NCBI GenBank assembly: GCA_035444565.1
Contig: DAOMOX010000004.1
Location: forward strand, 12,000 to 75,999
Reading direction: 5' to 3'
Source of the DNA: Candidatus Dojkabacteria bacterium
Lineage (GTDB): Bacteria > Patescibacteriota > Dojkabacteria > B142 > OLB20
DNA: 64,000 nucleotides
Positions 1 to 64,000 of the stretch are shown here, one piece after another. Made by a program: the position numbers and the translations under genes. Position 1 is the stretch's first letter; each line of letters starts with the position of its first letter. The notes under the pieces were generated by a model. It was not told the DNA's origin and did not search any database. It saw only the letters and a list, made by a program, of their open reading frames with translations.

Positions 1-225
1 AACCCTTTCAATTATACATCTGCATATGGTTGGAGATGGGAGAGATGGCATGATGCAATAGACATTTCCTCGACAGCGAACGTTCATGCTTACATATATG
101 CAGCTCATGATGGTTGGTTATATAAAGGTGGAAGTACGAGTCAAGGTTTTTGGAGAAAGATTTGCGAAACGAAAGATAATTGTAACCAAGGAAAATACTC
201 TTTCTACCTTCATCTAGCTGAATAG
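1..225 (+). CDS. 3' end of a CDS that starts upstream of the window; function not assignable
   Basis: Frame 1 is open from position 1 to the TAG at 223-225. It encodes a W/H/D-rich C-terminus (…GWRWERWHDAIDISSTANVHAYIYAAHDGWLYKGG…). There is no start codon, so it is absent from the ORF track. Confidence 0.3.
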   Translation, partial: NPFNYTSAYGWRWERWHDAIDISSTANVHAYIYAAHDGWLYKGGSTSQGFWRKICETKDNCNQGKYSFYLHLAE

Positions 226-398
226 TAAAATCATTTAACTCTTTAATATTTATTGTGCATCTGCCTGAATTAGTATTTGGGAGTTTTGTATATTCAGCTC
301 ATACAAAATTGGATACTCTAGGTTATTTTTCCAAAGATAAATAATTTCAGGATTTCCCCATAATAATTTACTAAACTCTGCATATAGAGTTATTAATC

Positions 399-1412
399 AT
401 GAAAATATTCATCTACGTAATAATAATCTTCACATCATTGCTTTGGGTGACAAACAATTCTTTTGCGTCCGAAGAAAAACCCAAATTGATTATTAATGAA
501 GTTATGCCAAATCCCGTCGGCGACGATTCAAAATACGAGTGGATTGAAATAAAAAATGCATCTTCAGAATCGGTCAATTTAAATCAATGGAAATTCAACG
601 GAATAGCATTACCTGATTTAGAGATTAATTCAAACGAATTTATACTACTCACAAGAGACAAAAGTTCTTTTGAATTATCAAACAAAATGGTGGATTTTTC
701 ATTTAATTTAGTTAACTCAGGAGCAACATTGGTTCTGCTTGAAAATGATACATCTATCGAGCACAAGTTCAGCTATGTACAATCAATCGAAGGAAAAAGT
801 TTCGAGTTGTTAACTGGTGATTGTTCTACTATAGCGATTAATAACCATACGCATACTATGGGTCTTGAAAACACCTCTTGTGATGTAGTCCAAAACCCTA
901 CAGTCACACCTTTTCCTACTGTAATATATTTCACAACATACAATTACCGCGACCTTGTCATATCCGCACTTTCTCCTTATCCTTCTCAGGGTTCTGAATG
1001 GGTGGAAATATCGAACACTACGGGTTCAGAGATAAATTTGAATGGTTGGATAATCAAAGACGAAAGTAACAAATCATTTAAAATTTCAGAGCTAATACTC
1101 AATTCAAATGCAAACACAAGAATATTCCCAACCACAATATCCTTAAACAATGATGGAGATACAATCAATTTATATGATCCACAAAACAAATTAATTGATT
1201 CATACAAATACGGAAAAGTAACTAAAGATCAGGTTGTCTCGGTAAATGATGAGAATCAAATTTCGGAGGATGAAGAAAATATCGTAGATGAAAGAATTCT
1301 AATTGATGTTCCCGAGGTAAGGTCAATAAACACAGAATCTGATATTAAATCGATTTATGAAATACTTAAAAAGCCTATTTTTTATAAAGTCGAAGACTAT
1401 ATCGGAATCTAA
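399..1412 (+). CDS. Secreted lamin-tail-domain (LTD) protein with two LTD repeats
   Basis: N-terminal signal peptide. Two copies of the LTD signature: INEVMPNPVGDDSKYEWIEIKN…LNQWKF and LSPYPSQGSEWVEISNTTGSEINLNGWIIKDESN. Acidic C-terminal tail. Confidence 0.6.
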   Translation: MKIFIYVIIIFTSLLWVTNNSFASEEKPKLIINEVMPNPVGDDSKYEWIEIKNASSESVNLNQWKFNGIALPDLEINSNEFILLTRDKSSFELSNKMVDFSFNLVNSGATLVLLENDTSIEHKFSYVQSIEGKSFELLTGDCSTIAINNHTHTMGLENTSCDVVQNPTVTPFPTVIYFTTYNYRDLVISALSPYPSQGSEWVEISNTTGSEINLNGWIIKDESNKSFKISELILNSNANTRIFPTTISLNNDGDTINLYDPQNKLIDSYKYGKVTKDQVVSVNDENQISEDEENIVDERILIDVPEVRSINTESDIKSIYEILKKPIFYKVEDYIGI

Positions 1413-1413
1413 A

Positions 1414-2271
1414 CTAATTAACTTCCTCTAGACTCATACAGTCATTTAATGATGTATTCCCTACCCTTGTTCTGGTCAAGTTAATCAACATTGCGGGCAT
1501 GTTTAATTTTTCACCAATATCTTCAGCAAGTTGTCTAATATAAGTTCCTTTTGAACTATTTACACGTATTTTGATGTATGGAAATTTTTGAGACTTTGGG
1601 AAACTTGCAAGCTTTTTCTTGAATTCGCCCATTTCTTCAACTTCTATCTCACCTTTCTCTAAAAGCTCAATATCGAATATTTTCACTTTCTTGGAAGGTA
1701 ATTGCAAAGTGAAAGACTTCAAATTTGAGGTTTCAGATTTTGGTGTAAATACTATCCTCTTTCTATTGTTATCATCGATTTCTACATGTTTATCATAGTT
1801 GTTGTCCCTCATAATCACCCTGAGTTTCTTTCCGTCAACTTTAACTGAACTATAAAGTGATACATATTGATCGTATTCGCCTTTGAAATCCATCAAGATT
1901 GAATTAATATCACCCATATCTTTTAGATTGTAACCTGTTTTTACTTCTGTTATATCTCCTTCGGGATCTTGTGTGCTGGTTGCAATTCCAAATATTACTT
2001 GAGTTGTATACTCTTTATCTAAATGCATCAACTTGTCTGATAATTTTGTTGCTTTTCCAATTAGATAAATCATAACTCCATCCGCAAAAACATCCAGGGC
2101 TCCTGCATGTCCAACTTTTTTTGTGTTTAATTTCTTTCTGAGTGCATTCACAAGGTCGTGTGAAGTAATATTTTTGGGTTTATTCAAGGCAACAATTCCA
2201 CTTGGTCTGCCATATTCATCTCTATGTATGATATTTATTTTATAATCGTTGGACATTAAACACTTAACCAA
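1414..2271 (-). CDS. truB: tRNA pseudouridine(55) synthase TruB
   Basis: GHAGALDVFADGVMIYLIGKATK matches the TruB catalytic-Asp motif (E. coli GHTGALDPLATGML). Overall collinear with TruB. Confidence 0.85.
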   Translation of the reverse strand: MVKCLMSNDYKINIIHRDEYGRPSGIVALNKPKNITSHDLVNALRKKLNTKKVGHAGALDVFADGVMIYLIGKATKLSDKLMHLDKEYTTQVIFGIATSTQDPEGDITEVKTGYNLKDMGDINSILMDFKGEYDQYVSLYSSVKVDGKKLRVIMRDNNYDKHVEIDDNNRKRIVFTPKSETSNLKSFTLQLPSKKVKIFDIELLEKGEIEVEEMGEFKKKLASFPKSQKFPYIKIRVNSSKGTYIRQLAEDIGEKLNMPAMLINLTRTRVGNTSLNDCMSLEEVN

Positions 2272-2316
2272 ATTAAACTAGTTATTATAACAGACAAACA
2301 TATTCAGAGTAACTTA

Positions 2317-4488
2317 TCAAAACGTTGGGTATGGTTGGAAATTCTTATGTGTATAGAATTGATAATTAAAATCGGGCTTAGTTGTCTCGGGGCTAATTCC
2401 AGTTATATATAGATTGCCGTCGGTTCTGATTTCAATACCGTTTGGATATTCGAAGGGCGTTGGAGGATATTTAGACGAAGCAAGTTGGAGATACTCCCCT
2501 ACCCAAGGTCTGACAGAAGTTTGACCTGTCGCTCCATATCTCATCGGAGTATTATCATTATTAATGAGCATTCCAGCTACAACTATTTCAGGTGAATACC
2601 CTATGTAGAGTGTTTCTGTTTGATCTTCAGAAGTTCCTGTTTTACCAGCCATATCACGACCATCGAAAGAAAATCCAGGCCCACCTTTATTACCATTTAA
2701 TATGTCGTTAACTAAATAAACTCCTCTAGGATCAGCTACTTGTGTTGTTATAGGTTGATGTTCGTATAAAATTTCACCATTCCTATCAACTATTTTGCTA
2801 ATTACTTCATGTTGTGTGAATTTTCCATTATTTGCGAAAACTGCATAACCCTGCGCATGTTCAATTAATTTTAATTCTCCACCTCCTACTGCTAAAGATA
2901 ATCCATAACCATTCGGATTGTTCATTGTGGTGTAACCCCAGGTTTTCATTTGTTCTATCAAGCTTGTATAGCCAATTTTCTCAAGAAGAATTATCGCAGG
3001 AATGTTCCTCGATTGGACAAGCATATACCTATATGGATGTAGTCCAGAGAATTGCCCATCATAATTTTTCGGAGTGTACTTGCCAATTGTAATAGGAGCA
3101 TCATATACAAGTGTTTCTGGAGTCATTATCCCCCGCATAAATGCATTGTAATAAATCATAGGTTTGAGTGTAGAACCATATGCCTGAAGAGTATCAGGAA
3201 CATTTACTTGGGGTTCATACCTACAATTTAACCCTATTTGACATCCTTCTGGACTAGCCTTGCCAAAGTAGTCGTATGAACCAACCATAGCCAGTACATC
3301 ACCATTTTTAGGGTTTAATACAACCATTGCAGCATTGTCAGCACCAAACTGTTTTCCATATGTGGAGACTGCCTTTTTCACTTGTGATTCCGCTATTCTT
3401 TGATAATCCATGTCTAATGTTGTGTGAATTCTTAATCCTTCGGTCTCGATTTGTTCAAGAGTTAAGGGTTTCCCATCGTTGTAACCATTTTTCTGTAGTT
3501 GCTCTAATGCATAAAATACAAAATGAGGAGCATTTATTCGAAACGATGGATCTTGGTAAGCGATTTCTTCTTTCCGCGCTATTTCAATCATTTCTTTGGT
3601 AAAAAGTTCTGTATCTGGTCCATAAATTTCTAACAAATTATTATTTATGAAATCGAGATTTGATTCTATCTGATTTAATACATAATTCTTGCGTGATTCG
3701 AGTAATTCTTTCGAAATTTCTGGATTTGTTGACTTGGTGGGTGAAAGTATTGATGGATTTTGTGGAATTGAAGCAAGTACAGCCATTTCTGCGAGTGAAA
3801 GTTCTTCAGGTGCTTTTCCGAAATAGAACTTAGATGCTCTAGTTACTCCATAAATATTACTTCCGCTCGGTACAACCGTAAGATACATTTCTAATATCTC
3901 CTCTTTTGATCGTACTTGTTCGATTTTCAAGGCGAGTAACATTTCTTTGATTTTCCTTGCAATTGCAACTTCGTCCGTGAGCGCAGTTTTTCTGATTAGT
4001 TGTTGAGTGATTGTACTACCTCCACAAACGATAGTTCTTTCTTCTAAATATCGAAAACTGCATCTCGCGAGTGCTTCTAAATCAACTCCTTGATGTTCAA
4101 AAAATCTTAAATCTTCTGCAGCCAGATAAGTCCATATTATTTGTGGAGGAATAGTCTCGAGATCAACTGGGTCTCTATCTTCATTATCAAAAACTCTATA
4201 GAGTAGTTCTCCATTTCTATCGTAAATTTCGGTGGCGGTTTGCTTCCGTCCAAATGGTTTATCGGGACTTGGAAGGTCTTTTGAGACGTTCTGAAGATAT
4301 TTCAGTGATGCAATAAATGAAAAGATAGTTACTGATGAAATAATGACAAAAAGAAGTACCAATAATCTGCTTATTGTGTCCCTCTTGGTAATTTTTCGAT
4401 TTGTTTTAAAATTTTTGGGGGTGCGTTTTGATCTAACCTTTTCTTTTTTGCTTAAATTCTTAATTTTGATTGATTTCTTTTGAGTCAT
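2317..4488 (-). CDS. Class A penicillin-binding protein (PBP1A-type; glycosyltransferase GT51 + transpeptidase)
   Basis: N-terminal TM anchor. GT51 motifs EDLRFFEHQGVD and GGSTITQQL. Transpeptidase motifs STLKP (SxxK) and KTGT. Confidence 0.9.
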   Translation of the reverse strand: MTQKKSIKIKNLSKKEKVRSKRTPKNFKTNRKITKRDTISRLLVLLFVIISSVTIFSFIASLKYLQNVSKDLPSPDKPFGRKQTATEIYDRNGELLYRVFDNEDRDPVDLETIPPQIIWTYLAAEDLRFFEHQGVDLEALARCSFRYLEERTIVCGGSTITQQLIRKTALTDEVAIARKIKEMLLALKIEQVRSKEEILEMYLTVVPSGSNIYGVTRASKFYFGKAPEELSLAEMAVLASIPQNPSILSPTKSTNPEISKELLESRKNYVLNQIESNLDFINNNLLEIYGPDTELFTKEMIEIARKEEIAYQDPSFRINAPHFVFYALEQLQKNGYNDGKPLTLEQIETEGLRIHTTLDMDYQRIAESQVKKAVSTYGKQFGADNAAMVVLNPKNGDVLAMVGSYDYFGKASPEGCQIGLNCRYEPQVNVPDTLQAYGSTLKPMIYYNAFMRGIMTPETLVYDAPITIGKYTPKNYDGQFSGLHPYRYMLVQSRNIPAIILLEKIGYTSLIEQMKTWGYTTMNNPNGYGLSLAVGGGELKLIEHAQGYAVFANNGKFTQHEVISKIVDRNGEILYEHQPITTQVADPRGVYLVNDILNGNKGGPGFSFDGRDMAGKTGTSEDQTETLYIGYSPEIVVAGMLINNDNTPMRYGATGQTSVRPWVGEYLQLASSKYPPTPFEYPNGIEIRTDGNLYITGISPETTKPDFNYQFYTHKNFQPYPTF

Positions 4489-4704
4489 ATACTAATTTTG
4501 AAGCAGTCAACTTTATGAAGTAAAAGTAACATCCAATCCTCGGGGAGTGTTGAAAGTTGTGGGTTATCTAATTATATGATAAGCCATAAAATTCAAAATT
4601 GTCAAAGAGAAAATCGGTAAAAATACTAAGACACTTTAGGCGGGTAAAGGCTCTTTATGGGTTCTAAATTGAGGTATCTTTGTATAGTTTGATAATATGA
4701 TTAT

Positions 4705-6135
4705 ATGAATTTTAGAAAATTACTAAAACAGGATTTTATTATTACTTTTGTAATATTAGTTTTACTAGGTATTGGGAGCTTAGTGATTTTTTCAACAACA
4801 TATAACACAGAAGGCGCAGATCTCTTAAATAAACAAATTATATTAATAACTATAGGTCTGGTAATCTACTTCGCTCTTATTTTAATCGATATCGATTGGT
4901 TTAAAGTTTTCAGTATCCAATTAATACTATATCTAATAATTATTGCGACTTTACTGTATGCAGTTTTATTTGGATCCACCATTGCTGGTACAAATCGGTG
5001 GATTGATCTCGGATTTTTTGCATTTCAGCCATCAGAGTATTCAAAAGTATTAATCATTATGTTTATTTCACTAATATTTAGTAGTGAAAATCTCCCTCTG
5101 AAAGAAAATTTAAAAGAAATACAAAGTAGATTTCAGAAAGAGTATGGTTTAAAAAATAATTTTAAAGAAACTCTCAAAAAAATAGCTAACGACCGAGAGT
5201 TTCGAGGACTATTCTATGTCGCATTATATGTATTCCCTATTGTCATATTGACTTTTATTCAACCATCACTCGGCAACACTATCATAATTATAGGTTTAAC
5301 ATTTTTCACATTATTTTTCTCAACAAAATATCAAACACAAATTCTGAAAATATTAATTTTAGGACTATTAACGTTTCTATTTATTAGAAATTTTATAAGC
5401 TTTGATACCGGAACAGCGTCGTTTTCATTTTCAACAAACATCAATAATTTATATTTTTTAATTATTACAGTTCTATTATTTTTACTTTTGGCATATTTTA
5501 TGAAAGTCAAATGGTGGGTAGTATTAGGTGTGGTTTTGACAACGACAATTTTCTTGTTTGGTTCAATCTTTGCTTGGAATCAACTATTAGGAAATTATCA
5601 AAGAGAACGTGTACTTACTTTTATCGAAGGTCCTGAAGCAGACCCGCTAGGGAGTGGTTACCAGATAATTCAATCTAAGATTGCAATTGGCTCTGGTCAA
5701 TTATTTGGAAGAGGCTTTTTACAAGGAACTCAAAGTAGTCTCCACATATTGACCCAGGCACATACGGATTTTGCCTTTGCTTCGATGAGTGAACAATTCG
5801 GATTTATTGGTGCGTTATTGTTATTATCAACATATCTAACACTATTATTTAGAATATTAAAGATTGCGAAAGAAACAAAAAGTGATTTTGGAAGAAATAT
5901 GTCTTTTGGAGTTGTTGGATTATTACTAATACATATTTTTATTAATATTGGTATGAATCTCGGTAAATTACCAGTTACAGGTATTCCACTCCCTTTGGTC
6001 AGTTATGGAGGTAGCTCAGTTCTTATGACTTTGATTGTCTTAGGATTAATACAATCTGTTCATGCGTCACGTCGTCCCGTTGACATGGCAGACAGTTTGA
6101 TGTTAACATCCTTAGCAGGGAATAAATCCGAGTAG
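4705..6135 (+). CDS. SEDS-family peptidoglycan polymerase (RodA/FtsW-like), divergent from the class A PBP
   Basis: Multi-TM. C-terminal SEDS signature GSGYQIIQSKIAIGSGQLFGRG…LPVTGIPLPLVSYGGSS. Carries a charged insertion of about 100 aa in the middle. Confidence 0.85.
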   Translation: MNFRKLLKQDFIITFVILVLLGIGSLVIFSTTYNTEGADLLNKQIILITIGLVIYFALILIDIDWFKVFSIQLILYLIIIATLLYAVLFGSTIAGTNRWIDLGFFAFQPSEYSKVLIIMFISLIFSSENLPLKENLKEIQSRFQKEYGLKNNFKETLKKIANDREFRGLFYVALYVFPIVILTFIQPSLGNTIIIIGLTFFTLFFSTKYQTQILKILILGLLTFLFIRNFISFDTGTASFSFSTNINNLYFLIITVLLFLLLAYFMKVKWWVVLGVVLTTTIFLFGSIFAWNQLLGNYQRERVLTFIEGPEADPLGSGYQIIQSKIAIGSGQLFGRGFLQGTQSSLHILTQAHTDFAFASMSEQFGFIGALLLLSTYLTLLFRILKIAKETKSDFGRNMSFGVVGLLLIHIFINIGMNLGKLPVTGIPLPLVSYGGSSVLMTLIVLGLIQSVHASRRPVDMADSLMLTSLAGNKSE

Positions 6136-6205
6136 ATTTTAATATTTCATTGGAAAATTTATCGGTTTGAACTAGATTTTACTTAATTTCCCTAAATGAA
6201 TATAA

Positions 6206-6520
6206 ATGGAAAAATTCGCAGTAATAAAGGTAAATAATTCTCAATACAAAGTATCAGAAGGTGATGTGATTGAAGTTGACAAACTTGCTGGTAAAGCTGG
6301 AGACAAATTAAAATTCAATGAAGTCTTGTTAAAGGCAGAAAAAGATAATGTTGTTGTCGGAACACCTATAATCAAAGATTCTGAAGTTAGTGTTGAAATT
6401 ATCGAACAATTTAAGGGAGAAAAAGTAGAAAGTTTGACTTATAAAGCGAAAGCTAGAACCAGAAGAAGATTTGGTAGCAGAAAAGAACTAACTAAACTTA
6501 AAATTCTTAAAATTAACTAA
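6206..6520 (+). CDS. rplU: 50S ribosomal protein L21
   Basis: [27 protein letters not shown]… is typical L21. Immediately upstream of rpmA. Confidence 0.95.
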
Positions 6521-6837
6521 TGGCACATACAAAGGCACAAGGAGCAGCAAATAGAACAGTAAATATTGTTGGAAAAAGACTTGGTATTAAAAAATATGCA
6601 GGTCAAGTTGTACGATCCGGTAATATTCTTGTGAGACAGAGAGGTACGAAATTCCACCCAGGAGTTAATACCAAGATGGGAAAGGATTTCACTATTTTCG
6701 CAACCGCAGAAGGAGTCGTTAGATTCAGAAATATGACAGGTGCTCATAGAGCTCAGAAATATATCGATGTAGTTATCGAAGAAGTAAAAAAAACCGTCAA
6801 AAAAGCTCCAGCTGCAAAAAAGAAGGCTACAAAATGA
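6520..6837 (+). CDS. rpmA: 50S ribosomal protein L27
   Basis: [31 protein letters not shown]…GTKFHPG is canonical L27. Confidence 0.95.
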
Positions 6838-6866
6838 CATTAAATTGTCATATTCCCTTTATTGTT
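6834..6866 (+). terminator. Candidate intrinsic terminator downstream of rpmA
   Basis: Hairpin ATGACA-TTAAAT-TGTCAT (6834-6851) overlaps the rpmA TGA stop and is followed by T-rich ATTCCCTTTATTGTT. Confidence 0.4.
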
Positions 6867-6886
6867 AGATAATAACCTTATTAACA

Positions 6887-7474
6887 TTGCATATTGTGAA
6901 TTCACTCTCATTAAAACGTGATAAAAATATTATTAGGCTTATTGTTGGTCTAGGTAATGTTGGAGAAAAATATTCACATACTAGACATAATGCAGGTTTT
7001 CTTTTTATAGATTACCTTGTTCACTTTTATCTAAAAAGCAAGGGATTTGATTCTGAACCTCAAGAAAATAAATCATACAAAATATATGATTTTCAGAATT
7101 TGGATATTGTTTGTATAAAGCCCTCGTTGATGATGAACCGATCAGGCGAGGCACTTATGGAATATATTAAATACAAGGATTATTCACTTTCGGAAATTTT
7201 GGTTGTTCACGATGATCTCGATATTGCCTTAGGCAAATATAAACTACAAATTTCAAAATCCCCTAAATTACATAATGGAATATCCTCAGTCGAGAGAATA
7301 CTTGCAGATAAAGAATTTTACAGATTAAGAATTGGGGTCGAGAATAGAAAAGGTGTTCCAATTCCGGGATTATCTTATGTCTTGAAAAAATTTAACGATG
7401 AAGAATTAGGTCAACTTGACTTAGTTTTTAATGACTTCCTTTGCAACGAACTTTCAATCAACTCGATAAATTAG
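6887..7474 (+). CDS. pth: Peptidyl-tRNA hydrolase
   Basis: LIVGLGNVGEKYSHTRHNAGFLFIDYL matches the Pth N-terminal motif (GLGNPG..Y..TRHN.G). Confidence 0.85.
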   Translation: MHIVNSLSLKRDKNIIRLIVGLGNVGEKYSHTRHNAGFLFIDYLVHFYLKSKGFDSEPQENKSYKIYDFQNLDIVCIKPSLMMNRSGEALMEYIKYKDYSLSEILVVHDDLDIALGKYKLQISKSPKLHNGISSVERILADKEFYRLRIGVENRKGVPIPGLSYVLKKFNDEELGQLDLVFNDFLCNELSINSIN

Positions 7475-8576
7475 CGTTTTCAATTAAATCTGGATCGAAT
7501 AACCCTTCATTTTGTTTATGGATTTTTTTATTAGTTCCTCCAAAGTTTCTATTTCTTGCAGCATAATCCAGAATTGCCCGTTTAAAATGCATTGCGTCAA
7601 AATCTGGGAAATAAACGTTTGTAAAGTATAATTCAGCATAAGCTGACTCGTATGCCATTATTCCGCTAGTTCTTATTTCTCCAGATGTTCTAATTATCAA
7701 GTCGGGTTCTGGGATATCATGCGTGTCCAAGTAGTTCTTGAATGTGTCTTCATCGATTACTTTAACTTTCTCAGCAATAATTTTATTAATCGCTCTGACG
7801 ATATCATCTCTTCCGTTGTAGTCTAGACAAAGTTGAAAATTTAGTAAATCATTTGCTTTTGTTTCTTCAGTGAAGTCATTTAATATTTTCATTATATCTT
7901 TGGGTAATCGGTCCTTTCTACCAATATGTCGGAAACGGATTCCTTCCTCCATAAATTTCCCCAACCATGTTGAGTATGAGTTTCTAATCAGATTAAAGAT
8001 TTCATTTATCTCTCTCTCATCTCGACTCCAGTTTTCTGTCGAGAATGCCCAGAAGCTGAGATACTCAACCCCAATTTCTCTGCACTCGTCGAAAATCTCG
8101 TTTAGTCGCTCGAATTTTACAGCTTTCCTGTGACCGACCCATGGTAGCCAACCTTGTTCCCTAGCCCATCTGCGATTTCCATCAGCAATAATTGCTACAT
8201 GGGTGGGAATTTGATTTTCTTTATCAAGTTTTAAGATTTCATTAGTGAGGATTTCCTTGCTAAGGTTATAAATGCTATTAGCTTCATCAGCTAAAAATGA
8301 TTTCTCTTTTTTAATTTTAAATTTTCCAAACTTCTCTTTCGGATTTTGCCACTCGAAGCTCATACCTTTGATCTTGGCAGGAAAAAATCCCTTTTGGCAC
8401 CAATTGAGGAATTCGTTCAGGCACTGTTCTTCTCCTTGTACATAAATTACCAAACCATCATCTCCGAATTTCTCGACAGAACCTTTTAATTTAAGCTCGT
8501 TTGCTAAATTAGCGAGTCTTCTGCGAAAATTTACACCTTGGATTCTACCGTACAGTTTTATTTTTAATTGTTTCAT
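7458..8576 (-). CDS. uppS: Acylphosphatase-like domain fused to undecaprenyl-diphosphate synthase (UppS)
   Basis: The N-terminal ~90 aa carry acylphosphatase motifs (YGRIQGVNFRR, GSVEKFGDDGLVIYVQGEE). The remainder is cis-prenyltransferase: HVAIIADGNRRWA, GVEYLSFWAFSTENWSR. Confidence 0.8.
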   Translation of the reverse strand: MKQLKIKLYGRIQGVNFRRRLANLANELKLKGSVEKFGDDGLVIYVQGEEQCLNEFLNWCQKGFFPAKIKGMSFEWQNPKEKFGKFKIKKEKSFLADEANSIYNLSKEILTNEILKLDKENQIPTHVAIIADGNRRWAREQGWLPWVGHRKAVKFERLNEIFDECREIGVEYLSFWAFSTENWSRDEREINEIFNLIRNSYSTWLGKFMEEGIRFRHIGRKDRLPKDIMKILNDFTEETKANDLLNFQLCLDYNGRDDIVRAINKIIAEKVKVIDEDTFKNYLDTHDIPEPDLIIRTSGEIRTSGIMAYESAYAELYFTNVYFPDFDAMHFKRAILDYAARNRNFGGTNKKIHKQNEGLFDPDLIENANLSS

Positions 8577-8663
8577 ATTATTTCTTAATCAACCAATTAT
8601 AAACTACAAAGATGTTATTATGTCACAAAACAAAATATAATAGTAAGAACAATCGTTTAAATC

Positions 8664-10148
8664 TTGAAAAAGCTCTCATATAAAATACAGAGTTTCCTAA
8701 AAAATCAATACTTATTGATTCTATTACTAGTAGTTCTGATATTTCAACTATTTGGTTTTGTTTATATCAATATCTATCCTGTCTACCAATTAAAAAATAG
8801 TGTTGATGAATTAAACAGAGGACTTACCTATCAGAATTTGGAGAAATGGCTCAAAGCATATGCTATTGTTTCAACTGATAGCCCCCCTCTTAGCGAAGAA
8901 ATGAATAAAAATGCATTGATTTATTCATTTATCAATTACATCCAATCACTTGATGAAAATAATAAAAAAATATTTATAGAATTACCAACATTAGATGTAA
9001 TCAGCATTGAGGAATATGACAGGGAGATAGACCCGCCTATTGAATACATTACTAGCAATCGCATTCCTCAAGGGGAAAGAGTAATAGCAGATAATGGTGA
9101 AAAATATCTCCAAAATGAAACACACGTTATATTTGAAAATGGGACACTTATTGTTGTAGGTAACATTGAAGATGTAAAATCACCGAAAAAAGTTCTTTAC
9201 GGAAATCTACCTAGAGAACAATTTAGGGCAGATTTAACAAATGAGCTTTTAGCTATACAAAATGAGACTGAAATTCTAACCGATTATTTTGATGAAACAG
9301 TTAGAGGTTCAGACACACTTAAAAAGCTGAAATTCCAAGATCTCAACCTGGATTTTAATCAAGATGAGAAAGTAATTTCAGGTGAAATCAGTTTAATAGA
9401 TACTAAATGCGCTAGTAATTATAACCTCAAGTATGGTTATCAAATTGATATTGATAGATATACAATCTACGATTTGACGAATCTCGAATTGAAAGACTGT
9501 AGTGTTGTTCAATCATTCTCCCAACCGAAAGAAACCAAAATGTTGACATGTTCTGATTGTAAATACGCTCCTGTAGATAAAACTTATTTCCTTCCAAGCA
9601 CTTATGCTCCAAGTTTGGTTTCAACTAATTTACCCGGTGGTGGATATTTGACGAGCGAAACTGTAGTCGCACTAAATCAAATTGCTGTTGAATTGAAAAA
9701 ACAAGATGTGAATGTCTATGTAACATCAGCTTTTAGATCCTATCAACAACAACAAGAAGCGTTCAATTATTGGGTGAATAGAGAATTAGCCACGGGTTTG
9801 GATTTACAAACTGCAAGAGCAAAGGCAAATATATACTCGGCATTTCCAGGTCACTCTGAACATCAACTTGGAACTACACTTGATATTCGTTGTGAAGATT
9901 GTAGTGCTTTTTCGAAAGATGTAGCAAGCAACCCTGTTTATCAATTTTTACAAGAACATGCTCATAAATATGGATTTGTAATCTCCTACCCTGCTGGGAA
10001 ACAACACCTCACAGGATACACTTATGAACCATGGCATATCCGATACATTGGAGTTGAACTAGCAACTGAATTATTTAACAGAAATTATCAAAGTTCAACA
10101 AACAGCGAGTATCTTACAAAATTCCTCATAGAAAAAGGAATGTATTAA
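8664..10148 (+). CDS. Membrane-anchored protein with C-terminal M15 (VanY-like) D-Ala-D-Ala carboxypeptidase domain
   Basis: N-terminal TM. C-terminus SAFRSYQQQQEAF…FPGHSEHQLGTTLDIR…YEPWHIRYIG matches the LAS/M15B zinc-peptidase signature. The N-terminal ~300 aa are unassigned. Confidence 0.7.
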   Translation: MKKLSYKIQSFLKNQYLLILLLVVLIFQLFGFVYINIYPVYQLKNSVDELNRGLTYQNLEKWLKAYAIVSTDSPPLSEEMNKNALIYSFINYIQSLDENNKKIFIELPTLDVISIEEYDREIDPPIEYITSNRIPQGERVIADNGEKYLQNETHVIFENGTLIVVGNIEDVKSPKKVLYGNLPREQFRADLTNELLAIQNETEILTDYFDETVRGSDTLKKLKFQDLNLDFNQDEKVISGEISLIDTKCASNYNLKYGYQIDIDRYTIYDLTNLELKDCSVVQSFSQPKETKMLTCSDCKYAPVDKTYFLPSTYAPSLVSTNLPGGGYLTSETVVALNQIAVELKKQDVNVYVTSAFRSYQQQQEAFNYWVNRELATGLDLQTARAKANIYSAFPGHSEHQLGTTLDIRCEDCSAFSKDVASNPVYQFLQEHAHKYGFVISYPAGKQHLTGYTYEPWHIRYIGVELATELFNRNYQSSTNSEYLTKFLIEKGMY

Positions 10149-10188
10149 CAACATTTTGTTATAATCAACCTGCCATTTAATAAATATT

Positions 10189-11292
10189 ATGCAAGAAGTA
10201 AGAGATAAAATTAAAATTCTTGAACAGAGAATTAGTGATATTAAAAAAAAGAAGAATCCAGAAGCATTGGAATCCAAGTTAGAAGTAGTAAAAGCACAGT
10301 CCTCTCAGGAAGATTTGTGGAATAACCAGGAAAATGCACAGAAAATTATGAAGACTTTGAGTACTTTGGAAGGTGATATTGAAATGTTGAATAAAAATGA
10401 TGAAGAGCTTGAGGAGATTAAGTTGATGCTGGAAATGGTTGAGGACAAAGATAATACTCCAGGTGAACCTGATCCAGAAGTTTGGCAAGAAATCATAGAT
10501 ATGTGCAATACACTGGATAAAAAGCTAGATAAAATTGAAATCACGACATATTTACACGGAAAATATGATGAAAATGATGCGATTTTATCAATTCATGCTG
10601 GGCAAGGTGGTACGGAAGCAAATGATTGGTCAGAAATGCTTATGCGTATGTATCTAAAATATTTCCAGAAGCAGGGTTTCGAAACTGAAATTACCAATAT
10701 TATTAAAGGCAATGAAGCAGGTATTGGAACTGTAACAATTGAAGTCAAAGGTAGATTTGCGTATGGATATTTGAAACACGAACATGGAACACACAGATTA
10801 GTGCGAGTATCACCATTTAATGCTCAAGGTCTGCGTCAAACATCTTTCGCACTTGTAGAAGTAATGCCAATAATCGAAGATGACTTCGAAGTAAACTTAA
10901 AACCCGAAGATATTGAGTTTGCGGCAGTCCGTTCCTCAGGAGCAGGAGGTCAAAATGTAAATAAAGTGGCTACTGCGGTGAGGTTAACACATATACCAAC
11001 GGGTATAGTGGTAGCATGTTCCGTCGAGAGAAGTCAGTTGAGAAACAAAACGTCCGCAATGAATATGTTGAGAGGTAAACTTTTCCAGATTGAAATGGAA
11101 AGGCAGTCTAAAGAAAAAAGTAGTCTGAAAGGAGAACACAAAATTGCAGGCTGGGGAAATCAAATTAGAAATTATGTGTTACATCCATACAAACTTGTAA
11201 AAGATTTAAGAACAAACACTGAGAGCCAACATCCTGAATCAGTCCTAGATGGTGGATTAGAGGAATTTATTGAGGCTGAGATTAAATTATAA
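10189..11292 (+). CDS. prfB: Peptide chain release factor 2
   Basis: Has the SPF motif ([16 protein letters not shown]) and the GGQ motif ([13 protein letters not shown]). The ORF is continuous, with no programmed +1 frameshift. Confidence 0.9.
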
Positions 11293-11739
11293 ATTTTTCC
11301 AGTTATCTTCGTAATCTGAGATTTTTTTCAATCTTCTGATATGTCTTTCTTCTCCTGAGAAATCTGTGTTTAGCCAAGCAGTAATGATAGGGAAATCTTC
11401 GTCTTCTTCAAAAGTCATATCATCGAGGACCAAAATATTAGTGTCATCGTCCTCTCTAGCTTTTACTGCATGTTCTATGGATTCTGCGTATCCTGCACGT
11501 ACGCCCTTAACTTTGTTGCATGCTACACACACTCCGATACCTGATCCACATAAAATAATGCCTTTTGCATTTTCTTTTACAACTAACTCTCCGAGCATAA
11601 ACGCGTAATCAGGGTAATCATCATCTGGGTCATATTCTTTTGCCCCTATATCTATAAACTCGATATTGGACAAATCTAAGAAATGTTTTAGCTTTTCTTT
11701 TTCATCAAAACCTCTGTGGTCAGCAGCAATATATAGCAT
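11287..11739 (-). CDS. rpiB: Ribose-5-phosphate isomerase B (RpiB/LacAB family)
   Basis: [11 protein letters not shown]…[22 protein letters not shown] is typical RpiB. Confidence 0.85.
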
Positions 11740-11782
11740 ACCTGTAATTAAACTATAATTATAAATCTATTCTAACAGAATT

Positions 11783-12478
11783 TTATTCTATTGTTAAAAA
11801 TTGACCAGGTACAATCAATGCCTGACTTCCATCGGCTAGAAAACCTATCGAATCAGAATTATTCGCTAAAATTGTTGTCCATTGTGAACCATCTCCATAG
11901 ACGGCTTCTGCGATCTCCCAAAGTGTATCACCAAGTTTAACCTGATAAGTTCCAGTACTGATATCCCCTTTTACATAATCTGTAGCTCTCCAAACTCCTG
12001 TTTGGTTAATAGTTGTTTGTATTTGAGTGGACTTTGTTTGTGCTGTTTCGGTTGTTGAGTCATCTCTTCTTGTAGAATTTCCACCTGCAATTTTTCCATC
12101 TTCATCCTCATCGGTACTATCTTTGTCACCGTCTCCTTCATCATCACTATTTTCACTATCTTCTGAATCTTCGTTTTCACTGTTGTCGTTTTCGTCATCT
12201 TCTTCGCCATCGTTATTTTCTTCTGCAACCTCTTCGTTCCTATCAAAGACATCAGGAAGATTGATACTCACTCGGTCAGATATCAATGGGTAAATAATGA
12301 ACCCAATACCAGCCAGAATAAAAACTCCTCCCAATAACTTGAGTACCCATGGTTTAATTCTTAATTTGGAATTTTCCATATCTTTGATTACCGATTTTTC
12401 AAACTCTTTTGGGTTTGGCGTGTCTTTTTTTGGGGTAGGAGCGGTTTTCTGTTTAACCTTTACAGAATTCTTGGCCAT
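11783..12478 (-). CDS. Membrane-anchored LysM-domain protein with a long acidic (D/E/S-rich) linker
   Basis: N-terminal TM. Low-complexity acidic stretch. C-terminal LysM: YQVKLGDTLWEIAEAVYGDGSQWTTILANN. Confidence 0.7.
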   Translation of the reverse strand: MAKNSVKVKQKTAPTPKKDTPNPKEFEKSVIKDMENSKLRIKPWVLKLLGGVFILAGIGFIIYPLISDRVSINLPDVFDRNEEVAEENNDGEEDDENDNSENEDSEDSENSDDEGDGDKDSTDEDEDGKIAGGNSTRRDDSTTETAQTKSTQIQTTINQTGVWRATDYVKGDISTGTYQVKLGDTLWEIAEAVYGDGSQWTTILANNSDSIGFLADGSQALIVPGQFLTIE

Positions 12479-12660
12479 TTTTAGTAATATGAAAATTAAA
12501 GTCTCGGGGCAGAAACAATATGTTTAAATATAACTTAATTTTACTACTGTTTGCAAGTAAAGCGATATATATTCTTAAGTAGTTTATGTTTTCTTGCTAA
12601 AGAGAGCTTAAATTGTTAAAATCAGGGCTATTCATTTAGATAATTCAATATTAAAACAAG

Positions 12661-12927
12661 ATGGCAAATACAAGTTCTGCAAAAAAAGCGATAAGAGTTA
12701 GCGCTAGAAAGAAAAAAGTAAATTCAATCAATAAAGAAAATTACAGAACTGCAAAAAAAGCAGTTTTAAAGGCTGTCTCAGATAACAAACCAGCACAAGC
12801 GAAGAAGTTATTAGTGAAGGCATATAGTGCGCTAGATACGGCATCAAAGAAGAAAACTCTTCACAAGAATACAGTATCAAGATACAAGTCTAGACTTGCA
12901 ACTCAAGTAAACAAGATTTCTAAATAA
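12661..12927 (+). CDS. rpsT: 30S ribosomal protein S20
   Basis: MANTSSAKKAIRVSARKKKVN…, basic, 88 aa. Confidence 0.9.
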   Translation: MANTSSAKKAIRVSARKKKVNSINKENYRTAKKAVLKAVSDNKPAQAKKLLVKAYSALDTASKKKTLHKNTVSRYKSRLATQVNKISK

Positions 12928-12996
12928 ACATTGAATTTAGTCAACTTTCATTTTGTCTGATTTACTGATACTATTTCATATTGACTATGTTTTATT

Positions 12997-13527
12997 ATGA
13001 AAGTAACTAATCTCCCCATTACTCCAATCGTTGCTATTATTATTAGTAAACTTTTAGGAATTATCTTTGCGTCGATAGTATTTGGAATAAGCTTCGAATT
13101 TAATGGAATTTTATCGTTGTTTGGTCTAGGAAATCTCGATAATCAGACAGATATGATATTACTCTCCTCCTACTCTGATTTGTTTATGTTCACTATTATT
13201 AGTTTGATCTTGGTAATAAGTCTGATGATGCATTCTAAAAATGAAAAAAAGCAAATTAGTAAGGAAGATTTAGACAAATATCTAACATCAAATCAAAAGA
13301 ACACAATATTGGTAGCAAATAAATTATATGGGAGTGCACTCTATTGGTTAATTTCAATATGGTTAACAAACTTGTATGTACTTTTTAATACATTGACAGG
13401 TAAAACATATCTGTGGATTTATCTCTTAGTCTTGATGTTAACAGTTTCACTCACATTATATTTTTATTATGATCTTAAGCGAGAAATACATCTCGCTAAG
13501 ACAAAAGTTTTTAATAACGATTTATGA
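12997..13527 (+). CDS. Hypothetical integral membrane protein
   Basis: Four predicted TM segments. No recognisable motif. Confidence 0.4.
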   Translation: MKVTNLPITPIVAIIISKLLGIIFASIVFGISFEFNGILSLFGLGNLDNQTDMILLSSYSDLFMFTIISLILVISLMMHSKNEKKQISKEDLDKYLTSNQKNTILVANKLYGSALYWLISIWLTNLYVLFNTLTGKTYLWIYLLVLMLTVSLTLYFYYDLKREIHLAKTKVFNNDL

Positions 13528-14630
13528 AAGCAGATAGCGTAAAGATTGAAATTACTCTAAAGTCCCTGATTCTGATTTTGATATTTATTCTGGGAATTAC
13601 TGCGCTGTGGGAACTTAGGTTGGTTTTTATCTTTCTATTCTTTTCTTTCATAGTAAATTCTGCACTTAGGGCCTATGTAGATTATTTTCAAACGAAGAGA
13701 ATACCAAGGATTGCTTCTACGGTTTTTATTTTCCTGACATTATTCCTAATATTAAGTCTGATGACAGTTACGGTATTTAGCGAGACAGTGGAACAATTCA
13801 AAAACCTTGTTATGCTTATGCCTCAGCTTCTTACAAATATTTTATCGGAACTATTTTTAATATTCCCTTGGCTGAAAGACTTGATAGATCTACAAGAATT
13901 CAAAACTCAATTTTTAGATGAATTAACGAGTGCAGGAGGCATTTTCTCATCCGGAATATCAAGTGCTTATAATATCTTGAATTCAGCAATCACAACATTG
14001 GGAGGTGTCGTTACGATAACCATGCTTTCAATTTATATGTTGGTTAGAAAACAAGAAATCTATTCAAGTCTGATTAATTTTCTACCAATTTCAAATCGTC
14101 AAAAACTTAAATACAATAAAAAATTGATGCTTGTAGAAGAGAAACTGGGAGAATGGGTTCGAGCACAGTTGTTTATGATGGGTTTCATTGGTGTTTTGAC
14201 ATGGGTTGGTCTAGTCACACCATCAATCTTCTTTGAGAGTTACCAAATGAATCAGTATGCACTTCCAATCTCTTTCATTGCAGCTATCTTAGAAGCAATT
14301 CCAACTTTGGGCCCTATTGCAACTGCAGTTATCGCAATTATAATTGCTTTGGGGTCAGGTTCTAGTCTGGGTACTGTCATCTTTATTGTCATCTTGTTCT
14401 ATTTAATCCAACAACTTGAAGCAACTCTAATATTCCCAAATGTTATGGCAAAAGTCGTTGGTGTGGACCCTATTGTTACAATCGTTAGTGTAATCGGAGC
14501 ATACATATTATTTGGAATCGTTGGAGCAATATTTGTAGTTCCTTTAATTGCTGTAATGAGAATCTTACTCGGTAATGAAATAAACAACCTGGTTGAACAA
14601 CACATGAACGATAGCCCAGAGGAGGTTTAG
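13524..14630 (+). CDS. AI-2E family transporter (PerM/UPF0118)
   Basis: Multi-TM. Conserved AILEAIPTLGPIATAVIAIIIAL and IQQLEATLIFPNVMAKVVGVDPIVTIVSVIGAYILFG match the AI-2E signature. Confidence 0.7.
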   Translation: MKADSVKIEITLKSLILILIFILGITALWELRLVFIFLFFSFIVNSALRAYVDYFQTKRIPRIASTVFIFLTLFLILSLMTVTVFSETVEQFKNLVMLMPQLLTNILSELFLIFPWLKDLIDLQEFKTQFLDELTSAGGIFSSGISSAYNILNSAITTLGGVVTITMLSIYMLVRKQEIYSSLINFLPISNRQKLKYNKKLMLVEEKLGEWVRAQLFMMGFIGVLTWVGLVTPSIFFESYQMNQYALPISFIAAILEAIPTLGPIATAVIAIIIALGSGSSLGTVIFIVILFYLIQQLEATLIFPNVMAKVVGVDPIVTIVSVIGAYILFGIVGAIFVVPLIAVMRILLGNEINNLVEQHMNDSPEEV

Positions 14631-16759
14631 TTTGTAAGTTTCTTCCCAGTTAGTTTTTCGTATAAATCTCTCATCTCACTTGCTAATTCGAACTCCATCA
14701 TATCGGCATAAACAAGCATCTGCGTATGGATTTCTTCAAGTAAGTCGGTTCTTTGTTTTTTGTCTAGAATTGTAAAACTTTCTGCACGTTTATAGAAATT
14801 CTCGTCTTGAACTTTACTGCTTAATTCTTCTTTTTTGTCTTTTCCTACTAATTGTGTACGAATTTCTTTCTGGATGCTTTTTGGTGTGATTCCGTGTTCA
14901 ATATTATATTTATTTTGGATTTCTCTTCTTCTCCTTGTTTCTGAAATCGCATAATGCATACTATCAGTTACTTTGTCGCTATACATGATGACATTGCCTT
15001 CTTGGTGCCTTGCTGCTCTTCCAACAATTTGTATTAAACTTGGACCAGTTCTCAAAAAGCCTTCTTTATCAGCATCTAAAATTGCAACCAATGAAACTTC
15101 AGGTAGATCCAAACCTTCTCGGAGTAGATTTACACCCACTAAAACATCAAATTTACCAAGTCGAAGATTTTTTAGAATTTCAACTCTGTCCAAAGAATCA
15201 ACATCAGAGTGGATATAGGAAACCGAAATGCTTACATCTTTTAAATAAGTAGTCAGATCTTCTGCCATTCGTTTGGTAAGAGTTGTGACAAGCACCCGTT
15301 GTCCCTTCTTGATTGTGTTCTGGATGCGTATCAACAAATCATCAATTTGGTTTCTAGCTGTGAAATTTTTCTGCAAAACCTCCATATCTAAATATTTTCG
15401 TTTCAAGACTGCCGATTTGAGTTTCTCCAAGTTTGAACTTAAATCAGGATACAACTCAATCAATGGATCCAATAAACCAGTAGGTCGAATAAGTTGTTCT
15501 ACAAAACCTCCATAGTTTTTAGGAAGTTCGGATGAATTTGTTTTTCTTGAAGATTTCTTACTCAAATCTAGCTCAAACTCCCTAGGAGTCGCTGAAACGT
15601 ACACTACTTGGTTTATTCTTTCGTAAAACTCTTCAATTTTAAGCGGACGGTTATCCATAGCCGCTCTAAGCCTAAATCCATAATCTACGAGCACTTCTTT
15701 TCTAGCTTTATCACCGTTATACATCCCTTTTACCTGTGGTAGTGTCATATGTGATTCATCAACAAACAAAAGCCAATCATCTGGAAAGTAATCAAGTAAA
15801 GTAGAAGGTGGAGAACCTGGTTTTCTATTATCAATATACCTCGAATAATTTTCAATTCCTGAACAGTACCCAAGTTGTTCAAGCATTTCTATGTCATAAT
15901 TCACCCGCTCATTAAGTCTGTGTGCTTCTAAATCTTTTCCCCTCTCCTTCATAATTGCCACTTCTTTTTCCAAGTCTTCTTTGATTTTGGGTATTACAAG
16001 TTTTAGTGATTCGAATGGAGTAACAAAATGTTTGGCAGGAAATATTTTAAATTCTTCAAGTCGTTGAACAACTTCCCCTGTGATTGGATTAATTAATTTT
16101 AATGCCTCTATCACATCTCCGAAGTATTCAACTCTAAGTGCGAAATTCTCGGAGGCAAGAAAAACATCTAAAATATCACCTCTGATTCTAAATAATCCTG
16201 AATAGAAGTCGTACTCGCTACGCTCATACTGCATATCGTTTAGATGAGTTAGTAGTTTGGACCTTTGGTAAGAATCGCCTACTTTTAAAGTTCTACTTAG
16301 AGAAAGATAGTCATCAGGATTTCCAAGACCATAAATACAAGAAACTGATGCAACAATAATTGTATGCTTACCACTAAGTAAGGATTGCGTTGCTGCGTTT
16401 CTATATCGTTCAATTACTTCATTTAGAGTCGATTCCTTTGCAATGTAAAGGTCTCTTCTAGGAATATATGCCTCAGGCTGGTAATAATCATAGTAAGAAA
16501 CGAAATATTCCACAGCGTTCTCGGGGAAGAATTCTTTAAATTCAGAATATAATTGAGCGGCTAATGTTTTATTATGTGCTAATACTAAAGTAGGCTTTTG
16601 GAGATTTTGAATAATATTTGCCATTGTGAATGTCTTTCCAGATCCTGTAACCCCTATTAATGTTTGATTTTCTAAGCCAACTTCCAAGCCTTTCGACAAA
16701 ATGTCTATTGCTTGGTGTTGGTCACCTGCTGGCTTGTATTCTGAATGTAATTTAAACAT
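14627..16759 (-). CDS. uvrB: Excinuclease ABC subunit B
   Basis: Walker A GVTGSGKTFTMAN, helicase motifs and a C-terminal UVR domain. Collinear with UvrB. Confidence 0.95.
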   Translation of the reverse strand: MFKLHSEYKPAGDQHQAIDILSKGLEVGLENQTLIGVTGSGKTFTMANIIQNLQKPTLVLAHNKTLAAQLYSEFKEFFPENAVEYFVSYYDYYQPEAYIPRRDLYIAKESTLNEVIERYRNAATQSLLSGKHTIIVASVSCIYGLGNPDDYLSLSRTLKVGDSYQRSKLLTHLNDMQYERSEYDFYSGLFRIRGDILDVFLASENFALRVEYFGDVIEALKLINPITGEVVQRLEEFKIFPAKHFVTPFESLKLVIPKIKEDLEKEVAIMKERGKDLEAHRLNERVNYDIEMLEQLGYCSGIENYSRYIDNRKPGSPPSTLLDYFPDDWLLFVDESHMTLPQVKGMYNGDKARKEVLVDYGFRLRAAMDNRPLKIEEFYERINQVVYVSATPREFELDLSKKSSRKTNSSELPKNYGGFVEQLIRPTGLLDPLIELYPDLSSNLEKLKSAVLKRKYLDMEVLQKNFTARNQIDDLLIRIQNTIKKGQRVLVTTLTKRMAEDLTTYLKDVSISVSYIHSDVDSLDRVEILKNLRLGKFDVLVGVNLLREGLDLPEVSLVAILDADKEGFLRTGPSLIQIVGRAARHQEGNVIMYSDKVTDSMHYAISETRRRREIQNKYNIEHGITPKSIQKEIRTQLVGKDKKEELSSKVQDENFYKRAESFTILDKKQRTDLLEEIHTQMLVYADMMEFELASEMRDLYEKLTGKKLTN

Positions 16760-17945
16760 TTTTATTTTCTCGAACTATTTTTTCCATAAATTGTGAGTAG
16801 AAATGAAGATTATGAATGCTCGCAAGTCTGTAACCACTTCCCTCACCTATTTTTAATAAATATCTGAGATATGCTCTGGAAGTAGTTTTGCAAGTGTGAC
16901 AACCACAACTACTATCTAGTGGACTTTCATCATATTCATAACGTGTATTCGATAAATGTAATACTGAGTAATTATCATATTCTTTATCACCAATTTCATT
17001 ATTAACGTAAATATATCCATGTCTTGCATTTCTGGTGGGTAATACAGTGTCGAACAAGTCCCATCCTACAGAAATCGCAAACCTCAGATTATCAGGGGTA
17101 CCTACTCCGAGCGCGTATCTAAGTTTATCTTTAGGCATTGATTCTGCTAGGAATTGTAGAAGTTCTTTATAAAATCCACCTTCGTGTGAATAGTCCCATG
17201 TTCGCTTCAGTTGTAATGGCAGTCCTCCAAGTCCATAAATGTCAAATCCCACCTCTACAAGTGCTTCTAGGCTGATTTTTCGGTATTCAAAATTGCTTCC
17301 TCCTTGTACTACAGCAGTCAATAATGGCCTTTTTACTTTAGGATTATTAAAATCATCTTCTGATAAATTATTTAATTCTAGAAACATTTTCTTAGATCTT
17401 TTGGCCCAATCGGTTGTACGTTCTACAGATCTTTTGATGTCAGTAAGGCTCGCATTTTCGAGTACTGGCTCGTCGAGCACTACTCTGATATCAGAGCCGA
17501 TTTTGGCTTGGATCTGTTGTGATGTTTCTGGAGATAGGAATTTATACTGTCCAGATTCATAATCAACAAAACTGCATCCTGCATCAGTTATTTTATTTTT
17601 CACATTTGGCCTTCTAGCGATCAAAGAAAATACTTGAAAACCACCACTGTCAGTTAAGACTGGTTTATCCCAGCCAGTAAGTTTGTGGAAACCGCCAAGT
17701 TTTGCAATTTTTTCACTCCCAAGTTTTTGCTCAAGATGAAGTGTATTAGTGACAATAGCATTTATACCAGTTTCTTCTAGGTCTTTAAAACTCATATTGC
17801 TAATTGTTCCGTACGTTGCGTCGGGCATAAAAACTGGAAAATTCAAATCACCATGAGCCGTTTCAATTTTACCTTTTCTTAAACTTCTATCATTTTCATC
17901 GAAATTGATCATCAATTTATTATTAATTCGTAAAGTTTTGCCCAC
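16752..17945 (-). CDS. tgt: Queuine tRNA-ribosyltransferase (tRNA-guanine transglycosylase)
   Basis: Zinc site CGCHTCK…RAYLRYLLK. Collinear with Tgt. Confidence 0.9.
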   Translation of the reverse strand: MGKTLRINNKLMINFDENDRSLRKGKIETAHGDLNFPVFMPDATYGTISNMSFKDLEETGINAIVTNTLHLEQKLGSEKIAKLGGFHKLTGWDKPVLTDSGGFQVFSLIARRPNVKNKITDAGCSFVDYESGQYKFLSPETSQQIQAKIGSDIRVVLDEPVLENASLTDIKRSVERTTDWAKRSKKMFLELNNLSEDDFNNPKVKRPLLTAVVQGGSNFEYRKISLEALVEVGFDIYGLGGLPLQLKRTWDYSHEGGFYKELLQFLAESMPKDKLRYALGVGTPDNLRFAISVGWDLFDTVLPTRNARHGYIYVNNEIGDKEYDNYSVLHLSNTRYEYDESPLDSSCGCHTCKTTSRAYLRYLLKIGEGSGYRLASIHNLHFYSQFMEKIVRENKNV

Positions 17946-18691
17946 TGAACCAATGTCAATTCACTAGCTCGTGATTTTTCTGACAATCCAAGTTTAATAA
18001 GTGCTTCGACAATTTTGTCTTTGCCATATTCCTTAAGATTACTGGCTAAAATCTTTCTTGGTGAAGAAAAGCCGATTCTAATTAGTCTCCATAAGTCTTT
18101 AGAATTAATATTATTCTCTGCAATATTTGAGAATGTGATTATTTGGCCATCTACTTTTGGTTTTGGTGTGAAGTATATTGAAGGTACGACTTTTGAAAGT
18201 TTTATGTCTGAATGTAAACTCGCAAAATTACTTAGAATCGTAGATTTTGGGGCCTTAGCTGAATATTCTTTTGCGACTTCTTTTTGTATGATTAAACTAA
18301 TTTGAACAGGTTTGTGAGTATTTGTCAGTAGATTATAAATAATCCTCTTTGAGATATTATAAGGTAATGAGCCAATCACTTTGTATGGTTGTTTTGCTGT
18401 AATCTCAGAAAAGTCAATTTCAAGAACATCTTGATGAATTATTTTAACTTGATTATTAAACTTGTCTGTTAGGTATGGTATAAGACTGTCGTCTTTTTCT
18501 ATAAGTATTAGCTTATTTGTTCTCTTTAAAATCTCTTCTGTAACATATCCTTTACCAGGTCCAATTTCAATCACCAACTCATCATTCTTTATTTCGAGAC
18601 TATCAACCAATTCATTGATATATTTTTTATTGTTAAGGAAATTTTGCCCAAGACTTTTCTTGAAGTGATGAGAGTAGTAGTCATTATTCAT
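17912..18691 (-). CDS. rsmA: 16S rRNA (adenine1518/1519-N6)-dimethyltransferase
   Basis: SLGQNFLNNKKYINELV…VIEIGPGKGYVT is the KsgA/RsmA SAM-binding motif. Confidence 0.9.
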   Translation of the reverse strand: MNNDYYSHHFKKSLGQNFLNNKKYINELVDSLEIKNDELVIEIGPGKGYVTEEILKRTNKLILIEKDDSLIPYLTDKFNNQVKIIHQDVLEIDFSEITAKQPYKVIGSLPYNISKRIIYNLLTNTHKPVQISLIIQKEVAKEYSAKAPKSTILSNFASLHSDIKLSKVVPSIYFTPKPKVDGQIITFSNIAENNINSKDLWRLIRIGFSSPRKILASNLKEYGKDKIVEALIKLGLSEKSRASELTLVQWAKLYELIIN

Positions 18692-21600
18692 TGTAGATAT
18701 ATTTTTTCACAGTAGTGATAAACTCTGGAGATACTCTGACGAATCTTTCGATACTTTTTTTTGCACCCAAATCTCCATATATTATTGTTAATTTAATATT
18801 TCCGGGGTTTTGAATTATAGCTTTTTTGATCTCCATAAGTCTAGATTTATCCTTCTCTCTTGATATATCGATGCTTAGCTGGTCTTGTTTATCAATATCA
18901 CTTGCATCTGCCATATCATCAACGATTAAACTGAATTCATCATTCCTGAAATTTACAGATGCTTGCACAAATACAGACCTATTTTCAACCAAGAAATTAT
19001 TCACCTTCTCAAAAGCATCCGGGAAAACAACCGCCCCACCTTTACCTTCCATGTCTTCAATATCCAGGAAAGCCATTGGCTTAGAGCCTTTTTTTGTATA
19101 TATTTTTTTTACTTTTGAAATCAATACAATAATTTTTATTTTGGTGCCTGATTTCATTTTTTGTGCTTGACGCAAATCTATAAATTTATTGAGTAAAATC
19201 ACATCTGAGAAAGCTTCTAACGGATGTTTGCTCAGATAAATGCCCAACAATTCTTTCTCCCAACCAGTTTTTTCTTTGTCAGTTTCTTGAGGTAGTAGAG
19301 GTAATGGAGTAGCTGGAGTTTCAGTTTCCTCGCTTGAAATGCCAAATAAAGTTGATTGACCTCCTTTTAGGGCTTCTTCACTTCGTTGTATTTTGGTATA
19401 CACGATTGGTGCAACCTCAATCAGTTGTGTTCTCGAACCAAACTCGTCAAGCGCTCCTACTTTGATTAGATTTTCTAGGTCTTTTTTTGTGAGTCCATGG
19501 GTTCCCACTTTGGTGATTAAATCATCAAGGTTTTTAAATTCGCCTTTTTTATTTCGAGCTTCCACAATATTCTCAAGTGATTTAGTTGAAACACCTTTTA
19601 CCCCGCCCATTCCAAAACGAATCTCTTTGTCACCTTCGATAATAAATTCCAAATGACTTTTGTTAATGTCAGGTGGTAGTAGTTTGATTTTCATGTTCTT
19701 CGCCTCTTTCAGATCACGCTCAAGTTTATCGATTGAGTTAATGTCGGTTTCCATCAATCCAGCTAAAAATTCCAAAGGATGATGTGTTTTTAAATATGCT
19801 GTTTGATAAGCAATCATTGAATAGCAAGCGCTGTGTGACTTATTGAAACCGTAATCAGCGAAGGGTTCTAGATAAGAAAATATTTTTTCAGCAGTTTTTT
19901 TATCTCTTTTGTTTTTAACTGCCCTCTCAAAAAATAATTCTTTTTCTTTTGCCATTACTTCTGGTTTTTTCTTACCCATAGCTCTTCTAAGCATATCGGC
20001 TTCTCCAAGTGAGTAGTTTGCGAATTCCACAGCTATGTTGATGACTTGCTCTTGATAAATCGCAAATCCGAAAGTGGTCTTCAGGATTGGCTCGAGGCTA
20101 GGATGAATGTAATCAATTTCTTGTTCTCCTCTTTTGCGTAAAATATAGTCTGGGATGTATTTCATTGGTCCTGGTCTATACGCTGCATTCAAAAACACCA
20201 GGTCTTCAAATTCAGTTGGTTTCAAATCACGTAAGTATTTTTTCATTCCTTCTGATTCAAACTGAAAGATTCCTGTGGTATCTCCTTTTTGAAATAATTC
20301 GTAGGTTTTCTTATCTTCTAGGCTGATTGAAGATAAGTCTAAATCAATATTTTTTGTTTGTTTGATCTTTTTTAAAGTATTTTGGATTACGGTAAGATTA
20401 GAGAGACCTAGGAAATCGAACTTCATTAATCCTAAATATTCGATATTGTGACCTTCTACTTGAGTTATAAGTTTGTCTCCTCGTACTTCTTTTTGTATTG
20501 GAACATAATCTGTAATCGGGGTCGGTGTTACTAAATATCCACAGGCATGGATTGATACGTGTCTAGCAATGTTTTCAAGTTTTTCAACGTATTTAGCTAA
20601 TTCTTCAAGCTGAGTGGAACCTTTAATAATTTCATCAAACTCCTCGACTTCATCACGCATTTTTTGAATGGTATGTACCCTACCAAATTTTACGATTACC
20701 ATTTTCGACAGTCTATCTGCGATTTGCAAATCTATGCCCATTACTCTTGCAACGTCTCGAATCGCGGCTTTCGTTTTTAATCTTCCAAATGTTCCAATAA
20801 AGCTGGTGTTTTCATGACCATACTTTTTGCTCATGTAATGAAACAATTCATCACGTCTATCATCTTGGAAATCAATATCAAAATCAGGTGGTGATGGTCT
20901 TTCCGGATTTAAGAATCTCTCAAAAATCAGTCCAAATTTGAATGGGTCCAAATCTGTTATACCAAGTATGTACGCAACTACACTACCAGCCCCAGAACCT
21001 CTTCCTGGTCCTACCAATATACCTTGGCTCCTCGCCCACGTAACATAATCTTCTACAACCAAGAAATAGTCGTTGTAACCTTTGTTATTGATTATTTCTA
21101 ATTCGTAATCAATACGTTCTTGCAGTTCTTTTGTTAACTCAGAATAGCGGTTTTTAAGAGAATCCATTACTTTCTTTCTCAAAGAATCTTTCGTTTTTTC
21201 AGGTGAGAGTTTTAAGTCATATTTAGGTTGTACTCTTTCGAATAAAATGTCGTATTTTTCAACAGAATCAGCAATTTTTTGTGTATTCTCGAGAGCTTCA
21301 GGATAATCTGGAAAGAGCTTTGCTAGCTCATCTTGGCTTTTAATATAAAACTCGGTGGAGGAGTATTGACGACGTGCTGGATCTTCAAGTTTTTTCCCAT
21401 CACTAATACACCAGACAATTTCTTGGACTTTATGGTCTTCTTTTTCAATATAATGTGTGTCACAAGTAGCAACATAAGGTAATTTAAGTTTTTTGGCAAT
21501 TTCTACTTGTTTCTCAACTAAATCTTCTGCTTCTTTAATTCCGTTCCTTTGTAGTTCAATATACACATCATCAACACTACTTTGTAAAAATTTTATCCAT

Positions 21601-22073
21601 TTAATTGCCTTTTGTTCATCACCAGCCATTAGATATTTATTAAAATTGCTACCTAGGCAACCGCTTAATGCAATCAAACCTTTTCCATATTTTTCGATTA
21701 ATTCTCTATCCGCTCGAGGTTTATAATAAAAACCTTCCATAAAAGCGTGAGATACTAGTTTTAGGAGATTATGATATCCTTCTTTGTTTTTCGCTAACAG
21801 TGTCAAGTGATATCTTTTATCATCAATTCCTGGTGTTTTATCGAATCTGGTTCTCTCGGCAACGTATATCTCGCAACCAATGATAGGCTTGATTCCTTGG
21901 TAATTGCATTCTTGCCAAAATTCAAATGCTCCATACATCACACCATGATCGGTAAGTGCTGCAGAGTTCATTCCGTAGGATTTTACTTTTCCAACATATG
22001 CAGGAATTTTGGCTACTCCATCCAGTAGTGAATATTCGGAATGTGCATGTAAATGTATGAAATTCTGGCTCAT
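18684..22073 (-). CDS. dnaE: DNA polymerase III alpha subunit
   Basis: PHP domain start MSQNFIHLHAHSEYSLLDG. 1129 aa, collinear with DnaE. Stop overlaps the rsmA start. Confidence 0.95.
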   Translation of the reverse strand: MSQNFIHLHAHSEYSLLDGVAKIPAYVGKVKSYGMNSAALTDHGVMYGAFEFWQECNYQGIKPIIGCEIYVAERTRFDKTPGIDDKRYHLTLLAKNKEGYHNLLKLVSHAFMEGFYYKPRADRELIEKYGKGLIALSGCLGSNFNKYLMAGDEQKAIKWIKFLQSSVDDVYIELQRNGIKEAEDLVEKQVEIAKKLKLPYVATCDTHYIEKEDHKVQEIVWCISDGKKLEDPARRQYSSTEFYIKSQDELAKLFPDYPEALENTQKIADSVEKYDILFERVQPKYDLKLSPEKTKDSLRKKVMDSLKNRYSELTKELQERIDYELEIINNKGYNDYFLVVEDYVTWARSQGILVGPGRGSGAGSVVAYILGITDLDPFKFGLIFERFLNPERPSPPDFDIDFQDDRRDELFHYMSKKYGHENTSFIGTFGRLKTKAAIRDVARVMGIDLQIADRLSKMVIVKFGRVHTIQKMRDEVEEFDEIIKGSTQLEELAKYVEKLENIARHVSIHACGYLVTPTPITDYVPIQKEVRGDKLITQVEGHNIEYLGLMKFDFLGLSNLTVIQNTLKKIKQTKNIDLDLSSISLEDKKTYELFQKGDTTGIFQFESEGMKKYLRDLKPTEFEDLVFLNAAYRPGPMKYIPDYILRKRGEQEIDYIHPSLEPILKTTFGFAIYQEQVINIAVEFANYSLGEADMLRRAMGKKKPEVMAKEKELFFERAVKNKRDKKTAEKIFSYLEPFADYGFNKSHSACYSMIAYQTAYLKTHHPLEFLAGLMETDINSIDKLERDLKEAKNMKIKLLPPDINKSHLEFIIEGDKEIRFGMGGVKGVSTKSLENIVEARNKKGEFKNLDDLITKVGTHGLTKKDLENLIKVGALDEFGSRTQLIEVAPIVYTKIQRSEEALKGGQSTLFGISSEETETPATPLPLLPQETDKEKTGWEKELLGIYLSKHPLEAFSDVILLNKFIDLRQAQKMKSGTKIKIIVLISKVKKIYTKKGSKPMAFLDIEDMEGKGGAVVFPDAFEKVNNFLVENRSVFVQASVNFRNDEFSLIVDDMADASDIDKQDQLSIDISREKDKSRLMEIKKAIIQNPGNIKLTIIYGDLGAKKSIERFVRVSPEFITTVKKYIYNE

Positions 22074-22106
22074 AAAACAGAAGAGTATTTTAACCTTGGG
22101 TAAAAA

Positions 22107-22117
22107 AAGTATACCTA
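22107..22117 (-). promoter_or_regulatory. Candidate operator TAGGTATACTT, 34 nt upstream of the dnaE start
   Basis: The minus strand reads TAGGTATACTT. The identical 11-mer sits at the lexA start at 49630-49640. Confidence 0.3.
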
Positions 22118-22147
22118 ATGAGATACTTTATAATCAAAAAATTCGAA

Positions 22148-22789
22148 TCAAATACTACTTGCAACTTTTAACATATTCTTCGAATGAAGCTCCCAGTTGT
22201 GTTGTCCGTATGCTCTTGATAGTGCAACAAAATCCCAACCATATCGTGCAGCATATTGCCTAGAAACTTTTGGTACTAAATCTTTAAACGCAACTTCATA
22301 TGAAGGATATTTCCTTCCATTTAAATAACCAAAACAATTATATGCGAATGATTGTCTACACGAACCCGATTCTATAGTCATAATAGCTAACAAAACACGA
22401 TAGTCGGCATTGTTTTGATCAGAAAGATCTACAATAATTGTAGCAATTTCTTCATTTGCTACAGGTGAATTTACTCTTTTAAGGTAAGCGAGTGTACGAT
22501 TTACTTTCTCTTCAAGTTCTTTCCTTCTCGCTTCAACCTTGGCTTGTTCCTCTTGAAATTGGTTAAGGCTCTCCTGAGCTTCAATATAGATTTCTCTTTC
22601 AGGCTTAGGAATATACGTTTTTGTTACTGGAGAGTTAAAATTATAGTTATATAGGTGAATGTTATCTGCATTGGCAGTGTTTTTTTCGGGTATAAATGCG
22701 AATGAAATTGTCGAAATTAATATTGCAAAGACAATAAAATATCGCCCAAGAATTGAAAGTCTAACGTTTGTATTTCTATTTATTTTCAC
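22148..22789 (-). CDS. Secreted protein with coiled-coil region and C-terminal glucosaminidase-like (PF01832-like) peptidoglycan hydrolase motif
   Basis: Signal peptide. AIMTIESGSCRQSFAYNCFGY resembles the lysozyme-like LESGwG…N.FG motif. Confidence 0.45.
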   Translation of the reverse strand: MKINRNTNVRLSILGRYFIVFAILISTISFAFIPEKNTANADNIHLYNYNFNSPVTKTYIPKPEREIYIEAQESLNQFQEEQAKVEARRKELEEKVNRTLAYLKRVNSPVANEEIATIIVDLSDQNNADYRVLLAIMTIESGSCRQSFAYNCFGYLNGRKYPSYEVAFKDLVPKVSRQYAARYGWDFVALSRAYGQHNWELHSKNMLKVASSI

Positions 22790-22925
22790 TTAGATAGGCA
22801 ATAAGTCAAAACACTAAAATCATACTAAATATTGCGATTAAACAATATATCAGATATGAATTTTACTTGCAATTCCACGTATAGTAAGGAATAATGGTTT
22901 GTTATTCATTTTTTAAATTTTATTA

Positions 22926-23804
22926 ATGAAAGTAAATACAGCAATTATTACTGCCGCGGGATTTGGTACAAGATTTCTACCTATTGTAAAGGAAATTCCG
23001 AAAGAGATGTTACCCATTGTTGATAAACCAATTATTCAATATGTAGTTGAAGAATGTCTAGATGCAGGTATTGAGAAAATCATTATCGTAGTTAGAGAGG
23101 GAAATAATGTAATAAAAAACTACTTCAATAAATCTGTACCAGAGGTGAGAGACTTACTAGCGAGTGTTGGCAAGGAAAAAAGATTTCAAGAAGTTGAAAG
23201 ATTAATGACTTACGAAGGAATTGAAATTATTACTCAGAGAACTGATCTCCCATACGGAAACGGTTCTCCAGTTTTATCGGCAATGCCATATATTGAGAAA
23301 GATAGACCTTTCGCAGTACTATTTGCAGATGATTTGATACTTTCAAGGGGTAAAAGCGGAATTGCGCAACTGCTCGAATATTTTGAGAATTCGGATGTAG
23401 ATGGCGTAATTAGTGCTCAGTCTGTCGAACACAGCAAGGTAAATAAATATGGGATTATCAAAGCGAAAGACGTAATCGATGACCATCATGGTCAGGTGGA
23501 TTTTATTGTTGAGAAACCTGAACCAGAGAATGCACCTAGTGATTTAGTCACTTATGGAAGATATGTCTTACCATACAGAGCTATGGATCTTCTAGCCGAG
23601 GTTCACACAGGTTTAGACAATGAATTGTGGTTGCCAGATGTTAATCATCAAATCGCACAAACCGGAAAACTTATGTATAAGGTGATTGATGGAGATTGGT
23701 ACACTACTGGAGATCCTTCGAATTACTTTGAAGCATTGACAAGATTTTATCTTGCAAATGATGAATATAAGGATAAAGTTAAGTCTTTCTTAGAGAATTT
23801 GTAA
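22926..23804 (+). CDS. galU: UTP--glucose-1-phosphate uridylyltransferase
   Basis: AIITAAGFGTRFLPIVKEIPKEMLPIVDKPIIQYVVEE is the canonical GalU N-terminus. Confidence 0.85.
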   Translation: MKVNTAIITAAGFGTRFLPIVKEIPKEMLPIVDKPIIQYVVEECLDAGIEKIIIVVREGNNVIKNYFNKSVPEVRDLLASVGKEKRFQEVERLMTYEGIEIITQRTDLPYGNGSPVLSAMPYIEKDRPFAVLFADDLILSRGKSGIAQLLEYFENSDVDGVISAQSVEHSKVNKYGIIKAKDVIDDHHGQVDFIVEKPEPENAPSDLVTYGRYVLPYRAMDLLAEVHTGLDNELWLPDVNHQIAQTGKLMYKVIDGDWYTTGDPSNYFEALTRFYLANDEYKDKVKSFLENL

Positions 23805-23814
23805 CTTAGAATGT

Positions 23815-24981
23815 TTAGAGGAGTTTTTTAATTTCTTCGACAATGTTTTTAGTTGCGTCTAATTTGATGTAGCTTTTTGACTTCTCTCTGGCTGAACTGA
23901 GACTATTACCCAGTAAATCTTCGTTTTTATTATACGCATTTAAGACTTTATTGAGTGCATTAAAGATTTCAATAGGTGGCATTTCATCATACTGTTCAAT
24001 TACCAATCCTAAGCCCGTCTCCTCAAGCATTTTCGCATTTTTTAACTGTTCGTTATTCGATGCCCAGGGAATGGGGATCAAAACACTTAATTTTCCATGT
24101 AAAAGAAGCTCTGAAACAGCATTCGCACCTGCTCGAGATAAAACTATGTCTGCTGAATTTAAATAATTTGCATATTCTTCAAAGTAAGCATTTTCTTTTA
24201 CGACATATCTATTTGCGAGTTCGTTCCCAAGCTTTGACTTTGTTTCAATTGCCTTCCGATAATCATGCGTCAAAGTCGAGTTTCCTGTTAAGTGGACAAC
24301 GTTGGTAATTTTTAATAAGTCGGGAAGTATTTTTAAGAGTCTCCAGTTAATTGTGTTTGATCCTTGATTCCCTCCCACTACTAAGAGAAAAGGTAAATCA
24401 TTTTGGAAATACTTTGTTTTATGTGTTTTTGGGAATAGTTCTTCTCTTATAGGAAGACCGGTGTAAACTGACTTCTCTTTAGGAAAAAATTTGAGAGAAT
24501 TCTCCCAAGAGACACATACTGTATTAGCAAATTTTGAGATGAGTTTATTTGTGAGTCCAAGAACTACTGTTTGTTCGTGAGTAATGGATTTTATACCAAT
24601 CATCTTTGCGATAAATACAACTGGAAGAGCCAAATGGCCGCCAAATGAAACGACAATTGCTGGTTTGTGTTTGGTTAATACTTGTAGTGACTTAATGAAA
24701 CCATAAGGAATTAAAATCAGGTTTTGTAGAGCCGGGATTATAGTTCTGAGCGTATATTTACGCCATAGTTTCCCCGCTTTTAAAGTAATAAAGGGAGTAT
24801 TGGTTTTCTGAACGATTTGATATTCCAGGCTTACATTTTTATTTCTGGTTTGAGCATATTTCGTCCCAATCCAAATAATATCATCAAAACCTTGGGCCTT
24901 TAATTCATTGAGTACTGCGAGAGCAGGAGTTAGATGTCCCCCAATTATCGCTATCTTTTTATTTTGAATTTCTTTTCTCAT
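23815..24981 (-). CDS. murG: UDP-N-acetylglucosamine--N-acetylmuramyl-(pentapeptide) pyrophosphoryl-undecaprenol N-acetylglucosamine transferase
   Basis: KIAIIGGHLTPALAV… N-terminal glycine-rich motif, GT28 fold. Downstream of ftsW-like gene in dcw-type order. Confidence 0.85.
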   Translation of the reverse strand: MRKEIQNKKIAIIGGHLTPALAVLNELKAQGFDDIIWIGTKYAQTRNKNVSLEYQIVQKTNTPFITLKAGKLWRKYTLRTIIPALQNLILIPYGFIKSLQVLTKHKPAIVVSFGGHLALPVVFIAKMIGIKSITHEQTVVLGLTNKLISKFANTVCVSWENSLKFFPKEKSVYTGLPIREELFPKTHKTKYFQNDLPFLLVVGGNQGSNTINWRLLKILPDLLKITNVVHLTGNSTLTHDYRKAIETKSKLGNELANRYVVKENAYFEEYANYLNSADIVLSRAGANAVSELLLHGKLSVLIPIPWASNNEQLKNAKMLEETGLGLVIEQYDEMPPIEIFNALNKVLNAYNKNEDLLGNSLSSAREKSKSYIKLDATKNIVEEIKKLL

Positions 24982-25609
24982 TGATTTTATTTGATAGCAT
25001 TATAAATGAAATATGCATCAATAGGTTAATTATAATTACAAGTACGAAAACCTCGAAAAACAATTCCTGCGGAAAAAATTTGATTAAGTTTGAAGATTCT
25101 GGGTTTAACAACCAATAATCGTTTTGAAAAGCGACCTTGTGAGCAAGTGTGAAGAAAAAATCGAAATCCAAGTAGATTATGAAACTAATAATGATGGAAA
25201 GAGATATATAGATTATGCTAAGTCTTCTTACCAGATTAAAATTTATTTTAACTTTTTTGTTTTTGTAAATTCCATATACAGAAATAAGTGAAATTACATA
25301 TACAAAATAAATTCCTGTGAGAATATTTTCCACATCGTATAAATGGAGAATATCTTCGTTAGAATAAAAATTAATGTCTAATTCATCTGAGAAAGGCGAT
25401 AAGTTCAAAAGTAGGCTCCTGAATTTTTCATTTACTACTTCTTTATCTATTGAACTATCTTTAAATTCTCCATACACACCATAATCCTCAAATCTATAAA
25501 TGTAATAATGCGATGCGTTAGCAAAGAATATTAATGGTGTAAGCAGAAATATTATTCCAATTAATAAAGAAAATATGTAGGTGTTTAATCGAATATGTTT
25601 GTTATCCAT
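24959..25609 (-). CDS. Hypothetical integral membrane protein between ftsW and murG
   Basis: Three to four TM segments. No motif recognised. Confidence 0.4.
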   Translation of the reverse strand: MDNKHIRLNTYIFSLLIGIIFLLTPLIFFANASHYYIYRFEDYGVYGEFKDSSIDKEVVNEKFRSLLLNLSPFSDELDINFYSNEDILHLYDVENILTGIYFVYVISLISVYGIYKNKKVKINFNLVRRLSIIYISLSIIISFIIYLDFDFFFTLAHKVAFQNDYWLLNPESSNLIKFFPQELFFEVFVLVIIINLLMHISFIMLSNKINEKRNSK

Positions 25610-26877
25610 TTTTTAGGGTTGATTTGCGAAAGTTTTGAAGATTTCTGACCTCTTCGTTTACTCCTTACTTCTTTTACTCTATTGCTGACTACTCTTTTCT
25701 TCCCATCTTTATTTGATCTACTAATATTTAATAATAGTCCAATGGCTGTTAAATTAACTATCGTGGAACTTCCACCATAACTTATAAATGGTAATGTGTT
25801 TCCATTTATTGGAATGAGGGCTACATTAGAAGCAATGTGTAGAGTAGCCTGTATTGTTATCCATATTGTGATGGATGTAGCAAGTAAGAAGCCGAGTTTG
25901 TCCGGGGCTCTTTTCGCAATTACAAATCCGCGATAAAGTAAAAAAAAGAAGCCAGAAATTAATATAACAGAACCAAGAAAACCGAATTCTTCAGCAAAAA
26001 TTGCGAAGATTGTATCACTAAAGGCAGTATCTCCAAGATAGTGAAATTTTTGACGCGATTCTCCAAATCCTACCCCCATAAGTCCTCCAGATGACACTGC
26101 AACTAAAATTTGTTTTAATTGATAACCCGCACCATAAGGGTCTTGAATTGTAGAATTAACCCAAAAGTCTTTCCAGTTAATGAATCTTTCAAGTCGATAC
26201 GAAGCAGTTTGAGTTGCAATTCCAAACAATGTCATGATAAGCATGAAAATCGAACCTGAACCAAGCAAGTGCAACAAATCGTTGCCAGCAATAAAGTATA
26301 CAAGAACGCTTGTAGCACCTAAGATTATAGTAGTATCAAGGTCAGGTTCTAAAAGAATTAGAAATGAAACAACCGATAACAATAACAAAAACGGCAAAAG
26401 GTCTTTGATAAAATGATTTTTAATATTTTCTTTTGTGATACGGCTAGATTCTTTTCTACTTGCAAGCCAGGAAGATAGATAAATCAAGAAAACTAGTTTG
26501 GCAATTTCGGAGGGTTGTATGTCGAAGAATCCTAGGTCAATCCATCGTTTGATTGGACTACCAATGTTAATGACCAGTACCGATATTAATAATATAATTG
26601 CGGCTCCTAGAAGAAATGGCGCTAGTTTGGGTAATATTCTGTAATTTATTCTATATGCGACATATCCGGTAAAGAGTCCAATCGCAATCCAAATAATCTG
26701 TCTTATGAAATAATGCTGTGGTTCAAAGCCTTGTTTCGTGGCGACGATAACACTTCCACTGTATACCATTACAGAGCCAAAAGCTGTAAGTAAACTAACT
26801 GTTGAAAAAAGTGGGAAATCAAGATGTTTGTTAACGGTTTTTTCTCTCCTAAATGAAAGCATTTTAGTTAAGTGCAA
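25585..26877 (-). CDS. ftsW: SEDS-family protein, FtsW-like (second paralog)
   Basis: RWIDLGFFDIQPSEIAKL and C-terminal SEDS motifs. Lies immediately upstream of murG. Confidence 0.85.
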   Translation of the reverse strand: MHLTKMLSFRREKTVNKHLDFPLFSTVSLLTAFGSVMVYSGSVIVATKQGFEPQHYFIRQIIWIAIGLFTGYVAYRINYRILPKLAPFLLGAAIILLISVLVINIGSPIKRWIDLGFFDIQPSEIAKLVFLIYLSSWLASRKESSRITKENIKNHFIKDLLPFLLLLSVVSFLILLEPDLDTTIILGATSVLVYFIAGNDLLHLLGSGSIFMLIMTLFGIATQTASYRLERFINWKDFWVNSTIQDPYGAGYQLKQILVAVSSGGLMGVGFGESRQKFHYLGDTAFSDTIFAIFAEEFGFLGSVILISGFFFLLYRGFVIAKRAPDKLGFLLATSITIWITIQATLHIASNVALIPINGNTLPFISYGGSSTIVNLTAIGLLLNISRSNKDGKKRVVSNRVKEVRSKRRGQKSSKLSQINPKKWITNIFD

Positions 26878-26925
26878 TTATTAACTATAAATATACTATA
26901 ATATCCTACCAAATATTGATTTCTT

Positions 26926-27171
26926 ATGGTAACAATTGATCCCGCAATAAATATTTCAGAGTTAGCGCTCAGATATCCTGAAGTTGTTGATTTCCTTATA
27001 TATGAATATGGGTTTCACTGCATTGGTTGCTTTGTGTCAGAGTTCGAAAGCCTCGAAGAAGGAGCCAGCGTGCACGGAATTATAGGTGAAGATTTTGACA
27101 ATATGATGAAACAAATCGAAGAAATCATAAACAAGAAAGATCAAAAATCAGATTCTTCTGTTTCCTCATAA
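26926..27171 (+). CDS. DUF1858-type small redox-disulfide domain protein
   Basis: 81 aa. YGFHCIGCFVSEF…LEEGASVHGI matches DUF1858 (hybrid-cluster-protein-associated redox disulfide domain). Confidence 0.55.
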   Translation: MVTIDPAINISELALRYPEVVDFLIYEYGFHCIGCFVSEFESLEEGASVHGIIGEDFDNMMKQIEEIINKKDQKSDSSVSS

Positions 27172-27362
27172 GTCGCTTTGATTTCTTTTATTTTTAACTC
27201 GATTGAAGTTAGTTCTTTTTTAATCTCCACTGCTAATTTCGAGGCTTCCTCGTATTTCTTAACAGCTTCATCTAAATCCAGGTCGTCTTGATTTGTGAAG
27301 AAATTACTTAGCTTCTCTAATTTATTTATCTTCTCTTGTAATGTAGGTTTTTTATTTGGCAT
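27141..27362 (-). CDS. xseB: Exodeoxyribonuclease VII small subunit
   Basis: 73 aa coiled-coil. LQEKINKLEKL…LDEAVKKYEEASKL matches XseB. Confidence 0.8.
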   Translation of the reverse strand: MPNKKPTLQEKINKLEKLSNFFTNQDDLDLDEAVKKYEEASKLAVEIKKELTSIELKIKEIKATYEETEESDF

Positions 27363-27381
27363 TTATGAATATTTAATTAAT

Positions 27382-28638
27382 TTATATTACTTTTGTATTG
27401 AGATTGCCATCACGAACTTTTAGGGTAAGTAAATCGTTTGTCTTGGTACCTTTCACACTCGTGATGATATTTCCTTTTGAATTTTTAATAATCGCATAAC
27501 CTTTTTGAACTATTTTCTCGGGATTAAGATTTTCAATTGTACTTTGCATGTGCAATACGTCATTTAGCAACTGTGTGATTCTGTAACTGAAATTTGATAA
27601 TTCGTGAGTGCTCTTCTCTAAAGTGTTTTGGAAATTCGAAATATTTATAAAAATTTTTGATTCAAAATCTACATCATAGCTACTAACCTGATATTTGTAA
27701 TTGTTTAATATCAAAAGAACTTTCTCGAATATATTTATTCCGGAAATTTTATTTATATTTAGATTGATAATTTCTTGGATTTGCAAATAAATCTGGTCTG
27801 CTTGTAGTTCTATACTTTTAATAAAATTTGTGTGGTTCACAACGATATAGTAAGCAGCTTGTGAAGGTGTTGAAGCTCTAACATCCGAGACAAGCTCAGC
27901 GATGGATTCATCTCTTTCATGCCCTACTGCAACTAGTGTGGGGGTTTTGCTTGCAAAAATTGCTTTAGAAATCTTTTCGTCATTAAACGAACTCAGGTCC
28001 TCCAGGCTACCTCCTCCACGAATCATAACAATACAGTCGTAACCTTTATTTTGAGCAATTTGTAGCGCAGAGAGTATTTCACCTACCGAATGTTTTCCTT
28101 GTACTGAAACCGGATAAAAATCAATACTAATACCCGTATTATTCTCCTTAAGTATCTTAAGAAAATCGCTTTCTGCGGCAGAACTTTTTGCTGTTATTAA
28201 AGCAATGTTTTTTATGAGTGCTGGAAGTGGTCTTTTTCGTGTTGGATCGAATAGTCCTTCTTTTTCTAATTGGTCTTTAAGTAACTCAAGTGCTTTTGCA
28301 AGTGCTCCTGCCCCAATAGGTAATATCTTATATATTGATACACTGAATTTCCCGTAAGGAGAATAAAGTTGTGGAACACCCCAGATGGCTACCTCCATTC
28401 CAATTTCTATCATATTGATTCCTTGGATTCTTGGGGCGTATCCGCTGACGTTCAATATTGCCTGTTTATATTTGTCTTTTAGGACAAGATTTACACCACC
28501 ACGTTTAGAGATGTTCATTTCGGTAATTTCGCCTTCAACAATTACCTCACCTATAGATTGTAGTTGCAGATTTATTAGCTCGTTGAACTGATCAACGCTG
28601 ACTCTGATACTCTCTGAAAATAAGCTTTGTTGTGACAT
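27382..28638 (-). CDS. xseA: Exodeoxyribonuclease VII large subunit
   Basis: N-terminal OB-fold and catalytic domain. Collinear with XseA. Immediately upstream of xseB. Confidence 0.9.
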   Translation of the reverse strand: MSQQSLFSESIRVSVDQFNELINLQLQSIGEVIVEGEITEMNISKRGGVNLVLKDKYKQAILNVSGYAPRIQGINMIEIGMEVAIWGVPQLYSPYGKFSVSIYKILPIGAGALAKALELLKDQLEKEGLFDPTRKRPLPALIKNIALITAKSSAAESDFLKILKENNTGISIDFYPVSVQGKHSVGEILSALQIAQNKGYDCIVMIRGGGSLEDLSSFNDEKISKAIFASKTPTLVAVGHERDESIAELVSDVRASTPSQAAYYIVVNHTNFIKSIELQADQIYLQIQEIINLNINKISGINIFEKVLLILNNYKYQVSSYDVDFESKIFINISNFQNTLEKSTHELSNFSYRITQLLNDVLHMQSTIENLNPEKIVQKGYAIIKNSKGNIITSVKGTKTNDLLTLKVRDGNLNTKVI

Positions 28639-28724
28639 ACTTGTAATATGACTAGATTCTATTATAATCTAGGGTAACTTTTAATAAAAAGTACTTCTCT
28701 CTCTTTAGTTATTAATTATACTCC

Positions 28725-30842
28725 ATGACAATTGAAGAAAAACTAAATTTAGTTATAAAAGGTTTCTCAAATTTACATGTAGAACAGAAATACAAAGACA
28801 GCGCATTGAAACACATTGAACATTGGTTAACTAATGAGGATTTTATTGATTATCAGCCCCAAATTGACTATTTAATCGAATCTGAAAAGTGGGACTTATT
28901 GCTTGATGCGTTCTACCAAATAATTCCATTTGGAACAGGAGGTAGACGGGGACCTGTTGGAGTTGGACCAAATAGAATAAATGTTTGGACCATTCAGGCT
29001 TCCGCACAAGGTCATAGTCAATATTTACTAAAACAATTCGGAGAAGAAGCAAAAGAAAGAGGAATTGTAATTTCGTATGATGTTAGAGCATATCTTAAAG
29101 AAGGTGAATATGATGACAAAAGGCCAAATCCTGTAAAAGGATTAAGTTGCAAAGATCTAGCCAAAAAAGCGTCAGAGGTATATAGCGCAAATGGAATAAA
29201 AGTTTTTCTATTTAGTGATTACACTCCTACACCTGAACTTTCTTTTATGGTTAGAAATTTAAATGCAGTTTCAGGGAATATGATAAGTGCAAGTCATAAT
29301 CCACCAGAGCATAATGGTCAAAAAGTATTTAATGATACTGGGGGCCAACTTATTCCTCCTTACGATCAAGAATTAGTGGATACTGTAGTAAACGAAGTGA
29401 GGGAAATCAAATCAATGGATTTTCAGGAAGCAATTGATAAAAGACTTGTGGTATATGTCTCGGAAAAAGATCATCGTAAGTATTTGGACGCGGTTAAAGA
29501 GATTTCTCTGAATCACAAATATAGAGGCATTAAAATATTTTACAGTCCATTTCACGGGACAGCATACAAAATCATCCCTCAAGTTTTTCGTGAATTAGGA
29601 TTTCATGTTACCTCTGATAATATCTCAAGTGAACCCGATCCTAGATTTTCTAGCATTACCTTCAATATTCCTAACCCAGAAGTACAAGAATCTTTCCTTA
29701 ATTTAGTTCCTTCTGCTGATGGAAGCGAATCAGATATTATATTAGCATCTGATCCAGACGCAGATCGAATAGGGATAATGTCCAAAGAAAAAGATAACTG
29801 GAAATTCTATAATGGAAATGAAATTGGAGTATTAATTACAGATTATCTACTTTCAGAACTCAAAGCCAATAATAAATTAAAACCAACTAATATCTTATTA
29901 AAAACAGTTGTTACAACAAATTTGATAACTGTTTTAGCTGAAAGATATGGTGTGAAAATCACAGGTGATTTGCTCGTAGGGTTTAAATATATCGGAGAGA
30001 TAATGGATAATTTGCAAGTTTCTGGGAAAATTTCGGATTTCTTACTTGGTGTAGAAGAAAGTCATGGATACACTGCCGGTAATTATATCCGTGAAAAAGA
30101 TGCATTGGTTGCAGGTATCCTACTTTCCGAATTAGCATCGAAATTAAAAGGTGAAGGTAAAACGTTGGCTCAATATTTGGATCAAATTTATGAAGAAAAT
30201 GGATATTTCTTAAACTACCTTACAGAGATAAGGCTTCCTGGTGCCGAGGGAATGTCTTCAATTGCTAAAATCCAGAACAATTTAAGAGAGGAAAGACCCA
30301 TCAAAATCGGAGAATTCGAAGTTGAAAAATTAACCGATAGATGGGATGGTGAAGATTTTGTTTCTGCAACAGATAAAGAATCTAGAAACGTATTGATAAT
30401 TAATTTTAAAACAGACGAAAACTACCATCAACTACAAGCAATTGTTAGACCTTCGGGAACTGAACCTAAGCTTAAGACGTATTTCGAAATCGGGGTAAAG
30501 GCAAACCCTGATAAATCTCTAGAGGAGCTAAAGGCTATGGCGGAAGAAATGCGAGAAAGATTAGAAAAAGCTGTTTTGAAATACTGTTATAAGATTATCG
30601 GGATTGATTTTCCTGATAGAGGTTTCTTGCTCTTTTGGCAACTTCCTGCTTGGGATAAATTAAAGTACTTCGAAGTCGAGCCTAAAATTGCAGAACTAAA
30701 GTCAATCCAAGATCCATTTAGAAGAAAGGCTGAATTAGACAAGTTACTTACCTTCCTTGGAGCAGATCCTGTAAAGAAAATTGACAAAGCCTTCATTGCC
30801 AAATATCAAACAGGGGTTATTGATTATCTAGACCTAAGTTAA
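28725..30842 (+). CDS. Phosphoglucomutase/phosphomannomutase (alpha-D-phosphohexomutase) with ~120-aa C-terminal extension
   Basis: Active-site SASHNPPEHNGQKVF and the four-domain layout of PGM/PMM. At 705 aa it is longer than usual. Confidence 0.85.
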   Translation: MTIEEKLNLVIKGFSNLHVEQKYKDSALKHIEHWLTNEDFIDYQPQIDYLIESEKWDLLLDAFYQIIPFGTGGRRGPVGVGPNRINVWTIQASAQGHSQYLLKQFGEEAKERGIVISYDVRAYLKEGEYDDKRPNPVKGLSCKDLAKKASEVYSANGIKVFLFSDYTPTPELSFMVRNLNAVSGNMISASHNPPEHNGQKVFNDTGGQLIPPYDQELVDTVVNEVREIKSMDFQEAIDKRLVVYVSEKDHRKYLDAVKEISLNHKYRGIKIFYSPFHGTAYKIIPQVFRELGFHVTSDNISSEPDPRFSSITFNIPNPEVQESFLNLVPSADGSESDIILASDPDADRIGIMSKEKDNWKFYNGNEIGVLITDYLLSELKANNKLKPTNILLKTVVTTNLITVLAERYGVKITGDLLVGFKYIGEIMDNLQVSGKISDFLLGVEESHGYTAGNYIREKDALVAGILLSELASKLKGEGKTLAQYLDQIYEENGYFLNYLTEIRLPGAEGMSSIAKIQNNLREERPIKIGEFEVEKLTDRWDGEDFVSATDKESRNVLIINFKTDENYHQLQAIVRPSGTEPKLKTYFEIGVKANPDKSLEELKAMAEEMRERLEKAVLKYCYKIIGIDFPDRGFLLFWQLPAWDKLKYFEVEPKIAELKSIQDPFRRKAELDKLLTFLGADPVKKIDKAFIAKYQTGVIDYLDLS

Positions 30843-30847
30843 ATAGG

Positions 30848-30873
30848 TGTATATTGTAAATTGACAATATACA
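30848..30873. promoter_or_regulatory. Perfect 10-bp inverted repeat TGTATATTGT-N6-ACAATATACA between PGM and the helicase-nuclease gene
   Basis: Seen directly in the sequence. Either a weak terminator for the PGM gene or an operator for the downstream gene. Confidence 0.35.
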
Positions 30874-30888
30874 AAACTGGCTTATGCT

Positions 30889-33800
30889 TTGATTTGTTCG
30901 ATAGGCTATAATTACACATATTATCTTAATATTTTGGATAAATTCACCGAGGAATACGCTAGATTAAACAAAGAACAAAAAGAAGCTGTTGATACAATAG
31001 AAGGGCCAGTTATGGTAATTGCAGGACCTGGAACTGGTAAAACACAAACTCTGGCACTCCGAATTGCGAATATTCTCAAAATCACTCAAGTAAATCCTTC
31101 AAATATTCTCTGTCTGACTTTCACTGATAATGGAGCGGTTGAAATGCTTTCTAGGCTAACTTCATTTATCGGAACCGATGCATACAAAGTCAAAATAAGC
31201 ACTTTCCATTCTTTCTGTGAATTTGTAATGCAAAGCAATTTAGAGAAATTTCCACAGCTTGTCGATAATTCACAAAGTATAGACGAGACAGACAAAATTA
31301 AAATTATTCTAGAAATTTTGTCTAAATTATCTGTAAATGATCCTCTTCGCAACATAAAAAATGAAGGTCTTTATGCAAAGGACATTATTCAAAGTATATC
31401 TAAATTAAAAAAAGAAGGTATATCTGTTGAAGACCTCAGAATAATTATAGATAAAGAGAAAACATATTTTGAAAAAACCAGTGAATACTACGAAGAATTT
31501 TTAAAACTAAGATCAAACACTATAAAAACTGAAGATGTTGAGAAATTGAGGATTAATCTTTTGGATAAAGCAGATAAGAATAATATCTACACTAAAGGTG
31601 TCATCGAGATATTAGAGGAATATACAATTGAAGATAGGAATCAAATTAAGGCTGGAATCAAGAAAATCTATACTCGACTTAGTAGTGCAAATTATTTCGA
31701 AAAACTGGAGTCACTTTTAGGTATTTTTGAGAAGTACCAAAATGCACTTCTTGAGAAGAATCAATACGATTATGAAGATATGATAATGTTTGTATTGGAG
31801 AAGCTTACTCAGGACGAGGAACTTCTGGTATCGCTTCAAGAGCAGTTTCAATATATTCTAGTGGATGAATACCAAGATACAAATTCGGCTCAGAATGAAT
31901 TGATATATCTTTTGAGTTCGTATTTTGAAAGTCCAAACCTATTCGTGGTGGGAGATGATGATCAATCAATCTTCAAATTTCAAGGGGCGTCATTAGAAAA
32001 TATCCTTCAATTTACTAAACGTTTTTCGAATGCAAAAATCGTAACACTTCGGAATAACTATCGAAGTCAGCCAAACGTGCTTAAGGCTTCAAGAGATATA
32101 ATCACACAATCAGAAAATCGACTTGAAGATGAGTTCGAAGGAGTGAATAAAGATTTGGTGCCGATGTCCAAACTCCAGGAAAATAAAATAGAACTTAAAA
32201 TCTACCCAAGTTTTGAAGTTGAAGCAGAATACATAGCACAATCTATCAAAGAACTACTCAAGGAAAACAATCCAAGCGATATCGCTGTAATTATGAGTAC
32301 GAACCGACAGATGGATTTGTACGCAGAGACACTTACTAGACACAAAATCCCTCACTCTGTTTCGAAAACAGGAAATCTTCTTAATTCCGAACACATCAAT
32401 AACTTCCTTTTGATATTGGAATACGTTGACAATCCTATGGATGACCAGATATTAGCCAGAATCTTGTATATGCCATATTGGGGATTTGATAATTTGGATT
32501 TGTATAAACTTTTCAGACATTGTTCGCAAAACAAAAAAGATTACGTGAAATGTATTTTGAGTGAATATGAGCTAACCGAGTCTGGAGTCCAAGATCACCA
32601 GAAATTTATCGAATTTGGAAACTTATTGTCAGATTTTCAGAACAAATACCAAAATCTACATCCTGCACAACTAATCCCAATTCTACTCGAAGAAACTGGT
32701 GTCTTGAAGTACCTTTTGGACAAGACTGAGAATTATCAGGAATTAGTAAAATTCAATAATCTTTATACATTCCTCAAAAATCACATCAAATTGGACAAGA
32801 ATTTCAATATTAAAAATTATTTAGAAAACATTCAAATAGCTAGAGATTACAATATTGAATTGATGTCGGAAAAAAACTTAATTGATGACTCAAGAGTTAG
32901 TGTTTTAACTGTTTATAAAGCGAAGGGCTTAGAGTTTAAGCACGTATTCATCCCCACATTAACTGAGGGGGAATGGGAGAAAAAACGTGGTGCAGAAAAG
33001 ATTAAATTACCTCGGAGTATTAACAAAGAGGATTATTCGACGAACGATCTTGATGAGAAAATCAGAGTATTTTTTGTTGCTATAACAAGAGCTAAAGAGA
33101 ATATTTATCTTTCATATCCAAATTATTCCGAATCTGGCAAAGAAAATCGTCCAAGTATGTTTACAAGTTCTATCAACGAAGAACTGATTGAAAAAGTCGA
33201 AGTGAAAATTGACGAAGAGTTACATAAAAAACTGATTCTATCGAATTTAACTACTTCCGAGAAACCATTTACGTCTACGGGTGCAGATTATCTAAAAGTT
33301 TTCTTGGATAACTTTGTATTAAGTCCTACCTCGTTCAATAGCTATAGAAAATGCCCACATTGTTTCTTCATTAATACAATTCTTCGACTCCCTGAGGCAA
33401 TGAGTACAAATCTGGCTTACGGTAATGCGATACATAACACATTGAAAAATTATCTTAGCAAATACAAAAGAACTAAGAATATTCCTACCTTGGAGTTTCT
33501 GAGGGATGATTTTAAAGCTTCTCTCCACAAACAATTTCTTACCGAAGGAGACATTGAGGATTTATTCACCCTGGGAATTAAAAACCTAGAAGAGTTTTAC
33601 GAGAATGAATTAATAAAAATTAAAGAAACATCTCTTCCAGAAATGAATTTCAGGACTTACAAAATCAGGGTGGGAGATGTACCTGTGAAAGGTATGATTG
33701 ATAGAATTGACTTTGTTGATGAACTTGGAGGTGTAGTTGATGTGATTGATTACAAAACTGGGAGAGCAGGTACCGATAATGTTAGTGTAAAAAACCGTGG

Positions 33801-34077
33801 CGACTATTATGTGCAGTTATTGTTTTATAAATTGCTTATACAAAACTTCCCTAAATATAATTGGAAGGTGAATTCTGGAAAAATCGTATATGTTGACCTT
33901 GATAATACTAATAAATCACAAGATGAGAAGGTTTTTGATTTGCCAGACGAAGATATCGAATGGTTGAAATTAGAAATCAAGAATGTCTATGATTCGATAA
34001 TGAATTTAGAATTCTCTAGGAAAAATACTAAAAATTGTTATAATCAGGAGCTCCATAATATAAATTTTGTTTTTTAA
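30889..34077 (+). CDS. UvrD/PcrA-like superfamily-1 helicase fused to C-terminal PD-(D/E)XK (Cas4/AddB-like) nuclease
   Basis: N-terminus LNKEQKEAVDTIEGPVMVIAGPGTGKTQTLA (Walker A). VGDDDQSIF (motif II). C-terminus CPHCFF…DRIDFVDELGGVVDVIDYKTG…YYVQLLFYKLL…KNCYN (nuclease plus Cys cluster). The true start is probably a few codons inside the ORF-track start. Confidence 0.8.
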   Translation: MICSIGYNYTYYLNILDKFTEEYARLNKEQKEAVDTIEGPVMVIAGPGTGKTQTLALRIANILKITQVNPSNILCLTFTDNGAVEMLSRLTSFIGTDAYKVKISTFHSFCEFVMQSNLEKFPQLVDNSQSIDETDKIKIILEILSKLSVNDPLRNIKNEGLYAKDIIQSISKLKKEGISVEDLRIIIDKEKTYFEKTSEYYEEFLKLRSNTIKTEDVEKLRINLLDKADKNNIYTKGVIEILEEYTIEDRNQIKAGIKKIYTRLSSANYFEKLESLLGIFEKYQNALLEKNQYDYEDMIMFVLEKLTQDEELLVSLQEQFQYILVDEYQDTNSAQNELIYLLSSYFESPNLFVVGDDDQSIFKFQGASLENILQFTKRFSNAKIVTLRNNYRSQPNVLKASRDIITQSENRLEDEFEGVNKDLVPMSKLQENKIELKIYPSFEVEAEYIAQSIKELLKENNPSDIAVIMSTNRQMDLYAETLTRHKIPHSVSKTGNLLNSEHINNFLLILEYVDNPMDDQILARILYMPYWGFDNLDLYKLFRHCSQNKKDYVKCILSEYELTESGVQDHQKFIEFGNLLSDFQNKYQNLHPAQLIPILLEETGVLKYLLDKTENYQELVKFNNLYTFLKNHIKLDKNFNIKNYLENIQIARDYNIELMSEKNLIDDSRVSVLTVYKAKGLEFKHVFIPTLTEGEWEKKRGAEKIKLPRSINKEDYSTNDLDEKIRVFFVAITRAKENIYLSYPNYSESGKENRPSMFTSSINEELIEKVEVKIDEELHKKLILSNLTTSEKPFTSTGADYLKVFLDNFVLSPTSFNSYRKCPHCFFINTILRLPEAMSTNLAYGNAIHNTLKNYLSKYKRTKNIPTLEFLRDDFKASLHKQFLTEGDIEDLFTLGIKNLEEFYENELIKIKETSLPEMNFRTYKIRVGDVPVKGMIDRIDFVDELGGVVDVIDYKTGRAGTDNVSVKNRGDYYVQLLFYKLLIQNFPKYNWKVNSGKIVYVDLDNTNKSQDEKVFDLPDEDIEWLKLEIKNVYDSIMNLEFSRKNTKNCYNQELHNINFVF

Positions 34078-34495
34078 TATGAAAAAAGATCAGGTTCTTG
34101 TACAGTTCGATTTCGATGAAAACTACGCGACAGTAGTAGATTTGATATGTTTCAATCTGGGAATTGATAGTGGTAAATATTTCCGAAATAACGCTGATGC
34201 TGAAAAGTATTTGATGATAATGAGTCGTGAGAAAAGCTATCCTGACATTGCTTTGATATCTAGTTATCTTGGGAAAGGAAGCCAGGATGGTAGAAATTTA
34301 GCTGAAAAACTACGGCAAGTTAGTCCGAATACAAAAATTATCGCCTACACTGCTGACGATGAAGCAGATTGGGGAGATTACTTAGCAATTAAATCCTCTG
34401 ATGGTCAAGAGCATTCGTTAATTGCAATTTTATCGAAATTGACAGGGAAGGAATTTAATTTTGATAACTCGAAAAATTCTAATCAGGAGAGTTGA
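34067..34495 (+). CDS. Hypothetical protein, possibly a degenerate CheY-like receiver fold
   Basis: Overlaps the helicase stop by 11 nt. DIALISSYLGKGSQDGRNLAEKLRQVSPNTKIIAYTADDE loosely resembles a receiver domain but lacks clear acidic-pocket residues. Confidence 0.35.
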   Translation: MFFNMKKDQVLVQFDFDENYATVVDLICFNLGIDSGKYFRNNADAEKYLMIMSREKSYPDIALISSYLGKGSQDGRNLAEKLRQVSPNTKIIAYTADDEADWGDYLAIKSSDGQEHSLIAILSKLTGKEFNFDNSKNSNQES

Positions 34496-34519
34496 ATTAG
34501 CTTTTGAACGCAAAACATC

Positions 34520-34771
34520 TCAAACAGGCCAGTGGCTAACTAAAATTGTAGGATTAAAAAACGCCATTTTCCCAGATGCGATCAATAAAGCACCTGTAAG
34601 TGTTTGTTTATCAACTTCAACAACTATTTCTTCGTTTTTTCTGATAGCCTGTGGTTCAACACTCGAAGCTATTAAAGACTTACCATGCCTTACGTATGCA
34701 AAAGCTCTTTCATTCATTGTTAGATCTGTATTCAAAGGCGCATTTGCTAATATTGAAATCTCTGGCTCCAT
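34520..34771 (-). CDS. Small hypothetical protein (83 aa)
   Basis: Chosen over the overlapping + strand ORF 34461-34787 on composition only. No motif. Confidence 0.2.
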   Translation of the reverse strand: MEPEISILANAPLNTDLTMNERAFAYVRHGKSLIASSVEPQAIRKNEEIVVEVDKQTLTGALLIASGKMAFFNPTILVSHWPV

Positions 34772-35145
34772 ATTTTTCAGAATTTAAGTTTAAATAATTG
34801 ATAACTCCCATAAAAAGAAACAAGATGATAATATCACGGAACAGCCCTCGAGTCAATGTGTTTGGAATAATATGGTAAAGTTTATATTATCAAACTAACT
34901 CGATTAATTAATTAGCAAATAAAAAAATATCTCTGGATTATCCAGAGGATTTCTTTACTATAATAGACGAACCCGAATTGTGTTGATCTTGAAAGAGTTA
35001 TCGGTGATAACTCGAATAGTAAAAACGCTATTTTTCCCTCGGAAGAGGGGATTTCTCGCATTCATTTACCAAACGGTATTTCATTGGAAACCACCACCTA
35101 GAGATCCGTCCCGCCATGTGTTTGAGGCGGGATCAGTCAGGGAAA

Positions 35146-36405
35146 TTATATAACCAATAACGGTATTTCCATCTCGTCCAAACTCATCCCTCCATGAGTC
35201 CCTTTATTATTGTGGAGAGGTAAAAGCGGGTGGTCCCAGAATACAGTTGTATCAGGGTCGGTTATTATCATTAAATCACCAATATGCTCTATGAACTTTT
35301 GGCTGGGTTTGGTATTCCCATAAAAACCACTTTCTATTGCTTCTACTTTGGTGAGTACCAACGCATGATATCCGAGTAACTGTTTAATTTTTTCTTTAGC
35401 AATTTCAACGAATTCTGCTTTTAAATATAAATAGTAGTGTCTAATCGAGCCATCACTAATTAGTTTAACTCCATCAGCATTCGTTCTAACCCAATCTTCG
35501 AGTTCTGGGATTTCCCTATTTAGCATAATTGTCTTTTTCATATCAAACTGTGTATGACCGTGATCGGCTGTAATCAATATCAAAGTGTCCTCCGGGGTAT
35601 TTTTTACTAGATTCTCGTAAATTTCATTCAAAGTTTTATCGGTTAAATGTGCAATTTCTTCAGAGTGAGGACCAAAAACATGTGAATTTTTATCTATGTC
35701 ATCGAAATAGACATAAAAGTAGTTTTTACCTTCGGATTGCTGAATTCTTTTATTAACATATTGTAATCCCTCTATAAAATTTTGATATCCAAATATATTT
35801 CTAATGTTTGAAATCTTTTTATTGTAATTGCTTTTCGCGTAGGTGTTTAAAATTACAAGATGAGACTCTATGTCTGACTCGTGAAGTCTTTCATAAAAAT
35901 TTCCTTTGTTTAAAATAAAATCGAAATCTTCAGAATTCAAAGTTCCTTTGTATTGATAAGGTTCTATGTAGACATAAGGAAGTGGCCTAACCAGTGCGTC
36001 AAGCTCTGGTACAAAATAACTCCAACCTATTACCCCTGTATCTAGCGAAGTCAGACCAGTATTCATGCAGGTGACACAATTTGCGGTAGTAGATGGAAAA
36101 ATTGCTGTCAGTTTGGATATTATTCCCTTTTGATCTATATGTTTCAATGTTGGGTGAGTGTTTATATTATCTTCAATCAAGTTCCATCCCATCGCATCTA
36201 CTAAAATTACCACCACATTTGTATATTTTGAGAGCTCTTTAGGAAGCGTGTCCGAAGGTAATATTATTTGATTGCTTTTACCGGTAAGGATTTTTTCAAC
36301 TGTTGCCGGAATATTTCCAAAACAATATGAATCGTAGAGAGGTTTCCGAAATCCTTCTCTTACCAAACTCGAATCTACTGCTGTTATTGATTTTTGATTT
36401 ACCAT
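35146..36405 (-). CDS. Alkaline-phosphatase-superfamily protein (nucleotide pyrophosphatase/phosphodiesterase or metalloenzyme-mutase-like)
   Basis: Metal-site motifs VVILVDAMGWN and ITADHGHT are typical of the AP/NPP/iPGM superfamily. Confidence 0.6.
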   Translation of the reverse strand: MVNQKSITAVDSSLVREGFRKPLYDSYCFGNIPATVEKILTGKSNQIILPSDTLPKELSKYTNVVVILVDAMGWNLIEDNINTHPTLKHIDQKGIISKLTAIFPSTTANCVTCMNTGLTSLDTGVIGWSYFVPELDALVRPLPYVYIEPYQYKGTLNSEDFDFILNKGNFYERLHESDIESHLVILNTYAKSNYNKKISNIRNIFGYQNFIEGLQYVNKRIQQSEGKNYFYVYFDDIDKNSHVFGPHSEEIAHLTDKTLNEIYENLVKNTPEDTLILITADHGHTQFDMKKTIMLNREIPELEDWVRTNADGVKLISDGSIRHYYLYLKAEFVEIAKEKIKQLLGYHALVLTKVEAIESGFYGNTKPSQKFIEHIGDLMIITDPDTTVFWDHPLLPLHNNKGTHGGMSLDEMEIPLLVI

Positions 36406-36539
36406 TATTAAGTAAAACAGATTTGATTATATAGCGAAAAATTGAAAGAAGATAGTTATTCTATTTGTAGAAAATTAAATTACGTATCTTTGATTAATAT
36501 TTAATTTACGTTCATAATAGAAATAATAAATATTGTTAT

Positions 36540-37340
36540 ATGGCAATTTCTGTTTCTATACCTAATACACCTAAGACTAAAAAGGAGAATATTATTGCGA
36601 CTTATAATTTGCATAAATATTTCTATACAGGTGTTGGCGAAACCCAAGTTCTGCATGGAATAGATTTGGAAATTAAAAGAGGTGAATTTATCATCATATT
36701 TGGACCATCTGGCTCAGGTAAATCTACCCTTCTCCATTCAATGATTGGACTAGAAAGTCCTACCAAAGGTAGAGTTGAGTTATTTAATCAGGATCTTTAT
36801 GCTCAAAATGAAGACGAAAGATCAATGACTAGATTGGAGAAAATTGGAATTATGTACCAACAACCAATATGGGTAAAAGCAATGAATGTAGCTCATAATG
36901 TAGCCTTACCATTAAATTTGCTAGGTACTCCACATAGAGAAGCTATGAAAATTGCCGAGGAAAAATTGAAAAGCTATGCTATGGATAAGTGGGCTAAATA
37001 TAAACCAACTGAGTTATCCTCTGGACAACAGCAAAAGATTTCATTGATACGTGCTTTAATTACAGAGCCGGAGATACTAATCGCTGACGAGCCTACTGGT
37101 AATCTTGATATAGATTCGAGCAAGAGATTAGTTGAAGGTTTGAAAGAACTTAATATTATCGGTAGGACCGTGATAGTAGTCACACACGATTTACAATATC
37201 TATCCTACGCAGATAGAACTTTCTATATTAAAGATGGTAACCTAGCTGGAATTTATATGCAGGATGAGACAAAAGAACTGATAGACGATGTTCTAAACAA
37301 AGGTAAATCAATATTTAAATTAGAAAAAACTGCTAAATGA
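36540..37340 (+). CDS. ABC transporter ATP-binding protein (MacB/LolD/FtsE-like)
   Basis: Walker A GPSGSGKSTLLH, signature LSSGQQQKISLIRAL, Walker B ILIADEPTGNLD. Confidence 0.9.
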   Translation: MAISVSIPNTPKTKKENIIATYNLHKYFYTGVGETQVLHGIDLEIKRGEFIIIFGPSGSGKSTLLHSMIGLESPTKGRVELFNQDLYAQNEDERSMTRLEKIGIMYQQPIWVKAMNVAHNVALPLNLLGTPHREAMKIAEEKLKSYAMDKWAKYKPTELSSGQQQKISLIRALITEPEILIADEPTGNLDIDSSKRLVEGLKELNIIGRTVIVVTHDLQYLSYADRTFYIKDGNLAGIYMQDETKELIDDVLNKGKSIFKLEKTAK

Positions 37341-38863
37341 ATTTAGAAGAATTAAAATCAAGATTTGGTCCAATATTTGAAACGCTATTTAGCTCTGTCT
37401 TTATAGAGATTACTATCATCTTAATAGTGATTATGTTGGTAGTGATAAATATTCAGAGGTTTAGACGATATAGGATTAAAGTCTCTTTAATTGATCTACT
37501 CTACATTGCTGGTGTTAACCTAATGGTTCGTAGAACAAGAACAATAGTAACTATAGTGGGTATGTCGATAGGTATAGCTTCGATTGTATTTCTAGTTTCT
37601 ATCGGCTATGGGATGCAGGACTTGGTGATTTCAGAAGCAACCAGGCTGGAAGAGTTGAAACAAGTGCAAGTATCAACCCAAGCTGGAAGCAAATTAAGAT
37701 TGAACGATACGGTTTTAGCTGATTTAAAGAAGATCCCTAATGTCCAAAAGACTCTGCCGGTAGTTGCTATAGTCGGTGACATGTCTTACAAACAATCAAA
37801 TGCCGCTATTCCGGTTTATGGGGTGACAACAGATTATCTCAAAGAATCAGCAATCCAACCTGTTTATGGAGAACTCTTTGAAAGTAATGAGACTTATTAC
37901 GAAGTTAAACAAGCTGAGAATTTAACAGAAGTGAATGAAACAAAGAATACAGAAAGTGCAAACTTACTGGAAAATCCAGTAGAAGTTTCCGAAGGTGAGG
38001 AGTTTATCGAACTTGATACAGAAAATACAGATGGAGAGAAAATTGACGTTGATGAAATAAATTTGCCAAATACTGCTTTAAAAGAAATCGTTATGAATAG
38101 ATCCGCAATCGAGATTATTGGATTGCCTTTTGATGACGCTGTCGGAGAAAACGTAAGTCTTGCTTTTACTGTCACAAACCAACATCTCAATAGAGAAGGA
38201 ATAAAAGTTGTTTCATTACCAGAAAATTTCACTATTGTAGGAGTACTCTCTGATAACTCGGAACCAGCAATCTACACGCCTTTCTTTAATTTGAGAACAT
38301 TAGGAGTTGTGAATTTTACAGAAGTCCGAATAATCACCGATGATCAAAATAATGTGCAAAGAATTAGAGAACAAGTTGAAGCGCAAGGTTATCTCACTAC
38401 ATCCGTTCAGGATACAGTTGCAGAAATTGAACAATTGTTTAGTAGCGTGAGGATTGGGTTAGGACTAATTGGAGCATTTGGTTTAGCTATCGCTTCACTC
38501 GGAATGTTTAACACATTGACAGTTTCTCTTCTTGAGCGAACAAAAGAAATCGGTCTGATGAAGACTATAGGTATGAAATCTGCGGAAGTTCGTCTATTAT
38601 TCCTTATTGAGTCATTGTTAATGGGTTTCCTAGGAGGTGTGTCGGGCTTGATGTTGGGTTACTTAGGAGGGAAATTAATCAGTTTGATATTAACCTCATA
38701 TTCTATTAGTAAAGGTGGTAATGCTATAAGCGTGAGCAGTATTCCTTTCACATTCGTCTTCTTGGTAATTGCATTATCTATCATGGTGGGATATTTGACA
38801 GGATTATTCCCCGCTAGAAGAGCTACAAAAATTTCTGCACTAAATGCTCTTCGTTACGAATAA
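37337..38863 (+). CDS. ABC transporter permease of the MacB/FtsX (type VII) family with large extracytoplasmic domain
   Basis: TM1 is followed by a ~300-aa extracytoplasmic domain with an acidic insertion. C-terminal FtsX-like 3-TM bundle LERTKEIGLMKTIGMKSAEVRLLFLIESLLMGFLGG. Start overlaps the ATPase stop. Confidence 0.85.
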   Translation: MNLEELKSRFGPIFETLFSSVFIEITIILIVIMLVVINIQRFRRYRIKVSLIDLLYIAGVNLMVRRTRTIVTIVGMSIGIASIVFLVSIGYGMQDLVISEATRLEELKQVQVSTQAGSKLRLNDTVLADLKKIPNVQKTLPVVAIVGDMSYKQSNAAIPVYGVTTDYLKESAIQPVYGELFESNETYYEVKQAENLTEVNETKNTESANLLENPVEVSEGEEFIELDTENTDGEKIDVDEINLPNTALKEIVMNRSAIEIIGLPFDDAVGENVSLAFTVTNQHLNREGIKVVSLPENFTIVGVLSDNSEPAIYTPFFNLRTLGVVNFTEVRIITDDQNNVQRIREQVEAQGYLTTSVQDTVAEIEQLFSSVRIGLGLIGAFGLAIASLGMFNTLTVSLLERTKEIGLMKTIGMKSAEVRLLFLIESLLMGFLGGVSGLMLGYLGGKLISLILTSYSISKGGNAISVSSIPFTFVFLVIALSIMVGYLTGLFPARRATKISALNALRYE

Positions 38864-38955
38864 ACTTCTACGAAAAAAGTTCATTTTCCTTCGAAAGAAG
38901 GAATCTCTCCCGAATGTATTCTCAAGTAAATTCCATAAAAATCATATAATAGAGA

Positions 38956-38983
38956 TCCCTGATCAAGTCAGGGAAATTTTTAG
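38956..38983 (+). terminator. Hairpin plus T-run between the ABC permease and the giant gene
   Basis: TCCCTGA-TCAAG-TCAGGGA followed by AATTTTTAG. It lies ~10 nt upstream of the annotated start of the giant ORF. Confidence 0.4.
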
Positions 38984-38993
38984 TTGAATTGAT

Positions 38994-41900
38994 TTGAAAT
39001 GTTTCTCAAAAAAAGTTAAATTATATAAACCAATTTCACTAATAATGCGCGTTTCGCGTCCTAATAAAAGCTTGCAGAGAATGCATCGAGACTATTCTCG
39101 TATATTTCGTATACGGAAGAATTTCATACGCAAAAAACTTAAACAAATCTCCAAATTTTTGTTCTTCAAGAAGATAACATTAGCTAGGTGGCAGTTGAAT
39201 ACTTTTACTGTCATGATGCTATCTCTTGGATTTGTCCTTGGCACCTATGCGATGGTTATGGAATTAGTCCCGATTCTGAGGGCTCTCGATGAAACTAGTT
39301 ATACTTTAGTTCAAGGAGGAGATGGTGAATTAACTTCTGGTAGTGGAACTGACGTTGTGATTTCAGCTTCCGCAGTGTCTTTGGGAAAAGACGATAACTG
39401 GTTTGATATGGGCTGGAACCTGAAGAGACAGTTGACTATCAAAAATCTATCAGCAATCACACTTCCTTCAAATACTCCTATTCAATTAACATTAAACACA
39501 AAGGAATTATTTGATGCTTCTAATATTCAGAATGACTGTGATGATCTTAGAGTTATTTATTCTACTGGGGTGGGCAACCATACAGAACTAGCTAGAAGCT
39601 ACTATAAAGCAAGTGGTGCCACGGATTGTTCTGATTCTACTGCGACTGTAGTCACATTCCCAATTCAAGCGGAGCTGACTGCTGGTGCAACAAGCAGCAA
39701 TTACTATTTATACTATAAAAATTCAGGTGCGACTAACCCTGGTTTTGGTGATAATGGCTATAACATAGGCGACGCTGAGGCAACCATGGTCTGTCCGTTT
39801 AATGGTTCGACGACTTGTGTGGATGGTGAGACACCAAGCACTGCAACTGGAGCTTTAAGATTTTCGGGAGGGAGTGCGATTGAAACAGATGGTGCTTGGG
39901 ATAATCCTGATAAAATCACTGGACCGACATTGCCTTCAGTTTCGCAATACACAATAGAGTTCTTTGTCAAAAATAATGGTAACTTTAATTCGTATGCAGG
40001 AATTTACGGAGGGTGGGGTGGTTTTGACGCAAATGATATAAATACTGGAGGCAGTGTAAATGGAATGTTGTTAAATCCTGGTTCGCTAGGTCTGATAGGA
40101 TTAACAGTAAATCACTCTAGTGGTCAATGGGTTCATTTAGCATTCGTTTATGATGGAGTAAATTATTCTGTTTATGAGAATGGTAATAGGATTTACTATA
40201 CACCAAAGACCTTCAGTATTTCAGCCCAAGGGTTCTATCTGGGTGCTAGGAATAGCTACCGAGGATTCAAGGGTCTATACGATGAATTTAGAATTTCCAA
40301 TATTGCAAGGTATTCAGGGAGTTTTACAACCCCAACATCTAACTTCACTGCCGATGCAAATACTTTAGTTTTGTATCATTTTGATGAAAATGGAGATGAT
40401 TTACGAAATACAGGTAAAGCTTATGATTCGAGTGGAAATGGATATCATGGAACAATCTCAGGAGCGAAATACACTTCAAACACCCTCGGTATTTATCAGG
40501 GTACAGCTACTCCTATAAAGACACAAAATATTTTTACTCACGAAGGGGTTCTGTTGGAAGAAGGGGCTACCAATCTAATTACAAATCCGAGTTTTGAAAA
40601 TACAACTTACAACCTAAATTGGGGTAATAGTTTCTTCAATTACAACAACACCTTGGATACCTTTACTGCTTCTATAACTAAAAGAAATAGTGCTGGTCCA
40701 TTTACGTCTGGTGTGATACTACAAGATGATTACGGAGATACCAGTAGTTTGACTTCTGATCAGTTGTCTTTTTCACACGGAACAACTTTGTGGGGAGATT
40801 TTTCAAATAGTAGTGATGATGACCAAGGGACATTAGTTTTCTGGTGGACTCCTGAATATAGTTCTTCCACGATGAATACTGGAAGTACTATGTTTATGGA
40901 AATGCGTTCTTCAAGTAATTTTACATATAACTGGGTAGATGATAAATTTTACCTTGGGGGTTCTCCAATTGGCACTTATGATTTTTCCGCAGGACAGACA
41001 TATTTAGTCGTCTTACGTTGGGATAAAGATAATAATATAATTGCAAATACTGCAAATCTTTCAATAGACAATGTAAGCATAGGAGATGCATCATCATCTG
41101 GACATGTTTGGGAAGATGATTGGGGCTCAACTAATTTATGGGCATTTGATGGTGTAGTCGAAGGTATGACAGTTTACCGAAGACCACTTTTCGATGGATT
41201 GTATGGTATTGACATGGGAACCGGAGATGAAATTGAACAGATTTATAATGCTGGTGCAGGTAAAGATCCTACTTTGATAACAGGAAGTTGGGACGTAGTT
41301 TTTGCAATGCCAACTAACTCTGATAACGGTGTTATTACAACTGGGACAGGGAATGCATGGAGTCATCCACATCAATTAAACCTCCTATATACAAATTCAA
41401 CTAATACGGGTGGTTATATGTTAAATGGTGATTATAGTATTGATAATTGGACTGGTATTGCTAGTCCTCAATCAATCAGTGCATTAAGCACTGTTGAAAA
41501 AATTTATTCTGGTGGTTATAAGATAGAATCAAATTTAATAAATCAAGGTATTTCAAGAAGCTTTGCAGCATCAAGCGGAGGCGATTATGTAATTAGGGCG
41601 ATTGGAAATTCAGATGGAACCTGTACTCCAGTTGTTAAAATTTTACGAGCTGATGGAATTACGGAGATTACAAGTAAGGTGGGAACATCTCTATCAACAA
41701 AAAGCTCGCCAGAAGTATATATCTTCACTTGGGAATCTCCAGCGCTTGAAGATAATATTATCCAACTTCTGAATACCAACAGTAGTGGTATTTGTTATTG
41801 GCATCAAGCTGAGGTTTATAATAACTTGTTTAATAATCCTTCTTTAGAATCTGGAGCAGGCGACCCATGGATACCTACCAGTTGGTGGAATGCAAACATT

Positions 41901-44900
41901 CCTGTCGGGGGGACTCAGCAAGAAACAACTATAGTGCACAGCGGTCAATCATCAATTAAACACAACCTAAACTCACTAAACACTTCAATAGGAACAAATC
42001 TAAATACAAATCCTCCTACAGGAAGTTACTTTGTAGTCGGAGGACACTTTTACGGTGTACCAAATGGTAACGGTAAAAATCAACTTAGTGCCCATAATTA
42101 TTCAGATTTACAACATCAGCCATTACAAAGGCAGTTATTGGGTTTAAAGATAGCTGAATGGCACCATACAGTAGGTGTATATCGGAAGGCACAGGGAAGT
42201 AACACAATTTGGGGTGTAGGTTTAATTGAGGGAACAGGAGTTCATCCAGTATATTCTGACGATCTGTATGCTATTTCTTTGAGTGATGTCTCCCTCAATG
42301 TGAGTCCTGCGAGTGAAGTTAATAGTACAGAAACGACAGGTATAAGGGTTGATGGAAGAGATGTGCTAAGTCAACCCATAACGGGCTTATCAGCTGATAA
42401 AGGACTTGTAAAGTTTAAGTTCACTCCGAGACATAGCTTTAGTATTGCAGATAAGTTCGGAGTAGCAAATCCAGTTATTGTTACACTTACATATGATGGA
42501 AATAGCTATATTAAAATTCAAAAGCAAGACCCAACGACGCTTCGAATGATTGTAAAATTTAATGATAGCCAATCTCTAAATCTTGATTGGAATAACGCTA
42601 TTTTAAATGCTGGCACATCTTATGACTTTGAGATACGTTATTATTCAGGTGGAACTATTAGTTTATCGGTTAATGGAGAAGTAAAAGCGATAGCTTCTGG
42701 TGCCACAAATTTCGCTAACGTTCCAAATACAGCGTATTTTGGTTCTGATGGAGGTGCGAATGTCTATGACTCAACTATTAATAGTTTTGTTTCTTTAACA
42801 CCTACAGAAAATCTAACACAATCAAATCTAAAATTTGGGACAAGGAGTCTTAAACTAGTGAATAGTGGAGCTTCACCGGACGAATATGTAACGGACTTTA
42901 CCTCTACGACGAATGCAGCACATACAGTTAGTGCATATATTTTCAATGCGACCTCTGGGGATATTGGAGAAGCAGTAAGCACCTCTGTCGCACAAATAAT
43001 TTTAGATGGAGAATTACAAACGACTCAGTACGAGGATGCTGGAGGAGGTTGGTGGAGGTTGTTAAGTAGGATAAATAAAATTTATGGAGATTATCCAACT
43101 ACTAATATGGATTCTGACCAAGGCCTTTTCACAGGTACATCAAACAGGCTTCTTTCACAAAGCATTAAACCAACCCAAAACCTTCAAACAGTTCAGGTTG
43201 TAATTCCTTTGAAAAAGGTAGGTGCTGGAACTCCTACAACTACCCATTATCAAGTTCGTATCAATACAGATATTGGTGGAGCTCCATCCGGGACTCTTCC
43301 TCCCGGTGGACATTCTTCTTGTATAGCAGTAACTACAAGTACCTCTTATCAAAATATAAGTTTTACTATACAAACAAGTCTCGCAGCTAATACAACATAT
43401 CATTTGGTATTAACCCCATACGTAAATAGTAACTGTAGCACTTTGCAAACAACCGCTGATCCTACAAACTACATAGCATGGGGATATGATGGATCAACTT
43501 CAAGTTACCTACCTGGTGAGAGATCGATATACGATGGAAGCACTTGGACCCAACAAACCTCAAAAGATCATATTTTCACACTGTACACCGGGAGGACTAT
43601 GGTTGTTGGTTTACGTGTTATGCCAGGTAAAAGTGTTTATATGGATGGGGTGCAGGTTGTAAGTTCTACTTCTCTTTCTAACCCATTGCCTCATACTTAC
43701 ACAGATGGTAGTCTGGGTGCTGGTTATGGATGGACCGGGGAAGAACACAACTCTACAAGTACTCGAACACGAGACTCTCTATACTATCCCGTTCAAGACT
43801 CTTTTGGTCCTACTTCGGGAACAGTGAGCTTTTGGTTTAAACCATACAGGCCATTTGGAAGCGGATATGATCAGTCTGCTCAACACTGGATATATTCTTC
43901 ACATACAACTCAGGGTTCACAATCCTCGGTAAGTGCTTATGTTGATAGTGGGAGAAATTTAAACTTTAGGTTGGCAAATGATGCAAACCAAGTTTTTGAT
44001 ATAAGTCAGGGACCCTGGAGTGCAGGAATATTTCAAGTACAAAAATGGCACAATATGGTACTTGTTTGGGATGGGACAAAGTTCAGCGCATATATAAATA
44101 ATGTATTGTATGGAGAAATTAACTATACAGGTACACTGACAATTAATAACGCCAATATGGGCATAGGGTCTACTTCAGGATGGGCTCCAGCTTTTGGAAC
44201 AATCTCGGATTTCAGAATCTATAACAACTCATTAGATGTAAATGAAGTAGGATACCTCTATCAATCCGGCCTCTCTACGCACACCCAAAGTGATATCGAT
44301 GATAAGAAATACAAAACTACTGCCGATTATGAATCTGGAGTACTTGATCTCGGGAATGCTGGACAATGGGGGAACTCACCAAATTTGTTGATTACTGAAG
44401 CTTTAAACGGAAATACCATCAATTACCAAACTCGGAGTTCAGAGGATAACCTCGTATGGTCTGATTATGCTGCCGTTAGCGGTGACACACCTAATCTAAC
44501 GATTTCAAGCCCTCCAAAAAGATATCTACAGGTAAAGGCAACTTTGAATTCACCAAACCAAAACACGACTCCTGAGTTTAATGGTGCACAAATCAATTAC
44601 GTTCAAGATGCAATACCACCAGAGGTTAACGCTACAGAAACAACTATGAAAAGAACAGTCTCTGGGGATACTATAATAGAAAATAACTTTTCAAATTCTC
44701 AAGCTCCGTATTTCAGCTGGGTTGAGGGTGGAGATGATGCCGATGGGTCTGGACTTCGTGGATATTGTTTATATTTAGGTCCAGACATTGCGGGAAATCC
44801 AGCAAATGATAAAGGACTTTTGGGTTCAAGTCCTGGTTCAACTGCAAATACGACGTGTCCTTTTGTGGTAACTACAAATTCCATTGATTTTGCAAATACA

Positions 44901-47213
44901 AATCTAAGAGGAAACACATGGTTACAATCAACTACTGATCCATATTACATAGTTATCAGGGCTGTTGATAATACTGGAAATGTTTACGACCTAGAGCCAG
45001 AAATATTCGGCTTCAAGTTTGATAACACTCCTCCTACTAATCCTAGCGGTTTATTTGCCCCTGCCAGTTACCAGAGATCTTTCGATAGTTTTGTAATATC
45101 ATGGCCAGCCGATGGGACAAATATGGCTCAAGACACACATTCATTAGTAAAAGGTTTCCAATACAAACTTGGTACAAACGGTACTTGGTATGGAGGTGGA
45201 CACACCGGAGATCAAGATTGTAATGACGTTTTGACAACAAATACCTACGCGCTTGATGCCAACTTCGATAACCTACCGTCTGGAGAAACTCCGTTTTATC
45301 TTAGGACTCTTGACTATGCGTGTAATACATCCGCTTCGGCAATTTCGGCAATCTTAAAATACAACTCGACTGCACCGTCAGCTCCGCGAGATCTGTCGGT
45401 TACTCCAGTAACTAACGATAAAAATGAGTTCTCTTTTACTTGGTTGACCCCAGAAATATACCAGGGAGCGGAATCCAACTTGTCATATTGTTACACAGTT
45501 AATACTCTTCCTACGTCTGGTACTTGTATTTTTACAAGCAGTAAATCATTAAATCCTGATGCATTTGCAACACAACCTGGAGAAAATACATTCTATGTAG
45601 TAAGTCGTGATGAGGCCTCAAATATTAACTATGGGGATTATGCATCAATAAAATTCTACGCCAACACATCAGCCCCTGGTGTTCCTAGAAATTTAGATGT
45701 TGCAGATATTTCTGTTAAAACAACTAAAAACTGGAGACTGACCGTATCGTGGGACGAACCAGAAGACTTAGGTGCTGGAGTTGCAAAATACTTTATCTAT
45801 AGATCATTTGCTGAAAATGCTAATTGTAGTGAAAACTTCTCTTTATTTGGAAAAGTTGGAGAAACTGCTGGAGGCTCTTATGTTGACACAAATCTTCAAC
45901 AAAAAGATCATTTCTATTGTGTGAGAGCATGCGATTCGACAAATAACTGTTCTGCAGTGTCTTCGACGGGTAGTAACTTCCCTGATGGTAAATTTACTAG
46001 TCCTGCGATACTTGAATCAGCCCCTGTTGTAAGTAGTGTTTCAACAAGAAGTGCGAGGATTAGCTGGATAACAGATCGAGATTCAGACTCAAGAATTTCA
46101 TATGGATTGGCAAGCAATGATTATTTCAAAGAAGAAGTTGGAAATTCAGAGCAACGAATTGATCATGATTTGATACTTACAAATCTAGAGCCTGGAACAA
46201 CATACTATTTCCAAGCTAAATGGACAGATGAAGATGGAAACTTAGGATTATCCGACGAATATACATTTAAAACTGCACCACCCCCAAGTGTGAAGGATGT
46301 TGTGGTCAGTAGTGTTGGCATTAGTACTGCAGTTATCAACTTCACGACGACTGGTTCATCAAAGGTAAACTTCCTCTATGGTACTTCCGTAAGTTTTGGA
46401 TCAAGTAAAGAAATCGCAACTAGTCCTCTTGAGTCAAGATACACTACCCTACTTGATGGTTTATCAGAAGGAAGTAAGTATTATTTCAGAGTTGATACTG
46501 AAGATGACGAAGGCTATGTTTATGAAGGTACTGTTCTTGATTTCAATACATTGCCACAACCAAAATTATCGAATGTGCGAATTCAACAAGTGAAAAATGC
46601 TGCTCAACCAACAGTCTTAGTCTCCTGGGAATCAAACACAGAAGTCACCTCTGTGGTTAGTTTATTCCCTGAGGGTAAAGCAGATTTGATTAGAGAGGAA
46701 GTTAATTTAGATTTAAAAGGTGGCGAACATCAGATGATTATTCGTGGGCTGTTACCGAATACTGTGTATGAGTTATTAGTTAAGGGGTCTGATAAATTAG
46801 GAAATCAAGCAACATCAACTGCACAGAGAATAACAACTGCAACTGATACTAGACCTCCTGCAATTTCAAACGTACAGATTGAAGCTGGTAAAGGTAATGT
46901 TACTGATAGTTCTCAATTCATAGTTACATGGACAACAGACGAGCCCACCACTTCACAAGTTGAATATGGAGAAGGTACAGGTAGTAGCTATCCACAGAGA
47001 TCACAATTGGATAGCAATTTTACACTTGATCACACCATCGTAATTTCTGGTTTAGCACCTGGAAAGGTTTACCATTTGAGAGCAGTTTCAACTGACGATG
47101 CAGAGAACACAACATACTCTCTAGACTATGTCGCAATTACTCCAAAAGAGTCTAATAGTGCAATAGAGCTTGTGATTAGTAGCTTGTCTAGGGTGTTCTC
47201 CTTCCTGAGATAA
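38994..47213 (+). CDS. Giant (2739 aa) TM-anchored cell-surface protein: DUF2341-like, multiple LamG/ConA-like jellyrolls, CBM4/9-like modules, FN3 domains and four C-terminal PAP-N/FN3-like repeats
   Basis: Basic N-terminus then TM ([19 protein letters not shown]). DUF2341-like aa ~130-255 (…[12 protein letters not shown]…[11 protein letters not shown]). LamG-like TIEFFVKNN…[19 protein letters not shown] and [12 protein letters not shown]…[19 protein letters not shown]…[11 protein letters not shown]-like [21 protein letters not shown]3 [14 protein letters not shown]…FSFTWL and [11 protein letters not shown]…[10 protein letters not shown]. Four ~95-aa repeats [17 protein letters not shown]…[28 protein letters not shown]…[24 protein letters not shown]…[26 protein letters not shown]…[16 protein letters not shown]. 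Confidence 0.8.
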
Positions 47214-47216
47214 ATT

Positions 47217-48506
47217 TCATCGACTGCCTATAACCGGAATCTCCTCCCACCTTGTAGTATATCTCGGTGAACGAAGTGCCTGTTCTTTGATTGGATTCAA
47301 GAAAACCATTTGATTCGCATACTTAACTGTGCCTTTTCCCCAGATAGAGTTGAGTTTATCAAACGATTTCATAAGGATTCTCTGTTTTATATCTTCTTGA
47401 GGATTTGGGGTAGTGAAAATGTTTTGTTGGTATTCGCCTTTATTGTAGAAATTCTCCAAAAACACCCCTGCCCTTTTGTATTTGTATCCTGAGCGGAAAA
47501 TCTGCCTCAGGCCATTGAGCGCATTCTTCGTCAAGAGTGGTGTGTAATCGGTAGGTGTTTCGAGTTTTATCAAGTATGAATTAGAGTATCGTCCTTCGGG
47601 GGTAAATCTATCTGTTGTAAGGAAAACCCAAATCCTGGATGTTACTGAACCCTGTGCTCTTAGGCTTCTGGAGGCACTATCGGTGAAGCGTGCTACCGCT
47701 TGAGCGACTTGGTTGTATTCGGTGTAAGCTTTCTTGAACGTACGGCTACAGAGTATGCCTTTTTTCGAGCTACGATGTGGGTTGATTGGGTAACATCGAA
47801 TACTATGGAGTTCAAGCCAGGTACGTTCGAGCATAACTCCATATTCTTGTCGAAGTAGATGTCTATCAGCTTTGAGGAGGCTTGGGATGTCTGCAATATC
47901 AAAAATCTTTAATCTTCTAGCAATACGTCCTCCTATTCCCCAAATGTCATCAATGTCGAGATGTTTTAAATATTCAATATGTCTATAGTCGGTAATGTCA
48001 TTTATCTGATAAACCCCATCATTTTCGATGAATTTCTTGGCGATTTTGTTAGCAAGTTTGGCTAAGGTTTTGGTGTTTGCTAGTCCGATTGAGATTGGAA
48101 TACCTGTCCAGCGATAAATTGTCTCTTTCATTTCTATTGAGTTCCGAAGCATTCTCTGTGGTGACGTTATAGGAATTCGTAGAAATGCCTCATCAATAGA
48201 ATATATCTCAATTTCCTGACAAAACTCATGTAGTGAACGAAATACTCTCTCTGACATATCCTGATAAAGTGTAAAGTTTGCGGAGCGCACAGCGACGTTG
48301 TTCTCGATAAATCGATCTTTCCATTCAAATAGAGGAGCTCCCATGGGGACTCCCATGGCTTTCAATTCGTTTGATCTGGCGATGACACATCCGTCATTAT
48401 TAGAGAGAACCGCTGTCGGGCGATTACGGAGTGTCGGATCAAAGACTCTCTCGCAAGAAACATAGAAATTATTGCAGTCGACGATACCATAAATATCGGA
48501 AGACAT
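47217..48506 (-). CDS. umuC: Y-family translesion DNA polymerase, UmuC-like (Pol V catalytic subunit)
   Basis: IYGIVDCNNFYVSCERVFDPTLRNRPTAVLSNNDGCVIARSNELKAMGVPMG aligns closely with E. coli UmuC (MFALCDVNAFYASCETVF…VVVLSNNDGCVIARN). Confidence 0.85.
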   Translation of the reverse strand: MSSDIYGIVDCNNFYVSCERVFDPTLRNRPTAVLSNNDGCVIARSNELKAMGVPMGAPLFEWKDRFIENNVAVRSANFTLYQDMSERVFRSLHEFCQEIEIYSIDEAFLRIPITSPQRMLRNSIEMKETIYRWTGIPISIGLANTKTLAKLANKIAKKFIENDGVYQINDITDYRHIEYLKHLDIDDIWGIGGRIARRLKIFDIADIPSLLKADRHLLRQEYGVMLERTWLELHSIRCYPINPHRSSKKGILCSRTFKKAYTEYNQVAQAVARFTDSASRSLRAQGSVTSRIWVFLTTDRFTPEGRYSNSYLIKLETPTDYTPLLTKNALNGLRQIFRSGYKYKRAGVFLENFYNKGEYQQNIFTTPNPQEDIKQRILMKSFDKLNSIWGKGTVKYANQMVFLNPIKEQALRSPRYTTRWEEIPVIGSR

Positions 48507-48976
48507 CAGAGTTCATGAATATTGTAGGCAACTACACCCCATATCTCGAAGTCGTTCTCCGGAGTAATACGATAAAGTGTGGATCTGGTATTCCAGGGCG
48601 TCAAATATGTGATGTGTTTAGATATTAATATCTTTTTGATTAATAATTCACCATCTAGGCTCACGACAACGATTGATTTATCTGTAATGGGTAATGAACG
48701 ATCCACTACAAGTAAATCTCCTTTGTGGATTCCCCATTTTCTCAAGTCATTATCCCCTGCTTTCATAAAAAATGTACTGGAAGGCTTTTTAATAAGATAT
48801 GACTGAATATCGAGTTTTAGGTCAGATTCGTTTCGAATAGGAGTCGAAAAAGCTACTGTAGAAAGTTCGAGATCCTTTCGAGATTCATTTTTCTGTTCTT
48901 CGTACAATCTAGTCGAACGGAAGTCCTCCTGATAGTCTAAGAATGTTGTTTCGGGTGCGTAGATATTATTCTGCAT
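48506..48976 (-). CDS. umuD: UmuD-like S24-fold protein with substituted nucleophile (GDND instead of GDSM) and no Ala/Cys-Gly cleavage site
   Basis: KAGDNDLRKWGIHKGDLLVVDRS…VVVSLDGELLIKKI aligns with UmuD [21 protein letters not shown]…AAVDGEFTVKKL. The Lys is conserved and the Ser is Asn. Start shares 48506 with the umuC stop and the other end overlaps the lexA stop. Confidence 0.7.
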   Translation of the reverse strand: MQNNIYAPETTFLDYQEDFRSTRLYEEQKNESRKDLELSTVAFSTPIRNESDLKLDIQSYLIKKPSSTFFMKAGDNDLRKWGIHKGDLLVVDRSLPITDKSIVVVSLDGELLIKKILISKHITYLTPWNTRSTLYRITPENDFEIWGVVAYNIHEL

Positions 48977-49628
48977 GTTTGGTTGAGAAATTAGGGTTAT
49001 CTAAAACTGCTACGACTTTGCCGTAGATATCTGTATCTCCTAGAGAAGATGCATCTAGGTAGAATGGTTTGTGTCGTGTGTTGGTGGACTCTGGGTAAAG
49101 TACCACGATGTTTCGGTCTTTTTTGATAGTTTTGATAGTTGCGCAGTTATCGATAATTGCTAAAACAACATCGCCATTTTTGATATCAACGTTTTTTGCT
49201 ATGACTGCATACTTGCCATCCTCGAGTGTTCCTCCATCAACTTCACGCATGTTCATAGAATCTCCTTTTATCATAAGGGCGAAGACGTCCTTGGTGACTG
49301 GAAGGAGACTGCGATTAATACGTAAATAGCCAAGTTGTTGTTCCTGGGCTATCACCATAGGTGCTCCAGCATTTGCATAGCCGAGGATATTTACATCTAT
49401 AAACATCTGTCCGGACTGTGTTTCCCGAAGAGTTATACCTCGGGACGACGAAGATCGATTTATCAATCCTTTTTTCTCAAGTGCTTGTAGATGTTTAACG
49501 ACTGCTCTGCGAGTGATACCAAGTGCTCGCTCCATCTCTGTAAGTGTGGGTGCTTGGCCAGTTTCGATAATGAAGGACTTTATAAGGGATAGTATTTCGT
49601 TTTGTCTTGTGGTTATGGTATGTGTCAT
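48966..49628 (-). CDS. lexA: LexA repressor (wHTH + S24 autopeptidase, intact)
   Basis: Likely start is the second Met (MTHTITTRQNEILSLI…). The ORF-track start at 49685 would translate the upstream repeat region. wHTH LTEMERALGITRRAVVKHLQALEKKGLI. Cleavage site ANAGAP, GDSM and IKTIKK are conserved. Confidence 0.8.
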   Translation of the reverse strand: MTHTITTRQNEILSLIKSFIIETGQAPTLTEMERALGITRRAVVKHLQALEKKGLINRSSSSRGITLRETQSGQMFIDVNILGYANAGAPMVIAQEQQLGYLRINRSLLPVTKDVFALMIKGDSMNMREVDGGTLEDGKYAVIAKNVDIKNGDVVLAIIDNCATIKTIKKDRNIVVLYPESTNTRHKPFYLDASSLGDTDIYGKVVAVLDNPNFSTKHAE

Positions 49629-49629
49629 A

Positions 49630-49673
49630 TAGGTATACTTAATATACTTAAAATGGTATACAAGGTATACAAG
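49630..49673. promoter_or_regulatory. Repeat-rich candidate LexA operator region at the lexA start: TAGGTATACTT, (TATACTTAA)x2, (GTATACAAG)x2
   Basis: Three GGTATAC cores plus tandem direct repeats directly abut the lexA ATG. The 11-mer TAGGTATACTT recurs upstream of dnaE. Confidence 0.35.
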
Positions 49674-49741
49674 AATGTCAAGCAATTAATATAATTTTAT
49701 GAACTTTAATATTGGAAGATTGAAGTACTAAGTTATCTAAG

Positions 49742-50071
49742 TTAGATATATTTCTCACCGAGTTTCTTGTGATTCTTGCCCCAAGTAGACATTGAAACTA
49801 AAACAGGTCTTAGAGTTTTCCCGTAAGGAGTGATTGAATATTCAACCTTTGGTGGGATCACGGGAAATATCTTTCGCTTTATGAGTCCATCTTTTTCAAG
49901 TTCACGTAACTGCGATGTAAGCATTTTTTGTGTAATACCGGTGATTTCTTTCTGTAATTCACTAAATCTTAGAGTTTTTTGATCAAGATGCCACAGAAGA
50001 AGTGGTTTCCACTTTCCTCCTATTACTTTCAAAGTAATATTTACCGGGTTATCACTGTTGCAGACTCTCAT
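49742..50071 (-). CDS. HxlR-family (MarR-like wHTH) transcriptional regulator
   Basis: TLKVIGGKWKPLLLWHL…LRFSELQKEITGITQKMLTSQLRELEKDGLIKRKIFPVIPPKVEYSITPYG is the HxlR/DUF24 signature. Start trimmed to the internal Met (ORF track extends to 50167 and would overlap the divergent neighbour). Confidence 0.75.
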   Translation of the reverse strand: MRVCNSDNPVNITLKVIGGKWKPLLLWHLDQKTLRFSELQKEITGITQKMLTSQLRELEKDGLIKRKIFPVIPPKVEYSITPYGKTLRPVLVSMSTWGKNHKKLGEKYI

Positions 50072-50192
50072 TTGACGAATATTAGTATATATAATGTAAG
50101 TATAGCATATAAAAGTAAGTACTTGTATTAAATATAACATATCTTGTATGGTGTTTGTATCCTTCATTACTTTATTTATTATTTATATAACT

Positions 50193-50801
50193 ATGTGGAA
50201 CAAAATAGCGGATGATGCAACAATTATGAAAACAGTAAAAGCTTTAGAAGCCAACCAATTTTTAGTCACAGTGGTAAATAATGCCATTGAAGCAAAAAAG
50301 GAAATCGAAACATTAATCCCAGCAGGCTCACAGGTAATGCAAATGAGTTCGGAGACATTAGATAATACAGGAATTTCCGATATGATTAATTCAGATAACT
50401 TTGATGCAATTAAACCAAAATTGTGGGCAAAAGGTGAGAATGCACTCTCTCCTCAAGAGAAAGCTATTGCAGCAAACTTGGCTAAATATTCAGTCGGGAG
50501 TCTACAAGCCATCACAGGAAATGGAGAATTAGTAATTGCTTCAAACACAGGGAGTCAGATGGCTGCTTATGTTTATGGGTCAGAAAAAGTAATATTCGTC
50601 GTAGGTGCTCAGAAACTAGTTAAAGATATTGATGCAGCTATGAAGAGGATTTATGGTCACGTTTTACCTCTTGAAAGTGAACGAGTGAAAAAAGCTTACG
50701 GTATGGAGAAAAGTAATGTAAGTAAGTTGTTAATAATCAATAAAGAGACACAACCTGAAAGAATTCATATAGTAATCGTTAAAGAGAGTCTCGGGTTCTA
50801 A
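50193..50801 (+). CDS. LUD-domain (LutC/YkgG-like) protein
   Basis: MWNKIADDATIMKTVKALEANQFLVTVVNNAIEAKKEIETLIPAGSQVMQMSSETL matches the LUD (lactate-utilisation) domain layout. Start trimmed to the internal Met. Divergent from the HxlR regulator. Confidence 0.55.
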   Translation: MWNKIADDATIMKTVKALEANQFLVTVVNNAIEAKKEIETLIPAGSQVMQMSSETLDNTGISDMINSDNFDAIKPKLWAKGENALSPQEKAIAANLAKYSVGSLQAITGNGELVIASNTGSQMAAYVYGSEKVIFVVGAQKLVKDIDAAMKRIYGHVLPLESERVKKAYGMEKSNVSKLLIINKETQPERIHIVIVKESLGF

Positions 50802-50845
50802 AACTTTCATACAAAATAATTTTTTGCTAAACTATTGCACATTAT

Positions 50846-51109
50846 TTGTTAAACTTTAATAAAATGGCTGGTAAAGAAGGTGGAGATAATCCAAACCATG
50901 TATGGGAGAAAAGGAATGTAACAACTGGAGAAGAACCAATAGAAGTATCCGAACAGCAAAGGGCATTCGAAAATAGAATAAATGATATACCTGAAGATGA
51001 GTGGAACCAGGATCCTCAGCAAGCCTATGGTCGTGCAGTTGTAGGCGATTTAGACGAAAAATTTAACCACAAAATCAAAAATGAAAGAGGAAGAACTGAC
51101 TCCGTATAA
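50846..51109 (+). CDS. Small hydrophilic hypothetical protein
   Basis: 87-aa acidic ORF overlapping the pip start. No motif. Confidence 0.25.
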   Translation: MLNFNKMAGKEGGDNPNHVWEKRNVTTGEEPIEVSEQQRAFENRINDIPEDEWNQDPQQAYGRAVVGDLDEKFNHKIKNERGRTDSV

Positions 51110-52019
51110 CAACGGCTACATCCAAGTTAGCGATAAGCACAAACTCTACTACCACCAATACGGAAATCCCGAAGGTGAAGTCGTGCTTCAAATTCATGGT
51201 GGACCAGGGTCAAACTCAAAACCAAAACATGTCAATCCGTATGATTTGAAACGTTTTAGAGTAGTGCTTTTTGATCAAAGAGGTTGTGGTAAGTCAGAAC
51301 CTGCTGGTTTACTTGAAGAAAATACTACGACAGATACAGCTGAGGATATTGAGAAACTTAGAGAGTACCTAAAGATTGAAAAATGGTACATTCATGGACC
51401 GAGTTGGGGGTCAACCATAGCGTTGCTGTATGCTCAAAAACATCCTGAAACTGTAAAGAAATTATTATTAAGAGGGGTTTTCTTGGCATCAAAAGCAGAA
51501 AATGATTGGCTCTTTAAGTACGGTGCCAATCAACTATTTCCTGATAAATTTGAAGATTTGATGAATATTATCCCAAGTGATAAAAGAGAAGATTATTTAG
51601 AATATTTATATGAAATCGCAAAAGTTAATAATAAAGAACTAAAAGAAAAGTTATTTACAAACTTTGGGAAGTGGGAGGGTTCAATTCTTAGTTTGTTCCC
51701 CGAAGAAGATGAAGCAAGTGAAGTTGATATCGAGAAAGAAATTGTATCATCATCAATAATGCTTCATTATTCAGTTAACCATTATTTCCTCGAAGACGAA
51801 GAAATATTAAAGGATGAAAATATCCAAAAGTTAAAAGATATTCCCATGGTGATAGTAAATGGCAGGTACGACATTGTCACACCGATTATTTCTGCTTGGA
51901 AGTTGCATAAGGCACTCCCCCACTCGTTTTTAGATATTGTCCACCTAGCTGGTCATCATGGAAGTACAGACATTGAGATGGTGAAGGCGATACAGAAGTG
52001 GATTGATTTCGACTTCTGA
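51081..52019 (+). CDS. pip: Proline iminopeptidase (S33 family)
   Basis: HGGPGSNSKPKHVNPYD…LFDQRGCGKSEP…GPSWGSTIALLYA are canonical prolyl aminopeptidase motifs. Confidence 0.85.
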   Translation: MKEEELTPYNNGYIQVSDKHKLYYHQYGNPEGEVVLQIHGGPGSNSKPKHVNPYDLKRFRVVLFDQRGCGKSEPAGLLEENTTTDTAEDIEKLREYLKIEKWYIHGPSWGSTIALLYAQKHPETVKKLLLRGVFLASKAENDWLFKYGANQLFPDKFEDLMNIIPSDKREDYLEYLYEIAKVNNKELKEKLFTNFGKWEGSILSLFPEEDEASEVDIEKEIVSSSIMLHYSVNHYFLEDEEILKDENIQKLKDIPMVIVNGRYDIVTPIISAWKLHKALPHSFLDIVHLAGHHGSTDIEMVKAIQKWIDFDF

Positions 52020-52054
52020 GTTTATCCTGTGGCTTGTGCCACCCGGAGGTCATC

Positions 52055-52304
52055 CCGTGGTTTAACCACGGGATCCTGAGCTTTCCTGATTAGTACGTTT
52101 GAGAGGATATACGGGACTCCGTGGTCCCTCCCTTTCGGCAGGGCAGGCAAGCAAGGAGAGACAGCGCGAGGTTCGTTCTCCTTAGTCTTCCCGTGGCTTG
52201 ACCACGGGAACCCGAGCTTTCCTGACTAGCACGTGTGAAAGAATATACGGGACTCCGCGGTCCCTCCCTTTCGGCAGGGCAGGCAAGCACGGAGAGACGG
52301 CAGG
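52055..52304. repeat. Two tandem ~135-bp GC-rich (~60%) highly structured repeat units (A 52055-52189, B 52190-52304) plus a partial hairpin copy at 52025-52045
   Basis: Direct alignment of the two units gives roughly 85-90% identity, with substitutions concentrated in hairpin loops (CCCGTGG-TTTAA-CCACGGG versus CCCGTGG-CTTGA-CCACGGG; GGGAC-TCCGTG-GTCCC versus GGGAC-TCCGCG-GTCCC). The region lies between convergent 3' ends. Confidence 0.7.
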
Positions 52305-52312
52305 TATGGATA

Positions 52313-54070
52313 TTAACTAATTGCACCACTAGACTGAAGCTCCCATAAGTACTTGTAAATTCCATTTTCGCGGTGAATCAAATCTCTGTGATTACCTTCT
52401 TCAACGATTTGGCCTTTATCGAAAACGAGGATTCTATCAACTTTTTCAATTGTTGAGAGTCTGTGTGCAATTACTATAGTTGTTTTATCTGCTGAAAGTT
52501 CCCAGAATGCTTGTTGGATTTCACGCTCGGAAATAGAATCTAGGTTACTCGTTGCTTCATCGAGGATGATTATAGGTGCCTCTTTAATGAATGCCCGAGC
52601 TATTGCTAATCGCTGTTTTTGACCACCTGAGAGTTTGACTCCTCTTTCTCCAATTTCAGTTTCGTATTTTCTAGGGAGCTGAGTAATGAAACTGGTCAAG
52701 TAGGCCTTTCTCGAGGCTTGATCTAATTGATCTGCTGAGTATTTCCCGGCATTTCCATAACCGATGTTATAACCAATAGTGTTATTGAATAATGAAGCCT
52801 CCTGAGGTACCATAGCGATTAATTTCCGTAGTGATTGTTTAGGGATATCTTTGATGTTTACACCATTTATAAAAATATCTCCTGTAGTCGGGTCAAAAAA
52901 TCGCATCAACAATTTCACAATTGTAGTCTTTCCTACACCAGAATGTCCTACAAGTGCGACAGATTCACCTTCACGGATTGTGAGGTTTAAGTTGTTAAAA
53001 ATTGGTCTTTTTTCATCATATCCGAAAGTTAGATTTCGAAATTCAATCTCCAACTTGCCATCTTTATCATCCAGTAACTTTTGGTTTTCGGACGATATTC
53101 GTTTAAATTTATCAACAACAGTAATTTCTTCATCCAATATACTCATATAAGACTTTAGATCTTCATAATTTTTTGCAAGTTCACGGAATTGGAATACAAG
53201 ATATTTTATTTTTGGGTAAAACGTATTGGCGAAAGATATTGCAAGAATAAAGTCTCCTGCGTTTATTACACCATTTACTAAATCCACTATCGCTACAATT
53301 ATCGTTATTAGAAAAGCAAAATTGCTAATTCCACCATTACTCAAATCAATTACTCTGAATGTCTTAGCGTAGTTAATACAATCGTGATACCACTTATCAA
53401 CAACTTTGGAAAATCGTTTTTGCTCGTATTTCTCATTGGCAAAGTATTTAACTGAGTCAAATGCAATCATATTGTCAACAATTTGGGAATTAACATCGTC
53501 CTCAGTCCTATTTAAAACCTTTCTTTTGTTTACATTGTTCTTTACCGTGAAGTACATGACTGTTGCATTTACAAAGAATGCGATTACTGTGATGATTATT
53601 AGTTTAGGATAGATTGTTGAGTAGATTGCCACTATAATTACGAAGTCGAATACTACACGAGACATCCAAATATTAAGCTCATCATAAAAAGAAAAAAACG
53701 CCCCTTCTCCTCTTTTGAAAATGCTAATTAATTTACCTGAAGATTTATTTGCATGATAGCTGAAATCTAAATCATGTAAGTGTCTGAGTACGTCTTTCTT
53801 TAGCTTCGCTGCTGCTCCAAAAAGTGCAAAATCAGAGATGTACATCGTGAATGTGTCACCAAGATATGTGACCAAAACAATCGATGATATGAGTAAAATT
53901 GATCTGTATAAAAATTCGGTTTCTCCCTCAAGAGCAAAATTAACAACATCACGGAATAAAAGTGGCAGTATGTTACTTAAAATTGCCATGAAAATATTCA
54001 AAATCGTGGCAGTGACAAAGAAATACTTAAATTTCCAAACGTATCTGTAAAATTTACCTAAGATTTTCAT
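52313..54070 (-). CDS. ABC exporter, fused TMD-NBD (MsbA/type I exporter-like)
   Basis: Six-TM N-domain. Walker A GHSGVGKTT, signature LSGGQKQRLAIARAF, Walker B IIILDEATSNLD. Confidence 0.9.
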   Translation of the reverse strand: MKILGKFYRYVWKFKYFFVTATILNIFMAILSNILPLLFRDVVNFALEGETEFLYRSILLISSIVLVTYLGDTFTMYISDFALFGAAAKLKKDVLRHLHDLDFSYHANKSSGKLISIFKRGEGAFFSFYDELNIWMSRVVFDFVIIVAIYSTIYPKLIIITVIAFFVNATVMYFTVKNNVNKRKVLNRTEDDVNSQIVDNMIAFDSVKYFANEKYEQKRFSKVVDKWYHDCINYAKTFRVIDLSNGGISNFAFLITIIVAIVDLVNGVINAGDFILAISFANTFYPKIKYLVFQFRELAKNYEDLKSYMSILDEEITVVDKFKRISSENQKLLDDKDGKLEIEFRNLTFGYDEKRPIFNNLNLTIREGESVALVGHSGVGKTTIVKLLMRFFDPTTGDIFINGVNIKDIPKQSLRKLIAMVPQEASLFNNTIGYNIGYGNAGKYSADQLDQASRKAYLTSFITQLPRKYETEIGERGVKLSGGQKQRLAIARAFIKEAPIIILDEATSNLDSISEREIQQAFWELSADKTTIVIAHRLSTIEKVDRILVFDKGQIVEEGNHRDLIHRENGIYKYLWELQSSGAIS

Positions 54071-54072
54071 AG

Positions 54073-54648
54073 TTATATACTAATTGAGTCTTCAAATGTG
54101 CCATTCGAAGTATCGGATACATTTTTGTCTGTTGTCTTTTTATTATCTTGCTCTTTTTTCTCTGTAGCTGGCTTTTTTCTAGCAATTAGAATTAGTATCA
54201 AATTGGCGAATAAGGATATGAATATAGAAGAGTTTAAAAGAACTAATATAGACGTTGCTAATGATTTTTCAATATCTTTGGAAAATAGAAAATCTACCTC
54301 AAAAATAAACAATCCTGTTAAATAATAAAATGTAATTACATAGTATGCTACTAAACAGAAAATAATCGATGCAGTCGAAATGATAGGAACTAGAATATAA
54401 TTGAATCTTCTATTAAATAATCTAGAATACTTGAATATATACCCAACAATGAGCCAGGTGAATATGTTACTTATAATAAAAAAAGAAATTGAAACGTATA
54501 GATTATCAAATCCTCCTCGTATCATTAGAAGAGGTTCTTCTTCAATAAAAACACCCAAGAGATTATAAGCGACCACGAGAATGGTTAATAATACTCCAGG
54601 TAGAAAGACTTTAGTCAAAGTAAATAATGATTTCAAAAAGTTTCGCAT
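54073..54648 (-). CDS. Hypothetical membrane protein with charged C-terminal tail
   Basis: Four to five TM segments. No motif. Confidence 0.4.
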   Translation of the reverse strand: MRNFLKSLFTLTKVFLPGVLLTILVVAYNLLGVFIEEEPLLMIRGGFDNLYVSISFFIISNIFTWLIVGYIFKYSRLFNRRFNYILVPIISTASIIFCLVAYYVITFYYLTGLFIFEVDFLFSKDIEKSLATSILVLLNSSIFISLFANLILILIARKKPATEKKEQDNKKTTDKNVSDTSNGTFEDSISI

Positions 54649-56606
54649 TCGCCTTTTACTTTAATTTGATTTGTTTGGATAAATTTGTTGATTTCACTAA
54701 TAATAAGTGGATCAATTTCTTTTTTGTCTGGTGTGTAATTTATTAAGATCGGTTCTGTCGTCAAACCATTACATTCACCGTATTCTAGTACTAATTTTTT
54801 AAGTATAGAAATTTCATTCCAATTTGTATCATTACATTCAAAAATTTTATGTGATTCCTCGATTGTTCTAACTTCTTGAGACCAAAGATTGTTTGGATAT
54901 AGAGTTATTGTAAAAGCATTCATCTCAATAGATGAAAATTGATTTCTATTTTCAATAAAACTCTGGTTAAGACTTCTCGAATAATGATTAATATCTATAT
55001 TATTAATTGGTTGACCTTTCGAATAGACTACATTTGCGGTTTCAATGTATTTATCTAACGAAGTAACAGGATCAGTTGATATAGAAAAATTGCTAATACC
55101 ATTGGTTATGATACTATCAATTTGCTTCTTTTCGGTTATAATATCTAGATTGTCAGTTTGTTTACAATTTGTGTATTTCGATTCAAATTTCGAGTAATCG
55201 TCAATAATTCTCAATAATTCCGCAACATCTAAATTAATAGCGGTATTTGGGTTTTCGATTACTAAATAATCTTTTTCAGAAATTTCTTCTGAATAAATTC
55301 TTTTCATTTCTACCTTGATTTCTTCGTTAAGTTTGTCGGTATTTGATTTCAAAGTGTTAATCTTCTCAGTAGCGTATTCTTTACACTGATCTAAGGCTGA
55401 GGTCATAGATGTAATATTTTTCCTAAGTACAGTGTCTGTTTCTTTGAGCTGGCTAACATATTCATTATATTTATTGATTTTCGGTTTAATCTCATTTTGT
55501 TCGTCATTTAATTTGGATATTTGGTCATTATTACTTCGAATATTTTGGGCTAATAGGTCAATCATCACCGATTTTGAAATTTCAGAAGCATTTATTTTTA
55601 CAATAGAATCTTTTTTATCAATTATGTTTAAAGATTTATCTTGTATTAACCGAACTTCGGCATCACTGTTGTTTAGTAATTTGAGGAATTGGAAAAATTC
55701 GTCTTGATCTTCAAATGCATACCATGTGTTTTTATCATCCAGACTTAAAGAAATCATTTTATCGTCCTTAACAGTCTGCATCTGTGCTCCATAGAAATTA
55801 TAAGTCTGTAAAGTTGTTAATGCTTGGTAATCTTCGTTTAAATCTCTTTGTAGTATCGCAATTTCTTGTTGCTCAGTAGTTTTTTTAGATTTTAAAAATT
55901 GTAAATCTTGCATAATTTTTTTCGTTTCTTCCCCTAGGTCAATATTCTCTTTGCTTAGTTTAGTTATAATCTCATCAGATTCTGTAAGTTTTAAGGAGGA
56001 TGTATTATAAATAGAGGTAAGACTATCCGTATATGTTCTTACTTTGTCATAACTTTCGTTTATGTATTTAGTTGAGGAAGTAATGGTTTGTAAGGAAGGA
56101 GATTCACATTGGATAGATCCATTCAGAACTCCATCGATTATATTCAAATTAATCTTATCATCCAAGATATTATTAATTGCATCAATATTCATGTAATATT
56201 CTCTTTCTTTGGCACAGTTATTAATGTATCTATTCAATTCTGTTTCAAAGTCCTCTGTTATTTCTGCTAAATCTTCAAGTTTTTTCAATTTAGATGTTAT
56301 CTCAGTTGTATCATCTAGGAATCTCTGTCCATCCTTGGAATTACTAAATGATTGACAAGCTAAATTAGCTGATTCTACTAATGTTACAAAGGTCGTAAAT
56401 TCATCCTTATTTACCTGATCTTTTTCGTCGAGAGTAGATATCTTAGAAGTTTCAATATTGTTGTATTGGATTTTAAGCTCACTTAAAAGTGGTAAGTAAT
56501 TATTCCCTTCAAATTCAGTTATTGACAGGGAGTTAACCTTCGTTTGAAGTGAGGAGATACCAAAAAATATCATGATTATGAAAGTTAATACTCTTGCTAA
56601 TTTCAT
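54633..56606 (-). CDS. Secreted 657-aa coiled-coil-rich, Asn-rich protein with eight spaced cysteines
   Basis: Signal peptide MKLARVLTFIIMIFFGISSLQT. Long heptad-like stretches. Cysteines in LACQ, NNCAKE, IQCESP, DQCKEY, TNCKQT, FECNDT, GECNGL, GECETF. Confidence 0.5.
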   Translation of the reverse strand: MKLARVLTFIIMIFFGISSLQTKVNSLSITEFEGNNYLPLLSELKIQYNNIETSKISTLDEKDQVNKDEFTTFVTLVESANLACQSFSNSKDGQRFLDDTTEITSKLKKLEDLAEITEDFETELNRYINNCAKEREYYMNIDAINNILDDKINLNIIDGVLNGSIQCESPSLQTITSSTKYINESYDKVRTYTDSLTSIYNTSSLKLTESDEIITKLSKENIDLGEETKKIMQDLQFLKSKKTTEQQEIAILQRDLNEDYQALTTLQTYNFYGAQMQTVKDDKMISLSLDDKNTWYAFEDQDEFFQFLKLLNNSDAEVRLIQDKSLNIIDKKDSIVKINASEISKSVMIDLLAQNIRSNNDQISKLNDEQNEIKPKINKYNEYVSQLKETDTVLRKNITSMTSALDQCKEYATEKINTLKSNTDKLNEEIKVEMKRIYSEEISEKDYLVIENPNTAINLDVAELLRIIDDYSKFESKYTNCKQTDNLDIITEKKQIDSIITNGISNFSISTDPVTSLDKYIETANVVYSKGQPINNIDINHYSRSLNQSFIENRNQFSSIEMNAFTITLYPNNLWSQEVRTIEESHKIFECNDTNWNEISILKKLVLEYGECNGLTTEPILINYTPDKKEIDPLIISEINKFIQTNQIKVKGECETF

Positions 56607-56684
56607 CTCTACAATATGGCAGTGATTAATTAATAGTATAGTTACAACACTAATCTATGTAAAGTTGGAATACATGTTGGAGTA

Positions 56685-57314
56685 TTAATTAACTTGTGTC
56701 TGTAATTCGGCAAGTGTAGGACTCCCAAACCATCGTCTGATTTCGTTGCCATTACTATCAACTTGGATGAGCGTGTGTTGATAAGTAACCCCATATTTTG
56801 TTTTCAATGTAGTAGAAGTATCATAATCTACTCTAAGAATTGCTAAATTTGAGGGAATACTTGATATATTGTTACGAATATCGAGTTCCAGCGCTTTACA
56901 AGTCGGGCACCAACTAGCAGCAAAAAATAACACAGCTTTGTTACCTGTGGTTGATTGTAATTTCTCCAATGAATAATTAGTGTAATTTCCAAGAGCCTCA
57001 TCTGAGTTCAGATCAGAACCTTCTGTTGGGTCTATTGGCATTCCTGATTGGTCACTTACCACCGTCTCGGTTGGTATAACTTCTAGTTCTTCTTCTATGT
57101 TGTCGTCTGAATCAGAAAATAGAAATTTATAACCTAATAGCCCTATTATGGCAATCACTACAATGACAGCCAGAATTATTACAGGTTTGGAAACTGCTGG
57201 GGGTTTCTTGGTTGGTGTTTTATCATTTGGATTTGGTGTAGATGGTACTGGAGTTTGTAGAGTTTCGCTGGTATTTGAAACCAAAGTATTGTCAGCGTTT
57301 TGAAAATCGTCCAT
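56685..57314 (-). CDS. Membrane-anchored thioredoxin-fold protein (TlpA/ResA-like thiol:disulfide oxidoreductase)
   Basis: Pro/Thr-rich N-region, TM, then AVLFFAASWCPTCKALE with the WCPTC active site. Confidence 0.7.
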   Translation of the reverse strand: MDDFQNADNTLVSNTSETLQTPVPSTPNPNDKTPTKKPPAVSKPVIILAVIVVIAIIGLLGYKFLFSDSDDNIEEELEVIPTETVVSDQSGMPIDPTEGSDLNSDEALGNYTNYSLEKLQSTTGNKAVLFFAASWCPTCKALELDIRNNISSIPSNLAILRVDYDTSTTLKTKYGVTYQHTLIQVDSNGNEIRRWFGSPTLAELQTQVN

Positions 57315-57375
57315 AATAGGATTTAATTATAACTACATATAGTATTCACTATTTTATATCTTTAACACAAGTAAT

Positions 57376-57828
57376 ATGAGCAAAATTCTTGTATCTTTCG
57401 CTACAATGTCTGGAAATACCGAAAGAGTTGCACAGTATATTAACTCAGAACTTCCAAAGATCTCCCCAGAAACTCAAGTCTCGCTTGTAAATATGATGGA
57501 ATTAACCGAAGAACTTTTTAATGAGCACGATTTGAATATTTTGGGTTCATCTACATGGACGGATGGAGAATTTAACCCTATCTCGGAGGAGTTCTTTAAT
57601 AGATTTAGTGCTTCTACTATTGACTTGAATGGCATCAAGTTTGCTATTTTTGGACTTGGAGAATCTTATTATCCAGAATTTTGCACTGTGGTTGAGAAAA
57701 TGGAAAATGTTATAAAATCAAAAAATGGATTAATTGTTACAGAAAGTTTAAAACTTGATGGATATGTCGATGATAATATGCTGCACAGCGTGGGAGAGTG
57801 GTTGAATCAGTTTGTAAATACTATTTAG
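57376..57828 (+). CDS. Flavodoxin (short-chain)
   Basis: [22 protein letters not shown] is the flavodoxin FMN-phosphate loop (S/T-x-T-G-x-T). Confidence 0.8.
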
Positions 57829-58204
57829 ACTTAAAACTTAAGCTAGCAGAATTAATACAATATCTTTTCCCTGTAGGATTTGGGCCGTCATCAAAAAGAT
57901 GACCTAAATGTGCACCACAATTCTTGCATTGAACCTCAAGCCTATCCATTCCGTGTGAATTATCTACTTGGATATTAATATTTTCATTACTTAATACATC
58001 GTAGAAACTCGGCCATCCTGAGCCTGAGTCGAACTTTGTGTCGGAGGAAAATAGTTCGCTATCACAAACCAAACAATTATAAATTCCGTGCTTATCATTA
58101 TGTAGATATTTCCCAGTAAAAGGCATTTCGGTACCTTTTTCTACGACAATTTTGTACTCTTCCTCACTAAGTAGCTTTTTAAGTTCTTCTTTCGATTTAT
58201 TCAT
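57821..58204 (-). CDS. msrB: Peptide-methionine (R)-S-oxide reductase
   Basis: CLVCDSELF…GWPSFYD…[16 protein letters not shown] shows two CxxC zinc motifs plus the catalytic region. Confidence 0.9.
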
Positions 58205-58721
58205 TGTAAATATAATAAGTTATAGATGTTTCTCCATCCGAAGTTATGTCATTACTAGATACTAATATTTGAATATTTTTTCCAGGTCTATTTGCAGTTA
58301 TCTGCGTCCTAGAAGTATCTTCATTACTCACATCGACGGAGGTTATATTCTCCCAACCTAATATGGGTAAATCTTTCTCTAAAGCAAATGTTAAGTAAGT
58401 ATATGCCTCTTTGATGTTCAATCTTAGGACATTGCCTTCATAGTCATCCAGATTACATTCACCTTCAATTGATATTAGTTCTTCGTATGTAGGGAGTTCT
58501 GATTCGATACTGGCTAATGTTGTTTCAATTTGCTCAACATTGCATAACAATTCTTCTTCGACTATTGTCGGAATCGCAACTGTTGGTTCAACTTGCTGTG
58601 TTCCTTCAATTTTGAATTTTTTATTGCTTATGAAGAACATCACTAAGGTGGCTAGTATTAAAAATAAAAGCACAGGAAAAATCTGTTCTATTCTTCTAGA
58701 AATGTTTTGGTTTGACGACAT
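58197..58721 (-). CDS. Hypothetical signal-anchored protein
   Basis: N-terminal TM, acidic extracytoplasmic region. No motif. Confidence 0.4.
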
Positions 58722-58731
58722 AGTTGTAAAT

Positions 58732-59298
58732 CTAGTAAATTCTTTCTCTGTATATTATTTCTGTTGTTCCTGTGGGTAGTTGGTCTCCTGAATGTCTAAT
58801 GTCTACAATTAATTCGCGACCCTCTTTCTGCGCATTCAGTAATTTATATCCTGCATACCCATAAGGACCGGTATCTTCGAAACTTGAGACAGCCCATTTC
58901 TCATCGGCTACGTTAGTTCCGAAGAAGCTAACGACATCATCGAATTCATCCGTAGTCGTTAAGCGAACCTCGTAACTATCACTATCGTTTGGAGAGCATT
59001 CCACATATGTCAAAGTTGAGTTTACATAGAATGGTATGTCATCAGGCCAGTTTGCAGGTAACTGGTCACTTGCGACAATTGAACATTCTTCTGATCTTCT
59101 GACAGGTGTTGGCAGTGTTTGTTCTTGTTCTGTAATAGCGGTTTCATTAACTTCCTCAATAACATCACTGGATCTATTTGTGTCTTCTTTGGTACAACCA
59201 ACCAATAAAATAAGCGAAAGAAATGATATTGCGAGGAATTTCATATGACGAGTGATAATAAGTATATATATGATAATTGTATTTCGGCTATTTTTCAA
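58732..59298 (-). CDS. Putative lipoprotein
   Basis: Internal start MKFLAISFLSLILLVGC gives a lipobox (LVGC). Acidic mature region. Confidence 0.5.
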   Translation of the reverse strand: MKNSRNTIIIYILIITRHMKFLAISFLSLILLVGCTKEDTNRSSDVIEEVNETAITEQEQTLPTPVRRSEECSIVASDQLPANWPDDIPFYVNSTLTYVECSPNDSDSYEVRLTTTDEFDDVVSFFGTNVADEKWAVSSFEDTGPYGYAGYKLLNAQKEGRELIVDIRHSGDQLPTGTTEIIYRERIY

Positions 59299-60007
59299 TA
59301 GTGGTGAGTGGTCGGTTCAGATATTGTAGTCTTAGATTTTCTGGAAACCTTTCAATTGCATACCTTAACATGGTTCTAGGCATTGACTTGTAATGCTTGT
59401 CGAGGAATTCTCTTTCGATTGATATATCCCTCTTTCCAATCTCTCTTAACATCCATCCAACGGCCTTATGAATCAAGTCGTGTTCATGTTGAAGTAGATT
59501 TTCTGCAATTTGTATTGTCAAATCATATTTGTTTTTTGCTATGTAATGCGATGTTGCAATGATTGAAATTCTTTGCTCCCACAAATCTCTTGAATGTGAT
59601 AATTTTATGAGTAAGTTCTAATTACGATCTTCAAGATATTCCCCTAAAATCCTTGCGCTAGAGTCTACTAAGTCCCAATTGTTTATATATCTAGTGTTTT
59701 TCAAATAGAAATCAATAATTCCTTTCCTTATTTTATCTTCTTTCGAAAATTTGAATTTATTAACCAAAATTATCAGAGCGGTTAATCGATGCTCATGATA
59801 TTTACTTTCTAATACTTTTTGCAGTTCTTCAAGAGGAATAGAATTGAACCTTTTTGCAATTATTCTTTGTTGAGGGACAGTTAATCCTAGAAATACATCC
59901 CCTTCTCCATATTCTCCTTTTCCGGTTTTAAAAAATCTTTGAGAATGTTTTGCCCTTATAGGGTCTACTTGTATACTCAATTCCGCGATTAAATGTTTAG
60001 CTGTCAT
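59288..60007 (-). pseudogene. DNA alkylation repair (AlkD-like HEAT-repeat glycosylase) gene interrupted by a single in-frame TAG at 59618-59620
   Basis: ORFs 59618-60007 and 59288-59584 are in the same frame. Translation continues …EDRN*NLLIKLSHSRDLWEQRISIIATS…, matching the conserved AlkD core (…LWERRIAIVST…) on both sides of the stop. Confidence 0.65.
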
Positions 60008-60504
60008 ATTATAGATTTAGAAAAATTAGAGACTTTCCCATCTTTATCAAAAATACATTTCATAAAAAACACTTTTTCATCAACAATATCTTGGAATGAG
60101 TAATTTAAATCGTCAACTAATTCTAATTCATGATTTATTATTTGTTCGCTTTTTAACCATAAAAACTCACCATCCTCTGTTTTATTTCCAAGTGGAAGGA
60201 ATTCATCGTTTACTTTAAACTTGAAGATGCAGATAATCCAATCATCATCAGAACCCTTTTCTAGTATATCCATTCCACAGAAATTGAGATCCTTTTCAGT
60301 GATGATTAATCCAGTTTCTTCCTCAGTTTCTCTAATTGCCGCATCTACAAAATTTTCACCCAATTCAAGTTTTCCGCCAATTCCATTTAATTTATCAGGG
60401 TCAACTTTAGTGTTCGAATTCCTTTTTAGGAAAAGATACTTATCGTTGTGATAAATAAAAACTGTAACTGCTTTTATTCCAACTCTTTTGTAGTAATTTT
60501 TCAT
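60004..60504 (-). CDS. NUDIX hydrolase
   Basis: Nudix box GGKLELGENFVDAAIRETEEETGL. Confidence 0.8.
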   Translation of the reverse strand: MKNYYKRVGIKAVTVFIYHNDKYLFLKRNSNTKVDPDKLNGIGGKLELGENFVDAAIRETEEETGLIITEKDLNFCGMDILEKGSDDDWIICIFKFKVNDEFLPLGNKTEDGEFLWLKSEQIINHELELVDDLNYSFQDIVDEKVFFMKCIFDKDGKVSNFSKSII

Positions 60505-61133
60505 AATATTTTATCAATTTCTTTTAATAGTTCTTTAGATTCGAGAATTCTTGTATGACCTACAATGTCAAGCTGAATATTTTTCGCATTTTTGAGTTTC
60601 AAGCTACTGTTAGGAATTACCATATTATCAAACCTTGGGTAGATATTTATGATTTTGTCAGTTTTAAATTTATTTATTTGTTTTAATAATTCACTTTTGG
60701 GTTTAATTTCATTTAAACTGATTTTCTGAAAGTAACCGAAGATAGAACCTTTATGTGGCGTTGAGATATTTATTACATTAATAATTCTATCGTTATATTT
60801 CTCTAGTAAAATTCTTGAGATTAGACCACCTTTACTGTGAGAAATAATACTAAAATTATTTAAATTTCGATTATCTATGTATTCTGAAATGTTGTCTACA
60901 ATTTTATTAATTGGATCACGTGTTTTAAATACAGGGAAATGAATTCTGTATCCATGTTTATTAAAATAGTCTGCAATTGTTTTTAGAGATGTCCAAATAC
61001 CATTAATCCCAATAATCATGATGATGTCACCTTTCTCACCAATTTGGTAATATTCGGGAATCGGCTTATGAAAACCAACAACTTTATGTTTAAGGATAAG
61101 GTAATATTCTTGAATTAAATTTATTATTAGCAT
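60501..61133 (-). CDS. Alpha/beta-hydrolase, lipase/esterase-like (PGAP1/LCAT-like)
   Basis: Nucleophile elbow IISHSKGGL (GxSxG). Confidence 0.6.
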   Translation of the reverse strand: MLIINLIQEYYLILKHKVVGFHKPIPEYYQIGEKGDIIMIIGINGIWTSLKTIADYFNKHGYRIHFPVFKTRDPINKIVDNISEYIDNRNLNNFSIISHSKGGLISRILLEKYNDRIINVINISTPHKGSIFGYFQKISLNEIKPKSELLKQINKFKTDKIINIYPRFDNMVIPNSSLKLKNAKNIQLDIVGHTRILESKELLKEIDKIL

Positions 61134-61163
61134 ATAGAATCGGTTTTATGGAGCAGGATACAA

Positions 61164-61191
61164 TCCCTCCCTAGATTAATCTAGGGAGGGA
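61164..61191. promoter_or_regulatory. Perfect 12-bp GC-rich inverted repeat TCCCTCCCTAGA-TTAA-TCTAGGGAGGGA downstream of tRNA-Gly
   Basis: Seen directly. Lies between the tRNA 3' end and the start of the hydrolase gene. Possible terminator or processing hairpin. Confidence 0.35.
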
Positions 61192-61219
61192 TAAACTCGC
61201 ATAGATTATTGTAAATAAA

Positions 61220-61293
61220 AAGCGGCGAACCGGAATCGAACCGGCGACCTTCTCCTTGGGAAGGAGACATTCTACCAACTGAACTACCGCCGC
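61220..61293 (-). tRNA. tRNA-Gly (anticodon CCC)
   Basis: Minus-strand sequence GCGGCGGTAGTTCAGTTGGTAGAATGTCTCCTTCCCAAGGAGAAGGTCGCCGGTTCGATTCCGGTTCGCCGCT folds as a cloverleaf: 7-bp acceptor, D-loop AGTTGGTAGA, anticodon loop TTCCCAA, T-loop GGTTCGATTCC. CCA is not encoded. Confidence 0.85.
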
Positions 61294-61454
61294 ACTTAAT
61301 TTCTAACAGTATTACCTCTATACTAATCCTGCATTTTTGTAATTATAATACAATATCCTTGTGTAAGAAATAATGAACTAATTTTCTAATAAACAAAGTT
61401 CTTGTATCATTTAATTCCAAAGTATATTATATAAAAACATATTAACTACATCTA

Positions 61455-61706
61455 TTGGATAATATATTTTGCCTTCAAGCCTTAACAGACTATAAATATT
61501 TTGAAGTTTCAATTACAGGAATTGTTGCTATCATATTAGTAATGATTCTATTGGTTAAGGTTAAACTTACTTCTAATCTTCAAAAAGCTCTGATGTATTC
61601 TGTTATCCTCGCATTAATTATACTCACGTTTGAAATTGAAACTGCGACTAATAGTGACAGTTGCATAGACTTTCTTCAGCATTTTAAGTTCACTTTATTT
61701 GGTTGA
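61455..61706 (+). CDS. Small hypothetical membrane protein
   Basis: 83 aa with two hydrophobic segments. Weak. Confidence 0.25.
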   Translation: MDNIFCLQALTDYKYFEVSITGIVAIILVMILLVKVKLTSNLQKALMYSVILALIILTFEIETATNSDSCIDFLQHFKFTLFG

Positions 61707-61781
61707 GCCCCGGAAATTATTCGATAATGAGTATTTATATTTAACTATCCTAGTAAGATCAAAACTTTTGAATCAAAATCA

Positions 61782-62303
61782 ATGACTACTTACCATATGT
61801 CTACTATTGCAACATTCGCCGGGGGTTGTTTCTGGTGTACTGAAGCTATTTTCCAGCATATTGATGGTGTTCTGAAAGTCACTCCTGGATATTCAGGTGG
61901 TGATATAGAAAATCCGACTTATAATCAAGTTTCTACCGGAGAAACAGGTCATGCTGAAGCAGTGCAGATTGAATTTGATCCTATAATTGTTGATTTTGAA
62001 CATTTGTTAAAAGTTCATTTTGAAACCCATGACCCTACAACATTGAATCAACAAGGTAACGATATCGGAACACAGTACAGATCCATTGTCTTCTATCATA
62101 ATGAAAAACAACTTGTAATAATCATTAAAGTATTAAAAAGTCTGAAGTTTGAAAAACCTATTGTTACTGAAGTTAAAAAATTCGAAAAGTTTTATGAGGC
62201 TGAGGATTACCATAAAAATTATTATAATAACCATAAGAATCAACCATACTGTCAGATTATAATTACGCCAAAGTTGGAAAAGGTGTTCGGTAAAAATGAT
62301 TAA
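61782..62303 (+). CDS. msrA: Peptide-methionine (S)-S-oxide reductase
   Basis: ATFAGGCFWCTEAIF is the canonical MsrA active site GCFWC. Confidence 0.9.
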   Translation: MTTYHMSTIATFAGGCFWCTEAIFQHIDGVLKVTPGYSGGDIENPTYNQVSTGETGHAEAVQIEFDPIIVDFEHLLKVHFETHDPTTLNQQGNDIGTQYRSIVFYHNEKQLVIIIKVLKSLKFEKPIVTEVKKFEKFYEAEDYHKNYYNNHKNQPYCQIIITPKLEKVFGKND

Positions 62304-62317
62304 AATTACTGTGAAAA

Positions 62318-63079
62318 TTAATTATTGAGATTTTCAAGAATTAAATCGTTCACAAAACTCGGATTCTCCAAATTACTCATGTGCCCACTTTTTGGAACTA
62401 AACGATACTCAGAATTTTCTATTTTTTCGTGCATATATTGACCGATATTTTTGAAATATTCTAAATCGTGCTCTCCAACTAAGATTTGAGTTGGGCATGT
62501 AATTTCGTGGAGTCTATCTTTCGCATCCGGGATTACTAGTTCGTATTTGTTGCCGTTCAACCAGTGCCAACCTGAATAATCATCAAGAATGGTCTTTAAT
62601 TTGTTTGAAATCTCATTGTTTATATTCGTATATTCGAAGACATCATGAGATAGCCATTGCTCTTTGGCTTTTTGCATATCTTCATCAACTCTGATGGAAA
62701 AATCTACTGTACTTTTATAACCTCCAAGAGAAGAATCAAGTACTGTCAAAGTTTTTACAAATTTGGGGTGTTCTAAAGTAAAATCTATAGCGACCCTCCC
62801 TCCCATAGAAAGTCCTACCAAATGTACTTGTTTAAGTTCAAGTTGATTTAGTAATTGAAGAAGATCGTCGTGGTGAGAATAGTCTTGATTTGGAATAGAA
62901 GATTTACCATATCCTCGTAAATCATAAACCAACACATTAAAATCTGATGAAAATTCTTCAACTTGTGGTTCCCACATGCGATGGTCGAGAGAAAATCCAT
63001 GAAGAAAAACAAGCGTTTCCTGTGATTTCACAGCTAAATATTGATAGTAAATATCACCTTTGTAATTAAAATTACTCAT
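62318..63079 (-). CDS. Alpha/beta-fold hydrolase
   Basis: HGFSLDHRMW, nucleophile elbow LVGLSMGG, C-terminal His. Confidence 0.8.
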   Translation of the reverse strand: MSNFNYKGDIYYQYLAVKSQETLVFLHGFSLDHRMWEPQVEEFSSDFNVLVYDLRGYGKSSIPNQDYSHHDDLLQLLNQLELKQVHLVGLSMGGRVAIDFTLEHPKFVKTLTVLDSSLGGYKSTVDFSIRVDEDMQKAKEQWLSHDVFEYTNINNEISNKLKTILDDYSGWHWLNGNKYELVIPDAKDRLHEITCPTQILVGEHDLEYFKNIGQYMHEKIENSEYRLVPKSGHMSNLENPSFVNDLILENLNN

Positions 63080-63998
63080 TATCGAAGAAATAATTCTTTA
63101 AATCGTTATAATCAAATCTACCATAATATTTATCGAATTTCTCCGAGTCTTTGAGAGATATTTTTCCTACAAATAACTTCAATATCTCCTCTTGATTTAA
63201 TTTCGCAATGTTCTGCGACTGAGCGAAATACATAGCGGGTTTTAATATATCTCCAGGCTTTGATGTGTCTACAAAACCGAACTTATGTCTCGATGACCTG
63301 TGCCATGCGAGTTCTGGTTCGAAACCTAAAGAGATGAAATAATTGTAAACTTCCCTTAGAGATGAATTCATACCTACCTTGCTAGCCATATATTCTGCTG
63401 AATGTTGATAAAGCGAATAATTGTCTTTGGTGACAAGATCCTGTAGATAAGTGGCTAACCCTTCTTCGGTCGCTAGATAATAATCACTCCTCGGGATATT
63501 GTTGTATATTCCGTTCTCATATCTCAATATGTGTGTTATTTCGTGTTTCACTTCACTCTCAATACTAAAGAATTGAAATGAGGCATATTTTGACATCTCT
63601 AAAGTCTTTTTATGACAATTGGGTCTGAAGCTAAAACCATGTTTGTCAACTGTTTTGAAAGAATACTCATAAAGTCCGAATAATTTAAATACTCTCTCAA
63701 ATTCAATTTGTATATAATTTGTATTTCGCACTTCTAATTTTGATGGCCTTCTCGAAAGTATTTGATTTGCTAGGTCGACATATTCCCAATCATACATCTG
63801 AAAGTGTAGTTTTGCGTATTTATGAATTGAATCAATATCTTGAGCTTTGATTGATTTCATCAAATTGAGTTTATCTCCTTGTGTAGTATATTCCACATCT
63901 TGATTTTGCCAATAATATTGAAATTGCGGATCGTACTCGTCAGAAGCAAGGAACTTCTCACGTTCAGTATGTAGATTTAAGGGTGTAATAAACTTCAA
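63072..63998 (-). CDS. DUF1704 / QEGLA-motif family protein, probably 5'-truncated by the window edge
   Basis: ATEEGLATYLQD corresponds to the QEGLA motif region. The ORF runs to within 2 nt of the window end, and its start codon on the track is a non-ATG. Confidence 0.5.
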   Translation of the reverse strand: MKFITPLNLHTEREKFLASDEYDPQFQYYWQNQDVEYTTQGDKLNLMKSIKAQDIDSIHKYAKLHFQMYDWEYVDLANQILSRRPSKLEVRNTNYIQIEFERVFKLFGLYEYSFKTVDKHGFSFRPNCHKKTLEMSKYASFQFFSIESEVKHEITHILRYENGIYNNIPRSDYYLATEEGLATYLQDLVTKDNYSLYQHSAEYMASKVGMNSSLREVYNYFISLGFEPELAWHRSSRHKFGFVDTSKPGDILKPAMYFAQSQNIAKLNQEEILKLFVGKISLKDSEKFDKYYGRFDYNDLKNYFFDNE

Positions 63999-64000
63999 CA

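Follow-up and report, generated by a model that had tools for sequence, protein, structure and literature searches.

Between two convergent genes of a Candidatus Dojkabacteria genome lies a GC-rich island of two similar units rich in hairpins. The question raised by this locus is whether such an island is an uncharacterised non-coding RNA or a structured DNA repeat, and the original prediction named both. Our analysis indicates with high confidence that the two units form a tandem array of a palindromic mosaic repeat, which is non-coding, dispersed and specific to this lineage of Candidatus Dojkabacteria (CPR/Patescibacteria). It is a REP/BIME-like repeat array, an ordinary kind of element in an unusual host, and not a new structured RNA gene.

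The pip/ABC exporter spacer and its two units

The window, i.e. the whole 64-kb stretch of DNA that was analysed, has an overall GC content of 0.347. The island has a GC content of 0.55-0.61 per 100 nt with a peak of 0.68 per 60 nt, and is the sole long GC island in the 64 kb; the two units occupy 52049-52301 within it. The spacer between the two convergent genes is 293 nt long and is filled wholly by the island. Tandem Repeats Finder reported a repeat at 52049-52298 with a period of 136, 1.8 copies, 89% matches, zero indels and a score of 416. A repeat search gave two 117-nt copies (52049-52165 and 52185-52301) that are 89% identical. The original prediction of a tandem pair of ~135 bp, of ~60% GC in AT-rich surroundings and between convergent genes, pip (+) and an ABC exporter (-), was accurate on all these points. 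The features of the spacer and its flanks are listed below with the source of each assignment.

51081-52019, + strand: alpha/beta-hydrolase, proline-iminopeptidase-like ORF (pip) (ORF table, domain and protein comparison)
52020-52048, + strand: leader, partial decayed hairpin GTGGC-TTGT-GCCAC at 52029-52042 plus junction GGAG (direct-repeat family D2)
52049-52162, + strand: unit A, consisting of GTC, hairpin a, spacer, hairpin b with core, and tail AGAC (covariance model R1, repeat searches)
52052-52074, no strand: unit A hairpin a, ATCCCGTGGTT-T-AACCACGGGAT, a perfect 11-bp palindrome (inverted repeat I3, 100% complementary)
52075-52116, + strand: unit A spacer ("mid", ~42 nt, ~45% GC), CCTGAGCTTTCCTGATTAGTACGTTTGAGAGGATATACGGGA (alignment A1)
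52117-52158, + strand: unit A hairpin b, outer stem CTCCGTGG / CAAGGAG, partly decayed, around the core insert (sequence)
52126-52147, + strand: unit A core, 22 nt, CCCTCCCTTTCGGCAGGGCAGG, in the loop of hairpin b (presence/absence comparison)
52163-52184, + strand: inter-unit linker, AGCGCGAGGTTCGTTCTCCTTA (sequence)
52185-52298, + strand: unit B, consisting of GTC, hairpin a, spacer, hairpin b with core, and tail AGAC (covariance model R1)
52188-52210, + strand: unit B hairpin a, TTCCCGTGG-CTTGA-CCACGGGAA (sequence)
52211-52252, + strand: unit B spacer (sequence)
52253-52294, + strand: unit B hairpin b, with the core within it at 52262-52283 (sequence)
52295-52298, + strand: unit B tail AGAC (sequence)
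52299-52312, + strand: trailing junction, GGCAGGTATGGATA, ending at the ABC exporter stop codon (ORF table, sequence)
52313-54070, - strand: ABC exporter, stop codon at 52313-52315 (ORF table, domain search)

The unit anatomy was derived from comparing copies across loci. Covariance model R1 matched unit A at 52044-52172 (+) with 96.7 bits (E 3.9e-22) and unit B at 52180-52308 (+) with 90.2 bits (E 1.7e-20). In the repeat family hairpin a reads (A/T)TCCCGTGG-TTTAA-CCACGGGA(T/A) and is preceded by GTC. The spacer of ~42 nt ends in ...TTTCCTGATTAGTACGTTTGAGAGGATATACGGGA and is followed by hairpin b, CTCCGYGG-loop-CCRCGGAG, then the tail (A/T)GAC. Read as the reverse complement, hairpin b and its RTGAC tail resemble hairpin a and its GTCAY head, and a unit therefore consists of two inverted REP-like palindromes round a spacer. 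The building block is a REP-like imperfect palindrome, GTCAY-TCCGYGG-TTTAA-CCRCGGA-RTGAC, present twice per unit in opposed orientation with the tails outward. The spacer is directional, and the polarity of the unit comes from it. Units are about 105-130 nt long, and linkers of 20-45 nt connect them head to tail. Linkers similar to the one in the window (GAGAGACGCCGAGTGGGGTATTCC...) separate the units of arrays on contig L028, described below. All 31 distinct units, with hairpins of 21-23 nt, are located between called genes or ORFs.

Units A and B differ at 13 positions. The differences had been predicted to fall in hairpin loops, which is true of positions 13/16 in the loop of the first hairpin and of one more in the GGGAC..GTCCC loop, but positions 4/26 are in a stem and exchange A-T for T-A, a compensatory change, and the remaining differences are in the unstructured middle. 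The predicted CCCGTGG/CCACGGG stems were recovered in both units (arms 52052-52062/52064-52074, and 52188-52210). The GGGAC-loop-GTCCC stem is also present in both, but it is restricted to core-bearing copies, and the stem conserved in the family is CTCCGYGG/CCRCGGAG. The partial third hairpin expected before unit A was found at 52025-52046 as a member of repeat family D2, which pairs 52025-52036 with 52189-52200, and it has a counterpart in L012. The leader (52020-52048) is what remains of another hairpin or unit. The extra leader hairpin is also seen in L012/L013 (GTCATCCCGTGACTTGTGCCACCATGAAGTC) and is absent from L003 and L008, where the unit begins directly after the stop codon.

Two other readings of the island were rejected. 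The ORFs that cross it, 52090-52365 (-, 91 aa) and 52198-52320 (+, 40 aa), have no Pfam match, and since unit number varies among relatives, their conservation is impossible. A CRISPR-like array does not fit units of 105-136 nt that have no unique spacers.

Orthologous spacers, the core insert and dispersed copies

The pip protein is 77% identical to a protein (P0005) named Candidatus Dojkabacteria by NCBI, and the related contigs come mostly from activated sludge. The synteny of the LexA-like pair, pip and the ABC exporter is kept in relatives, while the content of the spacer varies. In nine related genomes the orthologous spacer ranges from one hairpin to two units, with the core present or absent.

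L025, 62 nt: single hairpin, CTCCTGT-TTTC-ACAGGAG-TGAC
L016, 66 nt: single hairpin plus core
L008, 109 nt: single unit, core absent
L022, 124 nt: single unit, decayed
L012, 135 nt: single unit and a partial hairpin
L020, 169 nt: single unit, each hairpin with a core
L023, 243 nt: single unit and debris
L003 (MAG DTUPAT2): two units, core in one
Window, 293 nt: two units, core in both

At least one GC-rich hairpin directly follows the pip stop codon in 9/9 relatives examined, and no empty site was found at any locus compared among relatives. The window and L003 (DTUPAT2) have the same sequence in hairpin a of unit B, so the duplication predates the split between these two. L008 corresponds to L003 minus one unit, probably lost by recombination between identical spacers. 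Arrays occupy fixed intergenic sites, and units, cores and hairpin variants are gained and lost between close relatives. Unequal recombination or gene conversion among the copies may produce these changes.

Upstream of pip is an SOS-type cassette (47217-49685, -) composed of a LexA-like repressor, a second, stand-alone Peptidase_S24 protein and a Y-family polymerase (IMS/IMS_C/DUF4113), and the synteny of this cassette is kept in all Dojkabacteria relatives fetched. A 2739-aa ORF (38994-47213, +) is probably a giant surface protein, given the Laminin_G_3 and fibronectin-III-like domains of its homologues in L008-L010.

The 22-nt core is an optional, stem-extending insert in a hairpin loop and can lengthen either hairpin. 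It is an exact 22-nt indel: L003 unit A reads T[core]CAAG and L003 unit B and L008 read TCAAG. With the host stem included, the latter two read CGCGG-TCAAG-CCGCGG and L003 unit A reads CGCGG-T[22 nt]CAAG-C.CGG in the same place. Hairpin b is without the core in L012 and L007b as well. Sixteen core copies were found in differing host hairpins, with 0-4 substitutions. The core is forward in hairpin b and reverse in hairpin a, i.e. always toward the outer GAC end of the unit, and at one syntenic site it is in the opposite hairpin in L026/L005 vs L028. The core sequence is conserved more strongly than its host stems, which could reflect a sequence-specific function beyond the repeat explanation. 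An exact-pattern scan for the core in 185,579 species genomes had a sole match, in the MAG 'bacterium DTUPAT2', and the same scan of JGI metagenomes yielded two real relatives and one chance match (a 69% GC contig).

A perfect 13-bp hairpin, TCCCTCCCTAGAT-TA-ATCTAGGGAGGGA, is located at 61164-61191 between an ORF (60501-61133, -) and tRNA-Gly (61221-61293, -). L008 conserves this hairpin (20869-20896), as does L023 (19099-19126), there with compensatory changes (TCCCACCGTAGCTTAAGCTAAGGTGGGA). The 9-mer TCCCTCCCT, noticed originally as common to the island and this hairpin, was confirmed by sequence search and is part of the 22-nt core.

One contig, L001 (ENA ERZ773355, NODE_18, coverage 34.87), is identical to window positions 48081-55019. 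A second contig from this assembly is L028 (NODE_6, coverage 34.94), and given the same assembly and coverage, L028 and the window are very probably from one genome. Within 22 kb L028 carries 10 units, in arrays of 1-3 units distributed over four intergenic sites.

3985-4366, + strand: 3 units, between divergent genes
6457-6873, + strand: 3 units, between tandem minus-strand genes, antisense to them
12216-12342, - strand: 1 unit, between convergent genes
14183-14589, - strand: 3 units, between tandem minus-strand genes, in sense

Unit orientation and gene context vary, and include divergent, tandem (both senses) and convergent gene pairs. In total this assembly has 12 units at 5 loci in ~86 kb, a density that is biased because L028 was reached via an element copy. 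At syntenic sites the number of units is 3 in L028, 2 in L029 and 1 in L026. The core also occurs at a second, unrelated DTUPAT2 locus (L004) and in L005 and L007, the last with two element loci within 1.6 kb; tblastx of the L004, L005 and L007 flanks against the window gave no relationship. A glycosyltransferase beside another element copy is 84% identical to Dojkabacteria MAG proteins, and together with the pip comparison this assigns the window to an uncultured member of Dojkabacteria. No further copies were found in the 64-kb window using blastn with a word size of 7. R1, which matches both strands, added one weak match to the two units of the window, at 38872-38983 (-), AT-rich, with an E of 0.0018. 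Viral contigs had no match to two hairpin patterns.

The weak R1 match is directly upstream of the 2739-aa ORF and has the hairpins TTCCTTC-GAAA-GAAGGAA and TCCCTGA-TCAAG-TCAGGGA ~50 nt apart; L022 conserves the second of them (7119-7137). The match probably represents a unit that has decayed. The L028 arrays are within an envelope sugar-synthesis cluster at 2900-15700 (glycosyltransferases, dTDP-sugar isomerase, epimerases and GtrA) in what is a biased sample. The L026 glycosyltransferase (3029-4255, -) is called as 408 aa vs 314 aa in L028 and L029. Its additional N-terminal part overlaps a repeat unit (4068-4185), so the repeat is the probable cause of an erroneous, longer gene call.

RNA gene, transposon or palindromic repeat

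Stem pairing is maintained by compensatory substitutions. In alignment A1 (12 units) the named structure is 88.9% paired vs 32-46% with the partners slid by 1-3 columns, and compensatory changes are present at three hairpin a positions and one hairpin b position. Across the repeat family, hairpin a has compensatory changes at 3-4 stem positions and the hairpin b stem has C-G to U-A changes. The 31 distinct units recovered with R1 show two or three types of Watson-Crick pair at each of six stem positions. RNAalifold on the 12 units predicted only two short palindromic hairpins and no consensus pairs in the spacer. A candidate stem closing the spacer, CCYG/CGGG, was rejected; it had only wobbles or mismatches, no compensatory change and frequent G-to-A loss. 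Non-Watson-Crick cells on the unit strand were 13 G-U vs 35 A-C, with two inherited positions dominating, and strand inference from these mostly inherited counts was rejected as ambiguous. The fold energy of the island was below that of shuffles in single-sequence folds, with z -2.5 on the plus strand and -3.2 on the minus strand. Stability above shuffles is expected of GC-rich palindromes.

Preservation of the stems had been read as selection for RNA structure. The compensatory changes are real, but palindromic DNA repeats behave alike: stem-preserving mutation is a recorded property of REPs in BIMEs (PMC2817692), and compensatory stems therefore do not separate an RNA from a palindromic DNA repeat.

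The entire window was examined with Rfam cmscan at the gathering score, using 4227 families and both strands, which returned only the tRNA at 61221-61293. A search of 51900-52450 at E<=10 gave a single chance snoRNA match outside the element. The suggested resemblance to SRP-RNA domain IV was not upheld at either threshold. No promoter-like sites were found within the island and no U/A tracts flank its stems. The island has a single match to the terminator pattern, on the minus strand, where a 5-bp stem is followed by a weak tail. The region has no excess of terminator-like sites over shuffles (11 vs 9.4 +/- 3.2).

A multi-copy family of structured small RNA genes, in which each unit is a functional transcript with hairpins under RNA selection, would account for the compensatory changes in both stems, the fold energy under that of shuffles on both strands and the strong conservation of the 22-nt core sequence. 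We nevertheless consider such a family quite improbable. Rfam offers no match, conserved structure is limited to two simple palindromes, and these fold alike on both strands, in keeping with R1 matches to both. The G-U and A-C counts give no clear strand preference, the units take either orientation to genes and their tandem number (1-3) varies from one close relative to another, and the island has neither a promoter-like site nor a U-tract terminator. For a known RNA gene (SRP RNA, 6S, tmRNA or RNase P) or a cis-regulatory leader the chance is close to nil. All that speaks for it is that one segment loosely resembles the consensus of SRP domain IV; that segment is the mobile 22-nt core plus the hairpin b stem and is missing from many units, none of the 4227 families matched the element, and an element at the 3' ends of both genes is not placed as a leader.

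A non-autonomous transposon (MITE) with terminal inverted repeats GTCAY...RTGAC, mobilised by a transposase in trans, is also unlikely, though less so than an RNA gene family. The unit ends are indeed inverted repeats (GTCAT...AGAC/TGAC), copies are dispersed, and related terminal palindromes are found with GIY-YIG ORF cassettes at two sites in one relative. However, no target-site duplication is visible at any copy, there are no empty sites among the relatives compared, and no transposase gene is present in the sampled loci. Sites are conserved while unit number varies, which resembles within-array recombination and not new insertion. The original prediction held that the lack of an Rfam match and of transcription, together with many dispersed copies, would favour a REP/MITE-like repeat; of these, the missing Rfam match and the dispersed copies were seen. 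Of its "ncRNA or structured repeat" the structured repeat stands, and the ncRNA does not, given the absence of an Rfam match, the two hairpins only, the two orientations and the variable copies.

Architectural parallels, possible spread and probable role of the repeat

REP/BIME-type repeats are well studied in proteobacteria, and REP copy number is typically >100, dispersed over the genome. CPR/Patescibacteria genomes are small and thought to be streamlined, and our literature search found no description of REP/BIME-type repeats in them. In architecture, the closest parallels to the Dojkabacteria repeat are REP/BIME/REPIN, the RAYT-associated repetitive extragenic palindromes of proteobacteria (Nunvar et al. 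2010, PMC2817692), and the Neisseria NIMEs. No homology to either is shown, and we place the repeat with the REP/BIME kind, as a variant that is new and specific to its lineage.

Like REPs, the hairpins of the units (21-23 nt) are short, GC-rich, imperfect palindromes outside genes, and like BIMEs, the arrays (1-3 units) have opposed palindromes round a spacer in modules placed head to tail. Palindromy kept by complementary mutations and length polymorphism between strains, both recorded for REP/BIME (PMC2817692), are paralleled by the six stem positions and by spacer lengths of 62-293 nt. In both systems the sequence is specific to a species or lineage and copies are often at 3' ends or between convergent genes. 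The conserved 5' tetranucleotide of REPs is GT[AG]G, whereas Dojkabacteria units begin GTCAT/GTCTT/GTCAC (GTCAY). The nested 22-nt stem-extension module and the small-genome CPR host also set this repeat apart from REP/BIME. A RAYT, an IS200/IS605-type Y1 transposase, is flanked by two inverted REPs in REP/BIME systems, whereas in Dojkabacteria relatives a GIY-YIG gene lies between inverted copies of related palindromes. No PF01797-type (RAYT) genes are among the called genes of the ~30 fetched loci, and the ~300 kb of DNA sampled showed neither a transposase nor a RAYT.

In NIMEs, ~20-bp dRS3 inverted repeats (ATTCCCN8GGGAAT) flank 50-150-bp RS elements, and the arrays are syntenic, length-variable between strains and often near surface-protein genes (PMC1797815). 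The Dojkabacteria repeat similarly has ~20-bp inverted repeats (here ATTCCGYGG-N5-CCRCGGAAT), intervening repeat segments in the 50-150-bp range, GC that is high in the palindromes and lower between them, and syntenic arrays of differing repeat number, as in L028, L029 and L026. Its arrays are also near cell-surface genes, namely the glycosyltransferase/rhamnose sugar-synthesis cluster of L028, in a biased sample. The likeness is one of architecture only, as the Dojkabacteria motif is (C)AYTCCGYGG-TTTAA-CCRCGGARTG and is 23 nt, not 20. NIMEs have >100 RS families vs a single conserved spacer family in Dojkabacteria, which is a different phylum. The Dojkabacteria repeat is not known to be linked to a filamentous phage or a Piv-type recombinase, and two scans of viral contigs were empty.

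A GIY-YIG gene of 94 aa (86 aa according to gene callers; PF01541) was found in L026, L031 and L032, in the following cassettes.

L026: 6230-6840
L031: 540-1110 and 3130-3710
L032: 6910-7170 and 9586-9846

The gene is located exactly at the two intergenic sites that hold 3-unit arrays in L028 (2-3 units in L028/L029). Each copy is bounded by inverted TGTCACTCCTGCGAAGGCAGGAGTC, with more copies and half-sites (AGGAGTGACAAT) alongside. L031 and L032 have two GIY-YIG copies per contig with an identical 5' leader, and the right junction of one cassette (...GGAGAGACACCGGGGTCATCATTTCTCCAGAATATC) matches the end of the L028 array. The palindromes flanking the gene have GTCAY/RTGAC ends like those of the window hairpins. 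Palindromes of this second type (CATTCCTGCCTTCGCAGGAATGACA and ACTCCTGCCTTCGCAGGAGTGAC) are also present in L004 (7450-7700; MAG DTUPAT2) beside a lone core-bearing hairpin, and no GIY-YIG gene is near this cluster. Within the window and L001-L030, GIY-YIG genes were restricted to L026/L027.

The GIY-YIG cassette looks mobile and is possibly a REPtron analogue, in that a gene with flanking inverted palindromes parallels RAYT genes flanked by REPs. A literature search found no paper on a GIY-YIG gene flanked by REP-like palindromes. A tentative idea, which we regard as possible but doubtful, is that a small GIY-YIG nuclease, and not a RAYT, drives a REPtron-like system to which both the window units and the related GTCACTCCTGCGAAGGCAGGAGTGAC palindromes belong. 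If the nuclease cuts or homes into hairpins, this would explain the spread of the repeat, its mosaic exchange and the nested 22-nt core. More generally, our favoured guess is that spread would occur via a nuclease or recombinase that recognises GTCAY/RTGAC-tailed hairpins.

At the pip/ABC exporter locus the hairpins may act as a bidirectional transcription barrier and as a 3'-end protector for both mRNAs, by analogy with enterobacterial REPs. They would be transcribed as the 3' ends of both convergent mRNAs and would block read-through and exonucleases. This role seems most likely because the entire convergent spacer is filled and every relative keeps a hairpin after the pip stop codon. A link between REPs and transcription termination is on record (PMC2817692), and stable GC-rich hairpins right after two convergent stop codons are a feature of intrinsic bidirectional terminators. 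Contrary to a terminator role, a U-tract is lacking from the hairpins, the region has no excess of terminator-like sites, and units are also present between divergent genes, where termination is not needed.

The locus calls for caution in describing GC-rich structured islands in such MAGs as new ncRNAs, and its repeat array is a ready marker for strain typing. If the GIY-YIG link is true, a second, independent enzyme class would be tied to REP-like repeats. In one sampled region, which is biased, the repeats concentrate around cell-surface polysaccharide genes. The presence of a multi-module palindromic family in Dojkabacteria means that small genomes still hold fast-evolving repetitive DNA.
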